Positions 1 through 64,000 of a stretch of DNA of 64,000 nucleotides are shown here, piece by piece (positions within the stretch are counted from its first letter, which is position 1; every line of letters starts with the position of its first letter). Both the position numbers and the translations under genes were made by a program. Source of the DNA: Shigella phage Sf20. The stretch is from the sequence record MF327006. The stretch is one strand, 5' to 3'. The notes below the pieces were generated by a model, which worked only from the letters and a program-made list of their open reading frames with translations, searched no databases and was not told the origin of the DNA.

Positions 1-675
1 ACGCAGCCATTGCAGAGTATCTTCTTCGCAAACATCCTCACGCCCTGAGCATGTAATGATACGATAACCATTATCACGATACAGTTTAAGCATTTCGATC
101 ACTTGCGGACGCGGTTTATCTTCTTTGACCTTTGTCCAGTCAAACGGATGACGACCGCCCTTATCCGCTAATGTCCCATCAATATCAAAGATCACCGCTT
201 TCGGTAGCATGGTATTCGGTTTGTATACTTCTTGACCCATATATTCCTGCATCAGATAAAATTGGTTACGCAAATGAGAAAGTGGAATTGCTTTCTCGCC
301 GCGATAGAAATTACGTTTCTTTAGTGTCTCAAACGGTTCATTGAACACTTGTTCAGTATACACCGCGTTAAATTCTTTTGCAAGTTCTTTGTAGAATACA
401 CGATGTTTTTCTTTCAGGTTGGTATCAGAGATAATGAGACTCAATCCGCGTGATAGAGTCTCACGAGCAATCATTCTCTGAATAGACTCTACCAGCTTTT
501 CTTTTTCCTTAGTATACTTGTATTTCAAAAGTGAGTCAACACCAAACAACATAAGACGAAGATCATCACGATTCACATTACGATAATTACTAAACCGTTT
601 ACATGTTTCCATAGCCCATGTAGTTTTACCGGACCCAGAACAACCAACGGTTAAAATCACTTCACATTTCGGCAT
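1..675 (-). CDS. pseT: polynucleotide 5'-kinase/3'-phosphatase, N-terminal ~225 aa (gene runs past window start)
   Basis: Hand-translated minus strand: MPKCEVILTVGCSGSGKTTW... (P-loop kinase) then ...AVIFDIDGTLADKGG (HAD DxDGT motif), T4 Pnk-like; ATG at 673-675 overlaps upstream stop (TAATG). Confidence 0.85.
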   Translation of the reverse strand, partial: MPKCEVILTVGCSGSGKTTWAMETCKRFSNYRNVNRDDLRLMLFGVDSLLKYKYTKEKEKLVESIQRMIARETLSRGLSLIISDTNLKEKHRVFYKELAKEFNAVYTEQVFNEPFETLKKRNFYRGEKAIPLSHLRNQFYLMQEYMGQEVYKPNTMLPKAVIFDIDGTLADKGGRHPFDWTKVKEDKPRPQVIEMLKLYRDNGYRIITCSGREDVCEEDTLQWLR

Positions 676-1127
676 TATTTCTCCTTCGGTTTGCACCGTT
701 CCTCATTAAGTTCTTTGCGATAATAACACATGATCAACTTACTTTCAAGTGTATATCTCTTGATATCCGCAAGCCAGACTCTGAATTTTTGGGAGTCCTC
801 CCACGACATAGAAACTCTAGGTTTACCGTCTATTGTATCCACTTTCAGGTCAATGTCAACTTTTTCTATTGGTGCTGGTAGTGGTGGATGTAATTTCGGT
901 TCCTGTGAATAATGGTCCATTGTACACGAAGAAAGAGCAAATACAATAGGCACAGCGAAGACATGGATTATGGCGGTCTGAAAATTCTTATGTGCTTTCT
1001 TAAACAACCAGTGTATCACGAAAATTGAAAACACCATAAGGATAATAATGCTTGCACCTATCCCCAGATAATCAACCAGATTAAAATTGCTTATCTGCTC
1101 TTGCGTAGGCAATATTTCTATGCTCAT
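675..1127 (-). CDS. putative o-spanin-like membrane/lipoprotein
   Basis: ORF track; SD AAAGGAGG; hydrophobic segments, lipobox-like FALSSC, Pro-rich region PPLPAP; position next to pseT as T4 pseT.2/pseT.3 spanins. Confidence 0.4.
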   Translation of the reverse strand: MSIEILPTQEQISNFNLVDYLGIGASIIILMVFSIFVIHWLFKKAHKNFQTAIIHVFAVPIVFALSSCTMDHYSQEPKLHPPLPAPIEKVDIDLKVDTIDGKPRVSMSWEDSQKFRVWLADIKRYTLESKLIMCYYRKELNEERCKPKEK

Positions 1128-1447
1128 TTAGTAGCCTCCTTTAATTCTTCGGTAAACTCCTTAAATGAATCATTAAGCTGTTTCTCTACCAACTTGGGTT
1201 TTTGTGCTACTACATATCCTCGTGTAGCGTCTTTCATTGCTTTGTTTTGTTCTTCTGCAAACTTAGTTCTTATTCCGTACATCTCCTTTTGTAGTGAGTC
1301 TACAACCTTCATCTTTTCATCTGTCTTTTTCTTATACTCTGTAAATTCCTGATTCAGTCGATCTACCTCCTTTTTATTTTCCCACCACATATTGCCACCT
1401 ACCCCCAGCAACACAGATATGATAACAATGTATATCAGCTTTGACAT
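1124..1447 (-). CDS. putative i-spanin-like protein (N-terminal TM helix + charged coiled-coil-like periplasmic region)
   Basis: ORF track ORF trimmed to ATG at 1445-1447 (MSKLIYIVIISVLLGVGG...); stop overlaps next start (ATGA). Confidence 0.4.
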   Translation of the reverse strand: MSKLIYIVIISVLLGVGGNMWWENKKEVDRLNQEFTEYKKKTDEKMKVVDSLQKEMYGIRTKFAEEQNKAMKDATRGYVVAQKPKLVEKQLNDSFKEFTEELKEATK

Positions 1448-1457
1448 ATTACCCCCA

Positions 1458-1485
1458 ACGACAAAAGGCGGGGAACTAGCCCCGC
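1458..1485 (-). terminator. candidate intrinsic terminator downstream of rnlA
   Basis: Minus-sense hairpin GCGGGG-CUAGUU-CCCCGC followed by CUUUUGU. Confidence 0.35.
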
Positions 1486-1491
1486 TTATTA

Positions 1492-2661
1492 TTACCAATC
1501 AATCTTATCAGCCGGAATCAGTTTCTTATAATTCCGTAGATAGTAAGTTTTCATTGAAGCCAGAATACGGTCATAATCAAGACCATCAAATGCAATCATC
1601 AGACACATGAAAATATATGCTTGTGCATCACCGTGTTTACGTGATTCGATAGTCGCATTTGATGCATATGTCTTTCTGTCTTCTCCCGCGTGTGCGTTAT
1701 AAAATTCTGTTGCTGTCGTGAAGGCATTGCGAAGAATAGACCTGAATGCTTCCTCGAATAGCTCGATTCGTTCCAGTGCTTCCGGTTCGCCTTCATATGC
1801 AGCACGCAAATCATCGGTTTCGCTTTCTACGACATAGTAGATCAGGTTATTAGGAAACATCGATGTGTTTTTAATGTTATGCACACCAATATACCATTCA
1901 CTCTTCACTTTGAACAGTTGACCGTCTTTAGTGCGTGCAACAATTCCTTCGATACCTTCTGCGGTCCGAACTTCATCAAGAATATTGCTAAAACGCGCTG
2001 AATCAACCTGTAGCGCATTTACCAGATGAGGACGTAGGATTGCGTCAGCAAATAGCATTTGATGCGGTACGTACTCTCCTGTGACGTTATGGCGTACATT
2101 CAGAAGTGTTAGCGACGGTTCAGAATATTCTACAACAATTCGGTTGCTGGGTGCTGTATATTCAAAGTTGAAAGTATAATCAGACCCAATATCAGCAATC
2201 TTAGCGCGTAGATCCGCATACTTCTCTGAATACAGAAGACCGTTTGCTCTCTCTGCCTGGCTTGAGTACAAGGCCGCTTTAGACTTCAACTGAACATAGC
2301 CGTTATCAATGTATGTGCTTACTAGACTACCGTCCATTTTGTCCATGACCATTTCCACATCTTCCGGCTTAAAGCGAGCGCGATCATTCTCACCCAAATT
2401 AAAAAACTTCTCCATAGGACGAGATGCGATGCGGACCGGACGACCTTTATCGTCAATTTCAAACATGATCCCGCGACACTCTAACGCATCTGGTTTATTC
2501 CACATTTCAGGTTTGCTCAAGTACAGATAGCTAAAAATGCGCATACGGGTTTGCATCGCCGTAATTTCATCTTTGTAATAGAACGTATCAGATCCGTCAC
2601 ATAGTGCCATCAGATTTTTGAACAATGCTAAAACTTTTTTGTTGTTTTCTTTTGTTGACAT
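1492..2661 (-). CDS. rnlA: RNA ligase 1
   Basis: 389 aa; NLMALC...RIFSYLY...RPVRIASRPMEKFFNL...FNFEYTAPSNRIV... strongly T4 gp63-like; ATG at 2659-2661. Confidence 0.9.
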   Translation of the reverse strand: MSTKENNKKVLALFKNLMALCDGSDTFYYKDEITAMQTRMRIFSYLYLSKPEMWNKPDALECRGIMFEIDDKGRPVRIASRPMEKFFNLGENDRARFKPEDVEMVMDKMDGSLVSTYIDNGYVQLKSKAALYSSQAERANGLLYSEKYADLRAKIADIGSDYTFNFEYTAPSNRIVVEYSEPSLTLLNVRHNVTGEYVPHQMLFADAILRPHLVNALQVDSARFSNILDEVRTAEGIEGIVARTKDGQLFKVKSEWYIGVHNIKNTSMFPNNLIYYVVESETDDLRAAYEGEPEALERIELFEEAFRSILRNAFTTATEFYNAHAGEDRKTYASNATIESRKHGDAQAYIFMCLMIAFDGLDYDRILASMKTYYLRNYKKLIPADKIDW

Positions 2662-3058
2662 AATTTGTGTTCCATTCTGGTTTAAATTTGGTGATCAAAA
2701 CAGGTTCTTCGATATCGGCAGTGCTTATAATATCTTTACCCGTTGGATTCTCAATATATAACTCAAAGCACTGGCGGTAATAGAATGTTACTGTCTTACC
2801 TTCCTCTAGCGCCTTATGAATATTCTTACTCTTGCGAGTATCCGCTGTTGGTGTTTGTCTGTTAATGCTAGTCCGGTAATAATTGATCCGCTTTCTGAGA
2901 TTGACAGTCTGACCAATATATACCAGTTCATCATCAACAACAATAGCGTAAAGAACATTTAAACGGTTCTTCTGAGGCGGCAGAATCACATCACCATCTT
3001 TACACTCTAAACATGAATATTTAACGAATCCATAGTTTTCTATTAGCTCATTAATCAT
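2597..3058 (-). CDS. denA: endonuclease II (GIY-YIG family)
   Basis: YGFVKYSCLE...NVLYAIVVDDELVYIGQTVNLRKRINYYRT matches T4 EndoII GIY-YIG core; SD GAGGAAAGG; 3' end overlaps rnlA start by ~65 nt. Confidence 0.8.
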   Translation of the reverse strand: MINELIENYGFVKYSCLECKDGDVILPPQKNRLNVLYAIVVDDELVYIGQTVNLRKRINYYRTSINRQTPTADTRKSKNIHKALEEGKTVTFYYRQCFELYIENPTGKDIISTADIEEPVLITKFKPEWNTNYVNKRKQQKSFSIVQKSDGTM

Positions 3059-3108
3059 TATCCTTTCCTCACGTCACAACAAAGGCGGGATTTCTCCCGC
3101 CCACCTTA

Positions 3109-3507
3109 TTAACTTTCCAGAATATCGCGAGCTTCGTTACGATCCTTGATGATTTTCAAGACAAATTCCAGTTTTTCTTTGTTCAGCGTTCCATTTTCCA
3201 TTGCTTCTTTGACGGTAAACACTCCGCCACCTTGCCCGTATACAGTGACAGTGATTTCACCTAACATCGTGGTATGAAAACCGCCAATTTTCGGTGATTC
3301 GAAAGAAACAATTACCTCGCGAACAGTATTACCGTCGTTGATTTCTGAGAGGGTAATGTCGTTTTTGTAGGCGGTTGCTTTAACCATACGGATCAGCATA
3401 GTCTGATCTGGGGAGATGGTCATTTTGTCCATTGCATGTTGCAATGCAGCGTAACCGAAAACTTTAACGAAGTCCAGAACGTCTTTGCGAGTTTGAAATT
3501 TAATCAT
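3109..3507 (-). CDS. hypothetical protein
   Basis: ORF track 132 aa; SD AAGGAG; preceded by promoter+stem-loop cassette. Confidence 0.5.
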   Translation of the reverse strand: MIKFQTRKDVLDFVKVFGYAALQHAMDKMTISPDQTMLIRMVKATAYKNDITLSEINDGNTVREVIVSFESPKIGGFHTTMLGEITVTVYGQGGGVFTVKEAMENGTLNKEKLEFVLKIIKDRNEARDILES

Positions 3508-3540
3508 CTTGATACTCCTTAGTTGTTTTGGTATGGGAGT

Positions 3541-3569
3541 ATCTTACTACTCCCGTGATATGCTGTCAA
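3541..3569 (-). promoter_or_regulatory. sigma70-type early promoter with stem-loop (PeSL-like)
   Basis: Minus sense TTGACA-N17-TAAGAT; -10 lies in hairpin GGGAGTA...TACTCCC. Confidence 0.55.
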
Positions 3570-3577
3570 CTGCTTTT

Positions 3578-3727
3578 TTATGCAACCGCAAACATCAACA
3601 TTTGAACATTCTTGGCTGTCTGGCTTTCAAAGTTCTGACATTCTTTGATAATGTCCTCTACTTTCTCGCCGGAGATCTCCGCGTAAGTTTCGATTGCCAT
3701 TTTCAGTACCGCGTCAAAGTTGTTCAT
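3578..3727 (-). CDS. small hypothetical protein (~49 aa, below ORF-track cutoff)
   Basis: Hand-translated MNNFDAVLKMAIETYAEISGEKVEDIIKECQNFESQTAKNVQMLMFAVA; SD AAGGAG; flanked by promoter cassettes. Confidence 0.35.
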   Translation of the reverse strand: MNNFDAVLKMAIETYAEISGEKVEDIIKECQNFESQTAKNVQMLMFAVA

Positions 3728-3765
3728 TTGATTCTCCTTAAAGTGTATTTCGTTTCGATGGGGGT

Positions 3766-3794
3766 ATATTACTACCCCCGTTTCATGCTGTCAA
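3766..3794 (-). promoter_or_regulatory. sigma70-type early promoter with stem-loop (PeSL-like)
   Basis: Minus sense TTGACA-N17-TAATAT; hairpin GGGGGTAGTAATATACCCC. Confidence 0.55.
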
Positions 3795-4013
3795 CTACTT
3801 TTTAATGACAAGTTCGAATTTTGCTACCTTGCGTCCTCGTTTATTGAAAGCAACCCACGGACGGTTTTCAATGTAGAACAATTCTTCACCAATAATGAAT
3901 ACTGGCTGATTGTAAAGGCGACCCATCAGGTCACGCTGGCGAATGGTAGTAGATTCGTATACTTCGCCTACTACAAAGTGCTTGCTGATAGAGTCGGTGC
4001 AAGTAAATTTCAT
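3795..4013 (-). CDS. hypothetical protein
   Basis: ORF track 72 aa; SD AAGGAG; own promoter cassette. Confidence 0.45.
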   Translation of the reverse strand: MKFTCTDSISKHFVVGEVYESTTIRQRDLMGRLYNQPVFIIGEELFYIENRPWVAFNKRGRKVAKFELVIKK

Positions 4014-4046
4014 TTTGATTCTCCTTTGTTTCGTTTCGATGGGGGT

Positions 4047-4075
4047 ATATTACTACCCCCGTTATTCAGTGTCAA
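4047..4075 (-). promoter_or_regulatory. sigma70-type early promoter with stem-loop (PeSL-like)
   Basis: Minus sense TTGACA-N17-TAATAT; near-identical copy of the 3766-3794 element. Confidence 0.55.
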
Positions 4076-4082
4076 CTACTTT

Positions 4083-4301
4083 TTACTTGTTGTATTCATT
4101 CCACCATTGGGTTAGCTTATCAATTATTTTTGTGTTTCTATCCAACTTCTCCCACCGTTTTCTAGGGTTTATCAACCGGAATAGGTAAGGTGTACTTGTT
4201 AAGTGAACTCGGTCAATGTAGTGATTGATGTACTGCTTTTCGATTCTAAGTTTCATCTTTTTACGATGAAAATATGCAATGACTTGTTCTTCTGTTTCCA
4301 T
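4083..4301 (-). CDS. hypothetical protein
   Basis: ORF track 72 aa; own promoter. Confidence 0.45.
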   Translation of the reverse strand: METEEQVIAYFHRKKMKLRIEKQYINHYIDRVHLTSTPYLFRLINPRKRWEKLDRNTKIIDKLTQWWNEYNK

Positions 4302-4325
4302 ATGTTCCTCCGTTTCGATGTGCGT

Positions 4326-4354
4326 ATTATGCTATGGTAAGATCAGATTGTCAA
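4326..4354 (-). promoter_or_regulatory. sigma70-type early promoter
   Basis: Minus sense TTGACA-N17-CATAAT. Confidence 0.5.
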
Positions 4355-4363
4355 CACCCAATA

Positions 4364-4392
4364 ACAAAAAAAGTCGCCACTATGGGCGACTT
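4364..4392 (-). terminator. intrinsic terminator downstream of the HAD-like gene
   Basis: Minus-sense hairpin AAGUCGCC-CAUAGU-GGCGACUU followed by UUUUUUGUUAUU. Confidence 0.55.
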
Positions 4393-4402
4393 TGAACAAA
4401 CA

Positions 4403-4879
4403 TTAATCATGACCGTGATTTGCAATATCCGCTCGCGTCTTATCTTTGTGATTTCCTACGTCAAAGACACGATAACCATTTTCACGCAAAACTTTAATCA
4501 CTTCTGGGTTATCCTCAAAGACTCCGACAACTTCATCTTTATCAAAGGATTTAATTACCTCTAATTTGATGTGATAGTCTTTACGGGAATCGGTACGGCC
4601 TCTCATAAAGATTTTATCAAAACACACCCCGTTAGAAATCAACCAATCAATTGTTTCCATGTAAGCATGTGAACTTCGTCCGGTGAGGATGTAAATCAAA
4701 TGCCCGTTGTCGGAAAGAGCATTAATAACACGAATTACATCGTAAATGGGGGAATCTCCCCCACATGCCTTGTTATATTCGATCCATGACTCGACTTTAT
4801 CAAGATTTTCGGTTGGCATCTTTGCTAGTCGATGTGTTGGATCTGTGATTGTAAAATCTAAATCGACAAAATATATCAT
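4403..4879 (-). CDS. HAD-superfamily phosphatase-like protein (possible nucleotidase)
   Basis: FVDLDFT (DxDxT), YILTGRS, GVFEDNP motifs; start overlaps nrdB stop (ATGA). Confidence 0.5.
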   Translation of the reverse strand: MIYFVDLDFTITDPTHRLAKMPTENLDKVESWIEYNKACGGDSPIYDVIRVINALSDNGHLIYILTGRSSHAYMETIDWLISNGVCFDKIFMRGRTDSRKDYHIKLEVIKSFDKDEVVGVFEDNPEVIKVLRENGYRVFDVGNHKDKTRADIANHGHD

Positions 4880-6036
4880 AGATATTTCCCGAATCGGTTG
4901 TAGTCATCGTCTGTTAAATCGGTATTAACCTGAGATACCAGATACATAATCTCTACTTCCTGCGCTGCATTCTGTACTTCGTCAGAGTTCAACCATTTAC
5001 GCATCCACGGTAACGGATGACGACGAACACTAAACGGGCTTTTCAGTCCGGCAGCACGCATACGGGAATCTGCCAGGTATTCTACATAGGTTTTCAGAAT
5101 TTCCGGTGACAGGTTAGGAATTGCCCCCATTGCGAATAGGTGGTCTACCCATTCTTTTTCTTGCTCGACAACATCCAGAAAGATTTTCGTTGCTTCGCCT
5201 TCAAGTTCTTCCGCAATCTGTTTCCACTCATCACCATCAACCCCCGTTTGCCATTGACGAATAATGTATTGTGTGCCTTTTAAGTGAAGTTGTTCATCAC
5301 GCGCAATAAATTTCATGATCTTCGCGTTACCTTCCAGTAAACCACGTTCGGCAAAGCTGAAAGTACATGCAAAGGACACATAAAAACGAATTGCTTCCAG
5401 TGCATTGACGCAGTGTGCACACAGATAAATCGAAGCCATCAGATCTCGTTTTGTATCTTCAAAAAATCTTCTTGCATCATCTAATGCTGTCTGGTCGTCT
5501 CGTTCTTCCCAATAGCGGAGATCTTCTTTTGCATTCTCATACTTACGAATCCAATAAAGAACATCATCATAATATTTCCCGATAGATTCCGCTCGCTTCA
5601 TGATAGCAGGGTTATCGATGATCTGGTCGAACTCACTAGCCGGATCAATGAAACAGTTACGCATAATGTGTGTATAGCTTCGGCTATGAATCGTTTCGCT
5701 GAATGTCCATGTTTGCAACCATGTATCGAGAGTTGGATCAGATACAATTGGACCAAATGCTGCGGACGGTGCGCGACCTTGAATAGAATCAAGTAATGTC
5801 TGATACTTCAAGTTTTCAGTAAAGAAACGCTTTTCAACGTCACCCATATTAAGATATTGAATGCGGTCGGTTGCAAGTGAAATTTCTTCTGGACGCCAGA
5901 AAAATGACAATTGCTTTTCGATCAGTTCTTCAAATACTTGATGACGCTGAATATCATAGCGAGCGATACCCAACCCACTACCCAGAAACATTGGTTCGTT
6001 CATAATATCAACATGTTCGCGGTTAAATACGCTCAT
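4876..6036 (-). CDS. nrdB: ribonucleotide reductase beta subunit
   Basis: 386 aa, class Ia R2-like, uninterrupted (no intron); SD GAGGTG. Confidence 0.9.
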   Translation of the reverse strand: MSVFNREHVDIMNEPMFLGSGLGIARYDIQRHQVFEELIEKQLSFFWRPEEISLATDRIQYLNMGDVEKRFFTENLKYQTLLDSIQGRAPSAAFGPIVSDPTLDTWLQTWTFSETIHSRSYTHIMRNCFIDPASEFDQIIDNPAIMKRAESIGKYYDDVLYWIRKYENAKEDLRYWEERDDQTALDDARRFFEDTKRDLMASIYLCAHCVNALEAIRFYVSFACTFSFAERGLLEGNAKIMKFIARDEQLHLKGTQYIIRQWQTGVDGDEWKQIAEELEGEATKIFLDVVEQEKEWVDHLFAMGAIPNLSPEILKTYVEYLADSRMRAAGLKSPFSVRRHPLPWMRKWLNSDEVQNAAQEVEIMYLVSQVNTDLTDDDYNRFGKYL

Positions 6037-6051
6037 TAATTCACCTCACTA

Positions 6052-6219
6052 TCACTTTTTAACACAAAAGAACTTAGTATTTCTGTTTATTTCGTTATCC
6101 TGTTGCAATTCCTGCACGGCTTCAAAACAGCTTTGATGTGATGAAAACTCCACGCTGGTAACAGTTCCTTTATTATATGATCCTACGCTAACGGAAAGCA
6201 ATAACCATAATGTAGCCAT
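6052..6219 (-). CDS. small hypothetical protein (55 aa), paralog of the next gene
   Basis: Hand-translated MATLWLLLSVSVGSYNKGTVTSVEFSSHQSCFEAVQELQQDNEINRNTKFFCVKK; coupled start (TAATG). Confidence 0.35.
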   Translation of the reverse strand: MATLWLLLSVSVGSYNKGTVTSVEFSSHQSCFEAVQELQQDNEINRNTKFFCVKK

Positions 6220-6392
6220 TAGTTCACCTTTTGTTTTTCAACGCAATATAGATTCATAAAGCGTTTATTGTCTTCGCGGATAATCTCGCGAGCTTTAACG
6301 CAATCCTGCTTTGTTGCAAACTCAATGATTGACATATTTCCGTAATTATACATTGAATTGCTTATTGCAATCAATAACCATACAGTAGCCAT
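6219..6392 (-). CDS. small hypothetical protein (57 aa), paralog of the previous gene
   Basis: Hand-translated MATVWLLIAISNSMYNYGNMSIIEFATKQDCVKAREIIREDNKRFMNLYCVEKQKVN; coupled start. Confidence 0.35.
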   Translation of the reverse strand: MATVWLLIAISNSMYNYGNMSIIEFATKQDCVKAREIIREDNKRFMNLYCVEKQKVN

Positions 6393-6559
6393 TATCCTAC
6401 AACCTCAAAACATTTATCATCGGGAAGAATAACCCATTCTACGCCGTATTCATCCTCAACGTAGTAGCAAGTCCCATCATATCGAGCCTCATATACATTA
6501 CCGACAACAAAGCTATCAGCTAGCTCAAAATCTACAGCAACACATTTTAATTTGGTCAT
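6392..6559 (-). CDS. small hypothetical protein
   Basis: ORF track ORF trimmed to ATG at 6557-6559 with SD GAGGA (track start lies inside the promoter). Confidence 0.4.
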   Translation of the reverse strand: MTKLKCVAVDFELADSFVVGNVYEARYDGTCYYVEDEYGVEWVILPDDKCFEVVG

Positions 6560-6590
6560 AATAAAATCCTCACTTGTTTTTGATGGTTGT

Positions 6591-6619
6591 ATTATAGCGG
6601 GGATTTCTCCCCGCGTCAA
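6591..6619 (-). promoter_or_regulatory. sigma70-type early promoter with spacer stem-loop
   Basis: Minus sense TTGACG-N17-TATAAT; spacer forms GCGGGGA-GAAA-TCCCCGC. Confidence 0.55.
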
Positions 6620-6627
6620 CACTTATT

Positions 6628-8871
6628 TTACAGCTTGCAAGATGAGCACTCGCTAGCGTCTTCCGTACCATCTGCACCGTCGCGAACGTTCGCATAATAC
6701 AGGGTTTTCAGACCGTAATATTGAGCAAACAACATATCATCTAACACATCAGCAATATCGACTTTACCAGTCTTATAAGTGCTTGGATCGTATGATGTAT
6801 TGGAACTAATCGCCTGATCCACAAACTTCTGCATGATCGCTGCCAGTGTCAGATAGGGCTTGTTACCTTTCTTGATCAGTGTCCAAAGCAGGTCAATAAC
6901 ATCAGCATTATTCTCTACGTTCGGAATAACCTGATTAAATTGCCCTTCTTTCGATCCTTTAACCGATACAATCCCGCGAGGCGGTTCAATACCGTTTGTG
7001 CTGTTAGATACCTGAGAAGACGACTCACAAGGCATCAGAGCCGAAAGCGTACTATTACGAATGCCATATTTTTTCAGGTCTTCGCGCAGTTCTTCCCAAT
7101 CCATCTCATACACAGGATCAACCAGTTCATCTACTGTCTTTTTGTACCAGTCGATAGGCAGTTCACCGCGTCCATAACGTGTTTCGTGCATCAGTTCGCA
7201 AGCACCCTTCTCTTTAGCCAGTTGCACACTAGCCTTAATCAGAGCATATTGCAAGCGTTCAAACGTTTTATGCGTAAACTCGTTAGCGTCTTCATATGTG
7301 AAGAAATTATCCGCTAGATATGACGCAAAGTTAGTCACACCAACACCCAGAGAGCGACGTTTTTTGGCTGTCAGAGCTTGTTCTACAGGATAATCCTGAT
7401 AATCTAACAGGTTGTCAAGTGCACGCACCATAACCATAGCAATGCGTTCTACTTCTTCCATGTTTTCGATATCGAAATTACCTAAAACATATGCTGCCAA
7501 AGTACATAGGCTAATTTCTGAATCATCACGACCCATCGGTTTTGTAGGCAGAGCAATTTCACAACACAGGTTAGATTGTTTAATCGGTGCTACATTACGA
7601 ATAAACGCCCCGTGATTGTTCATGTTGTCTGTGAACGTTGGGTAGATTCGACCAGTGTTAAAACGTTCAATTGCCACCGCTAAAAACAGGTCTTCGGCTT
7701 TAACACGAGTTTTACGAACACTCGGATCTTTTTCCAGTTTTTCGTAAAGCTGGCGGAAACCTTCCTCATCTCGGAAGTATAGATCCCACAACAAGCCACC
7801 TGCAATATCTGGACTAAACAGAGTAATGTAATCCCGTTTAAGGAATCGCTCTACCATCAGGTTATTAATCTGTACGCCGTAGTCAAGATGGCGAATGCGG
7901 TTATCTTCCACGCCCTTATTGTTCTTTAACACAATCAGACTTTCAAACTCTAAATGCCACATTGGGTAATAGAGTGTCGCTGCCCCGCCACGAATACCGC
8001 CTTGTGAGCATGACTTAACGGCAGTCTGAAAATGTTTCCAGAATGGGATAACGCCAGTATGACGAACTTCACCATGCCCGATCTTAGATCCTTCCGCGCG
8101 AATCATGCCAGCGTTGATACCGATACCAGCACGCTTGCTAATATACTTAATGATTGCATTTGCGGTTTCATTAATACCCTGCAATGAGTCATCACTTTCA
8201 ATCACCACACACGAACTAAATTGGCGTGTTGGAGTACGCACACCCGCCATAATCGGAGTAGGCAGAGAGATTTGCTTATTCGCAACAGCATTATAAAAAT
8301 CAATCACATGTTCAAGTCGATTTTCTGTCTCTTCTTGATGCAAGCACATACCGATCAGCATATACGCAAATTGCGGTGTTTCAATGATTTTCTTAGTGCT
8401 GCGATCCTGAACAAGATATTTCTCTTTTAACTGCATCGCACCAGCATAGGTCATTTTAAAATCAAGTTTATGGTCGATGAATTTCTCCAGATATTCCACT
8501 TCTTCACGGGAATACTTTTGCAGAATTTCGCGATCATATTTTCCGGTTGCAATATTACGCTCAATATGGCTGTAAAAATCAATCGGTTGGAATTGACCGT
8601 ATACTGATTTGCGAAGCGCGAACATTGCAAGGTTACTTGCTACATATTGATAATCGGGTGTTTCTACAGTGATGTTATCTGCGGCGACCTTAATCAATAC
8701 TTTCTGGATATCATTGGTAGACATACCTTCTGTCAGAAGTGGTTCAACCATATCAAACAATTCATATGGATCAACGTTATGACCTTCGGCTGCCGCTTCC
8801 AGAATTTTCATCACTTTTTCTTTTTCAAACGGAACAGTCAGACCGGAAGACTTAACAACATTTTTAATCAT
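6628..8871 (-). CDS. nrdA: ribonucleotide reductase alpha subunit
   Basis: 747 aa; ATP-cone N-terminus, C-terminal CSSCKL-type tail; SD GAGGT. Confidence 0.95.
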   Translation of the reverse strand: MIKNVVKSSGLTVPFEKEKVMKILEAAAEGHNVDPYELFDMVEPLLTEGMSTNDIQKVLIKVAADNITVETPDYQYVASNLAMFALRKSVYGQFQPIDFYSHIERNIATGKYDREILQKYSREEVEYLEKFIDHKLDFKMTYAGAMQLKEKYLVQDRSTKKIIETPQFAYMLIGMCLHQEETENRLEHVIDFYNAVANKQISLPTPIMAGVRTPTRQFSSCVVIESDDSLQGINETANAIIKYISKRAGIGINAGMIRAEGSKIGHGEVRHTGVIPFWKHFQTAVKSCSQGGIRGGAATLYYPMWHLEFESLIVLKNNKGVEDNRIRHLDYGVQINNLMVERFLKRDYITLFSPDIAGGLLWDLYFRDEEGFRQLYEKLEKDPSVRKTRVKAEDLFLAVAIERFNTGRIYPTFTDNMNNHGAFIRNVAPIKQSNLCCEIALPTKPMGRDDSEISLCTLAAYVLGNFDIENMEEVERIAMVMVRALDNLLDYQDYPVEQALTAKKRRSLGVGVTNFASYLADNFFTYEDANEFTHKTFERLQYALIKASVQLAKEKGACELMHETRYGRGELPIDWYKKTVDELVDPVYEMDWEELREDLKKYGIRNSTLSALMPCESSSQVSNSTNGIEPPRGIVSVKGSKEGQFNQVIPNVENNADVIDLLWTLIKKGNKPYLTLAAIMQKFVDQAISSNTSYDPSTYKTGKVDIADVLDDMLFAQYYGLKTLYYANVRDGADGTEDASECSSCKL

Positions 8872-8940
8872 ATTACCTCACTTCATATTTTAGCAGGAAC
8901 AAGTTTATCCTCCATATTGGGGGCTTTCGCCCCCCTTTGT

Positions 8941-10173
8941 TTATACTGCCATTTGAGCGGTGATTGCTGGATGGCTTTGATAGTTGTGAATTTTAAAGTC
9001 TTTCGGAGTCTTTGTCAATACCTCATCTAAAGATTTAAATTCCGGCAACTCAATTGTTGGTTTATCAAACGGAACACGGCTTAACTGTTCCATAACTTGA
9101 TCAAAGTGGTTTTTGTAAATGTGAGTATCTCCACCAGAGAAAATCAGTTCTCCTACCTCAAGATCACACATTTTCGCTATGATGTGAGTTAACAGCGCAT
9201 AGCTGGCGACGTTAAAGGGCAAGCCCAAAAAGCTATCTACGCTTCTCTGAAACCACATGCAAGATAGTTTACCTTCATTGACATAGAATTGCACGAAAGG
9301 ATGACATACACCTAATACAGCATTATGTGTTCCTTGTACGTTCCATGAGTCAATGATGATACGTCGATCCGTTGGATTGTTTTTAATTTGTTCAATCACG
9401 TTTTGTAACTGGTCTTCCCAAATCTTCGGGCGATAGACATATTCTTCATCGTCTTTAGTGCTCGATGTGTCTACGTCCATACTAGCAAAGATCGTGGTAT
9501 CTGGTGCTAAAATATCCCCACCCAGATAATCACTATCAAGCAGATAACCGAAATAACCATCATCTACCCATTCCTGGAATCCCCACAAGCAATATGCATC
9601 ATTAACAAAATTAGATTGAGTCTTCCAGTGATCGGCTACTAAGAATTGATTATATTCAGAATCAAACTCTTCATAACGCATACCACGCCAGATAGCACAT
9701 AAACGGTCTTCTGTGTCATTGGTTGGCGTAAAGTCTTCTACCCACGGGTGTTTAAATGTATGTGTATATTTGCTCTTAACGCGCTTAATTTTGATTTCAC
9801 CATGTGGATGAATCGGTTTGCGTCGCCACGCCATACCATACATATTGCCGACATTATAACCATTGAATCGCAAAGGATTCTTTTCTTTCATATCAAGACA
9901 GTTGCCGCGCCAAATGTCGAAGGCTTCTTCGTCAAACTTGCCGCGTGTAATTTCTTGTAAGCGACGGCGATCAAGTGATCCCTCCATAAACCATAGCAAC
10001 TCGCCAATTACAGAGGCTGTAGCCATCTTTTTAGTGGTCAGTAAGGGGAAACCCTTGCTTAAGTCAATTCGCATTTCTGCACCGAATTTAGAGAGCGTAC
10101 CTACCCCCGTGCGGTCTTCACGAGGCCAGCCATTATCAAGAACATCACGCAACAGTTTCAAATATTCTTTCAT
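8941..10173 (-). CDS. td: thymidylate synthase with ~130-aa internal insertion
   Basis: DRTGVGT, TTKK, ELLWF, RRIIIDSWNV, CHPFVQFY, LGLPFNVASYALL ThyA motifs; 410 aa versus ~265-290 typical. Confidence 0.85.
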   Translation of the reverse strand: MKEYLKLLRDVLDNGWPREDRTGVGTLSKFGAEMRIDLSKGFPLLTTKKMATASVIGELLWFMEGSLDRRRLQEITRGKFDEEAFDIWRGNCLDMKEKNPLRFNGYNVGNMYGMAWRRKPIHPHGEIKIKRVKSKYTHTFKHPWVEDFTPTNDTEDRLCAIWRGMRYEEFDSEYNQFLVADHWKTQSNFVNDAYCLWGFQEWVDDGYFGYLLDSDYLGGDILAPDTTIFASMDVDTSSTKDDEEYVYRPKIWEDQLQNVIEQIKNNPTDRRIIIDSWNVQGTHNAVLGVCHPFVQFYVNEGKLSCMWFQRSVDSFLGLPFNVASYALLTHIIAKMCDLEVGELIFSGGDTHIYKNHFDQVMEQLSRVPFDKPTIELPEFKSLDEVLTKTPKDFKIHNYQSHPAITAQMAV

Positions 10174-10408
10174 CCCACTTCCCCTTTTTCTTTGCTTTCT
10201 TACGCAGTTTTGCTACTGTCTCGCTAATGTTAATAAAAATATCGTCTGGACCGAATACAGTAACAGGTCTTGATATATCGCTATTTTCTTGTACAGGAAA
10301 CCATGACGCTTTCGATTCATCATAGAGATATTGCAACCCGTAAAGATCTTCTGCTACTGCGTAGTTTTCATGGGTTGCCGACCATAATCGAATAATATTG
10401 ATTTTCAT
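10145..10408 (-). CDS. hypothetical protein
   Basis: ORF track ORF trimmed to ATG at 10406-10408 (MKINIIRLW...); 3' end overlaps td start. Confidence 0.4.
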   Translation of the reverse strand: MKINIIRLWSATHENYAVAEDLYGLQYLYDESKASWFPVQENSDISRPVTVFGPDDIFINISETVAKLRKKAKKKGKWDERIFETVA

Positions 10409-10500
10409 TATTGTTCCCGTCCGCAGTGTAAACACCGACTACCAGCAAACATCAAAGATTCACCACAATGTTTGCACTCATAATCTGTCAGAATTTTCAT
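10408..10500 (-). CDS. zinc-ribbon micro-protein (30 aa)
   Basis: Hand-translated MKILTDYECKHCGESLMFAGSRCLHCGREQ (CxxC...CxxC); between frd stop and next start. Confidence 0.25.
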   Translation of the reverse strand: MKILTDYECKHCGESLMFAGSRCLHCGREQ

Positions 10501-10501
10501 G

Positions 10502-11071
10502 TTACGCCTTCTTACGTTCTAAAATTTGTTCGCTGATCAGGTAATCATCAAGGAAGTAATTATGTTCTTCTTTTGTTGCAAAGTCAAAATATAATTCCTG
10601 AATCATTTCCTTAGAGATACCAACATCATATTCGAACGGATCATTAATTCCTGCTCGTTGAACATACGTTAACACAATACGGTCCGCAAAGTCAACCGCT
10701 TTTTCAATCAGGGAAGGTCCGCCGATAACACTTACCAAACCTTGCGTTTTCTCTAGGGCTTTTAACAGATCCTTCAATTCAATTCCAGTATACACATCAG
10801 GTTGGTCGCCGTTTTTAGCTTTCGGTTCTGGCTTGTTGGTATCGGTGCTAACAACCACATTCAAACGTCCCCAAAGTGCTTTAGGCAGACTTTCAAAGGT
10901 ATTGCGTCCCATTACTACCGCAGAAAAATCAACCTCGCCAATAGTGCGCATTTTAAAGTTTTCCATGTCCTTTTTGATTGGACGCCCCCACGGTAAACCG
11001 CCTTTAAAACCAAAAGCCCAATTTTCATCTGACATTTTAGTGTCACCAATCGCAAATACACATTGAATCAT
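10502..11071 (-). CDS. frd: dihydrofolate reductase
   Basis: 189 aa; AFGFKGGLPWGRP...VMGRNTFESLP...VIGG DHFR motifs. Confidence 0.85.
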   Translation of the reverse strand: MIQCVFAIGDTKMSDENWAFGFKGGLPWGRPIKKDMENFKMRTIGEVDFSAVVMGRNTFESLPKALWGRLNVVVSTDTNKPEPKAKNGDQPDVYTGIELKDLLKALEKTQGLVSVIGGPSLIEKAVDFADRIVLTYVQRAGINDPFEYDVGISKEMIQELYFDFATKEEHNYFLDDYLISEQILERKKA

Positions 11072-11086
11072 AATATAAATCTCCCA

Positions 11087-11416
11087 TCAAATCAGTTTGA
11101 AATAGTTTTCGTTTACATTTTCTTCTGTGATTGCTGTCTTAAATTCTTGACCGTTATCCGGTGTGATGAAATAACGGTCAGAATAATCACGAAAACGTTT
11201 TAAGTGAGATACCCCAACATTAACACCATTTTCCCAAAAACGAAAGGTAATCATTTTTGGTTCATATCGATAGTCGCTGGTTAACACAGTACCATCACCG
11301 CGACGGGCTTCATAAACCGTAATACATTCACGATTAGCGGCTTTAAGACATTCTTCAATAGTGCCGCACGAGATAATACTTAATTTTTCATCTACGATTT
11401 GTTCTACAGTCCACAT
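11087..11416 (-). CDS. hypothetical protein
   Basis: ORF trimmed to ATG at 11414-11416 with SD GAGAGGA. Confidence 0.45.
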   Translation of the reverse strand: MWTVEQIVDEKLSIISCGTIEECLKAANRECITVYEARRGDGTVLTSDYRYEPKMITFRFWENGVNVGVSHLKRFRDYSDRYFITPDNGQEFKTAITEENVNENYFKLI

Positions 11417-11447
11417 AATATAATCCTCTCTTTGTTTCGATATGTGC

Positions 11448-11475
11448 ATTATACACTATTGCGTTACGCTGTCAA
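11448..11475 (-). promoter_or_regulatory. sigma70-type early promoter
   Basis: Minus sense TTGACA-N16-TATAAT. Confidence 0.55.
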
Positions 11476-12273
11476 CTCTTTTTCAAAAGATTTTACGATA
11501 TACATTAAATTTCTAATTTCGGACGGTGGGATTGTCTCTGTCCACCCGTCCGGCATAACTTTTTGCGATACGTGGCGTGTTTTATTACTAAGTTTTTGTC
11601 GAACAATACCCTCTAATTTTAGGGGTATGTTTCCATCTTTAGTTGTTAACGTATGGAATATAAAGTGACGAACGGAAGACACGCTGGATTGCTGTTTCAT
11701 CCTTTCCTCGGCTTTTTTGTTAGTGATTCCGAACTTATACCCGACAATACAACCCCAATTATCAACCAGTTTTTGTATATAAAAGGTTCCTGGTTTTCTT
11801 TTATCATAACCTCCTTTTTGAGTGGGACATTTCGGACACTGCATATCATCTAAAGATGCGACATATTTGCCATGAACGCAGCAATCCATACTTAGATTCT
11901 TTTCTCTTGCATTAATATACCCATTAATAAATCCATTGGATTTTACTTTTTCATTATGAGAACAAAATTCATCAATTCGTATATTTGCTGATATAACATT
12001 TTTTCTTCTCATTCGTTCCATCCAACATTCTTGACAACCACCTCCCCCATTTTTAAGTATATCGATAGTGGTTAATTTTTGCTTGTGGTTTGGATTTAAT
12101 CCACAAGCAATTTTAATTTTAGATCGTACACCAGACCACTCATAGAATCCCAAATATATCATATCTCCGCTTTTTATTTTTGGCGAATTTAATGCTTCAT
12201 TTTCAATCTCAATTGGAGATTTTGAATTATAGTAATGGATATATTCTATATCTTTAGCAAATCTGGTGTTCAT
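11464..12273 (-). CDS. Cys-rich protein with possible C-terminal GIY-YIG-like (T5orf172-like) fold
   Basis: ORF trimmed to ATG 12271-12273 with SD GGAGGA; CQEC, CCVHG, CPKCP clusters; C-terminal FYIQKL...VGYKFGIT...ERMKQ. Confidence 0.45.
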   Translation of the reverse strand: MNTRFAKDIEYIHYYNSKSPIEIENEALNSPKIKSGDMIYLGFYEWSGVRSKIKIACGLNPNHKQKLTTIDILKNGGGGCQECWMERMRRKNVISANIRIDEFCSHNEKVKSNGFINGYINAREKNLSMDCCVHGKYVASLDDMQCPKCPTQKGGYDKRKPGTFYIQKLVDNWGCIVGYKFGITNKKAEERMKQQSSVSSVRHFIFHTLTTKDGNIPLKLEGIVRQKLSNKTRHVSQKVMPDGWTETIPPSEIRNLMYIVKSFEKELTA

Positions 12274-12300
12274 TTTGTCCTCCGTTGTTTCTATGCTTGC

Positions 12301-12328
12301 ATTATACATTATCTCGGATCAGTGTCAA
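12301..12328 (-). promoter_or_regulatory. sigma70-type early promoter
   Basis: Minus sense TTGACA-N16-TATAAT. Confidence 0.55.
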
Positions 12329-12342
12329 CACCTTTTTCATAA

Positions 12343-12371
12343 AAATTTAGGCAATAAAAAAGCCTCCCCTT
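12343..12371 (-). terminator. intrinsic terminator downstream of gene 32
   Basis: Minus-sense hairpin GCCUCCCC-GAA-GGGGAGGC followed by UUUUUUAUU. Confidence 0.7.
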
Positions 12372-12391
12372 CGGGGAGGCTATAAAATTCA

Positions 12392-13360
12392 TCACATCGC
12401 TAACAGAGAGTCCAGGTCATCCAGATCAGAAGCGGAGGAAGTACCGCCACCCAGGTCCAGAGATGCCATCAGGTCATCAGCGGAAGAATCTAACGCCGTG
12501 CTAGCTGCATTAATACCAACTACAGTGCTAGCTGCGGTCATACCAGAATCGAATGCATTCATCTGTGCGTCAAAATCGTCAAGCTGGCTGTTAATCGCTG
12601 CCGCAGCACTGGAAGCCGCAGCACCAGCTACCATAGAAACGCCCATAGTTTTCTTAAATTTGGTTTCCAGTTCATCGAACGGTTTAAACTGGCTAGGCGC
12701 TACAATCTCACTCAGATCAACCATGTTTTCCATCAGATATTTCTGATATGCTTCGTCTTCAATTTTCGGAAGCTGTGATTGCTGCATGAAACGAGAATCA
12801 TCATAGTTCTGGTGTTTATCAACCTTCTTAGCTTTCAGGAGGAAGTTAGCACCAGAGAACACACAAGTTACATCGACCGGAACTTCGCCCATATCGGTAT
12901 TCACGTTAACCATTGCAACGATCTTATCATAAATTTTCTGACCGAAGCGGAATTTGAATACCTTACCTTCATTTTCTGGTGCTTGAGGATCTTTCAGTAC
13001 CAGAATATTTGCGTAGTAAGACGCTTTACGCTTAATCAGTTGCCATTCGGTTTTATCGGTATTGTACAGGTCTTTTTCGTTAATATATTTGCACACAGGG
13101 CAAGAATCAAAATCACCGTGGGTGCTGGAGCAGTTTTCCCAATACCATTTACCATTAACTTTGAAGGAATGGTTTACCAGTTTCACAATCGGCAGACCGT
13201 CTTCTGTCTTAGACGGCAGGAAGCGAATCAGTGCTTCACCGTTACCTGCTGCATCAGTCTTAATCTTCCACTCTTTCGGATCTTCTTTGGAGAAACCGTT
13301 GCCACCTTTCAGTGCGGCCAGTTGAGCTTGCAGTTTGGAAGAATCTTGGCGTTTAAACAT
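12392..13360 (-). CDS. 32: single-stranded DNA-binding protein
   Basis: [19 protein letters not shown] zinc site, [18 protein letters not shown], acidic C-terminus DLDDLDSLL; ATG at 13358-13360. Confidence 0.95.
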
Positions 13361-13396
13361 ATTCACTATTCCTTCTTTTGATTGATTTACTAGACT

Positions 13397-13424
13397 ATTA
13401 TACAGATTTAAATTTACTTGTCAA
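13397..13424 (-). promoter_or_regulatory. sigma70-type promoter upstream of gene 32
   Basis: Minus sense TTGACA-N16-TATAAT. Confidence 0.5.
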
Positions 13425-14101
13425 CTATTTGTTTCGGCTTTTAATTGAGATATTTCTTTACACTCTTTAACTACTTTAACAAATAATGCTCTTGCTTTTG
13501 CGGCGTCAATAACAAGTAGTTTCTTGTACGCCTTCATTTTAACACTATAAGTTTGCCAAATCAAGTCTTTGGCTACCTTATCGTGTTCGTCGATTATATT
13601 TAGAAAGCTATCTAACAACATAAACGACTCAAACGATATAATCCGATTTTGCAGTAGTTTAAAAATACCGCTTGTTTCGGTTGCGGGATTATATGTAATT
13701 AGCTCTTTAAGAGTAACCCCGCGTTTCTCGGAGAAGTATACCAGACTTTTAATGTCATCGTCAAATCGTGTTGCTGCATCGGTTATCTTTCCTATGTATT
13801 CCATATAAAAGCCGTATGCGTCAACATCAGTGATTTCACCTACCCATGCATCGGTATTAGCTACCAGATTGCTTAGGAATAGGAAGTATAATTCTCTTAG
13901 ATTGTACTTTTCCGCTAATTTTGCGAAATAATACTTATCTCTGCGTTTATTGAATGCGGCATCAGACAACCGCATCCTCCAATTGTATTTTACGCAATCA
14001 TAACGCCCGTTCATGTGAGCTTTCATCATGCAATATAACATATACACAGATTTAGCATTAATTCGCATATCTGGATCTGGAGGAAGACGGTTTCTGATCA
14101 T
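13421..14101 (-). CDS. 59: helicase loader
   Basis: 226 aa; KSVYMLYCMMKAHMNGRYDCVKYNWRMRLSDAAFNKRRDKYYF... matches T4 gp59. Confidence 0.85.
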   Translation of the reverse strand: MIRNRLPPDPDMRINAKSVYMLYCMMKAHMNGRYDCVKYNWRMRLSDAAFNKRRDKYYFAKLAEKYNLRELYFLFLSNLVANTDAWVGEITDVDAYGFYMEYIGKITDAATRFDDDIKSLVYFSEKRGVTLKELITYNPATETSGIFKLLQNRIISFESFMLLDSFLNIIDEHDKVAKDLIWQTYSVKMKAYKKLLVIDAAKARALFVKVVKECKEISQLKAETNS

Positions 14102-14110
14102 ACATACCCC

Positions 14111-14380
14111 TTAAATATCGAGAGTGTTGGTCGGTTCGTCGATCACTCCCTTCCTGAGCGTTCTATTTACTATACATTCTTGTGTGATCTTGTCAATAAT
14201 GGACACCGGAATATACTTCTGATAGTGACCATATTCTATAGAGTTTTCCTCTACAAACTGAGTTGTCGCTTCAAGATAAGTCAATCCCTCTTCAACAACC
14301 AGTTTTTCGATTGCAAGACCGTTTGCTGTTTTATTCGCGGCTTTTACCGCATGTTCATTAAGCATTGAACACCCGATCAT
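14111..14380 (-). CDS. 33: late transcription co-activator
   Basis: IEKLVVEEGLTYLEATTQFVEENSI...NTLDI resembles T4 gp33; start uncertain (14380 or 14365). Confidence 0.65.
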   Translation of the reverse strand: MIGCSMLNEHAVKAANKTANGLAIEKLVVEEGLTYLEATTQFVEENSIEYGHYQKYIPVSIIDKITQECIVNRTLRKGVIDEPTNTLDI

Positions 14381-14633
14381 AGAGTTCTACCGCTTCATCG
14401 CGTTCTGCTTCGAAGGTTTCGCGCTGTTGCTGGTGATACAGTTTAAACAGAATGCCCCACATTTTACCATCTACGCCTAATTCTTCTTTAGCACGCTGTT
14501 TGATCTCTTTGATCTTATCGCCATATGCTTCTTGAATGGTTTTCTGATCGCTGGCTTCTTTAATCAGTTGTGCCAGGGTGTTTCCGTGCACTGCTTCGTC
14601 AAATACTACTTTTTCTTTTTTCTGTTCAGTCAT
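14358..14633 (-). CDS. dsbA: putative dsDNA-binding protein DsbA
   Basis: 91 aa; positional match between 33 and rnh; SD AGAGGG. Confidence 0.5.
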   Translation of the reverse strand: MTEQKKEKVVFDEAVHGNTLAQLIKEASDQKTIQEAYGDKIKEIKQRAKEELGVDGKMWGILFKLYHQQQRETFEAERDEAVELYDRVFNA

Positions 14634-14637
14634 AATA

Positions 14638-15237
14638 TTAACCCTCTTTAGTCATTAATTGAAAACCACGTTCAGCTTTTGATATTTCGCTAGGACTTAA
14701 ATCGTCACCAACATATCCTAGCATCATTTCTCGGATAATGTCAAGTGCTTTTTCATCACCTGATTTTAACTCGAACTCAAGTTCATAATGAGCAGTGTCG
14801 CCCAATCCTTCGCCTACTTTGCCATAATAGAAAGTGTCTTTGCACATTTCCACTATACCACAACCCATATCTAGAGTCAATGACTTGCGATATGTCATTA
14901 CTTGCATTATTGCAGTGATATAGTCGGAGTTTACCCCTAGACAATCAATAAAATGGACGAACTCATCCCAATTTGAAAATGTCATTTCCTCGCGGTTGAA
15001 TAGTCCAGATTCATTATCACCCATTTTGACCATGATCTCTGATTTTCTACAGTCAAGTCGTGCATAAATTCCTTTTTGACGTAGCGCATGATCTTCGGTA
15101 TCATAATAAAATTCGTGTTTTAATATGTTATCTCGGTCTAATAGATTGTACCCGTCATACATTGCCACCCACAAATCACAGATTGTTTCTACACCATCCT
15201 GTGAATGGGCATAGTATTTTAATTCAAGTTCTTTCAT
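14638..15237 (-). CDS. CYTH-domain protein (triphosphate tunnel metalloenzyme; CyaB/YgiF-like)
   Basis: N-terminal ELELKY (ExExK), EFYYDTEDHALRQKGIYARL, YELEFELKSGD, SKAERGFQLMT; ATG at 15235-15237. Confidence 0.6.
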   Translation of the reverse strand: MKELELKYYAHSQDGVETICDLWVAMYDGYNLLDRDNILKHEFYYDTEDHALRQKGIYARLDCRKSEIMVKMGDNESGLFNREEMTFSNWDEFVHFIDCLGVNSDYITAIMQVMTYRKSLTLDMGCGIVEMCKDTFYYGKVGEGLGDTAHYELEFELKSGDEKALDIIREMMLGYVGDDLSPSEISKAERGFQLMTKEG

Positions 15238-15247
15238 ATGTCAACCC

Positions 15248-16195
15248 TTAGAACTCACCAATTTTCTGCAACATTTTAACTAACGCATTTGTTACAAAAT
15301 AGTTATAAATTTTACCGCGTGGTGCTGGTTTAGATTTCTCCCATGCTAACAAAATTTCATATTCGATGTTATCAGGAATAAATTCAAAATCAATAAGTTC
15401 GCGGTTTTCGTCAAAGCGTCGTGCTTCTTCCTCTGTCATCAAAGACTTTGGATCTTCGGCATCGAAAATTTGCTCTAACCATTTGGTTGCAATTGGTTTA
15501 GCTCTTTCTCCTTCCAGTCGTGAGATAATGAAATCACTACGGCACTTGATCGAAGCCACACCGTCTTTTGCGTCACCCTTAACACATTTTACCATAAGGT
15601 CTTTGTAAGGGCTACCATATTTGCATTTCTTCCATGCTTTCTGTACTGGTGCCCACTGTTTCACATTTTTGTATTTGTGTAACTGTGTGTAGTCACCATC
15701 GCCGGAGTTGATTAGCACCTGGCGACCTTCTACAGAAAACTTTTTAGTTAACACAGCGATTATATCATCCGCTTCAACTTTGTCAACCTTAATAACGTGA
15801 TAAGGCATGTTCTCTTTAAACTCTTCGGTGATCTTATTGATCGCAGCAAAGATCATCTCCCAATCACGCGGATCTGCGTCTCGTTTTTCCTTACGGTTGC
15901 GTTTATAGTAAGGTGCGATATCACGTCGCCAGTAACCTTTGCTTGAATCAAAGGCAAGTACCGTAATTGGGTATTGCTCTTTGAATTTTGTCATATTATA
16001 ACGCATGGTGTCAAGGATAAGATGACGAATCATGCCTTCATTAATAGGATCTTCCGGTTTAAAGGTATGCGAGATAGTAGCAATCATAAGCTGCGACATA
16101 TCAATCAAATGCACACCTTCCGGCAGTTTATCTTCTGGATCATCAAAAAAATCATTAAGTGTAGCGGTAGTTTTTGTAAACGGGTTATACGTCAT
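15248..16195 (-). CDS. rnh: RNase H / 5'-3' exonuclease (FEN-1 family)
   Basis: 315 aa; acidic clusters VEADDIIAVL, NSGDGDYTQL; SD GGAGAG. Confidence 0.9.
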   Translation of the reverse strand: MTYNPFTKTTATLNDFFDDPEDKLPEGVHLIDMSQLMIATISHTFKPEDPINEGMIRHLILDTMRYNMTKFKEQYPITVLAFDSSKGYWRRDIAPYYKRNRKEKRDADPRDWEMIFAAINKITEEFKENMPYHVIKVDKVEADDIIAVLTKKFSVEGRQVLINSGDGDYTQLHKYKNVKQWAPVQKAWKKCKYGSPYKDLMVKCVKGDAKDGVASIKCRSDFIISRLEGERAKPIATKWLEQIFDAEDPKSLMTEEEARRFDENRELIDFEFIPDNIEYEILLAWEKSKPAPRGKIYNYFVTNALVKMLQKIGEF

Positions 16196-16197
16196 AA

Positions 16198-16383
16198 TTA
16201 AGTTCTCTCCACTCTCACAACAACATATTCGCCAAACGAGTTAGATACTTCACGATCATACCCGTATTTCTCCATAACTCGCAGAATTGCATTGTTTAAT
16301 TCGGCACGGAAATAATTATAATCCTTATCAGGGATTCTGTCAACTACCCATTTTGCACCTTCTGACAAATCAACTTTAACCAT
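16198..16383 (-). CDS. hypothetical protein
   Basis: ORF track 61 aa; coupled to rnh. Confidence 0.4.
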   Translation of the reverse strand: MVKVDLSEGAKWVVDRIPDKDYNYFRAELNNAILRVMEKYGYDREVSNSFGEYVVVRVERT

Positions 16384-16421
16384 AATATATCATCCTCTTT
16401 TGTTTCTATCAAGCCTCATTT

Positions 16422-16429
16422 TATAAATA
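16422..16429 (+). promoter_or_regulatory. T4-type late promoter (TATAAATA) for gene 34
   Basis: Exact TATAAATA ~28 nt upstream of the gene 34 ATG. Confidence 0.6.
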
Positions 16430-16457
16430 TGAACATACTATAAAAGGAGACCCAATA

Positions 16458-19400
16458 ATGGCAGATTTTTCTCAACATTTCAAGGCCACATTTGGCTTTG
16501 ACGCTGGTAATGAAAAGGTCGTCAATGTAGCATTGGCTGATAAGAATGTCAACACCGATGCGGTCAACGTTGAATTTTTCAATTACCATAATGGTATTAC
16601 TCAGTATGACACAACTCGCGGTTATGATCAATACGGAACTACAATCTATCAAAACCGTCCGTATTATGCAAAAGAAGATATCACAAAGCCAGCAGGTGAT
16701 TTTGACCCGACTAAATGGCAAGCACTGCGCACGGACCCACGTTGGGATTATATTGCAGCAACTTCCGGTGATACTCCTTTAAAGTCTGGTGATTATATCG
16801 CAGCAGATGGTCAATTTGCAAACTTGACTTTCTCTATGCCAACTAAACCAGCAGAGGGAGACACTATAACAGTAAAAGATATCGGTGGCAAGTGTGGTGT
16901 TAACGAATTATCGTTCTTGAGTTCAGGACATGAGTTTTACCATAACGGTAATGTGTATAACCGAAAATGGTATTGCACTACCCCGTATGCAATGAACTAT
17001 TTCATCTTTGTTCGTAATCGTTGGCATGTTTATCAGACGGGAACAGAGCCGCGCGGTGTGTACGCACAGCCAGCGATTGATGCTATTCAAATGCAGAATG
17101 GTGATCAGGTATTTCGTCGTAGTTCGTTGGGTAATATTACCTTAGTGCTTCCTAAGTTTGCCAACAATGGCGACATGATCCAGACTACAGACCTTGACGG
17201 ATTAACCGCAACCAACCACGTTACGGTTAAAGTTCATGAGCACGCAGAAGAACAATCAATTGGCACGTCCGGTCTAAAAGAGATTATCGGTAAGCGTAGC
17301 GGTCATGGTGTATTCATCTTTGACAAGACGGAAAACTTATGGCGTTTGTGGGATGGTGATCAGTCTGTTCGTCTTAAACCGATCATCGATGACACTCGCT
17401 TGCAACCTAATAGCTATGTTGCTGTATTTGGTGATCGTGATGTTACTCTGACGCTGCCGACCAATGTCGAGCCGGGTGATCGTATTCAAGTTTCTATGCA
17501 GTATATGCACGGAAACCAGAATTGCCGTATTATCACCGCCACAGAGGATACAAAAATCCTTATGCCGAAAAACATGGTTCAGTTTCCGAAGCGTAGCGAG
17601 TACCCATTCAACGGGACCGACACATGGAAGGAAGTGTCTGAATTGTCGTTCAATGCGGCTAGTGATTATGTACCTTATCTGGAGTTCTCTTATTCAGAAG
17701 GTGATGATGGTAAGAAATACTGGTTGGTGGCACATGCTCACCCGATTGTAGAACGAGTAGATCCGACTCGTAAAGATCGTGTTGGTGTAATTGCACTGGC
17801 TACCCAGGATGAAACAAACAAAAACCATGAAGAGAATCCTAGCGACGAAGTTGCGGTAACACCAAAAATGCTGGCTAATAAAACCGCCAACGAAACTCGA
17901 CGCGGTATTGCTCGCATTGCGACTCAAGCGGAAACGCATCAAGATACTGGTTCCAACTTCCTGGATGATGTTATCGTTACGCCTAAAAAGTTAAATGACT
18001 GTGTTGCTACCGAAGCCCGTCGTGGCGTGATGGAAATTGCAACCCAGCACGAAACCAATGAAGGTTTAGACGATACCCGCGCTATTACTCCTAAGAAATT
18101 AGAAGAACGTCGCGCTTCCGAAGATCTCGCTGGTATTGCTGAAATTGTTCAGGCTGGCGGTAGTGCTGCCGCTCGACGTGGCGAAGCTGGTACAGGGATC
18201 TATAACATCAACGACCATGTTAAAATTGTTACGCCACAAAACATCAACGAAGTCAAGGCGACCGAAACTTCCCGTGGTGTTGGCTATCTGGCAACTGACG
18301 CGGAAGTGCAAGGGGCTACAGAATCAACCCCGCAAGATGCTTTACTAATCACGACTCGCACGCTAACGAAACGTACTGCTACCGAATCGCGCACTGGTAT
18401 CGCTGAAATTGCAACTCAGGAAGAAACAAACTTAGGTCAAAGTGATAGCCATATCATCACGCCTAAAAAGCTGCATACTCGCCGCGCAACGGAAACTTTA
18501 CATGGTTTAGCAGAAATTGCAACTCAACCGGAATTTGACGCAGGTCTTGACGATGCTCGCATTTCTACCCCATTGAAGATTAAAACCTTCTTTGAGAATG
18601 CACAGCGTTTGAAAGTAGATCCGACTCAGGGGCTTAACCTTACTGGTGATTTGTGGCAAGGTATCATGATCAGCGGTCTGGATGCAACCGAAGACACAAA
18701 AGGTGTCGCTAAAGTTGCTACTACTCAGCTTACGGATGCTGGTCAAGATGATACTACAATCATCACGCCTAAAAAGCTGCAAGGCAAAAAGGCAACCGAA
18801 GGTAAAGAAGGTATTATCCGAGTTGGTACTCAAGCCGAAACCGTGGCTGGTGCACTGGCTAATGTAGCAATTTCTCCGAAGAACTTCAAATATGTTGTTC
18901 AGACAGAGGATACATGGAAAGCAACCGAATCGCGTCGTGGCTTCTTGAAAGTTGCTACTCAGGAAAACTGTTTTGTTGGTGATAATCTGCAAGGTTCTAC
19001 TCAAGAACTAGGAAACTACCAGCATGACGGAATTGCTGTTACCCCGAAAGGATTAAACTACGCACTTGCTAATTTCTTACCTAAGATGGCAACCGCTCAG
19101 AATAGTTTGAAATTGGGTAACGTAGAGGCCGCTAAATGGGCGCGTAGAGACATTGACCAGACCATAGAGAGCAATTACACGTTTAATAAAAAAGTTAACG
19201 TGAAGGGCGATTTAGAGTGCTTAAAATCAGGTTCCTTTGAAACTCTGTCTGTGACTAAGAACTCGACCGATGTTCCGAGTAATGGTCATCTGGTGTTGGG
19301 TGAGCGTGGAGTTGACGGTCACACCGGAATTACTCTGCATGGCACAACCGCATCGGAAGGCATGAAAAACTCTTGGTCGATTATCGTTGGTGGTACGGGA

Positions 19401-20530
19401 ACAGCGCAAGTTGTTGATAGTGATGCTATCGCTTTCGGTAAAATCAATGATGGTGGAGTCGTTGAGCATTACGCCTTTGCTATGAAACACAATGGCGACG
19501 CGACAGCATATAGAGACTTTATTGCAGGTCGTAACCTGTATGCGAAACAAGGCGGTTTATACATTGTTGACCAGTCTAATCCGGCAATGACTCGTTCCCC
19601 AGATGGTATGCTGAATATCGGTCACGGTGGAAGTGTTAACATCAAGGCAGGTCATCAAACGTTAACTACAGAGATCGCCGGACAGAAATATCAGATCGTA
19701 CACGCAGGAAACGCTGACGAAGTTCTTAACCGTCAGTTTGTTAAGAATGCTGGCGATACAATGGTCGGTAAGCTGACTATGGATAATGCGCCTATTGTTT
19801 CTGTTAAGCATGAAGCTAGCGCGGCAACCGCTCCGGCAATCGGTAACATCGGTTTCTGGAATATGCGAGTTACTACCCAGAACATCAAAGAAACTTATCC
19901 AGAGAAGAAAAACGGTACTCTGATGCAATGGGGTACTGACGCGGACGGGCTTACCCAGCTTTGGTCCCCTGATGGTACTCATAAACATTATATCCGTTCC
20001 GGTACTGGCGGGGACAGAAATATCAGATCGTACACGCAGGAAACGCTGACGAAGTTCTTAACCGTCAGTTTGTTAAGAATGCTGGCGATACAATGGTCGG
20101 TAAGCTGACTATGGATAATGCGCCTATTGTTTCTGTTAAGCATGAAGCTAGCGCGGCAACCGCTCCGGCAATCGGTAACATCGGTTTCTGGAATATGCGA
20201 GTTACTACCCAGAACATCAAAGAAACTTATCCAGAGAAGAAAAACGGTACTCTGATGCAATGGGGTACTGACGCGGACGGGCTTACCCAGCTTTGGTCCC
20301 CTGATGGTACTCATAAACATTATATCCGTTCCGGTACTGGCGGTCAATGGACCGCATGGGGTGAAATTTACACCAAACAGAACAAACCTACCGCTCAGGA
20401 AATCGGGGCAGTAGTTGCAGAAGGTGGTTTAATGAACTCTATGACGGTTCGTGATTGGATCAAAGTTGGTAATGTTAAAATCATCGCCAATAATCTGACT
20501 CGTACCGTAGACTTTATCTGGGAAGACTAA
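16458..20530 (+). pseudogene. 34: long tail fiber proximal subunit, reading frame broken by a 332-bp tandem duplication
   Basis: N-terminus matches T4 gp34; frame 0 stops at 20108 just after the duplication junction; native C-terminus continues in frame +2 to 20530; removing one copy gives a 1246-aa ORF. Confidence 0.85.
19680..20343 (+). repeat. perfect direct tandem duplication, 2 x 332 bp
   Basis: 19680-20011 identical to 20012-20343 by eye; 332 is not a multiple of 3. Confidence 0.85.
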
Positions 20531-20563
20531 TTAAAGGGGGCGAAAGCCCCCTATGGGGTTATT

Positions 20564-21703
20564 ATGACACAAGATATAGAATTACGCAACACTGGAATTA
20601 GGTTTGCGCATTTCGACGAAGACTCTGCGACATTTACCAGCATTTCAGAAAATAACTCTGTGATGTATAAGCTGGAAGTGCGCGGATCTAATGCGGATTC
20701 TACCAAACCAGCAAGGATTAGATTTAATGGAGTGGAGATCGTTGGCGCTGGCTATGAAAATGGCCTAAATTTGAAAGTTCTTACTCCAACTGGACAACTA
20801 CACGAAGAAAAGGTATTCTATGGTCGCGGTGCTGTTTTGGCAATGCGTGATTATCTTTCTTTGCTGAAAGGTGATTATATCATTGCGATGGCAACTCATG
20901 GAGAATTGTTTGCAGATCCGATAAGTGATGTTGTATTTTCTAAGATGGGATCTGTATCATTCCCGAATCACATTTTGTTACAGCAAATGCCTCGTGTATC
21001 ATATGCAGCAATTTATTCTACTAAAATGGGTAAAATTGTGTGCGAAGGGATGCAAGCGACCCACGGGGAAGGACAAGATTCATCTATACAAATTGAGAAG
21101 GTTTATGATACTATAGATGATCTTGCTATAACAGGAACACCACAACGATTTTTAGATTATCCGGTTGAGTATGTTAGCGAAGATGCCGAACATTTCGAGC
21201 TAATACAATGGCCTCATGATGAGATCAGCGCACCACTTGAATATTTTAACATAAAGGCAGGTGACAAACTATCATTATCATTTGAATTGTTCCGTGATAG
21301 TGCCGCAGCCGCAGCCAACGTAACAGCGCGTTTCTATCACAACTATTTTACTGATGGACAATACAAAACTGGCGTTCGATACAATGCCAGCAAAAAAGAT
21401 CAATGGGAAAAGTTTGAAGCCGTCTATACCGTGCCGGAAGGTGTCGATAGTGTAGTAACTGGTTGTATCAGATATCCAACCAACTCAAATGAAGGTATTG
21501 TTAAAATTAGAAACATACTAATAACGCCGATCAGTGGAGTCGTCAAAACTACTGGTCCTACTTCATTTGGTGTTAATGGTGTTAGAACAACTCATATTCA
21601 GGATAACGGTGATTTTACTAACCCTGTAATGAGTCTTCTTAAGCTGCCTAGAGACAATAAACATATCACATCCAACAACTTTAAAGAGTTCGATGTTGAT
21701 TAA
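20564..21703 (+). CDS. 35: long tail fiber hinge connector
   Basis: 379 aa, size and position as T4 gp35. Confidence 0.75.
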   Translation: MTQDIELRNTGIRFAHFDEDSATFTSISENNSVMYKLEVRGSNADSTKPARIRFNGVEIVGAGYENGLNLKVLTPTGQLHEEKVFYGRGAVLAMRDYLSLLKGDYIIAMATHGELFADPISDVVFSKMGSVSFPNHILLQQMPRVSYAAIYSTKMGKIVCEGMQATHGEGQDSSIQIEKVYDTIDDLAITGTPQRFLDYPVEYVSEDAEHFELIQWPHDEISAPLEYFNIKAGDKLSLSFELFRDSAAAAANVTARFYHNYFTDGQYKTGVRYNASKKDQWEKFEAVYTVPEGVDSVVTGCIRYPTNSNEGIVKIRNILITPISGVVKTTGPTSFGVNGVRTTHIQDNGDFTNPVMSLLKLPRDNKHITSNNFKEFDVD

Positions 21704-21713
21704 CATTTTTAAC

Positions 21714-21745
21714 AAGCCGATCCATGTGGTCGGCTTTATTTTTAT
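21714..21745 (+). terminator. intrinsic terminator downstream of gene 35
   Basis: Hairpin AAGCCGAUCC-AUGU-GGUCGGCUU followed by UAUUUUUAU. Confidence 0.55.
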
Positions 21746-21864
21746 ACAGTTGGTTAAATTGTAACCAAAACGAAGAAAGATCTTTAGAATATAGAAAAGT
21801 TTGTTTCGGTTAAAAATTAGTCAGTGCCGTAGGCACGTCGCGAAGCGATATTTTGTTAACATTC

Positions 21865-21872
21865 TATAAATA
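21865..21872 (+). promoter_or_regulatory. T4-type late promoter (TATAAATA) for gene 36
   Basis: Exact TATAAATA 34 nt upstream of the gene 36 ATG. Confidence 0.6.
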
Positions 21873-21905
21873 CTCGGAACTATAACTAATTTTTGAGGTT
21901 ACTTT

Positions 21906-23396
21906 ATGGCAGATTTGAAACATGGATCTACTGTAGGCGGATCTCCCATTTGGACGCAAGGAAACTTGACGATCCAGCCAGCGGGGGATCAGCTTTTCTA
22001 CAAAGGTCATAAAATCTATACCGCTTTTGATAGACCTTCGGCTACCGATTTTGATGCTGTTAGTGCATCCGAAGGTGGCACATTTCAAAAGCAAGTTCAT
22101 TTCGAGGAAGGTTTAAGCGTAGGTAGCGCATCGGCTGGAGAAACCAAAAAGAATGGTATCTTTAAAGGTCAGAGCGACGCTGCTAATTTTGACGGCGTAA
22201 GCTGGGGTTTGCATTCATGGAAGTCAATCGGCTTTGTTAATGCCCGTGATGGCGTTATCATGGCGTATATTGACACCACAACGGGCGAATTTAAGTCTAA
22301 AGGGACTATCGAAGGGACAACCATTAAAGACACAGGTCAACGCGTCTATAGCCCTGTTAATAAACCAACGAATAATGATTTAGATTTGGTGTCTCGTCGC
22401 GGTGATACCCTAACAGGAACATATAATTTAAACACTGTCACTGTTAAACTATCGGTTGATTCGAAATTAATTGCAAGGGAACGTGATTTAATTAATTTTG
22501 ATGCGACTAAGATCTATTATGGTAACGTTCTTGATACGTTGGTCTTCCGAAGTAAAGATGAGCCTACCATTTTTGTTAATGGCAGAGAAGGTCGTTTTTA
22601 TCACACCAACAATAAACCAACTAAAGCCGATGTTGGGCTAGGCAATGTCACCAATGATGCACAGGTTAAACGTGCTGGTGATATTATGGAAGGTAACTTG
22701 CAAGCGCCTAGAATGTTGGCGACAAACGATCCTGCTGGTCCTAATGAATTGGTTCGTTTGAGCTACTTTGAGAGAAAATCAATGGTAGCAAATCCAACCA
22801 TCATTGGAAACGTTGATTGGAACACTCTTATTAATCGCGGTATCTATCGTGTGGAAAATGCTGGGTCGGGTACTAATAAACCGTCTGATAGCTATTATAA
22901 TGGCGTTTTGATGGTATATCGCCCAGAAGATGCGGTCGGTACTCGTCGAATTGTTCAGGTGTATTATCCTGAATCTATTGACCATCCGATGTGCTGGCGT
23001 TCGTGTTCTAATGAATCCTGGACTGCATGGAACTATGTAGATCACCGTAAATTAGCCGATATTCGCTATGTTAACGTAACTGGCGATACCATGACAGGAC
23101 CGTTAACTGTTCCGGCTGCAAATGGCGTTAGAACAGCTAAAACTAACTATAACGGGGATAACTGTTATGCGGCGTTAAGCGGTGCTGATGGCACTGCGAT
23201 GATTCACCGCATTAGTGATATTAAAGGGACCGAAAAGCTGGGGATCACCCACGACTCAAAGGTCGTGTTTTTCCGTTCTAGAAACAATACTCAAACCGTG
23301 GACCGCTATCAGCTTTATCATGAAGGTAATAAACCTACTCCGGCTGATGTTGGAGCGGTTCCACTTAATGCGGTGATTGATTTTGGTACTTTCTAA
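21906..23396 (+). CDS. 36: long tail fiber distal connector (extended form)
   Basis: N-terminus MADLKHGSTVGGSPIWTQGN matches T4 gp36; 496 aa versus ~221 in T4. Confidence 0.8.
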   Translation: MADLKHGSTVGGSPIWTQGNLTIQPAGDQLFYKGHKIYTAFDRPSATDFDAVSASEGGTFQKQVHFEEGLSVGSASAGETKKNGIFKGQSDAANFDGVSWGLHSWKSIGFVNARDGVIMAYIDTTTGEFKSKGTIEGTTIKDTGQRVYSPVNKPTNNDLDLVSRRGDTLTGTYNLNTVTVKLSVDSKLIARERDLINFDATKIYYGNVLDTLVFRSKDEPTIFVNGREGRFYHTNNKPTKADVGLGNVTNDAQVKRAGDIMEGNLQAPRMLATNDPAGPNELVRLSYFERKSMVANPTIIGNVDWNTLINRGIYRVENAGSGTNKPSDSYYNGVLMVYRPEDAVGTRRIVQVYYPESIDHPMCWRSCSNESWTAWNYVDHRKLADIRYVNVTGDTMTGPLTVPAANGVRTAKTNYNGDNCYAALSGADGTAMIHRISDIKGTEKLGITHDSKVVFFRSRNNTQTVDRYQLYHEGNKPTPADVGAVPLNAVIDFGTF

Positions 23397-23401
23397 TTTT
23401 A

Positions 23402-23426
23402 GCGGGGATTATCTCCCCGCTTTTCT
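23402..23426 (+). terminator. intrinsic terminator downstream of gene 36
   Basis: Hairpin GCGGGGA-UUAUC-UCCCCGC followed by UUUUCU. Confidence 0.5.
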
Positions 23427-23466
23427 AAATAATGTTATTCTAATAACCGTTTAAGGATTTTATAAA

Positions 23467-26406
23467 ATGGCAGATTTAAGCAGAATCCAATTTAAACGTA
23501 CTAGCACTAAAGGCCGTCGACCTGATGCTGGTACGATGAATCCGGGGGAATTGGCAATCAACCTTGCGGATCAATATCTTCTTACTAAAAATGATTCCGG
23601 TGCTATTATCAATTTAAGTTGTCCTCCGGTTTATGACCGCGATGTTACAATGGCAGGTAAGGTTAAAGGTAATAATTATATCTTAAGTAAAACCGCCAAC
23701 TATCTGGAAGATCAGACAGCGAGAGACCTTAACTACTTTGGTGCTTTCCGTACCAATGGTCTTGACGGTTTTCTCGAACTCACGCTAAACGTTCCTCATT
23801 CTTCTGGTGTTCAGCATGGTCGAGGATTTACTTTCCAGTATGGACACACAGGAAACCGTGTAGAAACTTATGGTTATAATAAAGAAGGACAAAAAGCATT
23901 TAGCTATAAAATGTATCATGAAGGTGATAAACCTACCCCATCGGAATTGAACGTTTATAGCAAACAAGAAGTTGACCGTATGTTTGTTAAAACCGTTAAA
24001 CTTGCTACAGTTCCTGTTGATATCGTTGACGGTTATTTTAAATTAGCAACTGCAATGATTCCGCAAAACGGTCGTAGTGTATTTTTCCGTATTCATGGTG
24101 GTAACGGATATAACGTTACCGCATACGATCAAGTTGATATTGTAGAAATTGTTATTCGCAGTGGAAATAATCGTCCTAAAGGTGTTAACGTTATTGCATA
24201 CCGACGAAATACAAACAAATCATTTGATGTTTTGGCTGTTAATACTTCTGGTGATAACTATGATATCTACGTGAAATATCAGCGTTACACTGATAACGTT
24301 ATTGTTGAATTTGGTAAAAGTGTTGATGTTGATCTGGTAGTCCATGACGTTCCCGACTTTGTTGTTGATCGTCCTGCTGGCGATAATGTTATTGGCGGTC
24401 GCGCGGTAACTCTTTTCAACACAGAAAATAAACGTGGTGTGTTGAGTTTTGACGATAACACACAAAATAGTTATGATATTGTTCACTTGAGTAATGATAA
24501 AGGTACTGGTCGGAAATATATTCGTAAATTCCGCAGTAACTATAATGAAATGATCTGGCATGAGACGGTTCAAGGTTCTACCTATCGACTCGCCACGGGT
24601 AGTACCGATGCTCAGGAGATTCTAACCGTTGAATCTGTTAGCTCAATTGCTGGAACTCATAAAGGTAATATTATTTCTGGACGTATGCTGTTAAATGGCG
24701 GTAGTAATGTTATTACCTTGCGGCGTCCTGCTGGTCAATCCAACCATATTGCGTTTCAAGATAATCGTACTGGAGATATTACCCGTCAAGGATGGATCGG
24801 TTATGCCAATGCTGATACTAACATTTTTGAATGGTATAGTGATGTAGGTGGCAGTTCTATTCGTCAACATATTGACGGACAGATCGAACTTGCAACCGGT
24901 AACACAAAACGCGTTTATACTAACGCTCAATTCATCTCAATGAATAGCGACGCCTACCGCATGCTCTACGGTAATTATGGTGCATTCTGGCGTAATGACG
25001 GCGTTAAAGTTTATCTTCTTTCTACTGCCGAAAATGATAAATTGGGCGGGTGGAATGCCTATCGTCCATTCATTTATGATTTAACTTCCGGTAACGTTCA
25101 ATTAGGCGGTGATGGTAACGAAGAAGCATTAACGTTAGAACGTGCTTCTCGTGCCGCTCGATTTAGTAATGACGTTTACATTAAGAAAGGGCTTTTGACT
25201 TTCGACGCTGGTCGTGCTGGATCTCGCGATTATATTCGATTTAATCATTGGGGTGATAGCAATAATGCTCGTGATAACGTTTTGTACATAGAAGATAGTC
25301 AAGGCCGACATTTTAGTACAGAACGTGCGATGGGTACTGGTGCTCTTAAAGCATACTTCTTAGGCGATCTTGAAGTCGGTGGTAAGTTTACTTGGGGTAA
25401 AAATACAGCTACATCTAGCTTTAATATCCGTGCATGGGGTGCTGATGCTCGTAAACAGGTATTAGAATGTGCTGATGAAAGCGGTTGGCATTGGTATACC
25501 CAACGACCGGGCGGTCCTGGTACTGATGCAATTGAATTTTCTATTAACGGTACGGTTAAGCCTAAAGCAATTCATACTGGCGGCAATATCACTATCAACG
25601 GTGCTGATATTGAGTTTAAACGCGCTGGCAATAAGCATTTATGGTTTAGAGATCCAAACGGATTAGAATTGGGTTTGATTTATTGTGATGATGCTGGTGT
25701 TATTCGTGTCCGTGGTGAGAAGTCGACCGAAGTGTGGAAATTCTCGGCAAAACAGATTCATTTAGAAACGGGTACTGCTGGTAACGGTGTTGGTTTAATC
25801 CGTGGTGCAGTTGGTGGTGGTGCGTGGACTCAATGGAGAGACCGTGGTACTGGCTTACAGGTTGACTGCCAACAATCAGAAAACTCAGCACACAACATAT
25901 GGCGAGCGACTCATCAAGGTAAGTACCATCTTGCAGCAATGGGTGTTCATGCATCTGGTGGTAGTGTTGCTAATACCGTTGTTCGCTTACATGTTCATGA
26001 CTCAAACTATGATTTCACTGCTGTTGGTGACTTCACCGCAGGTCGTAACGGTTCGTTTAACGATGTGTACATTCGTTCTGATGCTCGCCTTAAAATCAAC
26101 AAGGAAGAGTATAAAGAGAATGCCACCGATAAAGTTAATCGCTTAACTGTATACACCTATGACAAGGTTAAATCTTTAACCGACCGTACTGTCATTGCTC
26201 ATGAAGTTGGCATTATCGCACAGGATCTTGAGAAAGAATTGCCGGAAGCAGTAACAACCTCGAAGATCGGAGACGGTGATACACCAGAAGAGATCTTAAC
26301 AATTTCTAACTCTGCTGTCAACGCTCTTTTAATTAAGGCGTTTCAGGAAATGAGCGAAGAATTGAAAGCCGTTAAAGCTGAACTAGCGGAACTTAAAAAG
26401 AATTAA
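23467..26406 (+). CDS. 37: long tail fiber distal subunit with C-terminal intramolecular chaperone (S74-like) domain
   Basis: N-terminus MADLSRIQFKRTS...GELAINLAD matches gp37; C-terminal SDARLK motif (Ser codon 26077-26079) plus coiled-coil tail. Confidence 0.8.
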   Translation: MADLSRIQFKRTSTKGRRPDAGTMNPGELAINLADQYLLTKNDSGAIINLSCPPVYDRDVTMAGKVKGNNYILSKTANYLEDQTARDLNYFGAFRTNGLDGFLELTLNVPHSSGVQHGRGFTFQYGHTGNRVETYGYNKEGQKAFSYKMYHEGDKPTPSELNVYSKQEVDRMFVKTVKLATVPVDIVDGYFKLATAMIPQNGRSVFFRIHGGNGYNVTAYDQVDIVEIVIRSGNNRPKGVNVIAYRRNTNKSFDVLAVNTSGDNYDIYVKYQRYTDNVIVEFGKSVDVDLVVHDVPDFVVDRPAGDNVIGGRAVTLFNTENKRGVLSFDDNTQNSYDIVHLSNDKGTGRKYIRKFRSNYNEMIWHETVQGSTYRLATGSTDAQEILTVESVSSIAGTHKGNIISGRMLLNGGSNVITLRRPAGQSNHIAFQDNRTGDITRQGWIGYANADTNIFEWYSDVGGSSIRQHIDGQIELATGNTKRVYTNAQFISMNSDAYRMLYGNYGAFWRNDGVKVYLLSTAENDKLGGWNAYRPFIYDLTSGNVQLGGDGNEEALTLERASRAARFSNDVYIKKGLLTFDAGRAGSRDYIRFNHWGDSNNARDNVLYIEDSQGRHFSTERAMGTGALKAYFLGDLEVGGKFTWGKNTATSSFNIRAWGADARKQVLECADESGWHWYTQRPGGPGTDAIEFSINGTVKPKAIHTGGNITINGADIEFKRAGNKHLWFRDPNGLELGLIYCDDAGVIRVRGEKSTEVWKFSAKQIHLETGTAGNGVGLIRGAVGGGAWTQWRDRGTGLQVDCQQSENSAHNIWRATHQGKYHLAAMGVHASGGSVANTVVRLHVHDSNYDFTAVGDFTAGRNGSFNDVYIRSDARLKINKEEYKENATDKVNRLTVYTYDKVKSLTDRTVIAHEVGIIAQDLEKELPEAVTTSKIGDGDTPEEILTISNSAVNALLIKAFQEMSEELKAVKAELAELKKN

Positions 26407-26448
26407 GGAAAACTCCCAGGGAAGGGAAACTACTAAGGAGAAACGGCT

Positions 26449-26688
26449 ATGGTCTATAATATCGTCATTGGTGCTTTGTCTAGTTTCGGAATGAAACTAT
26501 TGTCAAAGTTAATTAGTGAAAAGATGCTCACTAAAATTTTCTTCTATTGCGCTCGTCGTCTTGCGGCCTATACCAATACGCCAATTGATGATCGTTTTGT
26601 GGAAGAACTTTATAAGGAGTTTAATAAAGATCAGTCAGAAGATAGTAACGAGCAAGATAAACCTAGTGATAGTCAACTACCTAAATAA
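26449..26688 (+). CDS. hypothetical small protein in the position of gene 38
   Basis: ORF track 79 aa; SD AAGGAG; hydrophobic N-terminus, acidic C-terminus. Confidence 0.45.
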   Translation: MVYNIVIGALSSFGMKLLSKLISEKMLTKIFFYCARRLAAYTNTPIDDRFVEELYKEFNKDQSEDSNEQDKPSDSQLPK

Positions 26689-26721
26689 GAGTACACTGTC
26701 ATAGTTATCTTAGGGCATTAT

Positions 26722-27378
26722 ATGCAAGTTTCTGAAAAAGGGAAAGACTTTGCTATCTCAAATGTCCTGCGCGCTATTTTCACAACTAAAAGCACGGAGT
26801 TGCTCGTACTTCGTGTTTTTGCTGCCGTCGTGTTGTCCATATTGGCATTTGTCGTTTATAGTAAAAACGAGTTATTTGCGCTTTATAAAGAGACTCGTTA
26901 TGAGACTTATGCTCACATTCTCCAGGTAGAGAAAGACCGCAATTTTGATAATGCAGCACAGGAGCAGTTACAGATAGTTCATGTGTCGGCTGATGCCGAT
27001 TTTTCTGCTGTTTTTAGTTTTCGTCCGAAAAACCTAAACTATTTTGTTGATTTGGTGGCATATGAAGGAAAGCTACCGCATACAATCGATGAAAAGAATT
27101 TAGGCGGATTCCCTATCAATAAAACGAGTGAAGAATATCGTAGACATCTTTTAGGTAAATCATATTTTACCGATAAAGATTTCCAGTATATTCCATCAAG
27201 AGAAAAGAAATTAGAGAATATCGATATAGGTTTCATGTATTCTTGTCCTATATTCAATCTCGATAATGTCTATTCTGGTAGTATCGCCATTTCATGGAAG
27301 AATAAACCGGATATTGACATTGAGAATTTAGATACTCTTTGCAATCAATCTGCCAGAATCCTCGGAAGGATTAGATAA
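26722..27378 (+). CDS. t: holin
   Basis: 218 aa; LQIVHVSADADFSAVFSFRPKNLNYFVDLVAYEGKLP...MYSCPIFNLDNVYSGSI matches T4 holin T. Confidence 0.9.
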   Translation: MQVSEKGKDFAISNVLRAIFTTKSTELLVLRVFAAVVLSILAFVVYSKNELFALYKETRYETYAHILQVEKDRNFDNAAQEQLQIVHVSADADFSAVFSFRPKNLNYFVDLVAYEGKLPHTIDEKNLGGFPINKTSEEYRRHLLGKSYFTDKDFQYIPSREKKLENIDIGFMYSCPIFNLDNVYSGSIAISWKNKPDIDIENLDTLCNQSARILGRIR

Positions 27379-27384
27379 CTTAAA

Positions 27385-27416
27385 GGGGAAGCCTTTCGGC
27401 CTCCCCTTCTTTTTAT
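27385..27416 (+). terminator. intrinsic terminator after the late tail-fiber/holin unit
   Basis: Hairpin GGGGAAGCC-UUUC-GGCCUCCCC (one mismatch) followed by UUCUUUUUAUU. Confidence 0.6.
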
Positions 27417-27661
27417 TGGCGCATAGAAGCCCCTGAATCACATTTTGACGCTGTATGATGAAAACATGTAGCGTACCAGTCATCGGCTTGTTTGTCTTCG
27501 TCAGAAAACGCGTAATTGCGTTGTATGCCGTTTTCTACTTTGACCAGTGCAATAGCTGTTTCTGGAAGATCAATCAATCGGACAAAATCACCGTCTTCCC
27601 ACTCCACACGGGCAATATCATAGCCCATCTCAAAGTATACAATCGCTTGTTCTAATTTCAT
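27413..27661 (-). CDS. DUF2829-like small protein (Tad2-family candidate)
   Basis: 82 aa; N-terminal AIVYFEMGYDIARVEW and C-terminal DEDKQADDWYA resemble the DUF2829 pattern; from memory. Confidence 0.4.
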   Translation of the reverse strand: MKLEQAIVYFEMGYDIARVEWEDGDFVRLIDLPETAIALVKVENGIQRNYAFSDEDKQADDWYATCFHHTASKCDSGASMRQ

Positions 27662-27987
27662 TCTGGAAACTTCCCGTAAACATTCTCTGCCAGCTTACGT
27701 GCATCTTTTACAATATCTTTCATATAATGACTATAATTTTTAGCTAGATCAATGATGCAATCAACAAAGAAGTAATAGCGTCGCAGTGCTACCAGCTCAA
27801 CATCTTCAAGATGACCATTTTCTCCAATCGCTGAAATATGTTTAAATTCCTTTCGGATCGCGTCCATCGCTACATTAACTTCTTTTATAATATCTTTCGT
27901 ATTATATGCACCTCGACTAATCAAAATTTTGGTTAGGTCTTCTGCTTTTTCGTGAAAGTTGTCAATTTCAAACTCGATCATAATCAC
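27658..27987 (-). CDS. hypothetical protein, paralog of 28096-28428
   Basis: ORF track 109 aa; C-terminal ...ENVYGKF shared with the paralog. Confidence 0.5.
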   Translation of the reverse strand: MIMIEFEIDNFHEKAEDLTKILISRGAYNTKDIIKEVNVAMDAIRKEFKHISAIGENGHLEDVELVALRRYYFFVDCIIDLAKNYSHYMKDIVKDARKLAENVYGKFPE

Positions 27988-28095
27988 CTCTCATAATTTC
28001 ACGCTGTTGTTTCAACATTTTTTCGTGGTTTGCTAATTCTATACCTTGTAATAGCATAACCAGTGCAATTTTCAATGATTCATCATCTTTCATAA

Positions 28096-28428
28096 TCAAA
28101 ATTTACCGAAAATATTCTCTGTCATAATTCTTGCTTCGTCGATTATTTTCGTCATGTTCATGGTGTAGTTATGATCATTTAGTGCTTTAATAACAACGAG
28201 CAAGGAATCTAAAAACACTCGATACCGGGTATATTCTACGCTATTTGTGAATACCGATGTTTTCTCTACTTTATCGATCAGATAGCCTAAAGCCGATAGC
28301 GCCTCGTTTACTTCCCTTGTTACTTTATCGGCGCTAAACAACACCGGATAAAGACGCGGTGTGATTAACCGCGCTGCCTCTTTCAATTCGGTCGCTTTCC
28401 ATGATTCATATTTGTCATAGTTAAACAT
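28096..28428 (-). CDS. hypothetical protein, paralog of 27658-27987
   Basis: ORF track 110 aa; C-terminal ...ENIFGKF. Confidence 0.5.
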   Translation of the reverse strand: MFNYDKYESWKATELKEAARLITPRLYPVLFSADKVTREVNEALSALGYLIDKVEKTSVFTNSVEYTRYRVFLDSLLVVIKALNDHNYTMNMTKIIDEARIMTENIFGKF

Positions 28429-28440
28429 TGTATAATCTCC

Positions 28441-28773
28441 TTACAGATGAAAACCTGTTACGATCACCGCATCGATCATACCGTTAGGAATAAACGGTTC
28501 GCCATCTTTTATTTCAACTTTGAATTGATGCCATTTCGCTAATACTTCTTCCGGTACACCCAGCGATTCAGCGTCTGCTTTAGTTTCATCCATAATCCAA
28601 CTAGGCTGCATGAGAGCATAGTTTACATAGTCCATTTCTGGGGTCATGTCATCAATGTTAATATATTTGCAGTTGACGCGTTTCAGAATTTCAAATTCTT
28701 TATTGTCAACCTGTACCATGTATAATTCAGTAGTTTCTGGAATCAGTTCCCACACAATCAGTACATTTTTCAT
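28441..28773 (-). CDS. hypothetical protein
   Basis: ORF track 110 aa. Confidence 0.45.
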   Translation of the reverse strand: MKNVLIVWELIPETTELYMVQVDNKEFEILKRVNCKYINIDDMTPEMDYVNYALMQPSWIMDETKADAESLGVPEEVLAKWHQFKVEIKDGEPFIPNGMIDAVIVTGFHL

Positions 28774-28781
28774 AGTTCACC

Positions 28782-29150
28782 TCACTTAACAAAGATTTTC
28801 TTTAATGCTTTCAGGATCGTTGCTTCCGGCGCTTCTTCCGGTGGAGGAAGCAATTCTACCACTTCCTCTTCCAACTCGATATAGTCTACCAGATATTCTA
28901 CATAGAATGCAAGTGCTTCCATGAAATTAGATGCTACATCCGATTCACCACACGCGCCTACATGCATTGTATAAACATCACTGCGATCAAGTTTGTGGAT
29001 GCTTCCCAGATAGTTTCGGTTATACCAGACTTCCCACACTTTCAACTTTCCGGTTTTTGTTGATGTTTTATAATCGGTTTCGTAATGATGTAATTGACGT
29101 TGCAGATCATTGATAATAACACATTTTTCGTAATTGTTTTGAATTTCCAT
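28782..29150 (-). CDS. hypothetical protein
   Basis: ORF track 122 aa. Confidence 0.45.
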   Translation of the reverse strand: MEIQNNYEKCVIINDLQRQLHHYETDYKTSTKTGKLKVWEVWYNRNYLGSIHKLDRSDVYTMHVGACGESDVASNFMEALAFYVEYLVDYIELEEEVVELLPPPEEAPEATILKALKKIFVK

Positions 29151-29160
29151 GATGCAATCC

Positions 29161-29352
29161 TCACTTATCGTTCAGAAGTTCTAAAACTTTCTGTCGTACT
29201 TTGTCAATATTAGTTGATTCAAAAACTGTACGGTATCCCCAGCTTTGACCGTATGAGCGGTTGCAATCTCCATATCCCCATTGTTCAACCTGATAGTATT
29301 CAAGGAATGGGTGCTGCCGAACTATGATACCATCGCGATTAAAAATTACCAT
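29161..29352 (-). CDS. hypothetical protein
   Basis: ORF track 63 aa. Confidence 0.4.
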   Translation of the reverse strand: MVIFNRDGIIVRQHPFLEYYQVEQWGYGDCNRSYGQSWGYRTVFESTNIDKVRQKVLELLNDK

Positions 29353-29375
29353 AATATAATCCTCACGTCAACAAC

Positions 29376-29663
29376 TTATTTTCGGTTGTGGTCACGATAT
29401 GTTTTAAAATATCCCTCGTACCACGGTAAAATATCTGGATTTTTACCACTATACAGACCTTTAACCATCATGTCAATAAGGCCATCTGGTGTTTGATAGT
29501 TTCCCGCTTTTATAAGCTCTCTGATTAAAATCTCTCTGTATATGTCTTTCGGATCTTCGTAATCAACTTGTATTGTGGTTGTGGTCTCATTCAATTTGGT
29601 TTCTGGAGTATCTCGGATCGCATCCCACCAATCTTTTGTGATCTTCATGTTATTGAATTGCAT
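29376..29663 (-). CDS. hypothetical protein
   Basis: ORF track 95 aa. Confidence 0.45.
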   Translation of the reverse strand: MQFNNMKITKDWWDAIRDTPETKLNETTTTIQVDYEDPKDIYREILIRELIKAGNYQTPDGLIDMMVKGLYSGKNPDILPWYEGYFKTYRDHNRK

Positions 29664-29674
29664 AATTTAACCTC

Positions 29675-30433
29675 TTACTTGCAAACGTATTGATCTACAT
29701 CAATTGCGCCACCGAATGTAGGATGACGTTTTTCGAATCGAATAGTTCCGTCGTTTGGTTCGAAAACGGAGTATTCATATAGATCTTTCTTGCCAACATT
29801 CTTATAAAACCCGCCTTTAGTCATAACGGTTTCTTGTACGTTTGCTTTGTGTACGTTGTATTCATCAATGTATACAAAATCAACCATCTTCCCATTTTTA
29901 ATGGTTACTTTAAGATCTCCTGGTTGGTTTCCATATTTTGCATACAGTGGGGCTTCTTTAATTTTGGTGGAAATTCCATCTTTCATACTCCACTCATAAC
30001 GAACGGTGCATTGATAGGTAAAAGTTTCGACCTTCGGTTCTTCTACCACTTTTGCTTCCTGTTTCGGTTGTTCTTCTTCAACCTTCGCAGAAGTCTCTGA
30101 ATAGCTTTCTGACGCGGTTTCTTCTTTAGGTAATACATTCATCAAGTTTTGGATTTGAGCGTTATATACAGCCTCCAGTGGCTGAATCTGCCCGATATTG
30201 ATCATTGTATCACGAACAGTTTTATTCCAGTTGCGTTGCTCTTGTTTAAGAGACGGATCAATCTTAACAGCCTTAACATACACCTCATGAAGTTTAGAGT
30301 CCAGTGCGGAGATAGACTCATTAGCACAAATAAACTTCTCTGATTTGGTAGTAGCTTTAGCGCAATCAAAGGACGCAGCGTTAGCACCGAAAGCAGTAGC
30401 AGAAAGAACGATAGCAGCGATAATGTTTTTCAT
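29675..30433 (-). CDS. secreted protein with DUF1311/LprI-like (lysozyme-inhibitor-like) N-terminal domain
   Basis: Signal peptide MKNIIAAIVLSATAFGANA; CAKATTKSEKFICANESISALDSKLHEVY...KQEQRNWNKTVRD; C-terminal Cys-flanked domain; own promoter. Confidence 0.55.
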   Translation of the reverse strand: MKNIIAAIVLSATAFGANAASFDCAKATTKSEKFICANESISALDSKLHEVYVKAVKIDPSLKQEQRNWNKTVRDTMINIGQIQPLEAVYNAQIQNLMNVLPKEETASESYSETSAKVEEEQPKQEAKVVEEPKVETFTYQCTVRYEWSMKDGISTKIKEAPLYAKYGNQPGDLKVTIKNGKMVDFVYIDEYNVHKANVQETVMTKGGFYKNVGKKDLYEYSVFEPNDGTIRFEKRHPTFGGAIDVDQYVCK

Positions 30434-30468
30434 AATATATTCCTCAGTGTTTTGTCTTGATGGGAGTA

Positions 30469-30497
30469 TCTTACTACTCCCTTAATCCGGTGTCAAC
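30469..30497 (-). promoter_or_regulatory. sigma70-type early promoter with stem-loop (PeSL-like)
   Basis: Minus sense TTGACA-N17-TAAGAT; hairpin GGGAGTAGTAAGATACTCCC. Confidence 0.55.
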
Positions 30498-30507
30498 TAC
30501 TTTTAAA

Positions 30508-30768
30508 TTATTTTCGCCATTCACCGGAAACAATAAAGTTTGTAAAGTGAACGTGGTCCGTGATAACGTCATTAAGTACCATATGCGGATATGCTTTAGT
30601 GTAATCACGTTTACGATCAGTCATCCAACCAACGAAAGTCGGTGCAAAGTACGGCACACCGTCAGATGATGCCATATTAAACCATTTATCAGCCATAAAT
30701 GCAGCCGCCCTAAGATTTTTAATTGAAGTAGTGCGACTAATTTCAAAAACTTTATCGGTAAAATTCAT
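30508..30768 (-). CDS. hypothetical protein
   Basis: ORF track 86 aa. Confidence 0.45.
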   Translation of the reverse strand: MNFTDKVFEISRTTSIKNLRAAAFMADKWFNMASSDGVPYFAPTFVGWMTDRKRDYTKAYPHMVLNDVITDHVHFTNFIVSGEWRK

Positions 30769-30980
30769 TTTAAGCCCCCCGCTCGTGCATTAATACGCAT
30801 TTTCTGCATAGCCATGATCTGGTTTACTGCTTCTTCTTTACGTTCTTGCGTGATAACGTGACCAGATTCCGTAAACTCTCCCGCAACTTCTTCTACGATC
30901 TCGCGAACTTGAGAACGTCCAAAGATGCGGTTTCCTTCGTAGCTCATAAATTCAGTCACTACTTGCTCGATAGATTTCAT
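30765..30980 (-). CDS. hypothetical protein
   Basis: ORF trimmed to ATG 30978-30980 with SD AAGGAG. Confidence 0.45.
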   Translation of the reverse strand: MKSIEQVVTEFMSYEGNRIFGRSQVREIVEEVAGEFTESGHVITQERKEEAVNQIMAMQKMRINARAGGLK

Positions 30981-31012
30981 GTGATTCTCCTTCTTTCGTT
31001 TGGTATGGGAGT

Positions 31013-31041
31013 ATAATACTACTCCCATTTCTTTACGTCAA
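31013..31041 (-). promoter_or_regulatory. sigma70-type early promoter with stem-loop (PeSL-like)
   Basis: Minus sense TTGACG-N17-TATTAT; hairpin GGGAGTAGTATTATACTCCC. Confidence 0.55.
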
Positions 31042-31044
31042 CAA

Positions 31045-31206
31045 CTATTTTAAATTATTTTCGACCTTCACCCATTCCGCGTATTCTTGCGCGGCTACTT
31101 TCGGATTTAGTCCGTCTTCGTACATTGCATCAAGTAATTCTTTGTCGGTGGGCTTATACCCTAGATAAGCCTCCACCTGATTTTTCCAAATTTTATACCA
31201 GTTCAT
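31045..31206 (-). CDS. small hypothetical protein
   Basis: ORF trimmed to ATG 31204-31206 (MNWYKIWKN...). Confidence 0.35.
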   Translation of the reverse strand: MNWYKIWKNQVEAYLGYKPTDKELLDAMYEDGLNPKVAAQEYAEWVKVENNLK

Positions 31207-31210
31207 ATTA

Positions 31211-31483
31211 TCACCAGTCAAGAGCGCGTGTCTCTGCGTCTTCCCATGCTTGATCCATAACAGCCTTGAAAACATATTCTAAAGTATCATCTTTAGAGAA
31301 TCCGAAGATTTTAGACGGAATATCTTCAATTGCTACTCCCGCAACTTCTGCATTACGCGCTTGACAATAATGCAACTCTAAGTTATCGAGATAGCGACCG
31401 CCTAATTTCTCCATATCATCCCAGCATTTCCAGTAACCTACTTTATTTGCAATTGCTAACACTTTGCTGTTTTCGTTGCTCAT
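31211..31483 (-). CDS. hypothetical protein
   Basis: ORF trimmed to ATG 31481-31483 with SD AAGGAG. Confidence 0.45.
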   Translation of the reverse strand: MSNENSKVLAIANKVGYWKCWDDMEKLGGRYLDNLELHYCQARNAEVAGVAIEDIPSKIFGFSKDDTLEYVFKAVMDQAWEDAETRALDW

Positions 31484-31514
31484 CTTTGATTCTCCTTTTG
31501 TTTGGTATGTGTGT

Positions 31515-31543
31515 ATTATGCGAGGCTGGATTCGTGAAGTCAA
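31515..31543 (-). promoter_or_regulatory. sigma70-type early promoter
   Basis: Minus sense TTGACT-N17-CATAAT. Confidence 0.5.
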
Positions 31544-31550
31544 CAACTTT

Positions 31551-31584
31551 TTAAAATAAAAAAGCCGACCACAAGGATCGGCTT
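31551..31584 (-). terminator. intrinsic terminator
   Basis: Minus-sense hairpin AAGCCGAUCC-UUGU-GGUCGGCUU followed by UUUUUAUUUU; near-identical to the plus-strand terminator at 21714-21736. Confidence 0.6.
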
Positions 31585-31593
31585 AATAATCAG

Positions 31594-31989
31594 TTACTTA
31601 CTAAATTTCTTTTTGGCTTCGTCTACCGCATGAGATGCCAGTACCGCAGCCGCATGTGCGCTTTTATCTGTGTTGCAGAGAACGCCCAGATAAACATCAC
31701 GCCAAAGTTTAATCATCTCGTAGATCATATCAATATCATTTTCTTGTTTGTTGGCGATGCTATTCGTCGTTATCTGGTAAGGTAACGGCTTGATCTGTAC
31801 TGGTTCCGCCATCGGGCTAATCGGTTTCGGATCAGTCATAATAGGTGCTGTTGTGGGTGGTGTTTTCCATACATCATTATTCCACGGTTTAATCGTTGTA
31901 TCGTAAAGTTTATAAGGATTTTTGTCTGGATTAACCATCCAGGCATGATGAGTACCCAAACCATTTGAAGTAATGCGTCGTTCAGTCAT
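31594..31989 (-). CDS. hypothetical protein
   Basis: ORF track 131 aa. Confidence 0.5.
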   Translation of the reverse strand: MTERRITSNGLGTHHAWMVNPDKNPYKLYDTTIKPWNNDVWKTPPTTAPIMTDPKPISPMAEPVQIKPLPYQITTNSIANKQENDIDMIYEMIKLWRDVYLGVLCNTDKSAHAAAVLASHAVDEAKKKFSK

Positions 31990-32191
31990 ACTTTCCCTCC
32001 AAAAATTCTTTCATCAAATAGTCTATCGTTGCTCTGTGTTCTGGTGTGTTTGTTATCTCTGCTAACTTGTTCAGAGATTCAATAGTGATCCGGTTGGCTT
32101 CTTCCATAGTCTCAAAGACCATCGGTACAATCTTTTTATTGTTGTACACGAAAGCCACATAACCGCCTTCTGGATATTCTTTCATAATCAA
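31982..32191 (-). CDS. hypothetical protein
   Basis: ORF track 69 aa; coupled to gene 52. Confidence 0.45.
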   Translation of the reverse strand: MIMKEYPEGGYVAFVYNNKKIVPMVFETMEEANRITIESLNKLAEITNTPEHRATIDYLMKEFLEGKYD

Positions 32192-33552
32192 CCCTTCTTA
32201 AGTTCTTTAAGATCTTTCTTATATTCCTTCATTGCGGTCGTCTTTGTCCAATACTCATATTCACTATGATGTTTATCGGCATCTTTGACCAGTCGATCAT
32301 ACTCTTCTTGAGTAACGCTATACAATGGCATAGAAACTAGCTTATCGGCGTATGGACGCAGTTTTTCATGTCCATTGATGGATTGCATTACCTCGGCCTT
32401 TTTCTTTCCCTGTAGTTCGATTTCGCCCTTAATTACAAGGTCGATAAATTCAGCTTTAGCCATTGCATAATTGTATGCTTCCAGTGTTTCCGCTTGCATC
32501 AATTCAATGCGTTTATCTACATAGCCTAATCGGATTTCGACGAATCGACGGATCAGATCGCTCGCTTTCTCGAATACTTCTACTAAACCACGTTCGTTAA
32601 CTACTACGATATTCTGGGCTACTAACTGCGTTAGTTTAAAATCCTTCATGATTTGCTCATGTCGAGCGGATTCATCTTCGCTTTTGAAATAATCACGTTT
32701 CAGTGTTACCTCAAATCTGAATCCGTCCTTAGAGCAACGGTCATTATACGATACAATCAGATCTTTTTCTTCCAGTGCATCCAGTACCGCTACATATTCT
32801 TCACGGTCGAACTTATAAGGAACTTCTGATATTGTCAGCTTAGTCTTGCCGTTTAGTTCATATGTACCCTCAAGAATAACACCATCGCGGTCATCGCGCG
32901 GGATAACTTTACCCGTGAATTTTGGGAATTGAACACTAGGTTCTTTATCCAGTTTTCCGGCAAGTGCTAGCTCTGTGCATTCAATGAGGCTTTCCAGTGA
33001 ATGCGGTAAAATGTCAGTTTTATACCCTGTAGCAATACCACTAATACCATTAGCCAATACCATTGGCACAACTGGCAAGTAGAACGCTGGCGGGATGTGT
33101 TCCAGATCTTCGTGCTTGGGTGCGCAATTCATATCTTTATAGATTTTAAAGAAGTTTTCATGCACACGAGCAAAGATATAACGTGCCGCACCTGCTTTCT
33201 GGACTAAACGAGATCCGAAGTTACCTTGACCGTCAAGCAGTGGAGTATTATTGCTCCATGTATTCGCCATGAGTGATCCGGCTTCTACGGCATTAGTTTC
33301 CCCGTGGTGATAACCCAACTCAGCAACACCAGATCCAATATCTGCCATCTTACGGAATTTCTTACGGTCGCCTTTACTCTTTTGTAAAGCACATTCCATA
33401 ACAAAGCGTTGCACTGGTTTAAGCCCATCCACTAATTGAGGAATCCCGCGTTCCTCGGCAGAATAGATCGCATATTCCTTAGCTTCATTATGTACAATGC
33501 TTTCAAGGCTGCGGTAAGTAAATGTGTTTACAATTTGACTAATTTTATCCAT
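32188..33552 (-). CDS. 52: DNA topoisomerase II medium subunit
   Basis: GIPQLVDGLKPVQRFV, AELGYHHGE, GNFGS, ARYIFARV motifs; ATG at 33550-33552 preferred over the track GTG start. Confidence 0.9.
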   Translation of the reverse strand: MDKISQIVNTFTYRSLESIVHNEAKEYAIYSAEERGIPQLVDGLKPVQRFVMECALQKSKGDRKKFRKMADIGSGVAELGYHHGETNAVEAGSLMANTWSNNTPLLDGQGNFGSRLVQKAGAARYIFARVHENFFKIYKDMNCAPKHEDLEHIPPAFYLPVVPMVLANGISGIATGYKTDILPHSLESLIECTELALAGKLDKEPSVQFPKFTGKVIPRDDRDGVILEGTYELNGKTKLTISEVPYKFDREEYVAVLDALEEKDLIVSYNDRCSKDGFRFEVTLKRDYFKSEDESARHEQIMKDFKLTQLVAQNIVVVNERGLVEVFEKASDLIRRFVEIRLGYVDKRIELMQAETLEAYNYAMAKAEFIDLVIKGEIELQGKKKAEVMQSINGHEKLRPYADKLVSMPLYSVTQEEYDRLVKDADKHHSEYEYWTKTTAMKEYKKDLKELKKG

Positions 33553-33559
33553 CTTCACC

Positions 33560-33922
33560 TCATACGCGCTTACAAATCACATTCTTTACTTTATCAGATT
33601 TATCAGCCCAATCCAATAGCCATTTTAACGGAAGGATTGAAACAATAAACGGGGCAGCAATCAAAGCAAACATGATACACCTGATAATCAGGAAAACGCA
33701 AGTGACAAAACTAGCGATAGTGATCCCGACAAAACAAAATACCATAGAAAACAGAGTAATGATATAGAAAGGCCAGAATACCCACTCCCGCATCTTAACT
33801 CCTTTGTATTCTCTGAATTGCTTAAAATCTACAAACAACTCTCGGATAGACGCGTACAGGACCGAAAAATCATCTTTCATTGCTCTGAATGAGCAATCTT
33901 CTATTTTAGAATGACCTAGCAT
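33560..33922 (-). CDS. small membrane protein
   Basis: ORF track 120 aa; two hydrophobic helices. Confidence 0.45.
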   Translation of the reverse strand: MLGHSKIEDCSFRAMKDDFSVLYASIRELFVDFKQFREYKGVKMREWVFWPFYIITLFSMVFCFVGITIASFVTCVFLIIRCIMFALIAAPFIVSILPLKWLLDWADKSDKVKNVICKRV

Positions 33923-33924
33923 TA

Positions 33925-34218
33925 TTAACCGCCTTTCATCATTGATACTGGAATTGTTTTCTGATTTGTGTATAATTGGCCTACTTCAATTTTTTCTTGA
34001 ATCACCACGACGTTACAATATCCACTGTCTTTAAGTTTTCTGATAATGACTCGCTTTTGTTCGTCGGTGATAGGGTTGACTGTTCTCACCAATTCACCGC
34101 AAATAATAGCACCATCTTTACAATTGCCAGTAACTTTCATGCTACGACCGTGAACAACAACCACATCACCGTAAATCACATTTTCGTCGTCGTATTTGGT
34201 AATAACCGTGACCGTCAT
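33925..34218 (-). CDS. hypothetical protein
   Basis: ORF track 97 aa. Confidence 0.45.
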   Translation of the reverse strand: MTVTVITKYDDENVIYGDVVVVHGRSMKVTGNCKDGAIICGELVRTVNPITDEQKRVIIRKLKDSGYCNVVVIQEKIEVGQLYTNQKTIPVSMMKGG

Positions 34219-34263
34219 AATGTATTCCCTCTAAGAAAGGCCGCGCAAAGCGGCCTATGTTTA

Positions 34264-34590
34264 TTATTGTTCTACAGTATAACCGTTGTTTTCAAGCCAT
34301 GCAATAACAATCTTTTCGCCAATTTCATCGAGCATTTCATCAGCGCCATATTCTTTGATGAAAATCGATGGATCGTTATTGCTTACTACGTGCTGGATCA
34401 CAACATGTTCAGGAATTGCGTCTAGCAGTTCGCTATGATCATACTCATTAACGATATCTTCAACACTAACATTATTAACCAAATCAACATCATCCATAGT
34501 CACAGTAACGCGGCCTGACGGACGCAATGAATATTGGCTACTTTCAACTTCAACATGTGCACTTTCGCAAGTAACTTTCATATCAACCAT
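34264..34590 (-). CDS. hypothetical acidic protein
   Basis: ORF track 108 aa. Confidence 0.45.
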   Translation of the reverse strand: MVDMKVTCESAHVEVESSQYSLRPSGRVTVTMDDVDLVNNVSVEDIVNEYDHSELLDAIPEHVVIQHVVSNNDPSIFIKEYGADEMLDEIGEKIVIAWLENNGYTVEQ

Positions 34591-34604
34591 AATTAATTCC
34601 TCTG

Positions 34605-35606
34605 TTAGTAATGGCTAAAACCTTCGGTTACATCTTCAACCACATAGTAACGATGACAGCGCATTTTGGCATTCGCATAATCTTTCGGGATACTTACAAC
34701 GTGACGCGGATCAACTTTACATTTAATGATTCGGCCTCGTCCACCGCCATAGTGCGGAATATAGTGTTTAGCTGCAACGTGGAGGCCATTAGAGCAAGTG
34801 CGATCATCATCTGGGTCCACGTCTTTACGCTTCATTTTAACCGTGCGACCTGGGCTATTATCAAACGTATGCGTAAAGAAATCTTTATAATCAACATCAA
34901 CACGTTTCCATGCATAGAAACAACCATCTTCCACGATCTCAATGTCGTTGTGCTCTAAGAAGTCAAACAGACGATCTACGGCCTTACGGCTAGGGTTTTT
35001 CTTGCACTTCTCAAAGAAGTTCAGATAGTGCGTATATGGCTTATTCTCTTTAATCGACTCCACAACTCGACGAGTCAGATTATTATCAAGAACAATATTA
35101 TGATAATACACAATACCATTTTCGATACGGAAAGCGCCGTGATAATATACTTCAACCGCTTTCTTAATGTCAATCAGCGTAATAGCTTTGATGAAATCAT
35201 TATGTTTAATCGCTTCCAGTGCTTCATTAAAGTTAACATGCGACGGATCAGCAGTATAAACAATGTCACCACATGTAATAGTAATAAACTTAGTTGAGGC
35301 TATTGCTACGATTTTTGAGGAAGTAGTCACGGGCTTTTTTGCGCGTTCACCTCCTTTTCCTTTACTGGTTTTACGGCGTGCTTTACGTTTTTCTAGTGCC
35401 TTGCGACCTTCCGCTACTGCGTCTTTCTGAATCAGTAATACACGGGAGGCAGTACGACGAGATACCCCAAATGCTGCCGCAAGTGCTTCGCGGGTAGTAA
35501 ACTTACCTTCGCCCCACTGTTTGGCCAGTTTGATTTGTTTCGCAGAATCCAGGCATTGAACGTTACGGTCAGAGACGGTGATTTTTGCTTTAGTCATAGT
35601 ATTCAT
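34605..35606 (-). CDS. rIIB: rIIB protein
   Basis: N-terminal HTH-like FTTREALAAAFGVSRRTASRVL; SRKAVDRLFDFLEHNDIEIVEDGCFYAWK; DPRHVVSIPKDYANAKMR; resembles T4 rIIB. Confidence 0.8.
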   Translation of the reverse strand: MNTMTKAKITVSDRNVQCLDSAKQIKLAKQWGEGKFTTREALAAAFGVSRRTASRVLLIQKDAVAEGRKALEKRKARRKTSKGKGGERAKKPVTTSSKIVAIASTKFITITCGDIVYTADPSHVNFNEALEAIKHNDFIKAITLIDIKKAVEVYYHGAFRIENGIVYYHNIVLDNNLTRRVVESIKENKPYTHYLNFFEKCKKNPSRKAVDRLFDFLEHNDIEIVEDGCFYAWKRVDVDYKDFFTHTFDNSPGRTVKMKRKDVDPDDDRTCSNGLHVAAKHYIPHYGGGRGRIIKCKVDPRHVVSIPKDYANAKMRCHRYYVVEDVTEGFSHY

Positions 35607-35659
35607 TCCTCTATTAGTTGGGCGACTATCGCCGCCCGATTCACATCATTATACCAGAA

Positions 35660-35790
35660 TTATTTTGCTTCTACAACCTTGCGGATTGTGCGGTCTGATA
35701 CATTATAGATTCGTGCCAGTTCGCCTTTAGTCAAGCCGCGAGCGTATTGTTTACGGATGGTTTCTTTCTGGATAGCGGTCAGTTTAGTCA
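35660..35790 (-). pseudogene. frame-broken HTH minigene (duplicate of the rIIB N-terminal module)
   Basis: ATG 35788-35790 with SD GAGGTGA gives MTKLTAIQKE then stop after 19 codons; -1 frame continues TIRKQYARGLTKGELARIYNVSDRTIRKVVEAK. Confidence 0.35.
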
Positions 35791-35802
35791 TAATATCACC
35801 TC

Positions 35803-37911
35803 TTAAAATTTAACATTCTTAACCAGTTTCATAAAGTCTTGTGCGCGTTTGTCATTATGCAGAATACGATACCAGTTATCGACAATATCATACAGTAACG
35901 GGCTATTCTCTTTAAACTTCGCACAAACTGCTTTAATTCGTTCGTTTGCTACCGTGAATTTTTCATCACAGATCTTTTTAGTTTCTTCGTCCATAATCCA
36001 ACGAGTACGAAGGAGTAACTTGGAAACCTCTTTATTATAATGACGACCGTACAGTCTGTCAATAAATTCTGGAACACAGCGTTCTAGTTCATCGTCATGA
36101 AACAACATAGTGATCACACCCAGATATTCGCCATACCCCAGATGATTGGTCTTAACCTTCTTAGCCAGACCAGCCAGCTTACCGCGAACAAATTCTAGCG
36201 CACATTCCAATTGTTCGTCAACGAGATATTTTTGTGTCTCGTTTCGAGTAATAATATACTTTGTTACCCCGAAGTAGTCAAGCGCCGTATGTAATGTATT
36301 TTCACTATAGATCGATTTACGACTACGGCTTTCGAATGCATCACCTACGCGGAACATGTGCAAGCCTGATAACTCGCGAATCTCTGCCGCTTTCATGTGA
36401 TGGCTGGTTTTGTGCCAACTATCACCAATCTTTTCCATGATATACACGTTAGGCAGCTTGGGAGTAGCTTCACGTTGTGTACGCTCGGTCTTCTCCGGCT
36501 TAACTGCTTTAGCACGCAGATCATCGGCCTCTGATACCTTAATCACGGTCATTTCAGAATCATCATAATACTGTTTGATGTACTCGAAAGTCTCCATATG
36601 TTTTTCGTTGTTCTGACGGAACACCAGTACCTTTTTATTGATTCCGTATTCCTGGACCATGCCGTTAAGAGTCAGTGCACGCAGTTTCGGTTTATCGGTA
36701 TCATCAATAAGACACGTAATATCTTCTTTATGCATCCATACAAAATGCGTAATGTTGTATTGACTGCTAACGAAAGCAGGGCGCAATTTGCTGATTGTGT
36801 GACGAGTACGATACAGAGTATACACCTGACCTTCTACGTCATTTGGCGAATCTTTACCAGCATTCACAAACTTATTATAGATTGCTACCGGATCATCCCA
36901 CTGCCCGATCTTACCCATCTTGCTAATAATATTGCGTTGAGTCGATGAATACTCGCTCATAAATTGCGCAAGTTTACGCTCTGTTTTAATGTTGGCGATC
37001 TTTTCTTTAACCTTTTCCAACATCATTTCATTGATTTCTGCAATGCGTTTTTCGATGTTCGCTTTAGTCTCAATTGACAAGTGAACTTCTTCACGCGATG
37101 GCATAAGGTCCAGATCACCCAACTCAAAATTAATGTAAATGGTCTGGTGCTGGCGGTTTACAGCTTCTAACCATGTTCCGCGAACATATTCATACGGGAT
37201 CGGATACTGGATCTTACCCATGATTGCATATACTACATATGAATCGTTATCACGCCCATTGCAAACATAATAATTATCAAAGCTAGGGAAATAATTAATT
37301 TCGATTGCATTGATATTAGGTTTGTGTTCCCCAAAATGACGAAGTACAAATTGTGCTTCTCGATGCCATGTCTGAATGTCTTTTTCTTTCACCGGAATAG
37401 TGATTTTCAGACCGTTGTCTTCATAGGTCGGTTCGTCGAAAATCTGCACCATTTTCGGCATCGAGTTTTGCACAAATGCCGTAAAGCCATAAGCGCGACC
37501 ATTGTAATAGTTTACGATTGTAAAGGTGTCGGTATAGCTATAAGCAGATTTCGCACCTAAACCAAAAGATCCGATATAATCATTAGTCTGGTCTTTTGTT
37601 GATTCAAAGTAAACCGTAAACAGTTGTTCTAATTCTTTCTTAGACGGAATACCAGTACCATAATCACGCACAGAAAAATACGGTTCGATTGCAGTCGGTA
37701 AATGAATATCAAACGGACGATCTAAGGTTCCGGCTTCTTTGTGAGTGTCGGTAGCATTGCACGAATACTCACGGACGCAAGCACGCTCACAATATTGATA
37801 AGTGTTCTTAGAAAGCACCATAAAAGCCTTGCTACTTGCTTTCAGTGAAAAATCAACCGCACCGCTCAAGTCACTGCCAAATACTTCTTCATTATCAATA
37901 TGCATTTTCAT
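35803..37911 (-). CDS. rIIA: rIIA protein
   Basis: 702 aa; GHKL-ATPase-like DYGTGIP...GSFGLGAKSAYS; position next to rIIB. Confidence 0.8.
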   Translation of the reverse strand: MKMHIDNEEVFGSDLSGAVDFSLKASSKAFMVLSKNTYQYCERACVREYSCNATDTHKEAGTLDRPFDIHLPTAIEPYFSVRDYGTGIPSKKELEQLFTVYFESTKDQTNDYIGSFGLGAKSAYSYTDTFTIVNYYNGRAYGFTAFVQNSMPKMVQIFDEPTYEDNGLKITIPVKEKDIQTWHREAQFVLRHFGEHKPNINAIEINYFPSFDNYYVCNGRDNDSYVVYAIMGKIQYPIPYEYVRGTWLEAVNRQHQTIYINFELGDLDLMPSREEVHLSIETKANIEKRIAEINEMMLEKVKEKIANIKTERKLAQFMSEYSSTQRNIISKMGKIGQWDDPVAIYNKFVNAGKDSPNDVEGQVYTLYRTRHTISKLRPAFVSSQYNITHFVWMHKEDITCLIDDTDKPKLRALTLNGMVQEYGINKKVLVFRQNNEKHMETFEYIKQYYDDSEMTVIKVSEADDLRAKAVKPEKTERTQREATPKLPNVYIMEKIGDSWHKTSHHMKAAEIRELSGLHMFRVGDAFESRSRKSIYSENTLHTALDYFGVTKYIITRNETQKYLVDEQLECALEFVRGKLAGLAKKVKTNHLGYGEYLGVITMLFHDDELERCVPEFIDRLYGRHYNKEVSKLLLRTRWIMDEETKKICDEKFTVANERIKAVCAKFKENSPLLYDIVDNWYRILHNDKRAQDFMKLVKNVKF

Positions 37912-37925
37912 AATATGATCCTCAC

Positions 37926-38183
37926 TTAATTAAAATCTTCTTTGTCCATCTCTGCGTAGATTACATCCCACGCCCATAAATCAATAAACGCATTATATGT
38001 CACGGTGCAATCGTTGTCAATCACTTCTTTCGCATATTTCTTGATGTTTTCGTAGGAAACTTGCGGATCAATTTTGTGTTTACGAAGGTGTGCATATTCA
38101 TACCTCAAACATTTCATAAACAGGTCCATCGATTTCTTTTCTCGATGACACTTGGCGATCAGAAAATCAAAACTTCGACTCAT
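37926..38183 (-). CDS. hypothetical protein
   Basis: ORF track 85 aa. Confidence 0.45.
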   Translation of the reverse strand: MSRSFDFLIAKCHREKKSMDLFMKCLRYEYAHLRKHKIDPQVSYENIKKYAKEVIDNDCTVTYNAFIDLWAWDVIYAEMDKEDFN

Positions 38184-38193
38184 TTTCTACTCC

Positions 38194-38388
38194 TTATACA
38201 TTTTCAATCACCCATTGCAGATGGGCTTCTGCGTCAACCAGTTCAGCGCGGCTTTTCTCTAAGCACTTGCTGTATTCTTTACGTTCCCAATCAGCAATTT
38301 TGTTTTTCAGGACTTCTTCATAGTAAGCAATTACGCCTTTCAGATCGGAAACTCTACGGCTTGCCAGTTCGATGTAATGGTTACGCAT
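38194..38388 (-). CDS. hypothetical protein
   Basis: ORF track 64 aa. Confidence 0.4.
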   Translation of the reverse strand: MRNHYIELASRRVSDLKGVIAYYEEVLKNKIADWERKEYSKCLEKSRAELVDAEAHLQWVIENV

Positions 38389-38575
38389 TTTGATTCTCCT
38401 TTGTTACTAGATAACGAATTTGGTCTTGCATTGCGATCAGTTCCCAGCGTGCTACTTTCATCATGGAAACCGACTCTTTGAACATAATATTAGCTTTTTC
38501 CTTATTCCCTGTCAAGTAGATTTCTGCAATTTTTTCACAAAATTTTTGAGTTTCTTCATTCTTAAACGGTTTCAT
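38381..38575 (-). CDS. hypothetical protein
   Basis: ORF trimmed to ATG 38573-38575. Confidence 0.4.
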   Translation of the reverse strand: MKPFKNEETQKFCEKIAEIYLTGNKEKANIMFKESVSMMKVARWELIAMQDQIRYLVTKENQNA

Positions 38576-38605
38576 ATAAGTCAACCTTTTGTTTTCGATG
38601 GGGAC

Positions 38606-38634
38606 ATTATGATATATCCCCGAACCAGTGTCAA
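38606..38634 (-). promoter_or_regulatory. sigma70-type early promoter with stem-loop
   Basis: Minus sense TTGACA-N17-CATAAT; GGGGA...TCCCC hairpin. Confidence 0.5.
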
Positions 38635-38641
38635 CAGATTT

Positions 38642-38941
38642 TTAATCTTTTTTCAATGCATCCATTACTCGCTCTGCGATCAGTTCTCGTAAGCACTGAT
38701 AACCATGATATTTGATGGCAATGTCACGCAGATCATTAACCAGTTCCCGTACTTCATGGTCTTTCAGATCGTCTCTGTATTTCGATTTAACCGTGTCTTT
38801 AGGTGGATTGTGGATAACCTGAAAACCTTGTTCTGCAATCACTGCGGCTTCGCGCTGGCGTTCATGCTGTACTGTATTTTTGATCAGGTCTGCTTCCATG
38901 AACTTTGCCATACTCATCATCATGTTATTCTTTTTGCTCAT
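38642..38941 (-). CDS. hypothetical protein
   Basis: ORF trimmed to ATG 38939-38941 with SD GAGGA. Confidence 0.45.
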   Translation of the reverse strand: MSKKNNMMMSMAKFMEADLIKNTVQHERQREAAVIAEQGFQVIHNPPKDTVKSKYRDDLKDHEVRELVNDLRDIAIKYHGYQCLRELIAERVMDALKKD

Positions 38942-38975
38942 TATTAAATCCTCATAAAAGAAAAGGGAGACTCCC

Positions 38976-39003
38976 ATTATAGAGAATCTCCCTTGTATGT
39001 CAA
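38976..39003 (-). promoter_or_regulatory. sigma70-type early promoter with stem-loop
   Basis: Minus sense TTGACA-N16-TATAAT, then GGGAGUCUCCC hairpin; overlaps the 3' end of gene 39. Confidence 0.5.
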
Positions 39004-39006
39004 GTG

Positions 39007-40830
39007 TTATGATTGCATCCAAATTTTGCGCTGATCTGCATCTTCACTATAGAGCAAATCGAATAGCTCTTTATAGTTTTCCGGTAACGTGATGATCTCC
39101 ATGACAGGATCGTTGATCACGCGATGATAGTCTGATTCTGTGAGCGATGCTAAACCTTTGATATATCGAATGTTGTAACCTTTGATATTATCTCGGTCGT
39201 TCTCGAAATCTTCTAGGTCATAATACCATCGAACATCATCACCTTTCTTTGGTTCAGCAATGATAATAGGTGTTTTGATAAACCGGATTCGTCCATCTTC
39301 GAACAATTCAGGCCAACGTGCAAAGAAAGAGATCAGACTAGGTTTAATAGACCCGATCCCGTCAGTATCAGCGTCGGTCATAATCGCAATATTTTTGTAT
39401 TGCATAACTTCCAATGCATCAACACCAAATTGCAAGCCAGTGATCGCCATGATGTTAAAAATTTCGGCGTTCTTAACGATCTTTGCCTCCGGTTGTTCCC
39501 ACGTTGTAAGAGTTTTGCCTCGCAACGGGAAACCGCCATGTAAATCTTGATCACGTACAGAGATCAGATAGTTGATCGCGGAATCACCTTCCGTCAAAAA
39601 CAGGGTAGTTTCTGCGTCAGTTCCAATAAGGTTAGCTTTAACGTGTTTTGCTACCTTAGCCCGTTTTGCTGCCTTTGCTGCCTTAGTCGCTGCCGCTTTA
39701 TCTGCTGCCTCTTTGCGTGCCAGGACTACAGCAATAATAGGCATGATAATGTTTTCTTTCTTCGCAATGACTTTAGCCAGCTTTTTAAAATCAAGATCAA
39801 TATGACGCTTGATATCACCAGTCGGGTTAGTCAAGCGTTCTTTTGTCTGTGAATCAAAACGAAGGTTAGGCAATTCACGAACAATAAGAATACAGGTCAA
39901 TCCAGATTTAACCGCAGCTTTAGTAACATCAACCTTATATTCTTTCTTGATTCGTTTTACAATCTCTTCACAAAGATCATCTGTCACATAATCAACGTGT
40001 GTTCCCCCGTTTTTGGTAAACAGACCGTTAGCAAAGGATACTGATTTAAAACCTTCTCCCTCGACCGCAGGAACTAGGGCAAGTGAAAAGTTTTTATCTT
40101 CAATGACAAACGGATCATCATTGTATAGTTTAGCATAATCCTTGAACTTACTAACAATACGTTTACCATTAAACTTAAACGTGATCTTAGGAAAGATTAC
40201 GCTCAATGATTGCAGACGATCATGAACAATATCTAAAACAGAGTTGTCCATCATATAACCTTCGAAGTGGTCGAAGTCTGGGCAAAATGTAACCTTTGTT
40301 CCCTTCAATTTTGATGGTTTTGATGACCATGTGATATTTTCAGCACCGTTTGTGCACTGTACGGTCATTTCTGTTTCGCCGTCACAGGTCACACCAGTAA
40401 ACCAATCGCTAAAGAAATTTGACAACGACGACCCCACACCGTTCATCCCTTGCGTTAATCGATTTGTATCATCAAAGTTAGACCCTGCTTTTGTTCGTGT
40501 CCATGCGGCTACAGGTTGCGGAATCTGCGTACCCTCTGGGGTAGTAACCATATGTTGAGGAATACCGCGACCATTGTCTGTTACCGTAACAATATTGTTT
40601 TGGATATCGACGCTAATCACATTGGCAAATTCAAAGTTAGTGCGGATCGCCTCGTCTACAGAGTTGTCGATGATCTCATCAATGATTTTAACCAGTCCAG
40701 GAACGTATGAAATTTTTGTCCATTTACCGAACAGGAAACGTTGATGTTCTTCGTAAGTTGTTGATCCTATATACATTCCTGCACGCTTAAGGACATGTTC
40801 ACGATCAGATAAAATGCGAAACTCACTCAT
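39007..40830 (-). CDS. 39: DNA topoisomerase II large (ATPase) subunit, unsplit 39+60 form
   Basis: 607 aa; GHKL ATPase N-terminus IDEIIDNSVDEA...TDNGRGIP; single continuous ORF. Confidence 0.85.
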   Translation of the reverse strand: MSEFRILSDREHVLKRAGMYIGSTTYEEHQRFLFGKWTKISYVPGLVKIIDEIIDNSVDEAIRTNFEFANVISVDIQNNIVTVTDNGRGIPQHMVTTPEGTQIPQPVAAWTRTKAGSNFDDTNRLTQGMNGVGSSLSNFFSDWFTGVTCDGETEMTVQCTNGAENITWSSKPSKLKGTKVTFCPDFDHFEGYMMDNSVLDIVHDRLQSLSVIFPKITFKFNGKRIVSKFKDYAKLYNDDPFVIEDKNFSLALVPAVEGEGFKSVSFANGLFTKNGGTHVDYVTDDLCEEIVKRIKKEYKVDVTKAAVKSGLTCILIVRELPNLRFDSQTKERLTNPTGDIKRHIDLDFKKLAKVIAKKENIIMPIIAVVLARKEAADKAAATKAAKAAKRAKVAKHVKANLIGTDAETTLFLTEGDSAINYLISVRDQDLHGGFPLRGKTLTTWEQPEAKIVKNAEIFNIMAITGLQFGVDALEVMQYKNIAIMTDADTDGIGSIKPSLISFFARWPELFEDGRIRFIKTPIIIAEPKKGDDVRWYYDLEDFENDRDNIKGYNIRYIKGLASLTESDYHRVINDPVMEIITLPENYKELFDLLYSEDADQRKIWMQS

Positions 40831-40929
40831 TATTAAACCTCTTCATAACATAACCATAACTTACTGCAACCGCCACAAAGACGGCTGCAACAATCATATT
40901 AAAAATTGAGTGATTGTCAAGTATATGAC

Positions 40930-41103
40930 TCATGACACGCGCACATTTTTATCATAGTACCCGCCATTAATCCCGCGCGGGGCAGTTAATCCCTGTTTGC
41001 ATTCTTTACCACATTCAGGGCATTCTGCCTTTTCACGCTCGGAAATTTTGCGGATTTTCTGAAATTGACCGTGTTCTTCACAAGAATAATCGTATAATGG
41101 CAT
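40930..41103 (-). CDS. FmdB-like zinc-ribbon small protein
   Basis: ORF trimmed to ATG 41101-41103: MPLYDYSCEEHGQFQ...CPECGKEC; coupled to dexA stop. Confidence 0.4.
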   Translation of the reverse strand: MPLYDYSCEEHGQFQKIRKISEREKAECPECGKECKQGLTAPRGINGGYYDKNVRVS

Positions 41104-41104
41104 A

Positions 41105-41773
41105 TTATCCCCTTTGTTTCTTAACTGAATTTGGATCTGGATTTTCTGGTAGGTCTTCCAGACCCATAGCATAACGTTGTGCATAGATTAGCATAAGAAT
41201 ATCGCGAGCGCAATCATGAATTGCATCATGTGCGATAAAACCATCTAGCGTACCCATTGGTAACGGACACTCACACATCCCGCGATGCATCAATGTACGC
41301 TCAATGGCGGTGCGAACATCTCGGATATTCCAGAATCGCACAGGTTCAAGGCTGAACGTCTCTCGTGTATTGTGTGCACGGCGGATCATATCAACTAGTA
41401 ACGGAATATCAAACGCATTACCGCGTGACCACAATACGGATTTAACCGGATCTACTCCTACGGCTTCACAGAATGCGTTAAAACGCGCTAAACCTTCTTT
41501 AGTTGATACTTCCGTACCATTTGTGATTAATTGCTTTCTCATGCCTTCTGAGGCGGTATTCTTCCACCATTCAACCACACCATGATCAAACACCCTTACA
41601 CCTTTCTGGGAAGGAATATCAAATTTTACCAGAAAGGAATTGTCAACCAGTTCTTTAAATGTAGGTGGATTGTGCGGATCTTCTTTAAATCCGATTGCCG
41701 CCATATTGATAACCGCCCCATCAGGCGGATAACCTAAACTTTCAAAGTCAATCATTAAATCCACTGGAAGCAT
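41105..41773 (-). CDS. dexA: exonuclease A (DEDDh 3'-5' exonuclease)
   Basis: ATG 41771-41773 with SD GGAGGA; MIDFESLG, HNTRETFSLEP, AHDAIHDCARD motifs. Confidence 0.8.
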   Translation of the reverse strand: MLPVDLMIDFESLGYPPDGAVINMAAIGFKEDPHNPPTFKELVDNSFLVKFDIPSQKGVRVFDHGVVEWWKNTASEGMRKQLITNGTEVSTKEGLARFNAFCEAVGVDPVKSVLWSRGNAFDIPLLVDMIRRAHNTRETFSLEPVRFWNIRDVRTAIERTLMHRGMCECPLPMGTLDGFIAHDAIHDCARDILMLIYAQRYAMGLEDLPENPDPNSVKKQRG

Positions 41774-41774
41774 T

Positions 41775-42017
41775 TTAAATATCCTCCGCGATATGCCGGA
41801 ACAACTCCAGATCGTTTTTATCCAGAATGAAACCGCTACAATCAATAATCCCGTTACCGTAATTATCGGTTAACAGTCGTTCCGTTGCCATGTATGCGCG
41901 TACTTTGTTGTTAAAATTCATTACATGTTGTGCATAGTCACAATGAATCTTTTGACGGTTCCACGCGACAATTGATTGTAGATGTATTACATTAGCCACA
42001 TTATTAATAACAACCAT
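41775..42017 (-). CDS. hypothetical protein
   Basis: ORF track 80 aa. Confidence 0.45.
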   Translation of the reverse strand: MVVINNVANVIHLQSIVAWNRQKIHCDYAQHVMNFNNKVRAYMATERLLTDNYGNGIIDCSGFILDKNDLELFRHIAEDI

Positions 42018-42196
42018 ATCAAAACCCTCGCTTAGTGAAATATTCGATCATTTTATTGATACATTCAGCTTCACTGTCGCCGGATACGTTCCATCCATAA
42101 TGACCCCAACTAAAACACATGGTAACAGTTCCATTGTGACGGCGTACCGTCACATCGTCAAATTCTGGGATACTTCGCATAATCATAATAATTTCC

Positions 42197-43588
42197 TCAA
42201 ATATAGTCTACTCGATACCGCGCACGGGTAACACCAACATATAATAACTGCATTGCCAATTCAAAGTCAACATTGTCTGTACACATGCAAGGGGTATACA
42301 GGAACACGCGGTCTACGCTGATCCCTTGTGACTTATGAATGGTGCAAGCTGGTAATGCTTTTACATTCAAGAACATACGCTTCATCGTCCAGAAGGAATC
42401 CCAATCTGGTTTAAATTTTGGATTCTCTTTCTTCATTTCGCGATATTGTCCGGCGACCGTATTCAGATAGATAGAGAAAATGTTCTTCTGACGTTGTTCT
42501 GTCAGAATGTTGATTTCTACTAAATCTGGTTTATCTGTAGTGATTCCGACTGCATCTAAACCGACTTTCTGATTTAGGATTTCTTTGTCTTCGTCATCAT
42601 CGACGCTTTCCACTTTCAGAGTATATCCTAAAACTGGTTGTGGATCTACCCCCGTGCAACGTAATGTAAATTCACGCGGTATAACCTCTTTAACCCGGAT
42701 CATCTCACCATTGTTAAAAATAACATTGGGAATTTTCTTCCCGCGTTCATCTCGCAGATATTCGATCAATGGTTCCTGAGTAACCAGAATTTCATCTACA
42801 ATCACTGGTTCATCGGTGTTATAAACGCGCTTACGCACAATTTCATTGAGTTTTTCGACGCTCTTGTTAGTGTAGGCCAGAATACGGTTTTCTAGAAGGT
42901 CTTCCGGCGTTTTAACAGCTTCAAAATAATGTTTCATGAACTCTGGCAGCGTTGAGCTATGGAATACACCCTCGTTGTCGCACTGCTTTTCAAATACCCA
43001 TTTACCATTACGGACAGCGGTCGCCACATCAATTATTGGCGCATTAGATCGTTTAATCTCTGTAAGTTCTACATTCTGAAACCTTTCATCGGTGAAGAAA
43101 GGAGAGATCGACGTTGCACCGCTCGGATCAACTGGTCGTAACTGGTACAGATCACCAACGGCAATAATAACAATTCGACCGTTGATACTCTTCATGAGAA
43201 TATCAAATAGTTTCTTATCGACCATACTCGCTTCATCAACAATGATGATCTGAACATCATCTAGCTTAGGAGTATCTTTTTGCTCAAATACTTGAGTATC
43301 TTCATAGTTGGTCGGGTTTAGTCGCAGTAGTGCATGTAAAGTAAATGCTTGACGACCTACCGCTTTACTCAAAACTTTTTTAGCCTGGTGGGTAGGCGTT
43401 GCCAAAACCACACCAGTTACCCCACGACGGACCATTTCCTGAACAATGAATTTCATCATTGCGGTTTTACCAGTACCCGCCGCACCACGGACAGTTGTAT
43501 GCTTCTTTTGTTCAATGCGTTTCATTAGAACATCAAAAGCATGTTTTTGCCCGTCTGTTAACATATCGAAAGTTAATACTCTGCTCAT
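42197..43588 (-). CDS. dda: Dda DNA helicase (SF1B)
   Basis: 463 aa; Walker A GAAGTGKT; IIVDEASMV; RPVD motifs. Confidence 0.85.
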   Translation of the reverse strand: MSRVLTFDMLTDGQKHAFDVLMKRIEQKKHTTVRGAAGTGKTAMMKFIVQEMVRRGVTGVVLATPTHQAKKVLSKAVGRQAFTLHALLRLNPTNYEDTQVFEQKDTPKLDDVQIIIVDEASMVDKKLFDILMKSINGRIVIIAVGDLYQLRPVDPSGATSISPFFTDERFQNVELTEIKRSNAPIIDVATAVRNGKWVFEKQCDNEGVFHSSTLPEFMKHYFEAVKTPEDLLENRILAYTNKSVEKLNEIVRKRVYNTDEPVIVDEILVTQEPLIEYLRDERGKKIPNVIFNNGEMIRVKEVIPREFTLRCTGVDPQPVLGYTLKVESVDDDEDKEILNQKVGLDAVGITTDKPDLVEINILTEQRQKNIFSIYLNTVAGQYREMKKENPKFKPDWDSFWTMKRMFLNVKALPACTIHKSQGISVDRVFLYTPCMCTDNVDFELAMQLLYVGVTRARYRVDYI

Positions 43589-43902
43589 TATCCTAAAATC
43601 CTCACCTTGCGAACACAGATAGTATTGAGTTCTCGCCGTACCCGTTCTTTTTCATATTCAGGAATTTTATATTCGATACCATCCCGAACAATTTCAGAAG
43701 ACCGGATTATGCCAAATTTTCGTTTAGGTACAACCTTGTATTTCGGTTCACCCGCCAATAGACTCTCACAATAATCTATCTGATCACACATTGACGCTAA
43801 CGCAGCATCATGTGTTTCGCAAGTTAGGACGCGACCTTTCGCGTCCACTGAGTATTGAAAGAATCCGTCTTTATCACGATAACATACAGCAAATACATGC
43901 AT
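43588..43902 (-). CDS. hypothetical protein
   Basis: ORF track 104 aa; coupled. Confidence 0.45.
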   Translation of the reverse strand: MHVFAVCYRDKDGFFQYSVDAKGRVLTCETHDAALASMCDQIDYCESLLAGEPKYKVVPKRKFGIIRSSEIVRDGIEYKIPEYEKERVRRELNTICVRKVRILG

Positions 43903-44657
43903 TATAAACCTACCTTCGCTTTCATCAATTCAATCCACGACGCATCAATCGGAAGCCCGTATTTCACGCGTTCTTTTTGTGCTGGCGTTAAGTTCTCATA
44001 CTTAGAAAGAGATTCAATCAAAACGCTGGTATATTTTAGCACGACTTCGGTATTGTTTGCAATAGCCTTAAGTTTTTCTTCTTTCTTGTTGATTTCGCTA
44101 AGGGCTTGCTTGAGATCTGCAATTTTCTGATAACGTTCTTCCATACGGAAGAGAGTATTTTTAATCGCTCGCTCGGCTGCCTCTGCTTTCTCCGGTTCGT
44201 TGTGCTTTTTGTGGCGCTCGATTGCTAACTTCTTTTCTTCGATGGCTATTTCCTGATTTTTGATGCGATTCTCGTTAAGTTCGATCCACTCGATGTACTT
44301 CGCACGTAGGGCAATTTCATCATCAGAAAGTTTACCGTTAGTTCCTAGTTCCTGGATCTCTTTAAGAGATTCGATAGTGTGATTGCCACGGAAAGAATTG
44401 TATTTCAGTTTAACCGGAATTACATTGCCATCAACATATCCCAGATTGCAATCAATGCGCTCTAAGGAGAGTCCATCATCACCTTCACCGAAAGCCTCAC
44501 CGGAATAGGCGCAATGAGTCTGTCGGTAAATGTTACGCACAGTGACTAAGCTCATAGAGAAGTCTTTGTTGCGACGTGAAGCACCAGCCATGATAGAGTT
44601 CAGCCGGAAAACAACCAGCGCCAATTCTTCGTTAGATTTAAAAGCAAACAGTTTCAT
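43902..44657 (-). CDS. HNH_3-like (possibly degenerate) endonuclease-fold protein with C-terminal coiled coil
   Basis: CAYSGEAFGEGDDGLSLERIDCNLGYVDGNVIPV...NSFRGN resembles the HNH_3 core with His replaced; SD AAGGAG. Confidence 0.4.
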   Translation of the reverse strand: MKLFAFKSNEELALVVFRLNSIMAGASRRNKDFSMSLVTVRNIYRQTHCAYSGEAFGEGDDGLSLERIDCNLGYVDGNVIPVKLKYNSFRGNHTIESLKEIQELGTNGKLSDDEIALRAKYIEWIELNENRIKNQEIAIEEKKLAIERHKKHNEPEKAEAAERAIKNTLFRMEERYQKIADLKQALSEINKKEEKLKAIANNTEVVLKYTSVLIESLSKYENLTPAQKERVKYGLPIDASWIELMKAKVGL

Positions 44658-44686
44658 AATTGATTCTCCTTAGTTGGCATGTGTGT

Positions 44687-44714
44687 ATTATTGTCTATCT
44701 GGTTTGTGCTGTCA
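44687..44714 (-). promoter_or_regulatory. sigma70-type early promoter (weak -10)
   Basis: Minus sense TTGACA-N17-AATAAT. Confidence 0.4.
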
Positions 44715-44718
44715 ACAC

Positions 44719-45222
44719 TTAAATTAAAGAAAATTTGTAAATCTCTATCAGATCGCCATTACACGCGTAAACTTCCTCGATCTCATCAAGGATCATGGTC
44801 GTCCCTGTCTTGTATATACACTCGCGCTCATCTGCCAACATAGCATACAAAGACAGTCGAGTAGTCGGATTGTCATACTCTTTAGACACCACTCGGTCAA
44901 TAGCATGTTCGTAATAATTCATGCAAGGCTTGGTAGGTTTTATTGCAATAATCTTTCCTGTTGCATAAACATCGGTTGCAAAGTCCTCTGCTGTTGATTG
45001 CAGTGGCGTAAAGCTCATAGGACGCTCTACAACGAAAGAATCACCAACAATTAAGGTATCCAGCTTACGGCCTTCTCTTTTGCTCACACCGCGATACAAG
45101 GCTTCATGATGCACTAACCGCTCAGTCTTTTCGATCAATCCATTAAGGATCGACATATCGATATTTTCTTTAGAGTTCATCACTTCATCAATGATGTTAA
45201 GTTCTTCTGGTGTAAATTGCAT
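44719..45222 (-). CDS. mono-ADP-ribosyltransferase (ModA/ModB-like)
   Basis: 167 aa; R-S-ExE signature: ALYRGVS, FTPLQST, ADERECI. Confidence 0.6.
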   Translation of the reverse strand: MQFTPEELNIIDEVMNSKENIDMSILNGLIEKTERLVHHEALYRGVSKREGRKLDTLIVGDSFVVERPMSFTPLQSTAEDFATDVYATGKIIAIKPTKPCMNYYEHAIDRVVSKEYDNPTTRLSLYAMLADERECIYKTGTTMILDEIEEVYACNGDLIEIYKFSLI

Positions 45223-45255
45223 AATAAAAAAGCCTCCAATCTTTCGACGGGAGGC

Positions 45256-45284
45256 ATAATAAAACCATTATAGAGTAGTGTCAA
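45256..45284 (-). promoter_or_regulatory. sigma70-type early promoter
   Basis: Minus sense TTGACA-N17-TATTAT. Confidence 0.4.
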
Positions 45285-45291
45285 CTAATTT

Positions 45292-45810
45292 TTAGTAGCC
45301 GCGTTCTTGACGGGCGAAGTTTTCAGCATTTTTCAGATAGTACAGAATAAAGAGTTCTTGAGCGTCAATACCCAGCGGGATCATCTTTGACAGAATGAAG
45401 TGGATCGCGTCCACAAATTCAAATTTCACTTCAAGCTGATCTTCTGGTGACAGTTCAGAGAATTTACGCGCTCGCGCTTCCCCGTGGTTCTTTTTCCACA
45501 TTTTCCAGATTGCACTTGCATCTTTACCATTGGACATTCCACCCAGCGATGTGTAAAGCTCTCGTGTTTCGTCTGCGATAGCGTCATCCATCCGTTGCAT
45601 CCAATCCAGCATTTCACCGCAAGTCTCTAGCTTAGTTGGATTTGGGACCCAATCAAATTTTTCGGATAGTGCAACCTGCAAACCAGTTTGCATTTCTAGC
45701 ATCACCTGAAACGGATCTTTACCTTCTGCAATCGCGTGATGATATGCGGCGATAGCCGCGTTAATATCTTTTTCGTTAACCAGACCAGCACAAGAATTAA
45801 ATTCTGACAT
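45292..45810 (-). CDS. 56: dCTPase/dUTPase (MazG-like)
   Basis: ATG 45808-45810 with SD GAGGTGA; ...FARQERGY C-terminus matches T4 gp56. Confidence 0.8.
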   Translation of the reverse strand: MSEFNSCAGLVNEKDINAAIAAYHHAIAEGKDPFQVMLEMQTGLQVALSEKFDWVPNPTKLETCGEMLDWMQRMDDAIADETRELYTSLGGMSNGKDASAIWKMWKKNHGEARARKFSELSPEDQLEVKFEFVDAIHFILSKMIPLGIDAQELFILYYLKNAENFARQERGY

Positions 45811-45824
45811 ATTCACCTCATTAA

Positions 45825-46853
45825 TTAAAATTTACAATATTTCATAAACCGCATTTTAGCCATCAGACCTTGTACGGTGTTCTCTTTGATATATTCCATG
45901 ATCTGGTCGCGTGTAGCGCCCTCGTCCTGAATCATGGCGTTAACGTCTTTAGAATGCCACGGGCAACGGTCCCACAATACAATCTTTTCCCCTGCATTGA
46001 TAAACTTTTCCAGTCGGTGCATTGTATCGGCAGACCGTGGTTCCGCATCAAGTACAAACACTCGCTGGTCTGGGAAAGGGATTTCATCTAATCCCAAAGT
46101 ACCGCCAGTAATTGCACACCCGTTATCAATAAACAATGAATCGATCGGACCTTCTAAGAAATACACTGGTTTACTCGGATCGGCGCGTTCAAGACCATAG
46201 ACCTTACTCGCTAACTCGTGAGTTTTAATCGTCATATATTTGGTCTTTCCGTAATCCTTTCTCAATGCTCGCCCCTGAATGGATTCTATCTTGTTCTCGC
46301 GGTTAAAGATAGGAATCACTAAACGTGGTTCAGGTTGTGGATTCTTGAAAGTATCAGCCTTAATGTGATTTGCTACCTTTTGCCATTCTCTCGTGAAATA
46401 CAGAAGATCCCATTTATCGTGAGGGATGCAACGATCACTGACATACTTTATTATAGGATGATTAGCCGGAAGAGTATCTAATCTCTCGCAGAAAGGCAAT
46501 GTTTGCACTTTCTTAATCTCCGGCTTTTCTACCTTTTTCAGTGGCTTGAACGTGGTGTTCTTGTGGTCGCCTTGTTCCTTCCGTCGTTCCATAAGCCATT
46601 CCCTGAATAGGTCCGGCTTATACTGTTTGAGAAATTCACCTAACGGCTGATTGTAGTTACAGTTGAAACAGCCGCAACGCAAACTATCCTTATAGGTATA
46701 GATACGGAATCGCGCTTGAGTATGATTTTTCTTTGAGTCACCGCAGATCGGACAACTACAGACCAGCGTAAATGAGCTAGTATGCAACCGTTTAAAATTT
46801 CGTTCGCCGTATATGGCTTTTTCCGCTATTTCATAATCTGCGTAGTAAATCAT
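45825..46853 (-). CDS. 61: DNA primase
   Basis: 342 aa; zinc ribbon CSCPICGDSKKN...CGCFNC; TOPRIM-like core. Confidence 0.85.
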   Translation of the reverse strand: MIYYADYEIAEKAIYGERNFKRLHTSSFTLVCSCPICGDSKKNHTQARFRIYTYKDSLRCGCFNCNYNQPLGEFLKQYKPDLFREWLMERRKEQGDHKNTTFKPLKKVEKPEIKKVQTLPFCERLDTLPANHPIIKYVSDRCIPHDKWDLLYFTREWQKVANHIKADTFKNPQPEPRLVIPIFNRENKIESIQGRALRKDYGKTKYMTIKTHELASKVYGLERADPSKPVYFLEGPIDSLFIDNGCAITGGTLGLDEIPFPDQRVFVLDAEPRSADTMHRLEKFINAGEKIVLWDRCPWHSKDVNAMIQDEGATRDQIMEYIKENTVQGLMAKMRFMKYCKF

Positions 46854-46862
46854 AATAACCTC

Positions 46863-47066
46863 TTATAGCTCAAATTTCATGAAAGTTCCTACACTTTCAT
46901 TTTCATTCTCTCCGTTTTCATCTAAGCCAAATTTGTAGACACTACCATCTGGCGATGTGTAAGAGAATACACGAAAACGGCCTACCGAATCAAGTTCTGT
47001 AAATTCATATTCTTTTCCGGCTTCAAAAAGTGCATATGTGCTTTTAAGACATTTCATCGTAATCAT
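46863..47066 (-). CDS. hypothetical protein
   Basis: ORF track 67 aa. Confidence 0.45.
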   Translation of the reverse strand: MITMKCLKSTYALFEAGKEYEFTELDSVGRFRVFSYTSPDGSVYKFGLDENGENENESVGTFMKFEL

Positions 47067-47214
47067 TTAAGCGCCACCGACAACAGGATGAGAACTACAC
47101 CAACATACATTGTGATCTCGGATAACTTTTCTGTTTTTGTTTTGTGTCCAGATAATCCGAAAACAACAACACCGACAATAGCGGACAGCAAGCCAACGAT
47201 AAACATGATGATAC

Positions 47215-47390
47215 TAAGCACCGTCTTTCTCCTTTTTGCGTTTTTCTTTACCCGCTACACTAGGTCCACGATTGGTAATAGATCCGCTCGTTTCACCTGC
47301 TGCGATCTTCTCAGGATTGCCGCCAGCATCGCCAGCGGTCATATCTTCTTTGAGTTTATTTTCTTCAACAAACTGTTTAAATCCAATCAT
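47215..47390 (-). CDS. small hypothetical protein (~58 aa, below ORF-track cutoff)
   Basis: Hand-translated MIGFKQFVEENKLKEDMTAGDAGG...; start overlaps upstream stop (ATGA); coordinates approximate. Confidence 0.25.
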
Positions 47391-47764
47391 AGAATAATCT
47401 CTTTCAGTAAGTCAACAATCTGGTCTTTCGTCAGTTTATCCTGATTCTCTACAATCTTGATAACACAAGCATTAACATCTTTTCGAGTCACGCGGGAGAT
47501 CGTTTTAATACGATGAAACGGTTCGTAGAAATATACTGCTTCATTATAGAGCGCAGCAATTTTTCGACGCATTTGATCTTTATCTGACAAGAAAACAAGT
47601 GCTGTTTTATGACCTTCTACACCAGCCACGTTATATAGTTCAGCAACACCCCAGCGACCTTCCGGTTCAATCATTCCGGCGTGTTTACCGTCGATAAAAA
47701 TAAGAATATCTCCGTTGAATGCGGTTTTGAATGCTACATCTTCCGGCGTAATCATATTTTTCAT
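47387..47764 (-). CDS. hypothetical protein
   Basis: ORF track 125 aa. Confidence 0.5.
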   Translation of the reverse strand: MKNMITPEDVAFKTAFNGDILIFIDGKHAGMIEPEGRWGVAELYNVAGVEGHKTALVFLSDKDQMRRKIAALYNEAVYFYEPFHRIKTISRVTRKDVNACVIKIVENQDKLTKDQIVDLLKEIIL

Positions 47765-47794
47765 AATATAGTCTCCTTAGAGTTTCATTATAGA

Positions 47795-48430
47795 TCAAGC
47801 GAATGTAGAAAGCAAACGTTTTGTTTCTTTCAGTTGTCGTTCAAGATCTTTGCGTTTCTCTTTAAGTTGCATTTTAGCATTATTTCGCTGTTTTTCAACA
47901 TCTTTATCAATATGCTTAGTCCAATTATCAATATCAGAATAAGTTGGCATACCCAATTCTAGACCTAATGCGGTTGGATACAGGGTAACAGTCCATAAAC
48001 CGCTAATCTTCTTAAATAGGTCGGGGTGTAGTGTACTATCTACATCTTCCGGTGTCAACTCTTTTTCTTCTTTCAGTGGTGGGATCTCGTCATATGGTTC
48101 CAGTGCATTTACTTTAATATCAGATACCTCATCAAAGAATCCGCGTACATCCGCAGGAAATACACAAGCAATTTCCCAACCGTGATCACGCAGAGAAGTA
48201 ATATTTTTCACTCCCCCACCATGTGTGATGATTGATGTGACATTGCCATCAAGGTCCACCGAATTTACGAGAAATGGCTTATCGTCTGTCAGATCATTAT
48301 AAAACTGTGCTTCGGCTGTAGTCATCTCCAGAAACAGATCTCGGATCGGACGACCATCAGGTGCGTTACCTTCCTTGAGAGTATAAAAGCGACTTACGAT
48401 CCATTTTGGCGGTAAAGCATTAGCGATCAT
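47795..48430 (-). CDS. hypothetical protein
   Basis: ORF track 211 aa. Confidence 0.5.
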   Translation of the reverse strand: MIANALPPKWIVSRFYTLKEGNAPDGRPIRDLFLEMTTAEAQFYNDLTDDKPFLVNSVDLDGNVTSIITHGGGVKNITSLRDHGWEIACVFPADVRGFFDEVSDIKVNALEPYDEIPPLKEEKELTPEDVDSTLHPDLFKKISGLWTVTLYPTALGLELGMPTYSDIDNWTKHIDKDVEKQRNNAKMQLKEKRKDLERQLKETKRLLSTFA

Positions 48431-48480
48431 GTTATATCTCCTATCAAATCATTCACCAGCGCCCCGTAGGGCGCATTTTA

Positions 48481-49893
48481 TTAGAAAGTCATGTTATTTG
48501 CTAGCTCGTCGAGTTTTTCTCGTTTCTCGGCTTGCTGTGCGCTTTGTGGTTTAACTTGTGCATTCTCCTGATCTGCGATCTGGTTTGGAACTTCATACCA
48601 ACGCTGATTGCCTTTTTTCACACCAACGTTAAACCGTGAATAATAGTTCTTATCACCGTAACGAGACTTGATCTGCTTCATGAGTTGAACGCCCATTTTA
48701 GCAAGGTCTTCGGTCTCGATAACACCCAACATAAAATCGGCTGTAGCCGGAAGACCTGCTGATTCAGCGGTATCACTCATGTTAAGGTCTGACGCATCCC
48801 AACCCGCGCGGGTAGTCTGTGCCGCAGTCCAACCAACAACATCCCACTTAACAAAAAATCCTCGCAGTTCTTCCGCAATCGCCTTAACTAGTGTGTAACT
48901 ATTTTCAGAGTATACACGCAAGCGAGACGATGCGCAAATCCCCAGATAGTCAACAATCACAACATCAGGTTTAAACTGTTTCTTGAGTCGCAATTCATTC
49001 ATTAACGCCTCAAAGTGATTGGAGTTCGCGCCACCAGTAGGATACTGCTTGATCATCAATTTTCCAACCGGACGATCTCCGATCTTCTTATTCTTAACAC
49101 GCTTCATACGTGCGGAATATTCCGCAAAAGAAACATTACCATTATCCAATTCATCTAATGTAATGTCAAGCAAGTTTGCGTCGATACGTTTGGCTACGAC
49201 ATGCTCTGCCATCTCCATTGAGATATACAATACATCATAACCACATTCCATATAATCCGCAGCAAGAGAACACAAGCCCAATGATTTGCCAACGTTTACA
49301 CCAGCAAGCAACACATTTAGCGTTTTTCTTTCCGCACCTCCTTTCGTGATTTTATTCAACATCGGCAGCTTAAACGGGATCTTATTCGCCTTAGTCTGAT
49401 ATAGCAAGAATCGTTTTTCGAAGTCATTAAACCAGTCATGACCTACATCAGAATCAAACGTAATGGATAGTGCTTCCTGCATGATCTCAGGAATAGCGCC
49501 CTCACCAGGCAATTTCTTATTCTGTTTCTCTTTTGGTAATTGTGCGTTCGCCTGAATCTCTAGCGCCCGTGACATTGCATTATACATGGCACGGTCACGA
49601 ATAAATTTTTCGGTTTCCTTCATTAACCAATCAAGGTCTTCCGGTGTATTCTCAAGCGAATCAAGAAGAGTTTTAGCCCCTTCATATGTTGTCTGATTGC
49701 CTCTCTCCTTGTCTAAAGCAATCTGTAATGCAGTTGGCGTAGGAATATTGGAATATTCGTCTACGTGCTTTTTAATCAGTTTATAAATCAGTTTTTCTTC
49801 GTCTTCGGTGAAGTAGTCCGCTTTAAGATGAGGCCATACATTCGTAAAGAATGTGCCATTGTAAATCAACTGTGAAAAGATAGTTTTAATCAT
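48481..49893 (-). CDS. 41: replicative DNA helicase (DnaB-like)
   Basis: 470 aa; Walker A GVNVGKS; start overlaps upstream stop (ATGA). Confidence 0.9.
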   Translation of the reverse strand: MIKTIFSQLIYNGTFFTNVWPHLKADYFTEDEEKLIYKLIKKHVDEYSNIPTPTALQIALDKERGNQTTYEGAKTLLDSLENTPEDLDWLMKETEKFIRDRAMYNAMSRALEIQANAQLPKEKQNKKLPGEGAIPEIMQEALSITFDSDVGHDWFNDFEKRFLLYQTKANKIPFKLPMLNKITKGGAERKTLNVLLAGVNVGKSLGLCSLAADYMECGYDVLYISMEMAEHVVAKRIDANLLDITLDELDNGNVSFAEYSARMKRVKNKKIGDRPVGKLMIKQYPTGGANSNHFEALMNELRLKKQFKPDVVIVDYLGICASSRLRVYSENSYTLVKAIAEELRGFFVKWDVVGWTAAQTTRAGWDASDLNMSDTAESAGLPATADFMLGVIETEDLAKMGVQLMKQIKSRYGDKNYYSRFNVGVKKGNQRWYEVPNQIADQENAQVKPQSAQQAEKREKLDELANNMTF

Positions 49894-50207
49894 ACGTAGC
49901 CCCCAACTACACGCATAACAAAGGTCTTGAGTTTATACCAGAAAGTTTCTTTTTTCAACTTTTCTTCTGCTTCTTTGATCTGCGCGGTTAACGCCTTGAT
50001 GACGTGAGGATATACCACATCACGATCTGACGGCGTGGAGTAGTCGACCACAATACCTTTAGTGTCTGGATCGTATTCAACATTATGAATATAGACAATA
50101 TGATGCTCTCCCTCTTCATCAACAATTATCAGTTCCTGAATAACTGTCTTCATTGCTTCTTGAATCAAGCCGTGTGCTTCTTCTAAACTCGTTGGTTTCT
50201 TATCCAT
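49890..50207 (-). CDS. hypothetical protein (gene 40 position)
   Basis: ORF track 105 aa; hydrophobic C-terminus. Confidence 0.45.
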   Translation of the reverse strand: MDKKPTSLEEAHGLIQEAMKTVIQELIIVDEEGEHHIVYIHNVEYDPDTKGIVVDYSTPSDRDVVYPHVIKALTAQIKEAEEKLKKETFWYKLKTFVMRVVGGYV

Positions 50208-50233
50208 AATATAATCCTCTCAGTAAAAATATC

Positions 50234-50262
50234 ATTTTACTACTTTAATTATTCTATGTCAA
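50234..50262 (-). promoter_or_regulatory. sigma70-type early promoter
   Basis: Minus sense TTGACA-N17-TAAAAT; overlaps the 3' end of the HNH gene. Confidence 0.5.
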
Positions 50263-50998
50263 CAAATTTCCAATTTGGAAAGTCTGGACTCATACAACGA
50301 CGCCGAACGGTTCCGCGCTCGTTTCCTAGTACCTTAGACACTTCCGATACGGATTTATATATCACACCATCAACAGATACAGCCTTTCGGTCTTTCCTGT
50401 TTTGGTTTTTGCTCTTTTCTCTTCTGGCTTCTACGTTCTCCGAATCATTCCATTGTCTCTTTGCTGTCTCACGGGAAGATATTGCCTTTTGTTCTTTAAC
50501 AATATCTTTAACGAGTTGTTCTTGTCCTGTTATCTTCGCCCACACATTAACAGACTGAATAGCATTAGCCTCACTCATTCCCCAGCGTTTACCGGATATA
50601 TTCTTACGACGCACGCGTAGAAATTCGTTAAAGACTTCTTCGCATTGGTGCATATAATCACGAAATCCATATTTCTTAGCCCATGCCTCTTTAATTGCAT
50701 CAGACATATTTTCGGCAATACGTCTACGCACCCATGCATACTCCTTATTATTTCGACCGTGACTGGTCATGCACATCATACGTGCAGCCATAAGAAGACC
50801 AACATTCTTAGGATACATTTTAGCTAACAATAAGTGAGCGGTAAAATGTTCCTCCGGTGTCAATGGAACGAGATTTTCTCGGTCATCCGTACCACCCATA
50901 CAACGCGGTTTAACGTGATGGATCTCTATGTATCCGGTCGGCTTCTCGCGGGTTCTTGCTCGTTCAATCAATCTTTCGTAATGTGCTTTGTAGTTCAT
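50249..50998 (-). CDS. HNH homing-endonuclease-like protein
   Basis: ATG 50996-50998 with SD GGAGGA; IEIHHVKPRCMGGTDDRENLVPLTPEEHFTAH; basic C-terminus. Confidence 0.7.
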   Translation of the reverse strand: MNYKAHYERLIERARTREKPTGYIEIHHVKPRCMGGTDDRENLVPLTPEEHFTAHLLLAKMYPKNVGLLMAARMMCMTSHGRNNKEYAWVRRRIAENMSDAIKEAWAKKYGFRDYMHQCEEVFNEFLRVRRKNISGKRWGMSEANAIQSVNVWAKITGQEQLVKDIVKEQKAISSRETAKRQWNDSENVEARREKSKNQNRKDRKAVSVDGVIYKSVSEVSKVLGNERGTVRRRCMSPDFPNWKFVDIE

Positions 50999-51009
50999 GT
51001 GATCCTCCA

Positions 51010-51035
51010 TATGAAAAAGGGGCATAAAGCCCCTT
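51010..51035 (-). terminator. candidate intrinsic terminator downstream of uvsX
   Basis: Minus-sense hairpin AAGGGGC-UUUAU-GCCCCUU then UUUCAU. Confidence 0.4.
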
Positions 51036-51049
51036 AACCGCCACTGATA

Positions 51050-52120
51050 TTATGCTAACATATCTTCTACTTCTTTGTCAACAGCTTCATCACTGATAAC
51101 TTGACCTAACTGATAGTGATCATTGATCGCTTTCTGGAAGTGTTCATTGGTCAGAAGTGGTTTCCAAAAATCAACACTATCCGTTTCTTTCGCTCGGAAC
51201 TTGCGTTCTTCGGTTTCCATTTCTCCTGTTTCAGCATTCAGGATTGAACGAGAATACCAACCATTCGACGGTTTAACAATCCAACCCAACTCGATAGCCA
51301 GTTCAAGTAATCCAGAGTAAGGATCAATACCACCGCTAAAGGTTACGCTAATAGGGAACTTCGATTTTTCTTTAACGGTTCGTGATTTTTCCGCATTCAG
51401 GATAAAATCATAACCAGTAATTTCGGTTCCTTCTTTCTGCTGACGACGGCTAATAATGAACACTTCGTTTGCACTGTACATACCACCAGTACCACCAGAC
51501 ATAATCTCTTTCGGATACAGAGACATTTCAGAGTAAGTATGGTTAATAGCGATGCACGGGATATCATTCATAGTCAGATAAGGTGTCATCATACGGAACA
51601 AGCCTTTAAGTGCTTTAGCTCGCGTCATATCCTGTGCGGATTTCTCATTAATCGCGTCTTCAACTTCTTTTTTACTTGCTAAGTTACCGATTGAGTCAAT
51701 AAAGATGATCACTTTATCTTCACGGGTAATTTGCTCAAGCTGGTTCATGATCTCAAATTTAAGTTCTTCGATGTTCTTGATTGGAACGTGCACCACGCGA
51801 TCAGGATCTACACCCATAGATGACAGATATGCGGAAGTAATACCAAACTCAGAATCAAAGAACAAGCAAGCCGCATCGGGATTCTGTTTCATGTATGCAC
51901 TAACACAAGTTAATCCCATGTTTGATTTAAAGTGCTTAGATGGACCAGCAAAGAAAATCAGACCAGATTGAAAGCCTTTTTTAAGATCGCCAGAAAACGC
52001 AATATTCAGCATCGGGATCTTAGTGCGAGTATTTGTTTTTTCGTTAAAGAAGCTGGATTTAGACAGTACCGCAGTAGTTTTCAGGGTAGAGTTCTTTTTC
52101 AGTTTTTCCAGTACAGACAT
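51050..52120 (-). CDS. uvsX: UvsX recombinase (RecA-like)
   Basis: 356 aa; FFNEKTNTRTKIPMLNIAFSG; Walker A GPSKHFKS. Confidence 0.9.
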   Translation of the reverse strand: MSVLEKLKKNSTLKTTAVLSKSSFFNEKTNTRTKIPMLNIAFSGDLKKGFQSGLIFFAGPSKHFKSNMGLTCVSAYMKQNPDAACLFFDSEFGITSAYLSSMGVDPDRVVHVPIKNIEELKFEIMNQLEQITREDKVIIFIDSIGNLASKKEVEDAINEKSAQDMTRAKALKGLFRMMTPYLTMNDIPCIAINHTYSEMSLYPKEIMSGGTGGMYSANEVFIISRRQQKEGTEITGYDFILNAEKSRTVKEKSKFPISVTFSGGIDPYSGLLELAIELGWIVKPSNGWYSRSILNAETGEMETEERKFRAKETDSVDFWKPLLTNEHFQKAINDHYQLGQVISDEAVDKEVEDMLA

Positions 52121-52131
52121 TATTAATACCT

Positions 52132-52359
52132 CTATTCAGTTAATCCGTAATACTTTAATTGCTTCATTGTTATTCGATCTTTGTAGTGCTCTTGAATTAA
52201 CTTTTTCATCGCATCAACATCGATCGTCACAAATACTTCGTTGCTGTGATTTCCGTGAACTTTCTTGAAATGCTCTATGCCTTCCTCACGTTCACGTTTA
52301 ATCTTTTCAATGTCTCTCATAATATATTTCTCACATTGGCGGGTATCGTAACCCAACAC
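52132..52359 (-). CDS. hypothetical protein
   Basis: ORF track 75 aa; only ORF between uvsX and 43. Confidence 0.4.
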   Translation of the reverse strand: MLGYDTRQCEKYIMRDIEKIKREREEGIEHFKKVHGNHSNEVFVTIDVDAMKKLIQEHYKDRITMKQLKYYGLTE

Positions 52360-52381
52360 CCGCCATTATACACACTTTATC

Positions 52382-55060
52382 TTAAATGTCAAACAGGTCC
52401 GTAAGCGATGCCACCTTTTCATATTGCAGCTTTGCAGCCGTGGTAATGTTCTCCAGTGGTTTGACGAAAGTCTTATTAAACAACAAAGGCCAGTCCAACC
52501 ACTTCAACACCTCTGATTCAATTTCTGGAGGAATACGAGTACCAGACAACCAACCAAAACAGATTTCTCCAAACGGATTTCGATCTTTCAGCGGTACAAT
52601 CATAACCTTCTCGCCTTCACGAATCGGATCTAGTCCGAATTTTCGAGCATTACGATTATAACACAATACACTCTTAACCGCATACGGACAACCCTTAATC
52701 GGATACCCGTTTGAATCGCTGTATTTCTGTAGGTTGTTTGCAGATGATACCGCAGCAACATCAAGATAGTCAAGTTTTCTAAATTCTTGCTCAAAAATAC
52801 CGTAGTATTCCTGCAATGACTCTTCACCTTCCTGCAACATACGGCGAATACATTCTTTCAGTGATTTCTGACATGCTTTAGGGGTGGAGCTACGTTGCGT
52901 TTCCAAGCCCATGATTTTTAGCTTAGGTTCAGCAAAGCGCGTTCCTTCCATATCCCAAACATTAAGAGCATAACGCTTTTTACCAGTCCAGAATCCACCG
53001 ATACCCGCAGATTTCAACGGAGGACCAGCAATTGCCTCTCGGTCCATAAACATCAAGTGCTCATAATTGTTCATGTACTCGCACAACTCGCGATATCCTT
53101 TGTCGATAATCGGTTCCATTCGATGTTTACCGAAATTATCAAGGAAGTCAACAAGTTTTTCGGTATCGTCGAAACGGTCTTCCCCGCCAACCTTATCAAC
53201 AACATTGTTAACCAGCACATAAACGGAGTCAGTATCACAATAACGAACATATGCAAAATCGGTTGTTCCGCAAAGCTCGTTTAAGTATTCGTTAATCTTA
53301 CGCTCAATCCACTGAATTGCAAGCTGACCGAACAGTGTGATCGCACTAGCGTTACGGAGATCATAAAAACGGAATTTAGGATTCCCCAACGCACCATAAA
53401 GGGAGTTGATCAAAACTTTTCGAGAAAGCTGGTTTGTATTGCACAAGATCGACTCGTCTTTACATTCTTCCAGCAATTTCTCTAAGGTATCTTTGCTTAA
53501 TTCAGAAAGCATCGATTTAAACGCTTCATCAAAGTCGTGACGCACTTCAACGCTATAGCTAATGGTTCCCCCATAAACATGATTTTCATCGTGTAGAATC
53601 GCTTTACATAGTTCAGCATTGCGATCACATGCCAACATCATGTTTTTGTACTGCTTACGCTGATCGAATACCTTTTTAATCTCAATCGGTACGATACCAT
53701 GAATATCTTTTCGATACATCCATCCGTTAGGCGAGCAAGAATACTCATCACTAGGACGTGGTGCAGTTTTATTGATATACTCGTGCATCGGTGCAGCATC
53801 AAAAGATCCGGCGATTGTTTCAGGCGAAATATTAACCTGTCGAATAATAGATGGATACAGACTTGTTAAGTCAAAGCTCATCATCCAACGGTAAGCATTA
53901 GGTACTGGCTCTTTTACAAATGCGCCCGGATAAGTCTGCTTAGGCTGTATCTTGTTCTCCGGTACTACTTTACCCTCAGCTTTCAGAGATCCGAAAATAA
54001 TAGCATCCCATACTTTCATCGGGTTATAAACATGGTTAAATTTAATCTTTGCATAGAAACATAGACTATACACAAGATCGATAAATCCACGCTTTTTATC
54101 AATCGCCAGCACACGATCAACGTCGCCGATGTTATAATCGATGTAAAGTTGATGGTTATCATCACGCAATTTCTTTAACGGACCATCATAATCAACCTTA
54201 CCGATTCCTGTCTCATATTCAGCAACATAATCTAACGCATATGTTGGTTGAGTCGTAAAGCTAAATTTCTTGTACAGGTCAATATAATCAAGGCTTTCGA
54301 TCCCCATGATCGTAAATGCTTCACGCTCGTTACCAAAATCATCCTGTGAGATTCGGGATTTAATCTTACCGCACGGGCTTAGACGGTTAGCGGTTCTACT
54401 TCCGAACTTATTACTGATACGTTTAATGATATATGGAATATCGAATGTTTCTGTGTTCCAGCCAGTGAAACCAACGGGTCGGTTTTCCTCAAAGAATCGG
54501 ATGTATTCTAACAGCAATTCATCTTCTGTGTCATAGAAGTTATAAACAACGCGCTCTACAATATCAGGTCGAAGAATAGACTTGCTAGATTCCCAGATTT
54601 CACCGTTTTTTCCTTTCAAATCAAATACAAAGAAACGATCATGTACGGAATCATAATGCGTAATTGCATCGATAGGATATTTCGCTTCTTCTGGTTTAGG
54701 AAATTCTGGGGCAGTGACCTCAATATCAACCCATGCTACACGGATTTTATTTCGGTCATATCGAATCTCGCCTTTATATGTATCGGACAGATAGGAGATG
54801 ATAAAATCATCCATCCCTAGTGCCTCCTGCCCCATTTCTCCCATCTTTTTACGCCATTTGTTGGCCTCGTTCATAGATGGGAATTTTTTAGCAATGCAAG
54901 GCTTGCCGTAGATATCTTTATAATTCGTAACCATACCAGGAGCGGCATGATGAAATAAAGTTGGCGTATATTCAACGTAACGCTCTTGTTCTTGTCCAGC
55001 ATCATCAATATAACGCTCGTAGATCTTATCACCCACTCGCTCACATGACAGAAAATACAT
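52382..55060 (-). CDS. 43: DNA polymerase (family B)
   Basis: ATG 55058-55060 with SD AAGGAG (track GTG extension rejected); DIEV exo motif, SLYPSII, YCDTDS. Confidence 0.95.
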   Translation of the reverse strand: MYFLSCERVGDKIYERYIDDAGQEQERYVEYTPTLFHHAAPGMVTNYKDIYGKPCIAKKFPSMNEANKWRKKMGEMGQEALGMDDFIISYLSDTYKGEIRYDRNKIRVAWVDIEVTAPEFPKPEEAKYPIDAITHYDSVHDRFFVFDLKGKNGEIWESSKSILRPDIVERVVYNFYDTEDELLLEYIRFFEENRPVGFTGWNTETFDIPYIIKRISNKFGSRTANRLSPCGKIKSRISQDDFGNEREAFTIMGIESLDYIDLYKKFSFTTQPTYALDYVAEYETGIGKVDYDGPLKKLRDDNHQLYIDYNIGDVDRVLAIDKKRGFIDLVYSLCFYAKIKFNHVYNPMKVWDAIIFGSLKAEGKVVPENKIQPKQTYPGAFVKEPVPNAYRWMMSFDLTSLYPSIIRQVNISPETIAGSFDAAPMHEYINKTAPRPSDEYSCSPNGWMYRKDIHGIVPIEIKKVFDQRKQYKNMMLACDRNAELCKAILHDENHVYGGTISYSVEVRHDFDEAFKSMLSELSKDTLEKLLEECKDESILCNTNQLSRKVLINSLYGALGNPKFRFYDLRNASAITLFGQLAIQWIERKINEYLNELCGTTDFAYVRYCDTDSVYVLVNNVVDKVGGEDRFDDTEKLVDFLDNFGKHRMEPIIDKGYRELCEYMNNYEHLMFMDREAIAGPPLKSAGIGGFWTGKKRYALNVWDMEGTRFAEPKLKIMGLETQRSSTPKACQKSLKECIRRMLQEGEESLQEYYGIFEQEFRKLDYLDVAAVSSANNLQKYSDSNGYPIKGCPYAVKSVLCYNRNARKFGLDPIREGEKVMIVPLKDRNPFGEICFGWLSGTRIPPEIESEVLKWLDWPLLFNKTFVKPLENITTAAKLQYEKVASLTDLFDI

Positions 55061-55092
55061 AATATAAACTCCTTCACTTACGAAAGACACTC

Positions 55093-55121
55093 ATTATAGG
55101 GGAATCGACTTAGTTTGTCAA
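55093..55121 (-). promoter_or_regulatory. sigma70-type promoter upstream of gene 43
   Basis: Minus sense TTGACA-N17-TATAAT, flanked by TAGGGG/CCCCTA inverted repeat. Confidence 0.5.
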
Positions 55122-55142
55122 TACCCCTATCCCATCAGTATC

Positions 55143-55505
55143 TTAGCGTCCGATCTGATATTTCTCGATCAGCGTCCACTCTTCTTTCTGTTTGAAAGAC
55201 AGTACACGGAAATTATTAACTTCGGTAGTTTCAAAATCACTATCAATCAGGGTACACAGATTCCACTGCGCCAGAAGTTTTGCAATGTTATTACGGCGTA
55301 ATTCATCTTCCCACGTCATTTTAACACTACGACCATCTAATTTCAACAACTCCTTGAAATGAACGATGTAATAGCGCCCCTTCTTCTGGAGAATATGACA
55401 AGACTGATACAGTGTCTTGTCTCGATTGTTGGCAATGCCGCAGCGGGTTAAAGTCTCCTTAATTTTAAGGAAGTTTTCGGGACTAATCAAATTAATTTCA
55501 ATCAT
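55143..55505 (-). CDS. regA: translational repressor RegA
   Basis: 120 aa; ETLTRCGIANNRDKTLYQSCHILQKKGRYYIVHFKE nearly identical in pattern to T4 RegA. Confidence 0.9.
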   Translation of the reverse strand: MIEINLISPENFLKIKETLTRCGIANNRDKTLYQSCHILQKKGRYYIVHFKELLKLDGRSVKMTWEDELRRNNIAKLLAQWNLCTLIDSDFETTEVNNFRVLSFKQKEEWTLIEKYQIGR

Positions 55506-55506
55506 T

Positions 55507-56085
55507 TTACCACCTTTCTATAATCTTTTTAAGTCGTTTCCTTTCTGTCTGATTCTTAGTAACACCCGCCAAAAGTTCATCGGTCGCATACGGTTTAATG
55601 TGCTTCAATAACTTGTCCATATATCCCTTTTCATTAGCCAAATCGAGATAAAACCGGGCGTCATCCATATTTACACAATATGCTTTCGCCACTGCCATTA
55701 AAACCAATTTTTGGTCCAATTCTTCTGTTAGTTTAGCCCATTTACCGTATCGTTTCCCCTTAGAAATACTCTGTAAGAGATAATCAAAATGCATTTGATC
55801 TGGGAGGCCATGACCGATTAAATTCATCACATACGCGCTATATAGGCAATCTGCGTGCTGGGAAAGAGCGGTGTTAATCCATCTCTGGTTATATGCAGAA
55901 TTGTTTCCCACATTAACGCGCTGTTTATCTAAGGTGATATGATCCATCAGAGCAAATAATGCATTGTCGGTTTTCTCGGTGAATGTGTCAGCTAATTCAG
56001 ACACCTTTTCCCAATCACGAGAGCGCCATGCAATTTCATGCTCGTTTAATTGTGTATCATCTTCACCGAAAAATTGACCTAACAT
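55507..56085 (-). CDS. 62: clamp loader small subunit
   Basis: 192 aa; QLNEHEIAWRSRDW...KRYGKWAKL matches gp62; coupled (TAATG). Confidence 0.85.
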   Translation of the reverse strand: MLGQFFGEDDTQLNEHEIAWRSRDWEKVSELADTFTEKTDNALFALMDHITLDKQRVNVGNNSAYNQRWINTALSQHADCLYSAYVMNLIGHGLPDQMHFDYLLQSISKGKRYGKWAKLTEELDQKLVLMAVAKAYCVNMDDARFYLDLANEKGYMDKLLKHIKPYATDELLAGVTKNQTERKRLKKIIERW

Positions 56086-57059
56086 TATACGAACTCCAAT
56101 TCAACCATTAATTGCATTAACAAAAAGACAATGTGAATCTCTTTATCAGCCGCGTGCGCAAACATCTGATTATTTTCACCGATAATCTCAGTGAGACGAA
56201 TAATAGAAGCTGGCTTAACTTGAGTATACAACTCATTATAAAGTTTCTTGACAAATTGAGCGTATGTATTGGTATAGCGTGGCGCGAGTTTACGCACATT
56301 AGCAAACTGTTTAGTTTTAAGTGCTTCCACCACATCGGTTACTTCGGTATTGCTACTTTCGATAACCATGCTCAATACGCCAGCATCAATTTTACCATGT
56401 TTAGCGTAGCGATCCAAAAGTTTCATTACGCGTCGGAAGTCTGGGAAGTTCTGCTTAACCAATTCCGCTAATACGCGCATTTCTTCTACTGGTATACCTT
56501 CTTTATCAAGAATTGCTTTACACCGGACGATCATTTCTTTCATCATGCGAAGCTGATCATCTTTAGTCGGAGATCCAAACGTGATGGGGTCAAAACGAGA
56601 TCGTAACGCTGGGATAATACCTTCTAGATCGTTTGCTGTGATAATGAATGTTACATTGTTTGAGTATGCCTCAGAGAAACTACGCAAGTGTCTTTGAGCG
56701 TCAGCCAACCCCGCTCGGTCATACTCATCGATAATAACAACTTTGCCTTTTTCTCGTTTTTCTTCATCGAGTGATACACTCTGCGCAAAGCGTGTAATCT
56801 CATCGCGGATAAAATCAATCTTACAATCTGCGCCGTTAACAAACAGATAATCAACACCCACATCTTCGCAAAGCGCCTTAGCAACGGTTGTTTTACCAGT
56901 ACCCGGCGATGGGCTATGCAGAATCATTGAAGGGATTCGGCCTTGCTTAACAATCTGCGCGAAGATCTTTTTATCTGCTTCCGGCAGAATACATTCAGAA
57001 ATTGATTTCGGACGGTATTTCTGTTCCCACTGAAACTCATTTTCATTAACACTCAGCAT
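56085..57059 (-). CDS. 44: clamp loader large subunit (AAA+)
   Basis: ATG 57057-57059 with SD GAGAGGTGA; EQKYRP, Walker A SPSPGTGKTT, IIDEYDR. Confidence 0.9.
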   Translation of the reverse strand: MLSVNENEFQWEQKYRPKSISECILPEADKKIFAQIVKQGRIPSMILHSPSPGTGKTTVAKALCEDVGVDYLFVNGADCKIDFIRDEITRFAQSVSLDEEKREKGKVVIIDEYDRAGLADAQRHLRSFSEAYSNNVTFIITANDLEGIIPALRSRFDPITFGSPTKDDQLRMMKEMIVRCKAILDKEGIPVEEMRVLAELVKQNFPDFRRVMKLLDRYAKHGKIDAGVLSMVIESSNTEVTDVVEALKTKQFANVRKLAPRYTNTYAQFVKKLYNELYTQVKPASIIRLTEIIGENNQMFAHAADKEIHIVFLLMQLMVELEFV

Positions 57060-57124
57060 ATAATCACCTCTCACAAATTACATCATTAAAACGGGGAGTA
57101 TTTACACTCCCCACAAACATTATA

Positions 57125-57811
57125 TTAGTCGGTGTAGCTGGAGTCAAGGTCACACGCGATCATATAAGATACGGTTTCACTTGCCAGCCATACAGCCTTA
57201 CGGCGAGTGAAGCTCAGTTTGTAATCGCCGAAGTCAGTAGCAACCAGTTTCATGTTATCTTTACGAATAAAGAAATGGAAGTCTGCGGTTCCGGTATATT
57301 CGCCCATATCAAGACAAAACATCTCATTAGGATTATTTTTGTCAATCTCTTCCCAACCTTTGATCATCAGACGACCATCAATCGGAAGAAATTCAAGGCG
57401 GTCCACTTTAAGCTGATTGCTCATTTTCATAAGCTGTTTCAGATCGTCGTTGCTCAGTTCGTAATCTACATCGCTTGCAGGTGGAGTAACTCGGCCTTTC
57501 GGTGATACGATAGCAGCAGCACTAGCACCAGGATAATTAATTTTCAGACGATCATTAGACACACGAATGTTTCCGGTGCGGTCATCAACCGTAATATCTG
57601 CTTCATCGCCCACCAGATTCAGAATGCCCAGGAAAGAGTTAAGATCATAGATCCCGATTTCGTGTTCCAGTTCTTGATTCAGAGTCGCTTCACCATATAC
57701 AACGTTTGTCATGTTTTTGGTGATTAGGACGTTTCCTTTTTTCAGGATGATACCTGGGTTAATAGCGGAAAAGTTTTTCAGGGTAGCAATGGTTTCTTTA
57801 GTCAGTTTCAT
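57125..57811 (-). CDS. 45: sliding clamp
   Basis: ATG 57809-57811 with SD AAAGGTGA; MKLTKETIATLKNFSAINPGI matches gp45. Confidence 0.9.
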   Translation of the reverse strand: MKLTKETIATLKNFSAINPGIILKKGNVLITKNMTNVVYGEATLNQELEHEIGIYDLNSFLGILNLVGDEADITVDDRTGNIRVSNDRLKINYPGASAAAIVSPKGRVTPPASDVDYELSNDDLKQLMKMSNQLKVDRLEFLPIDGRLMIKGWEEIDKNNPNEMFCLDMGEYTGTADFHFFIRKDNMKLVATDFGDYKLSFTRRKAVWLASETVSYMIACDLDSSYTD

Positions 57812-57841
57812 CAAATCACCTTTATCATGTTAATCAATTAA

Positions 57842-58219
57842 TTACGGGTTTACTTCGTGCTCATTTTGAATCTTTAGCATTCTTTCGATAAATTTTTTCT
57901 CGGCTTCCTTATCGGATGAGTGAGTATACTTCAATCCAATGTAAGCTGTCAAGTATTGTTGCAGAGCATAGACAGTAACAGGATTCTTTGCGGTCTTTTT
58001 GCCGTCGAGATATACCAGATCACCACGAACATCAAACGCAAGTTTACGACGAATCACATCATCAACAAATTTATCTAGGACAAAATACCACTCAATACAC
58101 TCTATCCCGTGACGGTAGTTCATTACATCATTATCTTTGATATAGTCAAACGGAATATGACATAATTTACTATTTTGTAGGATGAATAGCATTTGTTCTT
58201 TTAAGCTCATACGTTTCAT
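57842..58219 (-). CDS. hypothetical protein
   Basis: ORF track ORF; start uncertain (58219 or 58210). Confidence 0.4.
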   Translation of the reverse strand: MKRMSLKEQMLFILQNSKLCHIPFDYIKDNDVMNYRHGIECIEWYFVLDKFVDDVIRRKLAFDVRGDLVYLDGKKTAKNPVTVYALQQYLTAYIGLKYTHSSDKEAEKKFIERMLKIQNEHEVNP

Positions 58220-58223
58220 TCTA

Positions 58224-58601
58224 TCACTTCCCATCAGCAATTGCGATCAGACGAGTTACTACTACGCTAGCGGCTTCAATCAGCAGTTCATCAGTGTCAA
58301 TCTGATAACCCTTTTCGAGAATATCTTTACCACGAATGGTTTTAGCTCCTTTAGCAATTGAATCCTCGTAATACTTGCGCATTGCCGCGATCCATTCTTT
58401 TTGCACCATATCATCAATATGCGCGTATAGTTCAAAGCGTGCTTGCTGCGGGATAACCTTCATTTTAGCTTTCTCGCTTTCCGGCATTTGTAGTACCCAC
58501 GCTTTACGGATCTTGTTCATTGCTCGGTCAAATTCGAGGCTGGTTTTCTTGTTCTGAATGTCTGCTACAGTAATTTTAGCCAGGTTTGCGGAAGTAGTCA
58601 T
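58224..58601 (-). CDS. hypothetical protein (rpbA/45.2 neighbourhood)
   Basis: ORF trimmed to ATG 58599-58601 with SD GGAGA; identity by position only. Confidence 0.4.
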   Translation of the reverse strand: MTTSANLAKITVADIQNKKTSLEFDRAMNKIRKAWVLQMPESEKAKMKVIPQQARFELYAHIDDMVQKEWIAAMRKYYEDSIAKGAKTIRGKDILEKGYQIDTDELLIEAASVVVTRLIAIADGK

Positions 58602-58632
58602 AATATTAATCTCCAAAAATAAAATCAGTATA

Positions 58633-58863
58633 TCACGTTCTAAAGTTTGTTGCAACCCCAGCATCAGGGTAATCAAGTTTATCTAAGTTGGGGACCAGCA
58701 TAAACTCATGATGACGACAAGACAACATTTTTGTTATGTCTTCATCGCTGTATATGCTGTTTTTCATATCCCCCATACTAACTACATATTCTTCACCGGA
58801 ATATAGATTGATTAAGGTATACAATTCTAATTCCGGCTGCGTTACTCTGTCAAATGTTAACAT
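58633..58863 (-). CDS. hypothetical protein
   Basis: ORF track 76 aa. Confidence 0.4.
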   Translation of the reverse strand: MLTFDRVTQPELELYTLINLYSGEEYVVSMGDMKNSIYSDEDITKMLSCRHHEFMLVPNLDKLDYPDAGVATNFRT

Positions 58864-60532
58864 TCATTTCAGTGAATCGCCCACGTTTAACCATCTTGAG
58901 ATGACGGCTAAAATCATCAGGGTTATGGTCACGATGGCTGATAATATACACGTTATCATCTAACTTGTCAATGATGGAATCAAGTGCTTTTACGCCTTGA
59001 ACGTCCGTAGCCCCATCATAAATTTCGTCGAGTACCAACAAAGAAATATTAGTACCAGATACTTTACCAGCAACATCACGCCATGTAAAGAGCATCGCAA
59101 GGTCAATACGTGCTTTTTCGCCTTGACTGAATGATGTATACGAAAACGATTCACGCCCCCGTGATTTGATTGTTTCGTTAAACTCTTCATCTAGCGTAAA
59201 GATATAATCCGCTTCCATAATATCAAGATAATACGCAATCCGATCATTGAAATATGGAATATATTTCTTGACGATAGACGCCTTAACACCGGAATCCTTC
59301 AACATTTCTGTTACAAATCCACGGTGATATTTTTCAAGAACTAGCTTTGATTTTTCATTAGTAATCTCTACCAGTTCGTGTTCCAGTTTAGCAAGTTCTT
59401 CGGAATTGTCAACCCTTTCTTTTTGTAATTCCTGAATTGCTTTCTGGATCTGTTTAGCCCGACCTACAGATGCCGTTAAATTCGCTCTCTGTGACTCTAT
59501 AGCGCGTTTAATTTCCAAGACCTTAGTTTGTGCTGTCTGGAAAGAATTGGCCTTCTCCGCGTATTCTACGCGTTTCTCGTCAATCAGAGACAGTTTATGT
59601 TCTGCTTGTGCTTTTTGTTCGCGTACAGCTTGATCATTACCTTGAATGATCGGTTGTGTGCACGTAGGACAGACCCCGCCTTTCTCATGCATATGAATAA
59701 CACGGTCAAAGTTCTGGATCTGCGCACCAATCTGTGCGATAGCCGTATTAATTTTAGCCAATGCCGCGCTAGGATCTTCCGGCATAACAACAGCCAATAG
59801 CTCATCGGTCAAGCGCGTTTCTTCGGCTTTAAATGCTTTAGCCGATTCTACCTCTTTATCATACATATTCTGTAAACGCTGGATATTCTCGGCACTCGCC
59901 TTGCTAGCGTCTTCTATGTACTTTTTATGAGTGTTGATTTGTTGCTGAACGTGATTAGCTTTCATTTCCTGCATTTGGATATTCTGGGTAATCTCGCGCA
60001 CATACGCTTTATTCAGTTTATCCATTTCGCCTAGCGTAGCAATATCAAGCAAATCCTCTACCAGTTTACGGCGACCCGCTGCCGGAAGACTCATAAACGG
60101 AACATAACCAGCAGTGCCTAAAACAACGATCTGTTTGAAGCTGGCTAGGTTCATGCCTATGATACCTTCAAAATATTCCTGAAAGTCTTTGGTGCTTGCG
60201 CTCTCGTCGATCTTTTGACCGTCGCGATGCACTTCGAATACTTCCGGCTTTTGACCACGTTTGATATAAAACTCTTTCCCGTCCAGTTCAAACCAGACTT
60301 CGACTAACAGTTTCTTTTTGTTGACGCTGTTAATCAATTGGCCTTTCTTGATACTACGAAACGGTTTACCGAACAACACAAAGCAAAGCGCCTCGATCAT
60401 TGTTGATTTACCAGCACCGTTAACACCAGTGATTAGTGTCTTTTTGAATCCGTCTAGCTGAATCTCAACAGGTTCAGCACCCACGCTCATTATATTTTGA
60501 TAGCGCAAGGTTTTAAAATTTAACTTTGCCAT
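58850..60532 (-). CDS. 46: recombination nuclease ATPase subunit (Rad50/SbcC-like)
   Basis: ATG 60530-60532; Walker A GVNGAGKST; CPTC zinc hook; LVLDEIYDG; matches gp46. Confidence 0.9.
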   Translation of the reverse strand: MAKLNFKTLRYQNIMSVGAEPVEIQLDGFKKTLITGVNGAGKSTMIEALCFVLFGKPFRSIKKGQLINSVNKKKLLVEVWFELDGKEFYIKRGQKPEVFEVHRDGQKIDESASTKDFQEYFEGIIGMNLASFKQIVVLGTAGYVPFMSLPAAGRRKLVEDLLDIATLGEMDKLNKAYVREITQNIQMQEMKANHVQQQINTHKKYIEDASKASAENIQRLQNMYDKEVESAKAFKAEETRLTDELLAVVMPEDPSAALAKINTAIAQIGAQIQNFDRVIHMHEKGGVCPTCTQPIIQGNDQAVREQKAQAEHKLSLIDEKRVEYAEKANSFQTAQTKVLEIKRAIESQRANLTASVGRAKQIQKAIQELQKERVDNSEELAKLEHELVEITNEKSKLVLEKYHRGFVTEMLKDSGVKASIVKKYIPYFNDRIAYYLDIMEADYIFTLDEEFNETIKSRGRESFSYTSFSQGEKARIDLAMLFTWRDVAGKVSGTNISLLVLDEIYDGATDVQGVKALDSIIDKLDDNVYIISHRDHNPDDFSRHLKMVKRGRFTEMNVNI

Positions 60533-60776
60533 TAATCCACTCCGCAATCACACATTCCATAATATTAAATGCTAACACATCTTCATCAATGTTGTAAACA
60601 CTTGCCGCCTTCACTTTAACTAGTGTGTCTCTGCGATCTGGCAGCATGATCACATAATCCAGTGTCGCAGGATCATATGTCATAAAGGGATCAACATAAA
60701 TCCCTTTATTCAATGCCAGATATTCGCGAAGACCTTCTATAACCCTGTGTCTAAGGTAGGTCATCGATAGAATCAT
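60513..60776 (-). CDS. hypothetical protein
   Basis: ORF track 87 aa. Confidence 0.4.
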   Translation of the reverse strand: MILSMTYLRHRVIEGLREYLALNKGIYVDPFMTYDPATLDYVIMLPDRRDTLVKVKAASVYNIDEDVLAFNIMECVIAEWINGKVKF

Positions 60777-61369
60777 TTTAGTTTATGTTCCTCTAAAAAT
60801 TCTTCAATTTCACCTTGCAGGTCTTCCGCTTGTTGTTCCAGAATATCGCGAAATTCACCTACAGTCAAGCGGTAATCACACTTCACCAGTCGATGTGGGA
60901 GAATATACCCTTTATACATCGTCTCTGACGCTTCCAGGAATACCCCACTATGCATGACAGAGATCCAACCTGTTAGCGTCAATGGAGTATTCGGAAAATA
61001 ATATTTGCTGGATTGTTTCCACTGGACGAAAGCACCATATACAATCGGATTATATTCACCAACCACACTCTTAATAATGGATTCTACTTTGTCTTTTACA
61101 AAGTCGCCAATGTCCATAGTTACCATCAAATCCTGTGGATGAATCACTTTAAGGTAACGACGATAACCGTCATCATACCACATCTTAACCACTGGCTGAC
61201 CCCACATTTTAGCAATACGCGCTTTCAGATAGCCATAGATCGGATTCTTGCAATGTGATTGTTTTAGTGTGTATGTGTGCACCAATTTAATAAAATGTTC
61301 CATTACCAACAAATCAGAATCAGCCGCGACCATAGTCGTATTCATAATATGTTCCTCGTTCAATCTCAT
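60773..61369 (-). CDS. hypothetical protein
   Basis: ORF track 198 aa. Confidence 0.5.
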   Translation of the reverse strand: MRLNEEHIMNTTMVAADSDLLVMEHFIKLVHTYTLKQSHCKNPIYGYLKARIAKMWGQPVVKMWYDDGYRRYLKVIHPQDLMVTMDIGDFVKDKVESIIKSVVGEYNPIVYGAFVQWKQSSKYYFPNTPLTLTGWISVMHSGVFLEASETMYKGYILPHRLVKCDYRLTVGEFRDILEQQAEDLQGEIEEFLEEHKLK

Positions 61370-61637
61370 ATTGTTTCAGGTCTTCTAAAAGTTCATCCAC
61401 TGCTTGTTTCAGCACATGACGCAGCGTAAAGTAATAGCTTTCATCAAATTCTATTTCCGCGCGAGGAATAGAGCGAAACTTACACTTAACGGTAGTATCG
61501 GTGAGTCGCTTTTCGACCATCATCCGAACTTCTTCATGCTCTTTGGAATACCATACATCAACGGAGATCCCCTTGCGTCGAGCAAACATAGGCAACGCTG
61601 CATTAAATTCCATTACTTTTTGTGCAAGTGTTTTCAT
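61320..61637 (-). CDS. hypothetical protein
   Basis: ORF track 105 aa. Confidence 0.4.
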   Translation of the reverse strand: MKTLAQKVMEFNAALPMFARRKGISVDVWYSKEHEEVRMMVEKRLTDTTVKCKFRSIPRAEIEFDESYYFTLRHVLKQAVDELLEDLKQYEIERGTYYEYDYGRG

Positions 61638-61897
61638 CGTACAGACCCCATAGATCCACGCGCAATAACATTCTGGGTAATATCAGCAACCTTACGGGAT
61701 ATGATGTTTGTTAGCCCCTCTTTGGTGATATTTTCACGATCAAATGGGATTTCGTCATGAGTCCATAAACCATAGTTAGACCGAAATGATAGCATATACT
61801 GACCATCTCGCACAACCTCAAATACATGGATCTTAGTGAATTTCGACAAACCTTCGTTGATTTCTTTCAGTGCATTAGTAATCATAACAACCTCCAA
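61634..61897 (-). CDS. hypothetical protein
   Basis: ORF track 87 aa; SD GGAGG. Confidence 0.45.
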   Translation of the reverse strand: MEVVMITNALKEINEGLSKFTKIHVFEVVRDGQYMLSFRSNYGLWTHDEIPFDRENITKEGLTNIISRKVADITQNVIARGSMGSVR

Positions 61898-61911
61898 TCA
61901 ATTTTTTAGAG

Positions 61912-61940
61912 AGTATAACGGGGATTTCTCCCCGCGTCAA
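61912..61940 (-). promoter_or_regulatory. sigma70-type early promoter with spacer stem-loop
   Basis: Minus sense TTGACG-N17-TATACT; same GCGGGGA-GAAA-TCCCCG hairpin as at 6597-6614. Confidence 0.5.
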
Positions 61941-62966
61941 CTAACTTTTTGCGTTATTTACTTCGGCTAAAAGTTCATCAGAAATACGCTTGACCGCCGC
62001 AAGTTCTTCCGGTTCTAGGTTTTGTTCTTCCAGATATTCATAGACCATCTGAATAGTGCTTTTAACTTCAATAACACTTGTTTCCTGTGATGCGCTACTC
62101 TCCAGTTTATGGACCACTTTTAGCTTGTGTACAACGGCCTCTAACGCGCTTTCTAACTTAGTTAATCCATTATCAGCGACCGTTGCGATAAGACGCACAC
62201 TAAGCCCCTTAAAGCGTTCTACATCGATTTTATCATCTGACGGGTAAGTGATACGCACATGATAAGTTTTGTCATTCTGGATAAACTCTTTTTTGTGTGT
62301 ATCGGTATCGAATACCCAAAAACCACGCGGATCGTTTTCGTCACCAGCCGTTAGTGTGTATGGTGTACCAATATACGTTACGTTACCGCCATCGCTGATA
62401 GTATGAAAATGACCAGAAAACACTTCACGGTATTTCTTGAGGAAGTCCGCGCTATAACCTTCGGATTTTAGCCCTTTATAGAAATAGTAACCGGACAATT
62501 CCCAATGGCCTACACAATATTCGCTGAATGAGTTTTGAATAAACTCTAAAATCTCTGATTTATTGTCATCACAAAACCACGGGAACAGATCAAATGATAC
62601 ACCATCAAAGGTAACTGTTTCCGGTTTATCGATAACCTTAATGCAATCATACTGGCTTAACACTTCACGCGGTGCGTTAGGCTGGATCTTGTTTCGTTTA
62701 AACATATCATGATTCCCGACCGTGGTATAACAAGTAATATCAGCCTCTTCCAGTAACGGGATGACCTTAGTACGGTTAAATTTCATGGTTTCATGGGTAA
62801 TTGCTTTTCGGCAATCAAACCAATCCCCTGTTTGAATCCATGTCTTAATATTATGCTCTTTGGAGTATTCAACCGCTTTCTTGATGGTATCAAGAATATA
62901 CTCATGCACCCACGGATCATCGCCACCGATACCAGTATGCAGATCACCTAAAAGCAAAATTTTCAT
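61941..62966 (-). CDS. 47: recombination nuclease subunit (Mre11/SbcD-like)
   Basis: 341 aa; LLGDLH, GDWFD, GNHD, GHFH phosphoesterase motifs. Confidence 0.9.
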   Translation of the reverse strand: MKILLLGDLHTGIGGDDPWVHEYILDTIKKAVEYSKEHNIKTWIQTGDWFDCRKAITHETMKFNRTKVIPLLEEADITCYTTVGNHDMFKRNKIQPNAPREVLSQYDCIKVIDKPETVTFDGVSFDLFPWFCDDNKSEILEFIQNSFSEYCVGHWELSGYYFYKGLKSEGYSADFLKKYREVFSGHFHTISDGGNVTYIGTPYTLTAGDENDPRGFWVFDTDTHKKEFIQNDKTYHVRITYPSDDKIDVERFKGLSVRLIATVADNGLTKLESALEAVVHKLKVVHKLESSASQETSVIEVKSTIQMVYEYLEEQNLEPEELAAVKRISDELLAEVNNAKS

Positions 62967-63010
62967 AGTCTCTTCCTCTCTTCGTTTTCGATGCTCTCAC
63001 TATATCACAG

Positions 63011-63034
63011 AAAAATAAAAAGGGAAACCCCTTT
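63011..63034 (-). terminator. candidate intrinsic terminator
   Basis: Minus-sense hairpin AAAGGG-GUUU-CCCUUU followed by UUAUUUUU. Confidence 0.4.
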
Positions 63035-63056
63035 CAGAGTCTCCCTTATAAAGCCA

Positions 63057-63344
63057 TTACAGCATACTTAATACCGTTTGCCGTGTACTAACCCACATAG
63101 CAGAAAGCAGTTCTGGCGTGTGTGGCTGTTTGTAGATATCACGTAATTTTCCGATCGCGTAGATATACGCATCACGATTATCATCGATGATAGCTTGTTC
63201 AGCCCACCGCTTAAGGCGTGCAATCTCTCGCGAGTTCTTACGCAAGATCTTTTCCGCTTTCTTAGCGGCTTTAGCCTCTAGTTCTGCTTGTACTTTGTCT
63301 ACTTCATTCACTGCAATCTGGTCATGCTGTTCATCGTAAGTCAT
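63057..63344 (-). CDS. hypothetical protein
   Basis: ORF track 95 aa. Confidence 0.45.
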   Translation of the reverse strand: MTYDEQHDQIAVNEVDKVQAELEAKAAKKAEKILRKNSREIARLKRWAEQAIIDDNRDAYIYAIGKLRDIYKQPHTPELLSAMWVSTRQTVLSML

Positions 63345-63345
63345 G

Positions 63346-63579
63346 TTATTTTACCTCTGGGATATAATCAATTATTAAAGAAAATTCATCTTCTGATACA
63401 TTATAGCTATGTGAGATTGTACCCGTAAAGACCTCAAGATCCGGTGATTTGATATTGCACGGATCGATAATCACCGGAACGCCGCAATCTCTCAAAAATA
63501 ATTTGGCGAAATACGGCACGAGGTCAGTTTCAAACTCTGCTTCTTCCAGCAAACGGGAAATGTTAATTTTCAATCTCAT
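63346..63579 (-). CDS. hypothetical protein
   Basis: ORF track 77 aa. Confidence 0.45.
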
Positions 63580-64000
63580 AAAATTGGTCCAGGCTAGGCA
63601 ATTCCTCGGTCAATACATCTTCAACCTTTGGCGCTTTCGGTTTATTGACCGATTCCTCGTAGTTGTTGATTTTATCGTAAATGTCCTGTATGAATGCCTC
63701 ATCAGCAATCTGGCACATATCAGCGTCGCGTTCGTCATATACATGATGCACAAAATATTTGTATTTTGCGGCTGTCGCTGTTCTCTCTTTTTTAATGCGC
63801 TGTACAAAAGCATTAAAGCACGCTTGCGTGATGTAAGCATGAGGATTTTTATACTTTGTCTCGTCAAAATTAATCAAACCCTTGACCGCCGCTTCGATTC
63901 CGTCGTCGATCATTTCTTCGCGCCATGTTTGACTATAACCAGAAAAGTTAAAACGACGTGATAGATTTTTAGAGATTTGCATAATTGCAAGGCCGATTTG
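63563..64000 (-). CDS. 55: late-promoter sigma factor, C-terminal ~145 aa (N-terminus beyond window end)
   Basis: [25 protein letters not shown]...[30 protein letters not shown] matches T4 gp55; frame stays open to 64000. Confidence 0.85.

What the first reader, a model, noticed from the sequence alone, without database searches (positions are those of the whole stretch)
50249..51035. Free-standing HNH homing-endonuclease-like gene inserted between gene 41/40 and uvsX
A 250-aa HNH protein (HHVKP...DDRENLVPLTPEEHFTAH) with a basic C-terminus sits between a candidate terminator (51010-51035) and its own SD. T4 has no gene at this position. It is likely a mobile element targeting a sequence within or near uvsX in naive relatives.
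Basis: partly seen in the sequence, partly recalled or inferred. Interest (0 to 1): 0.4.

Follow-up and report, generated by a model that had tools for sequence, protein, structure and literature searches.

The report
Mob-type HNH homing endonuclease beside uvsX
A selfish homing-endonuclease gene sits between the recombinase gene uvsX and head gene 40 of an RB49-like coliphage, and it travels with a foreign 3' third of uvsX; this is a clear but ordinary example of a known kind of mobile element.

Summary
A 249-aa ORF (window 50249-50998, minus strand) encodes a T4 Mob-type HNH nuclease domain joined to an I-TevI-type helix-turn-helix DNA-binding domain. It lies in a 787-bp insert between the uvsX terminator and the gene 40 ribosome-binding site.

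The window is a Krischvirus (RB49-like). Only 4 of 58 matching phage records carry the insert; the other 54 have a clean 55-bp empty site.

All carriers also share a strongly diverged 3' ~550 nt of uvsX (13-33% different from non-carriers, against 1-5% elsewhere). Nothing comparable occurs on the gene 40/41 side. Outside that stretch, carriers are not each other's closest relatives.

The gene is under purifying selection (dN/dS 0.05-0.13). Homologs at 57-63% identity occupy the same site in other metagenomic T4-like contigs.

This is the population signature of intronless homing with co-conversion, and the target is most likely inside uvsX. The best candidate is the loop-2 coding stretch (window ~51497-51532): it is the part of uvsX most conserved between RB49 and T4, and it is altered in every carrier. 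No cleavage was shown.

This is a new member of a known kind, of modest interest.

The parts
50249..50998 (-). Homing endonuclease gene, 249 aa plus stop. It has an N-terminal HNH nuclease domain (aa ~1-62, window ~50813-50998), a helical linker, and a C-terminal I-TevI-type helix-turn-helix domain (aa 205-249, window ~50252-50386).
   Evidence: ORF. Pfam I-TevI_DNA-bd E 8e-8, above cut-off; HNH E 8e-4, just below cut-off. phrog_655 E 2e-50. 54% identity to T4 MobE over aa 1-76. H27 H28 N42 H51 H55 invariant in 22 homologs. AF2 pLDDT 87.9. Foldseek 1i3j prob 1.0. dN/dS 0.05-0.13.
51003..51008 (-). Shine-Dalgarno GGAGGA of the endonuclease gene, 4 nt before the ATG at 50998.
   Evidence: Sequence. 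Conserved as GGAGAA in L017.
50222..51008 (-). The 787-bp inserted cassette (SD + ORF + 3' promoter). It is absent from RB49-type phages, which have CTA at this point. Boundaries are good to about 3 nt.
   Evidence: Junction alignment of the window, JEP8, KFS-EC, pEJ01 and RB49. 54 of 58 records lack exactly this stretch.
50234..50262 (-). Sigma-70-like promoter TTGACA-17 nt-TAAAAT. It overlaps the last codons and stop of the endonuclease gene and points into genes 40/41.
   Evidence: 11/12 consensus match. The same hexamers and 17-nt spacing occur in L017, although the spacer sequence and stop position differ. Function is inferred.
51014..51035 (-). Intrinsic-terminator-like hairpin plus T-run after uvsX. 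It is pre-existing host-phage sequence and forms the left border of the insertion.
   Evidence: Pattern scan. The equivalent hairpin, with a different loop, is in HEG-less RB49. The fold z-score is not significant.
51050..52120 (-). uvsX (RecA-like recombinase, 356 aa). Inferred target gene.
   Evidence: Pfam T4_UVSX_C E 3e-33. Annotated as uvsX in relatives.
51009..51589 (-). HEG-linked diverged stretch: the intergenic region plus uvsX nt ~532-1071. It is 13-33% different from all HEG-less Krischviruses and is read as a co-conversion tract.
   Evidence: Changes are mostly synonymous, with dS ~1.
51497..51532 (-). Candidate target/immunity site B: uvsX nt 589-624, coding for UvsX loop 2. HEG-less phages read YETQEMFSKTVM; the window reads YSEMSLYPKEIM.
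   Evidence: This is the densest cluster of sites where every HEG+ haplotype, including L017 and L018, differs from all 8 HEG- phages. In the window and JEP8 it is an isolated diverged island. It coincides with the most conserved 36 nt of uvsX between RB49 and T4, 92% against 68% gene-wide.
51133..51149 (-). Candidate target/immunity site A: uvsX nt 972-988 (NDKFNEA to NEHFQKA). It has 8 fixed substitutions in 17 nt, shared by all phages whose HEG is >=96% identical.
   Evidence: L017, whose HEG is 57% identical, is close to the HEG-less sequence here, which weakens this candidate.
49890..50207 (-). Gene 40 (head vertex assembly chaperone). It is the right-hand neighbour and shows no HEG-linked divergence.
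   Evidence: Pfam Phage_head_chap E 6e-25. No fixed differences in 48481-50248.

Best explanation
This is a free-standing homing endonuclease gene of the T4 Mob (HNH) type, carried as a 787-bp cassette in the uvsX-gene 40 intergenic spacer of a Krischvirus.

Shown: the ORF is intact. It has the HNH catalytic residues and an I-TevI-type helix-turn-helix domain, and it is under purifying selection. It is present in a small, phylogenetically scattered minority of otherwise ~98% identical phages. It is always linked to a foreign-looking 3' ~550 nt of uvsX. Homologs at 57-63% identity sit at the same site in other T4-like contigs.

Inferred mechanism: during co-infection the enzyme binds through its C-terminal domain and nicks or cuts the uvsX gene of a phage that lacks the cassette. 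T4 MobE, the closest studied relative, makes a strand-specific nick. The break is resected and repaired by the phage recombination machinery using the carrier genome as template. This copies the resistant uvsX 3' segment together with the cassette, a process called intronless homing with co-conversion. Carriers are immune because their own uvsX sequence differs at the site.

The most likely site is the loop-2 coding stretch (window ~51497-51532, my estimate ~0.45). A second candidate is 51133-51149 (~0.2). A target somewhere in the 3' half of uvsX is ~0.7.

The cassette brings its own ribosome-binding site. It probably depends on read-through from uvsX for transcription. Its 3' end carries a sigma-70-like promoter that would restore expression of genes 40/41.
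For: Domains and family.

Presence/absence at a precise site: the insert is in 4 of 58 records, and the empty site is ...TTTTTCATAT|CTA|GAGAGG....

One-sided linkage: 53 of 53 fixed differences lie on the uvsX side. Divergence is 13-33% across 50981-51580, against 1-5% elsewhere and 0-1.5% among non-carriers.

Carriers are not monophyletic in the flanks: the window is nearest RB49 and JEP8 is nearest JSE.

Three Krischvirus haplotypes (window/JEP8, KFS-EC/pEJ01, L017) all switch from RB49-like to diverged at uvsX nt ~520-590.

The exact window UvsX protein occurs on 17 metagenome contigs. All 9 places shown have the HEG downstream as far as the contig reaches.

Homologs at 63%, 57% and ~61% identity occupy the same site.

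Purifying selection: dN/dS 0.05-0.13.

The altered loop-2 stretch is the most conserved part of uvsX between RB49 and T4.

Precedents: MobE nicks the neighbouring nrdB, and mobE+ phages carry protective polymorphisms at the site (PMC2790892). SegA cuts uvsX in T4 (PMC2988022).
Against: No nuclease activity or biased inheritance was tested.

The HNH Pfam hit is just under the curated cut-off (20.0 against 21.4 bits).

The HEG is far younger than its linked uvsX tracts. dS is ~0.16 between the window and KFS-EC HEGs, against ~1.2 for their uvsX tracts. A single donor with simple co-conversion therefore cannot explain everything. Ordinary recombination among several old uvsX 3' alleles must also be involved.

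No donor lineage with a closer uvsX 3' allele exists in the phage collection.

The shared 5' boundary of the tract could reflect one ancestral event rather than the position of the break.

The window's tract is patchy: uvsX nt 664-765 is RB49-like.
Confidence: 0.8

Rival explanations
1. The endonuclease is mobile, but its target is the insertion point itself, the uvsX-40 spacer, which the cassette splits. The diverged uvsX tract is then an unrelated piece of recombinational mosaicism that happens to be linked.
For: Many homing endonucleases cut at or next to their insertion site. The empty site is a short, well conserved spacer. The HEG is much younger than the uvsX tracts, so the cassette can move without dragging the whole tract.
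Against: Linkage is strictly one-sided: 53 of 53 fixed sites are on the uvsX side. Several haplotypes share the same outer boundary and are all altered at the loop-2 stretch. No HEG-less phage has any of these uvsX alleles.
Confidence: 0.12
2. The gene is an old resident lost by deletion from most Krischviruses, or a decaying relic that no longer cuts and simply hitch-hikes with a variant uvsX allele.
For: Loss of homing endonuclease genes is common. One metagenome copy is frame-shifted (L018) and one stops at codon 99 (L109).
Against: Non-carriers have a clean 55-bp spacer with no remnant. Carriers are scattered among non-carriers in flanking-gene distances. The ORF is intact in at least 10 independent genomes or contigs, with dN/dS 0.05-0.13 and all catalytic residues kept.
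Confidence: 0.06
3. The protein is kept mainly because it benefits the phage, for example as a weapon that damages co-infecting relatives (marker exclusion) or as the carrier of the gene 40/41 promoter. Under this reading it is not purely selfish DNA.
For: The embedded sigma-70-like promoter is conserved in a copy only 57% identical. Purifying selection is strong. HEG-mediated exclusion of T2 by T4 is established (PMC2988022).
Against: 54 of 58 relatives do without it. This reading does not compete with homing mechanistically; it only adds a benefit.
Confidence: 0.25

Closest known systems
T4 MobE (free-standing HNH homing endonuclease between nrdA and nrdB)
   Same: The N-terminal nuclease domain is 54% identical over 76 aa, including MNY..Y..LI.RA and HH.(I/V)PRCMGG...NLV.LT..EH..AH. 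Both are free-standing, in the same orientation as their neighbours, downstream of a conserved gene, and probably dependent on upstream transcription. MobE acts on a neighbouring conserved gene a few hundred nt away, and mobE+ phages carry protective polymorphisms there (PMC2790892).
   Different: The genomic site differs (uvsX|40, not nrdA|nrdB), as does the presumed target (uvsX, not nrdB). This protein is 249 aa with an I-TevI-type HTH C-terminal domain; MobE is 141 aa with no such domain. Activity is untested here.
T4 SegA (GIY-YIG free-standing endonuclease next to uvsX)
   Same: It is a free-standing homing endonuclease adjacent to uvsX whose cleavage site is in uvsX (PMC2988022; position).
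   Different: The nuclease family is unrelated (GIY-YIG against HNH). SegA lies upstream of uvsX, between uvsX and beta-gt, not downstream. There is no sequence similarity.
Mob-like HNH genes next to uvsW in Tequatroviruses (labelled mobD or 'mobile endonuclease E' in some records)
   Same: These are the nearest homologs outside Krischvirus in the phage collection: ~35% identity over aa 1-225, with the same family profile phrog_655.
   Different: The locus is different (uvsW). Identity is low and none is characterised.
I-TevI DNA-binding domain (PDB 1I3J) and I-HmuI-style modular HNH enzymes
   Same: The C-terminal 45 aa match Pfam PF20987 above its cut-off and superpose on 1i3j at 0.9 A over 43 residues. 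The overall plan is modular: nuclease, linker, DNA-binding module.
   Different: I-TevI has a GIY-YIG nuclease and is intron-encoded. I-HmuI did not appear among the structure or sequence hits.

Membership tests
HNH (beta-beta-alpha-metal) nucleases, Pfam PF01844 | Profile match above the curated cut-off | tested here: not met
   E 7.8e-4, 20.0 bits against a cut-off of 21.4. It falls just short. The L017 homolog scores 22.3 bits, above the cut-off.
HNH (beta-beta-alpha-metal) nucleases, Pfam PF01844 | Catalytic His, Asn and metal-binding His on a beta-beta-alpha fold | tested here: met
   H27, H28, N42, H51 and H55 are invariant in 22 homologs. The model has strands 25-28 and 43-46 followed by helix 48-61, with pLDDT ~95. 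Local Foldseek matches to HNH domains of 8w1p_G (prob 0.98) and McrA 6ghc. phmmer hit to McrA HNH.
T4 Mob-type free-standing HNH homing endonucleases (phrog_655) | Sequence membership | tested here: met
   phrog_655 E 2e-50. MobE 54% over 76 aa, E 1e-27. MobC 39% over 114 aa.
T4 Mob-type free-standing HNH homing endonucleases (phrog_655) | Free-standing in an intergenic spacer between conserved genes, co-oriented with them | tested here: met
   The insert lies between the uvsX terminator and the gene 40 SD, with all genes on the minus strand.
Homing endonuclease gene (functional definition) | Sporadic presence/absence at one fixed site among close relatives | tested here: met
   Present in 4 of 58 records, with an identical junction. 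Carriers are not monophyletic in the flanks. Divergent homologs sit at the same site.
Homing endonuclease gene (functional definition) | Co-conversion of flanking markers | tested here: met
   A one-sided, HEG-linked diverged tract covers ~580 nt of uvsX and the spacer. This is population-level evidence, not a cross.
Homing endonuclease gene (functional definition) | Site-specific nicking or cleavage of the HEG-less allele, and immunity of the HEG+ allele | not testable with these tools
   Only candidate sites could be named.
Homing endonuclease gene (functional definition) | Super-Mendelian inheritance in mixed infection | not testable with these tools
   Needs phage crosses.
I-TevI-type DNA-binding domain, Pfam PF20987 | Profile match above cut-off and helix-turn-helix fold | tested here: met
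   32.5 bits against a cut-off of 27, aa 205-254 of the 258-aa frame. Foldseek 1i3j_A prob 1.00, rmsd 0.9 A over 43 columns.
Seg (GIY-YIG) endonucleases, including uvsX-cutting SegA | GIY-YIG nuclease domain | tested here: not met
   No GIY-YIG family appears among the Pfam, PHROG or NCBIfam hits.

The most novel reading that the evidence does not exclude
The enzyme's recognition/nick site is the loop-2 coding stretch of uvsX. Each homing event would then replace the DNA-binding loop 2 and C-terminal third of the recombinase with a different natural class of sequence: YSEMSLYPKEIM in place of YETQEMFSKTVM. The replacement class occurs in an L018-like lineage and resembles the loop-2 class common in environmental T4-like phages. 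The element would be rewriting the very recombinase that carries out its own homing. It would also be keeping several ancient uvsX 3' alleles (dS ~1) segregating inside a phage genus that is otherwise ~98% identical, possibly with functional consequences for recombination.
Probability: 0.3. Interest if true: 0.55.

Novelty: new member of a known kind. Interest (0 to 1): 0.3.

Why it matters
This gives a natural, sequence-level picture of intronless homing outside the T-even model phages. It shows a precise empty site, a one-sided co-conversion tract, several diverged endonuclease lineages holding the same site, and a short list of candidate target sites that can be tested directly. It also shows uvsX taken as a target by a second, unrelated nuclease family; T4 uses the GIY-YIG enzyme SegA on the other side of the gene. 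For people using Krischviruses in phage cocktails, such elements predict biased marker inheritance and local exclusion when related phages co-infect. It does not change any concept.

Tried and rejected
- IMG/VR scan with the HEG protein found no relatives.
- IMG/VR scan with the UvsX C-terminal half returned only distant loci (50-58% identity). None carries this HEG. They were useful only for showing that loop 2 has two natural sequence classes.
- A search for a donor lineage in the phage collection found nothing closer than 84% to the window's uvsX 3' tract, except JEP8.
- PDB sequence search gave only weak HNH hits (E >= 0.036), with no I-HmuI or I-TevIII.
- NCBIfam gave only a sub-threshold IscB HNH hit.
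- There is no T4 late-promoter box TATAAATA anywhere near the gene.
- A small hairpin that would bury the SD and start codon folds no better than shuffled sequence (z = -0.54), so I make no claim of translational control.
- The window holds no second copy of this family.
- I considered the 258-aa reading from ATG 51025 and rejected it. That ATG lies in the terminator loop and has no SD.

Full report
**What is there**

The minus strand of window 50249-51025 is open for 258 codons. The first ATG (51025) lies in the loop of a terminator-like hairpin: AAGGGGC-TTTAT-GCCCCTT at 51035-51017, followed by a T-run. The usable start is ATG 50998, four bases after GGAGGA at 51008-51003. This gives 249 aa, the start also annotated in phages JEP8 and KFS-EC.

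The neighbours, all on the minus strand, are as follows:
- DNA polymerase, 52382-55090
- a small ORF
- uvsX, 51050-52120
- this gene
- gene 40, head vertex chaperone, 49890-50207
- gene 41, helicase, 48481-49893

**What the protein is**

- Pfam finds an I-TevI-type DNA-binding domain at the C-terminus (E 8e-8, above the cut-off).
- Pfam also finds an HNH nuclease motif at aa 32-55 of the long frame (E 8e-4, 20.0 bits), just under the 21.4-bit cut-off.
- PHROGs places the protein in phrog_655, 'homing endonuclease', at E 2e-50.
- The first 76 residues are 54% identical to T4 MobE; identity to MobC is 39%.
- In an alignment of 22 homologs, H27, H28, N42, H51 and H55 are invariant.
- An AlphaFold model (mean pLDDT 87.9) shows two strands and a helix at the motif, a helical linker, and a small C-terminal strand/helix-turn-helix unit.
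- Foldseek matches the C-terminal unit to the I-TevI DNA-binding domain 1i3j (prob 1.0, 0.9 A over 43 residues). It matches the motif to HNH domains of type I-F Cascade-HNH and McrA.
- The protein is basic throughout (pI 9.8).

**Where the window comes from and who has the gene**

The 2.7 kb around the gene matches 58 phage records, all Krischvirus (RB49-like coliphages). The best match is JEP8 at 97.1%. Only four records carry the gene: JEP8, pEJ01 and KFS-EC, the last present twice. The other 54 match in two pieces and lack 787 bp.

In transcription orientation, RB49 reads ...GCCCCTTTTTCATAT-CTA-GAGAGGATTATATTATG(gene 40). The window reads ...GCCCCTTTTTCATAT-GGAGGATCACATG...(gene)...GATATTTTTACT-GAGAGGATTATATTATG. 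The cassette is therefore window 50222-51008. It is inserted between the uvsX terminator and the gene 40 ribosome-binding site.

In T4, uvsX and 40 overlap, so there is nothing between them. T4 does carry segA, a GIY-YIG endonuclease that cuts uvsX, on the other side of uvsX.

**Signs of mobility**

I aligned gene 41 through the end of gene 43 for the window, three carriers and eight non-carriers.

- There are 53 sites fixed between carriers and non-carriers. Every one lies on the uvsX side (window 51007-52350). None lies in genes 40/41.
- Divergence between the two groups is 13-33% per 100 nt across 50981-51580. It is 1-5% elsewhere. Non-carriers differ from each other by only 0-1.5% in that stretch.
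- In the flanks, carriers are not each other's nearest relatives. The window is closest to RB49 (1.5%) and JEP8 to JSE (0.8%).
- The differences in the tract are mostly synonymous: 72 codons but only 23 residues differ between the window and RB49, with dS ~1. This is old, selected divergence that was imported, not damage.
- The HEG itself shows dN/dS of 0.05-0.13 among six copies, so it is maintained as a working protein.

**Wider sampling**

- The exact UvsX protein of the window occurs on 17 metagenome contigs, including human gut samples. In all nine places shown, the HEG follows it as far as the contig reaches. Seven copies are full length at 96-99% identity, and one stops at codon 99.
- More distant homologs sit at the same site:
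  - P0003 (57% identity) in a Krischvirus-like contig, L017;
  - P0002 (63%) directly upstream of gene 40, L111;
  - a frame-shifted copy (~61%) in a more distant 153-kb T4-like contig, L018.
- IMG/VR held no relatives of the HEG.
- Eighty distant uvsX loci from IMG/VR had no such gene beside uvsX.

**Where the target probably is**

Three Krischvirus haplotypes (window/JEP8, KFS-EC/pEJ01, L017) are all RB49-like through uvsX nt ~520-560 and then diverge. In the window and JEP8, uvsX nt 664-765 is again 96-98% RB49-like. That leaves nt ~585-663 as an isolated foreign island.

Twenty-nine sites differ from all eight non-carriers in every carrier haplotype, L017 included. Eleven of them fall within nt 589-624, window 51497-51532. 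That stretch encodes UvsX loop 2:
- non-carriers and T4: NHTYETQEMFSKTVM
- the window and L018: NHTYSEMSLYPKEIM
- KFS-EC: NHVYSSMDLYPKDIM
- L017: NHTYLTQELYSKTVM

It is also the most conserved 36 nt of uvsX between RB49 and T4, at 92% against 68% for the whole gene. Homing endonucleases tend to choose that kind of sequence.

A second candidate is nt 972-988 (window 51133-51149). It has eight fixed changes in 17 nt, shared by all phages with a >=96% identical HEG. L017 is nearly RB49-like there.

By analogy, MobE nicks nrdB in mobE-less phages, and mobE+ phages carry polymorphisms at that site (PMC2790892).

**A caveat on history**

The HEGs of the window and KFS-EC differ by dS ~0.16, but their linked uvsX tracts differ by dS ~1.2. 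The cassette has therefore recently moved, or recombined, between backgrounds that carry different old uvsX 3' alleles. One donor plus simple co-conversion is too simple a story. No sequenced phage supplies a closer donor allele. The shared 5' boundary may descend from a single old event.

**Expression**

- I found no sigma-70-like promoter in the spacer directly upstream of the gene, and no T4 late box nearby. Read-through from uvsX is the likely source of transcripts, as described for mobE (PMC2790892).
- A TTGACA-18-TAGCAT match in the last codons of uvsX (51081-51052) lies upstream of the terminator and is also present in RB49. Its role is unknown.
- The last codons of the HEG and the 3' spacer form TTGACA-17 nt-TAAAAT (50262-50234; 11/12), pointing into genes 40/41.
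- The same hexamers and spacing are kept in L017, although the spacer sequence and stop codon position differ.
- Promoters for downstream genes embedded in seg and mob genes are described for T4 (PMC2988022).
- Promoter function here is inferred, not shown.

**Verdict**

This is an uncharacterised member of the Mob-type HNH free-standing homing endonucleases, at a site not used in T4. It is already labelled 'homing endonuclease' by automatic annotation in RefSeq. I found no paper describing it. It comes with an unusually clean natural co-conversion signature. It is a new member of a known kind, and interest is modest.

Noticed in passing
window 52382-55090 (gene 43); relatives L006 8883-12675, L010 8096-11238, L015 8096-11888, L017 674-3617, L103 1-2739, L107, L108: DNA polymerase gene 43 is intact in the window (902 aa). 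In JEP8, JSE, JK32 and several metagenome contigs it is split by an insert. Some inserts carry a 274-aa NUMOD3-type ORF and one carries a 184-aa HNH_3 ORF. Petrov et al. (PMC2993671) describe the JSE case as a putative group I intron with a truncated HEG. This is a second mobile-element polymorphism about 2 kb from this one.
   Followed up: partly
window 51822-51823 (uvsX nt 298-299, residue 100): An isolated two-base change (Glu100 to Ser; Thr in L018) is shared by every HEG-carrying haplotype. It lies about 230 nt beyond the end of the diverged tract, in otherwise RB49-identical sequence. It could be a leftover of a longer conversion tract or a residue co-adapted with the alternative loop 2.
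   Followed up: no
window 51009-51018 and 50222-50232: The left flank (TTTTTCATAT) and the last bases of the insert (ATATTTTTACT) resemble each other. This could be a trace of the microhomology used in the original insertion, or chance.
   Followed up: no
window 50994-51015: UUCAU...AUGAA can pair and enclose the SD and start codon of the HEG. L017 keeps the pairing through a G-U. The fold is no better than shuffled sequence (z = -0.54), so it may mean nothing.
   Followed up: partly
window 52365-52392 (minus strand): A perfect 12/12 sigma-70 consensus promoter (TTGACA-16-TATAAT) overlaps the 3' end of gene 43 and points into the small ORF and uvsX. It matches the position of the 'hypothetical early promoter' annotated in RB49 and GEC-3S.
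   Followed up: partly
L010 952-1872 (JSE) and L007 1734-2326 (KFS-EC): JSE has an opposite-strand homing endonuclease gene between modB and gene 56. KFS-EC has ~590 bp of unannotated extra DNA between its dUTPase gene and the primase gene. These are more local insertion polymorphisms among Krischviruses. I did not compare the window at these points.
   Followed up: no
L018 5001-6596: In the distant T4-like contig, the HEG homolog at the uvsX|40 site is frame-shifted (aa 1-160 and 158-247 in different frames). It is followed by an extra 243-aa ORF with no Pfam match, upstream of gene 40.
   Followed up: partly
window 52132-52359: The small ORF between gene 43 and uvsX can be read as 75 aa from a GTG. 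Some relatives annotate it as 62 aa and others as 75 aa. It has no family match.
   Followed up: no

What the first reader, a model, noticed from the sequence alone, without database searches (positions are those of the whole stretch)
52121..52381. No dCMP hydroxymethylase, beta-gt or imm between uvsX and 43; alpha-gt and alc also absent
In T4, beta-gt, gene 42 and imm lie between uvsX and 43, alpha-gt between 47 and 55, and alc beside pseT. Here those slots hold only a 75-aa ORF (52132-52359), two small ORFs (63057-63579) and spanin-like genes. This suggests a T4-like phage with unmodified cytosine, as reported for RB49-type pseudo-T-evens.
Basis: partly seen in the sequence, partly recalled or inferred. 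Interest (0 to 1): 0.45.

Follow-up and report, generated by a model that had tools for sequence, protein, structure and literature searches.

The report
RB49-type phage lacks T4 cytosine-modification genes
This window comes from an RB49-like (Krischvirus) relative of phage T4 that lacks T4's genes for making hydroxymethyl/glucosyl-cytosine DNA, which has been documented for this phage group for over a decade, so the finding is correct but ordinary.

Summary
Observation confirmed. The window is a Krischvirus, about 97% nucleotide-identical to RB49, JSE, KFS-EC and SAP. Only 261 bp separate uvsX (51050-52120, -) from gene 43 (52382-55090, -), against 3.6 kb in T4 (segA, b-gt, 42, imm, imm.1).

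No homologue of 42, a-gt, b-gt, alc, imm, denB, ndd or arn occurs in the window or in the complete RB49 and SAP genomes. gp42's only hit is td, a true thymidylate synthase (Asn321 where gp42 has Asp179). Gene 56 and denA are retained.

Cytosine-containing motifs (CCWGG, CCCGG, CCAAG, GAGCC) are depleted 2-6 fold here but not in T4, consistent with exposed canonical cytosine.

This is already published (Petrov 2010; Yaung 2014 restriction digests of RB49; HPLC/MS of TB34).

One 2026 paper reports hmC/gentiobiosyl-hmC in Krischvirus SAP without explanation. I found that SAP's extra DNA relative to RB49 lies at annotated homing-endonuclease genes, inside the terminase gene and at one 110-aa ORF. 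All 9 substitutions separating SAP from unmodified TB34 convert CCSGG to CCWGG.

Interest is low.

The parts
51050..52120 (-). uvsX (RecA-like recombinase)
   Evidence: tblastn with T4 UvsX: 60% identity over 350 aa, E=1e-149; syntenic with RB49p024.
52132..52320 (-). 62-aa ORFan (equivalent to RB49p025, phrog_12120), the only gene between 43 and uvsX
   Evidence: PHROG hit E=4e-42, function unknown, no Pfam hit. Only 4 protein clusters at 94-100% identity among 5.8 billion proteins. ATG start supported by the RB49 annotation and by the non-conserved upstream 'extension'. AF2 model is low confidence, predicted as three helices.
52337..52392 (-). PeSL-type element: -35 TTGACA (52392-52387, overlapping the last codons and TAA stop of gene 43 at 52384-52382), 16-nt spacer, -10 TATAAT (52370-52365), 12-bp stem-loop (52365-52337, loop GGUUA)
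   Evidence: 12 of 12 consensus promoter. Fold -28.1 kcal/mol, z=-4.4, 0 of 200 shuffles as stable. Stem arms invariant in window, RB49, KFS-EC and SAP; the variable base lies in the loop. Architecture as described for RB49/phi1 PeSLs (PMC2839356 and PMC4122927).
52382..55090 (-). gene 43 DNA polymerase
   Evidence: tblastn with T4 gp43: 55% identity over 903 aa, E=0.
63057..63579 (-). a-gt.4 (63057-63344) and a-gt.5 (63346-63579) homologues; the only genes between 47 and 55, with no alpha-gt
   Evidence: tblastn E=8e-13 and 6e-8; Pfam DUF2654 E=9e-23 and DUF5491 E=3e-4.
675..1498 (-). pseT.2 (675-1127) and pseT.3 (1124-1498) spanin homologues abutting rnlA; no alc in the T4 alc slot
   Evidence: tblastn E=1.5e-19 and 1.8e-10; T4 order pseT.3-alc-rnlA.
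8941..10173 (-). td thymidylate synthase (410 aa); the only TS-family gene, and not a gene 42 equivalent
   Evidence: Pfam PF00303 E=1e-84. E=1e-68 to E. coli ThyA, with Cys and Asn aligned to C146 and N177. T4 gp42 Cys148/Asp179 align to Cys290/Asn321 at only 23% identity.
45292..45816 (-). gene 56 homologue (dCTPase/dUTPase family), retained
   Evidence: 49% identity to T4 gp56, E=7e-51; Pfam dUTPase_2 and phrog_173 NTP pyrophosphohydrolase.
2597..3058 (-). denA (endonuclease II, GIY-YIG) homologue, retained
   Evidence: 49% identity to T4 DenA, E=4e-42; phrog_1111.

Best explanation
The window is part of a Krischvirus (RB49-like) genome that never carried, or has long since lost, the T-even cytosine-hypermodification module, and that replicates with ordinary dCTP. 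At the gene 43-uvsX junction, where T4 holds segA, b-gt, 42, imm and imm.1, this phage has one compact cassette. It consists of a PeSL element followed by a genus-specific 62-aa early ORFan. The PeSL is a consensus sigma-70 early promoter whose -35 box overlaps the gene 43 stop, followed by a stem-loop. The stem-loop can only form in transcripts reading through from gene 43, so it would act as their attenuator or 3' stabiliser.

Shown here: the gene identities, the absence of 42, a-gt, b-gt, alc, imm, denB, ndd and arn from the window and from complete RB49 and SAP genomes, the TS identity of td, the promoter and stem-loop, and the motif-avoidance signature.

Inferred: with no gp42, dCMP is not hydroxymethylated. 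With no Alc or DenB, nothing discriminates against dC-DNA, which fits the published generalized transduction by RB49. The retained gp56 homologue most likely serves as a dUTPase and/or feeds dCMP through Cd and Td into dTMP for a 60% A+T genome, rather than excluding dCTP. Protection from restriction relies partly on avoiding cytosine-containing sites rather than on base modification.
For: About 97% nucleotide identity to RB49, JSE, KFS-EC and SAP, with 58 records covering at least 80% of the query. Synteny with the RB49 annotation: uvsX, RB49p025, 43. tblastn of T4 proteins against the window, complete RB49 and complete SAP gives no significant hit for b-gt, a-gt, imm, imm.1, alc, denB, ndd, arn, motA or asiA; gp42 hits only td (E=0.003-0.006). 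td is a true TS. Perfect promoter plus stable stem-loop, with 10 perfect TTGACA-N16-18-TATAAT sites, all on the minus strand, against 0.07 expected. PeSL description in PMC2839356 and PMC4122927. Observed versus Markov-expected counts in the window: CCAGG 31/66, CCCGG 8/29.5, CCAAG 13/63, GAGCC 6/36; the same in RB49 and SAP, whereas T4 ratios are 0.84-1.19. Literature: gene distribution table in Petrov 2010 PMC2993671; RB49 cut by HpaII and NheI in PMC4041780; TB34 canonical by HPLC/MS in PMC13390438; Krischvirus lacks the hmC synthase, denB and ndd and transduces, PMC12115623 and PMC8056088.
Against: Only 64 kb of a roughly 165-kb genome is visible, and no record in the phage collection is identical to it (best 97.7%). 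PMC13390438 reports 5-hmdC and alpha-gentiobiosyl-mdC in Krischvirus SAP, which has the same gene content. The genus carries a C5-methyltransferase-like gene outside the window. A retained gp56 dCTPase homologue and DenA are counter-intuitive for a dC-DNA phage. No chemistry exists for this phage's own DNA.
Confidence: 0.88

Rival explanations
1. The phage does hypermodify its cytosines (hmC or glycosyl-hmC) through enzymes with no detectable homology to gp42, a-gt or b-gt, as reported for Krischvirus SAP. On this reading, absence of the T4 genes says nothing about the DNA chemistry.
For: PMC13390438 reports SAP as BrxU-sensitive, with about one-third 5-hmdC and two-thirds alpha-gentiobiosyl-mdC, and no synthase or glycosyltransferase gene found. 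Many Krischvirus ORFs have unknown function.
Against: SAP's extra DNA relative to RB49 consists of segments at annotated homing-endonuclease genes, one inside the terminase gene, and one at a 110-aa ORF. RB49 DNA is cut by HpaII and NheI. TB34, 99.96% identical to SAP, is canonical. Over 116 kb the two differ only by 9 CCSGG-to-CCWGG substitutions, single-base indels that are mostly homopolymer-length differences, and one ~84-bp indel. SAP's modification profile is the same as that of seven Tequatroviruses isolated in the same study, which makes a mixed lysate or sample swap the simpler reading (my inference). SAP's own genome shows the cytosine-motif avoidance signature that ghmC-protected T4 lacks.
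Confidence: 0.05
2. The modification genes exist in this phage but sit elsewhere, in the roughly 100 kb not covered by the window.
For: The window covers only about 39% of the genome. T4-like hyperplastic regions exchange cassettes through PeSL recombination, and the hmC genes have been proposed to move as an island (PMC8056088).
Against: Complete RB49 and SAP genomes, about 97% identical to the window, contain none. Published genus-wide surveys find none. The dependent genes alc and denB are also missing from their conserved slots in the window. The window shows cytosine-motif avoidance.
Confidence: 0.03
3. Bulk cytosine is canonical, but a rare CCSGG-type motif is C5-methylated by the phage's own small methyltransferase-like protein (the RB49p189 family), so 'unmodified' is not strictly true.
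For: RB49p189 (238 aa, phrog_757 'DNA methyltransferase') has FDGSG, FPPC and IENP motifs resembling C5-methyltransferase motifs I, IV and VI. TB34's annotators and PMC8056088 also call it a cytosine methyltransferase. All 9 substitutions between TB34 and SAP over 116 kb change the central base of CC[C]GG at 9 of 13 [AC]CCCGG[TC] sites, as expected from modification-induced base-calling errors or 5mC-linked hotspots. CCCGG is depleted about 2.6-fold genome-wide.
Against: RB49p189 has no Pfam hit and no sequence match to a solved structure. TB34 HPLC/MS detected no modified nucleoside, although about 30 sites per genome would probably fall below detection. The gene lies outside the window. The sequencing platforms of SAP and TB34 were not checked. 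CCWGG is equally depleted, so the depletion may simply reflect restriction avoidance.
Confidence: 0.2

Closest known systems
Escherichia phage RB49 and its genus Krischvirus (phi1, JSE, KFS-EC, JEP8, TB34, SAP)
   Same: 96.5-97.7% nucleotide identity for the listed full-length matches over the 8-kb query. Identical gene order uvsX, 62-aa ORF, 43, regA, 62, 44, 45, 46, 47, a-gt.4, a-gt.5, 55. Same 410-aa td, gene 56 and denA. Same absence of 42, gt, alc, denB, ndd, arn, motA and asiA.
   Different: The window carries an HNH/I-TevI-type homing endonuclease between gene 40 and uvsX (50249-51025; also in KFS-EC and JEP8, not in RB49 or SAP). It lacks RB49's HNH gene between 47 and a-gt.4. It has a different endonuclease-like ORF at 11464-12309 and an extra 86-aa ORF at 30508-30768.
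T4 (Tequatrovirus) hmC/glucosyl-hmC module: 56, 42, 1, a-gt, b-gt with alc, denA, denB, arn
   Same: The flanking core genes are orthologous and syntenic (uvsX, 43, 47, 55, pseT, rnlA). Homologues of 56, denA, td and frd are in the window, and cd, gene 1 and dam are in RB49.
   Different: 42, a-gt, b-gt, alc, denB, arn, ndd, imm and imm.1 are absent. The 43-uvsX gap is 261 bp against 3.6 kb. Cytosine-containing motifs are depleted here but not in T4, and GATC is depleted in T4 but not here.
PeSL (promoter-early stem-loop) cassettes of RB49/phi1 (Arbiol et al. 2010; Comeau et al. 2014)
   Same: Near-perfect TTGACA-N16/17-TATAAT promoter, adjacent G-run/C-run stem-loop, position between an upstream stop codon and the start of a small ORFan, and the SLS just downstream of the -10 box, which is one of the five described subclasses.
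   Different: This copy sits inside the conserved replication module rather than in a large hyperplastic region. I did not find it listed by name in the papers. Its promoter, terminator and recombination activities are untested here.
Other canonical-cytosine T4 relatives (RB43/Pseudotevenvirus)
   Same: They lack 42, the glucosyltransferases, alc and denB, retain denA and 56, and perform generalized transduction (PMC8056088, PMC12115623, PMC2993671).
   Different: Different genus. According to PMC12115623, Pseudotevenvirus has ndd while Krischvirus does not. Not examined at sequence level here.

Membership tests
T-even hmC/ghmC DNA-modification system | dCMP hydroxymethylase (gp42): TS-fold enzyme with Asp at the position of TS Asn177 | tested here: not met
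   gp42 hits only td (E=0.003). td has Asn321 aligned to gp42 Asp179 and matches E. coli ThyA at E=1e-68. No other hit in complete RB49 or SAP.
T-even hmC/ghmC DNA-modification system | DNA alpha- and/or beta-glucosyltransferase | tested here: not met
   tblastn with T4 a-gt: no hit at E<=10 in the window, none at E<1 in RB49, and one noise hit (E=0.64) in SAP. b-gt best E=0.19-0.52, inside gene 55. The 47-55 slot holds only a-gt.4 and a-gt.5.
T-even hmC/ghmC DNA-modification system | dCTPase/dUTPase (gp56) excluding dCTP from the pool | tested here: inconclusive
   A homologue is present (45292-45816, 49% identity), but substrate specificity cannot be read from sequence. Petrov 2010 lists 56 in nearly all T4 relatives regardless of modification.
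T-even hmC/ghmC DNA-modification system | dC-DNA exclusion functions Alc and DenB (same distribution as gene 42) | tested here: not met
   No significant tblastn hit in the window, RB49 or SAP. The alc slot is closed, with pseT.3 abutting rnlA.
T-even hmC/ghmC DNA-modification system | hmC or glycosyl-hmC replacing C in virion DNA | not testable with these tools
   Literature only. RB49 is cut by HpaII and NheI. TB34 is canonical by HPLC/MS, while SAP is reported as modified.
Genus Krischvirus (RB49-like) | High nucleotide identity and synteny with RB49 | tested here: met
   96.5-97.7% identity for the listed full-length matches; 56 of 63 matching records in the 95-99% band and 58 covering at least 80% of the 8-kb query. 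Gene-for-gene synteny. Only three window segments (703, 252 and 787 bp) lack an RB49 match.
PeSL regulatory cassette | Near-consensus sigma-70 early promoter in an intergenic spacer after an upstream stop codon | tested here: met
   TTGACA-16-TATAAT, 12 of 12, with the -35 box overlapping the gene 43 stop. It is one of 10 perfect sites, all on the minus strand, against 0.07 expected.
PeSL regulatory cassette | Adjacent stable stem-loop with G-run/C-run arms | tested here: met
   12-bp stem GGCGGG.../...CCCGCC, z=-4.4. Arms are invariant across four phages, so there is no covariation to test.
PeSL regulatory cassette | Flanks a small, phylogenetically restricted ORF(an) | tested here: met
   The 62-aa ORF is found only in four clusters at 94-100% identity; phrog_12120, function unknown.
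PeSL regulatory cassette | Promoter and terminator activity, and recombination into mini-circles | not testable with these tools
   Shown experimentally for other PeSLs in PMC2839356. This copy has no U-tract, so the simple terminator scan found nothing.

The most novel reading that the evidence does not exclude
Like the reported Krischvirus SAP, this phage could replace its cytosines with hmC or gentiobiosyl-hmC through a pathway that shares no detectable homology with gp42, TET or the known DNA glycosyltransferases. In that case, absence of the T4 genes would not predict DNA chemistry, and an entirely new hypermodification route would be hidden among the genus's ORFans. A milder version is that the genus methylates a rare CCSGG-type motif with its own minimal C5-methyltransferase-like protein.
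Probability: 0.05. Interest if true: 0.8.

Novelty: already known. Interest (0 to 1): 0.15.

Why it matters
The absence itself is textbook for pseudo-T-even phages. It matters in practice because canonical-cytosine T4 relatives are cut by ordinary restriction enzymes, can be cloned and edited with standard tools, are targeted normally by CRISPR and R-M systems, and can carry out generalized transduction, which is relevant to phage-therapy safety. The only live question is the single published claim of hmC-type DNA in a Krischvirus with the same gene set. My comparison narrows that puzzle: there are no distinguishing genes, and the only base substitutions are motif-specific CCSGG-to-CCWGG changes. 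It also gives a cheap sequence-only indicator (cytosine-motif avoidance, present here and absent in T4) that argues for canonical cytosine.

Tried and rejected
(1) The weak gp42 hit in the 410-aa ORF at 8941-10173 was considered as a cryptic hydroxymethylase. I rejected this: it is td, with Asn321 at the specificity position, Cys290, and E=1e-68 to E. coli ThyA. (2) Function of the 62-aa ORFan: no Pfam hit, a PHROG of unknown function, homologues only within the genus, and an AF2 single-sequence model at pLDDT 66 / pTM 0.32, so I ran no fold search because matches would be meaningless. (3) The 75-aa GTG start was rejected. (4) The stem-loop as a canonical intrinsic terminator: no U-tract and no scan hit; I keep it as a PeSL-type attenuator or stabiliser only by analogy. 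(5) I looked for a TET- or C5-methyltransferase-based route. RB49 Dam is D12-class N6A, p143 is an amino-methyltransferase (NPPF), and p189 is C5-like by motifs only, with no Pfam or PDB support. No TET/JBP search was run. (6) I looked for gene-content differences that could explain SAP's reported modification; the SAP-specific segments lie at annotated homing-endonuclease genes, inside the terminase gene and at one 110-aa ORF. (7) TB34 116-165 kb and the JEP8 genome were not fetched, so the SAP/TB34 diff covers 116 of 165 kb, and whole-genome absence was checked in two relatives, not in the closest one.

Full report
IDENTITY AND OBSERVATION. A megablast of window 48000-56000 finds 63 phage records. 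Fifty-eight of them cover at least 80% of the query, and the listed full-length matches are 96.5-97.7% identical; all are RB49-like Krischviruses such as JEP8, pEJ01, KFS-EC, RB49, JSE, TB34 and SAP. G+C is about 40% throughout. The RB49 and KFS-EC annotations show the same order on the minus strand: 41, 40, uvsX, a 189-bp hypothetical gene, 43, regA, 62, 44, 45, rpbA, 46, 47, a-gt.4, a-gt.5, 55. tblastn with T4 proteins confirms uvsX at 51056-52105 (60% identity, E=1e-149), gene 43 at 52391-55057 (55%, E=0), gene 47, gene 55, pseT, pseT.2, pseT.3 and rnlA. The flagged interval 52121-52381 is therefore the complete 261-bp spacer between genes 43 and uvsX. In T4 the same junction is 3,635 bp and carries segA, b-gt, 42, imm and imm.1. 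The T4 47-55 junction carries 47.1, a-gt, mobB and a-gt.2 to a-gt.5, and alc lies between pseT.3 and rnlA.

ARE THE GENES ABSENT? T4 b-gt, a-gt, imm, imm.1, alc, denB, ndd and arn give only noise against all six frames of the window (best E=0.1 or worse). The window is only about 39% of a genome, so I assembled the complete RB49 genome and the complete SAP genome and repeated the search. The result was the same, and motA and asiA had no hit at all. gp42 has one weak hit (E=0.003-0.006), inside the 410-aa ORF at 8941-10173. That ORF is td: Pfam Thymidylat_synt E=1e-84 and E=1e-68 to E. coli ThyA with the catalytic Cys and Asn177 aligned. In a direct alignment, gp42 Cys148 and Asp179 fall on Cys290 and Asn321. 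The Asn-versus-Asp column is what separates dUMP-specific TS from dCMP hydroxymethylase; this is established knowledge of the family, and I tested the residue here. The window therefore contains no gene 42 equivalent.

WHAT IS IN THE INTERVAL. On the minus strand, the last codons of gene 43 (…TTTGACATTTAA) contain a TTGACA box (52392-52387). Sixteen nucleotides later comes TATAAT (52370-52365), a 12-of-12 sigma-70 consensus. A 12-bp stem with a 5-nt loop (52365-52337, GGCGGGUGUUG…/…CGAUACCCGCC) starts at the last base of the -10 box. The 101-nt region folds at -28.1 kcal/mol against -16.0±2.8 for shuffles (z=-4.4, 0 of 200 as stable). The ATG at 52320 opens a 62-aa ORF that ends 11 nt before the uvsX start.

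In a four-phage alignment, every variable column upstream of the ATG is non-synonymous in that frame, and the database homologues have different, indel-bearing N-termini, while the stem arms are invariant. The 62-aa ATG start used by the RB49 annotators is therefore the better call.

The promoter-plus-stem-loop-plus-ORFan layout is what Arbiol et al. (PMC2839356) and Comeau et al. (PMC4122927) named PeSL in RB49 and phi1: near-perfect TTGACA…TATAAT promoters with G-run/C-run stem-loops in one of five positions, including just downstream of the -10 box. Those authors showed that PeSLs act as promoters and attenuators and recombine to shuffle ORFan cassettes. A transcript started at this promoter would begin inside the 5' arm, so the hairpin can form only in read-through RNA from gene 43. 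I infer that it attenuates or stabilises the 3' end of the gene 43 message. It has no U-tract. The window has 10 perfect TTGACA-N16-18-TATAAT sites, all on the minus strand, against 0.07 expected.

The ORFan is phrog_12120 (function unknown) with no Pfam hit. It is found in only four clusters at 94-100% identity among 5.8 billion proteins. AF2 gives a low-confidence model predicted as three helices (pLDDT 66). Its function remains unknown; my best guess is an early accessory or host-takeover protein.

WHAT IS RETAINED, AND THE LIKELY WORKING. The window keeps homologues of gp56 (45292-45816, 49% identity), denA (2597-3058, 49%), td and frd. RB49 also has cd, the gene 1 dNMP kinase and dam. The following is inference from the established T4 pathway (56, then 42, then 1, then glucosylation). 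Without gp42, dCMP cannot be hydroxymethylated. Without Alc and DenB, dC-DNA is neither silenced nor shredded, which fits the experimentally shown generalized transduction by RB49 (PMC12115623 and PMC8056088). The gp56 homologue probably acts as a dUTPase or supplies dCMP to Cd and Td for dTMP synthesis. None of these enzyme activities was testable here.

INDEPENDENT SEQUENCE EVIDENCE. Using a maximum-order Markov expectation on both strands, the window is depleted in CCAGG/CCTGG (31 observed against 66 expected), CCCGG (8/29.5), CCAAG (13/63), GAGCC (6/36), CAGGC (14/47) and GCTCC (9/35), while GATC is at expectation (712/708). RB49 and SAP give the same ratios (0.27-0.48). In the 99 kb of T4 that I hold, the same motifs sit at 0.84-1.19 and GATC drops to 0.32. 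Avoidance of cytosine-containing sites such as CCWGG (the EcoRII/Dcm site) is what a lineage with exposed canonical cytosine would be expected to show, and what a ghmC-protected lineage lacks. This is suggestive rather than proof.

WHAT IS ALREADY KNOWN. Petrov et al. 2010 (PMC2993671, Table 4) list gene 42, alc and denB for the T-even, JS98, RB69, CC31, Acinetobacter-phage and 44RR groups only, the glucosyltransferases for T-evens and CC31 only, and 56 and denA for nearly all T4 relatives. Yaung et al. 2014 (PMC4041780) state that RB49 lacks the hydroxymethylase and b-gt, and show that HpaII and NheI cut RB49 DNA but not T4 DNA. PMC8056088 and PMC12115623 repeat this at genus level. The finding is therefore correct and already known.

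THE ONE PUBLISHED ANOMALY. PMC13390438 (2026) reports that Krischvirus TB34 has canonical DNA by HPLC/MS. Its 99.96%-identical relative SAP is BrxU-sensitive and contains about one-third 5-hmdC and two-thirds alpha-gentiobiosyl-mdC. No synthase or glycosyltransferase gene was found, and the authors call the phenomenon 'unexplained'. Both phages are about 97% identical to the window. I checked three things.

First, SAP has no T4-type modification gene. Second, the six SAP segments absent from RB49 lie at annotated homing-endonuclease genes (four segments), inside the terminase large-subunit gene (one) and at a 110-aa hypothetical ORF (one). Third, over TB34 1-116 kb the two genomes differ by single-base indels, most of them TB34 homopolymer shortenings, which split uvsW, gp29, nrdB, gp43, uvsX and other genes in TB34's annotation; by one ~84-bp indel near SAP 39.7 kb; and by exactly nine substitutions.

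SAP's reported profile equals that of seven Tequatroviruses from the same study, and SAP's genome carries the cytosine-motif avoidance signature. I therefore think a mixed or swapped lysate is the simplest explanation. That is my inference, and I keep a 5% rival for a truly novel pathway.

A SIDE OBSERVATION. All nine SAP/TB34 substitutions change the central base of CC[C]GG to CC[T]GG (CCSGG to CCWGG). They fall at 9 of the 13 [AC]CCCGG[TC] sites in that 116 kb. Sanger-sequenced RB49 carries the SAP allele at 6 of the 7 changed sites I could place. One of the nine corresponds to window 56904 in gene 44, where the window reads C. Such motif-exclusive differences suggest modification-induced base-calling errors or 5mC-linked hotspots. 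The genus encodes a 238-aa protein (RB49p189, outside the window) with FDGSG, FPPC and IENP motifs resembling C5-methyltransferase motifs I, IV and VI, though it has no Pfam or PDB support. Site-specific methylation of roughly 30 sites per genome would not contradict 'no bulk modification' and would probably escape HPLC detection. I rate it at about 0.2.

LIMITS AND VERDICT. I could not see the remaining 100 kb of this phage's genome, could not test any enzyme activity, and did not complete the SAP/TB34 diff beyond 116 kb. The most novel reading still open is a cryptic hypermodification pathway, at roughly 5% probability.

Noticed in passing
window 8941-10173 (-): The thymidylate synthase is 410 aa because about 170 residues (roughly aa 83-253) are inserted between the two conserved TS halves, at the site where L. 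casei TS has its small insert. The same length is annotated in RB49, SAP and TB34. The insert had no Pfam match and its role is unknown.
   Followed up: partly
window 50249-51025 (-): A 258-aa HNH plus I-TevI-DNA-binding-domain homing endonuclease (phrog_655; N-terminus 52% identical to T4 MobB) lies between gene 40 and uvsX. It is absent from RB49 and SAP but annotated in KFS-EC and JEP8, so it is a mobile insertion next to the flagged junction.
   Followed up: partly
window 11464-12309 (-) and 30508-30768 (-): Two more segments have no match in RB49 or SAP. One is a 281-aa endonuclease-like ORF (phrog_681) where RB49 has a 485-aa 'endonuclease' and SAP a 110-aa ORF. The other is an 86-aa ORFan (phrog_19692). 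Perfect sigma-70 promoters flank the first at 11448-11475 and 12301-12328, consistent with PeSL-mediated cassette exchange.
   Followed up: partly
window, whole; sites listed: There are ten perfect TTGACA-N16-18-TATAAT promoters, all on the minus strand (0.07 expected by chance), including one directly upstream of gene 43 at 55093-55121.
   Followed up: partly
window, whole; also RB49 (L001, L005-L008) and SAP (L009-L012): Cytosine-containing 5-mers are strongly depleted (CCAAG, CCWGG, CCCGG, GAGCC, CAGGC, GCTCC at 0.17-0.5 of Markov expectation) and GATC is normal. T4 shows the reverse pattern: those motifs at 0.84-1.19 and GATC at 0.32.
   Followed up: yes
L009-L011 (SAP) versus L013-L015 (TB34); window 56902-56906: All 9 base substitutions between the reportedly modified SAP and the unmodified TB34 over 116 kb convert CC[C]GG to CC[T]GG at [AC]CCCGG[TC] sites. 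RB49 and the window carry the C allele where checked (RB49 at 6 of 7 sites, the window at its one site). Most of the other differences are TB34 homopolymer shortenings. This suggests a motif-specific modified base or a base-calling artefact, and the source paper does not mention it.
   Followed up: partly
L006:37479-38195 (-) (RB49p189; SAP_055; TB34TRB_052): A 238-aa protein, conserved in the genus and outside the window, has C5-cytosine-methyltransferase-like motifs (FDGSG, FPPC, IENP) but no Pfam hit and no match to solved structures. It is unusually short for a C5 methyltransferase.
   Followed up: partly
L013-L015 (TB34, OX001802.1): The TB34 record splits many core genes (uvsW, gp29, inh, nrdB, rnlA, gp39, uvsX, gp43, gp47) at single-base homopolymer deletions relative to SAP. 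These look like assembly errors rather than biology.
   Followed up: partly
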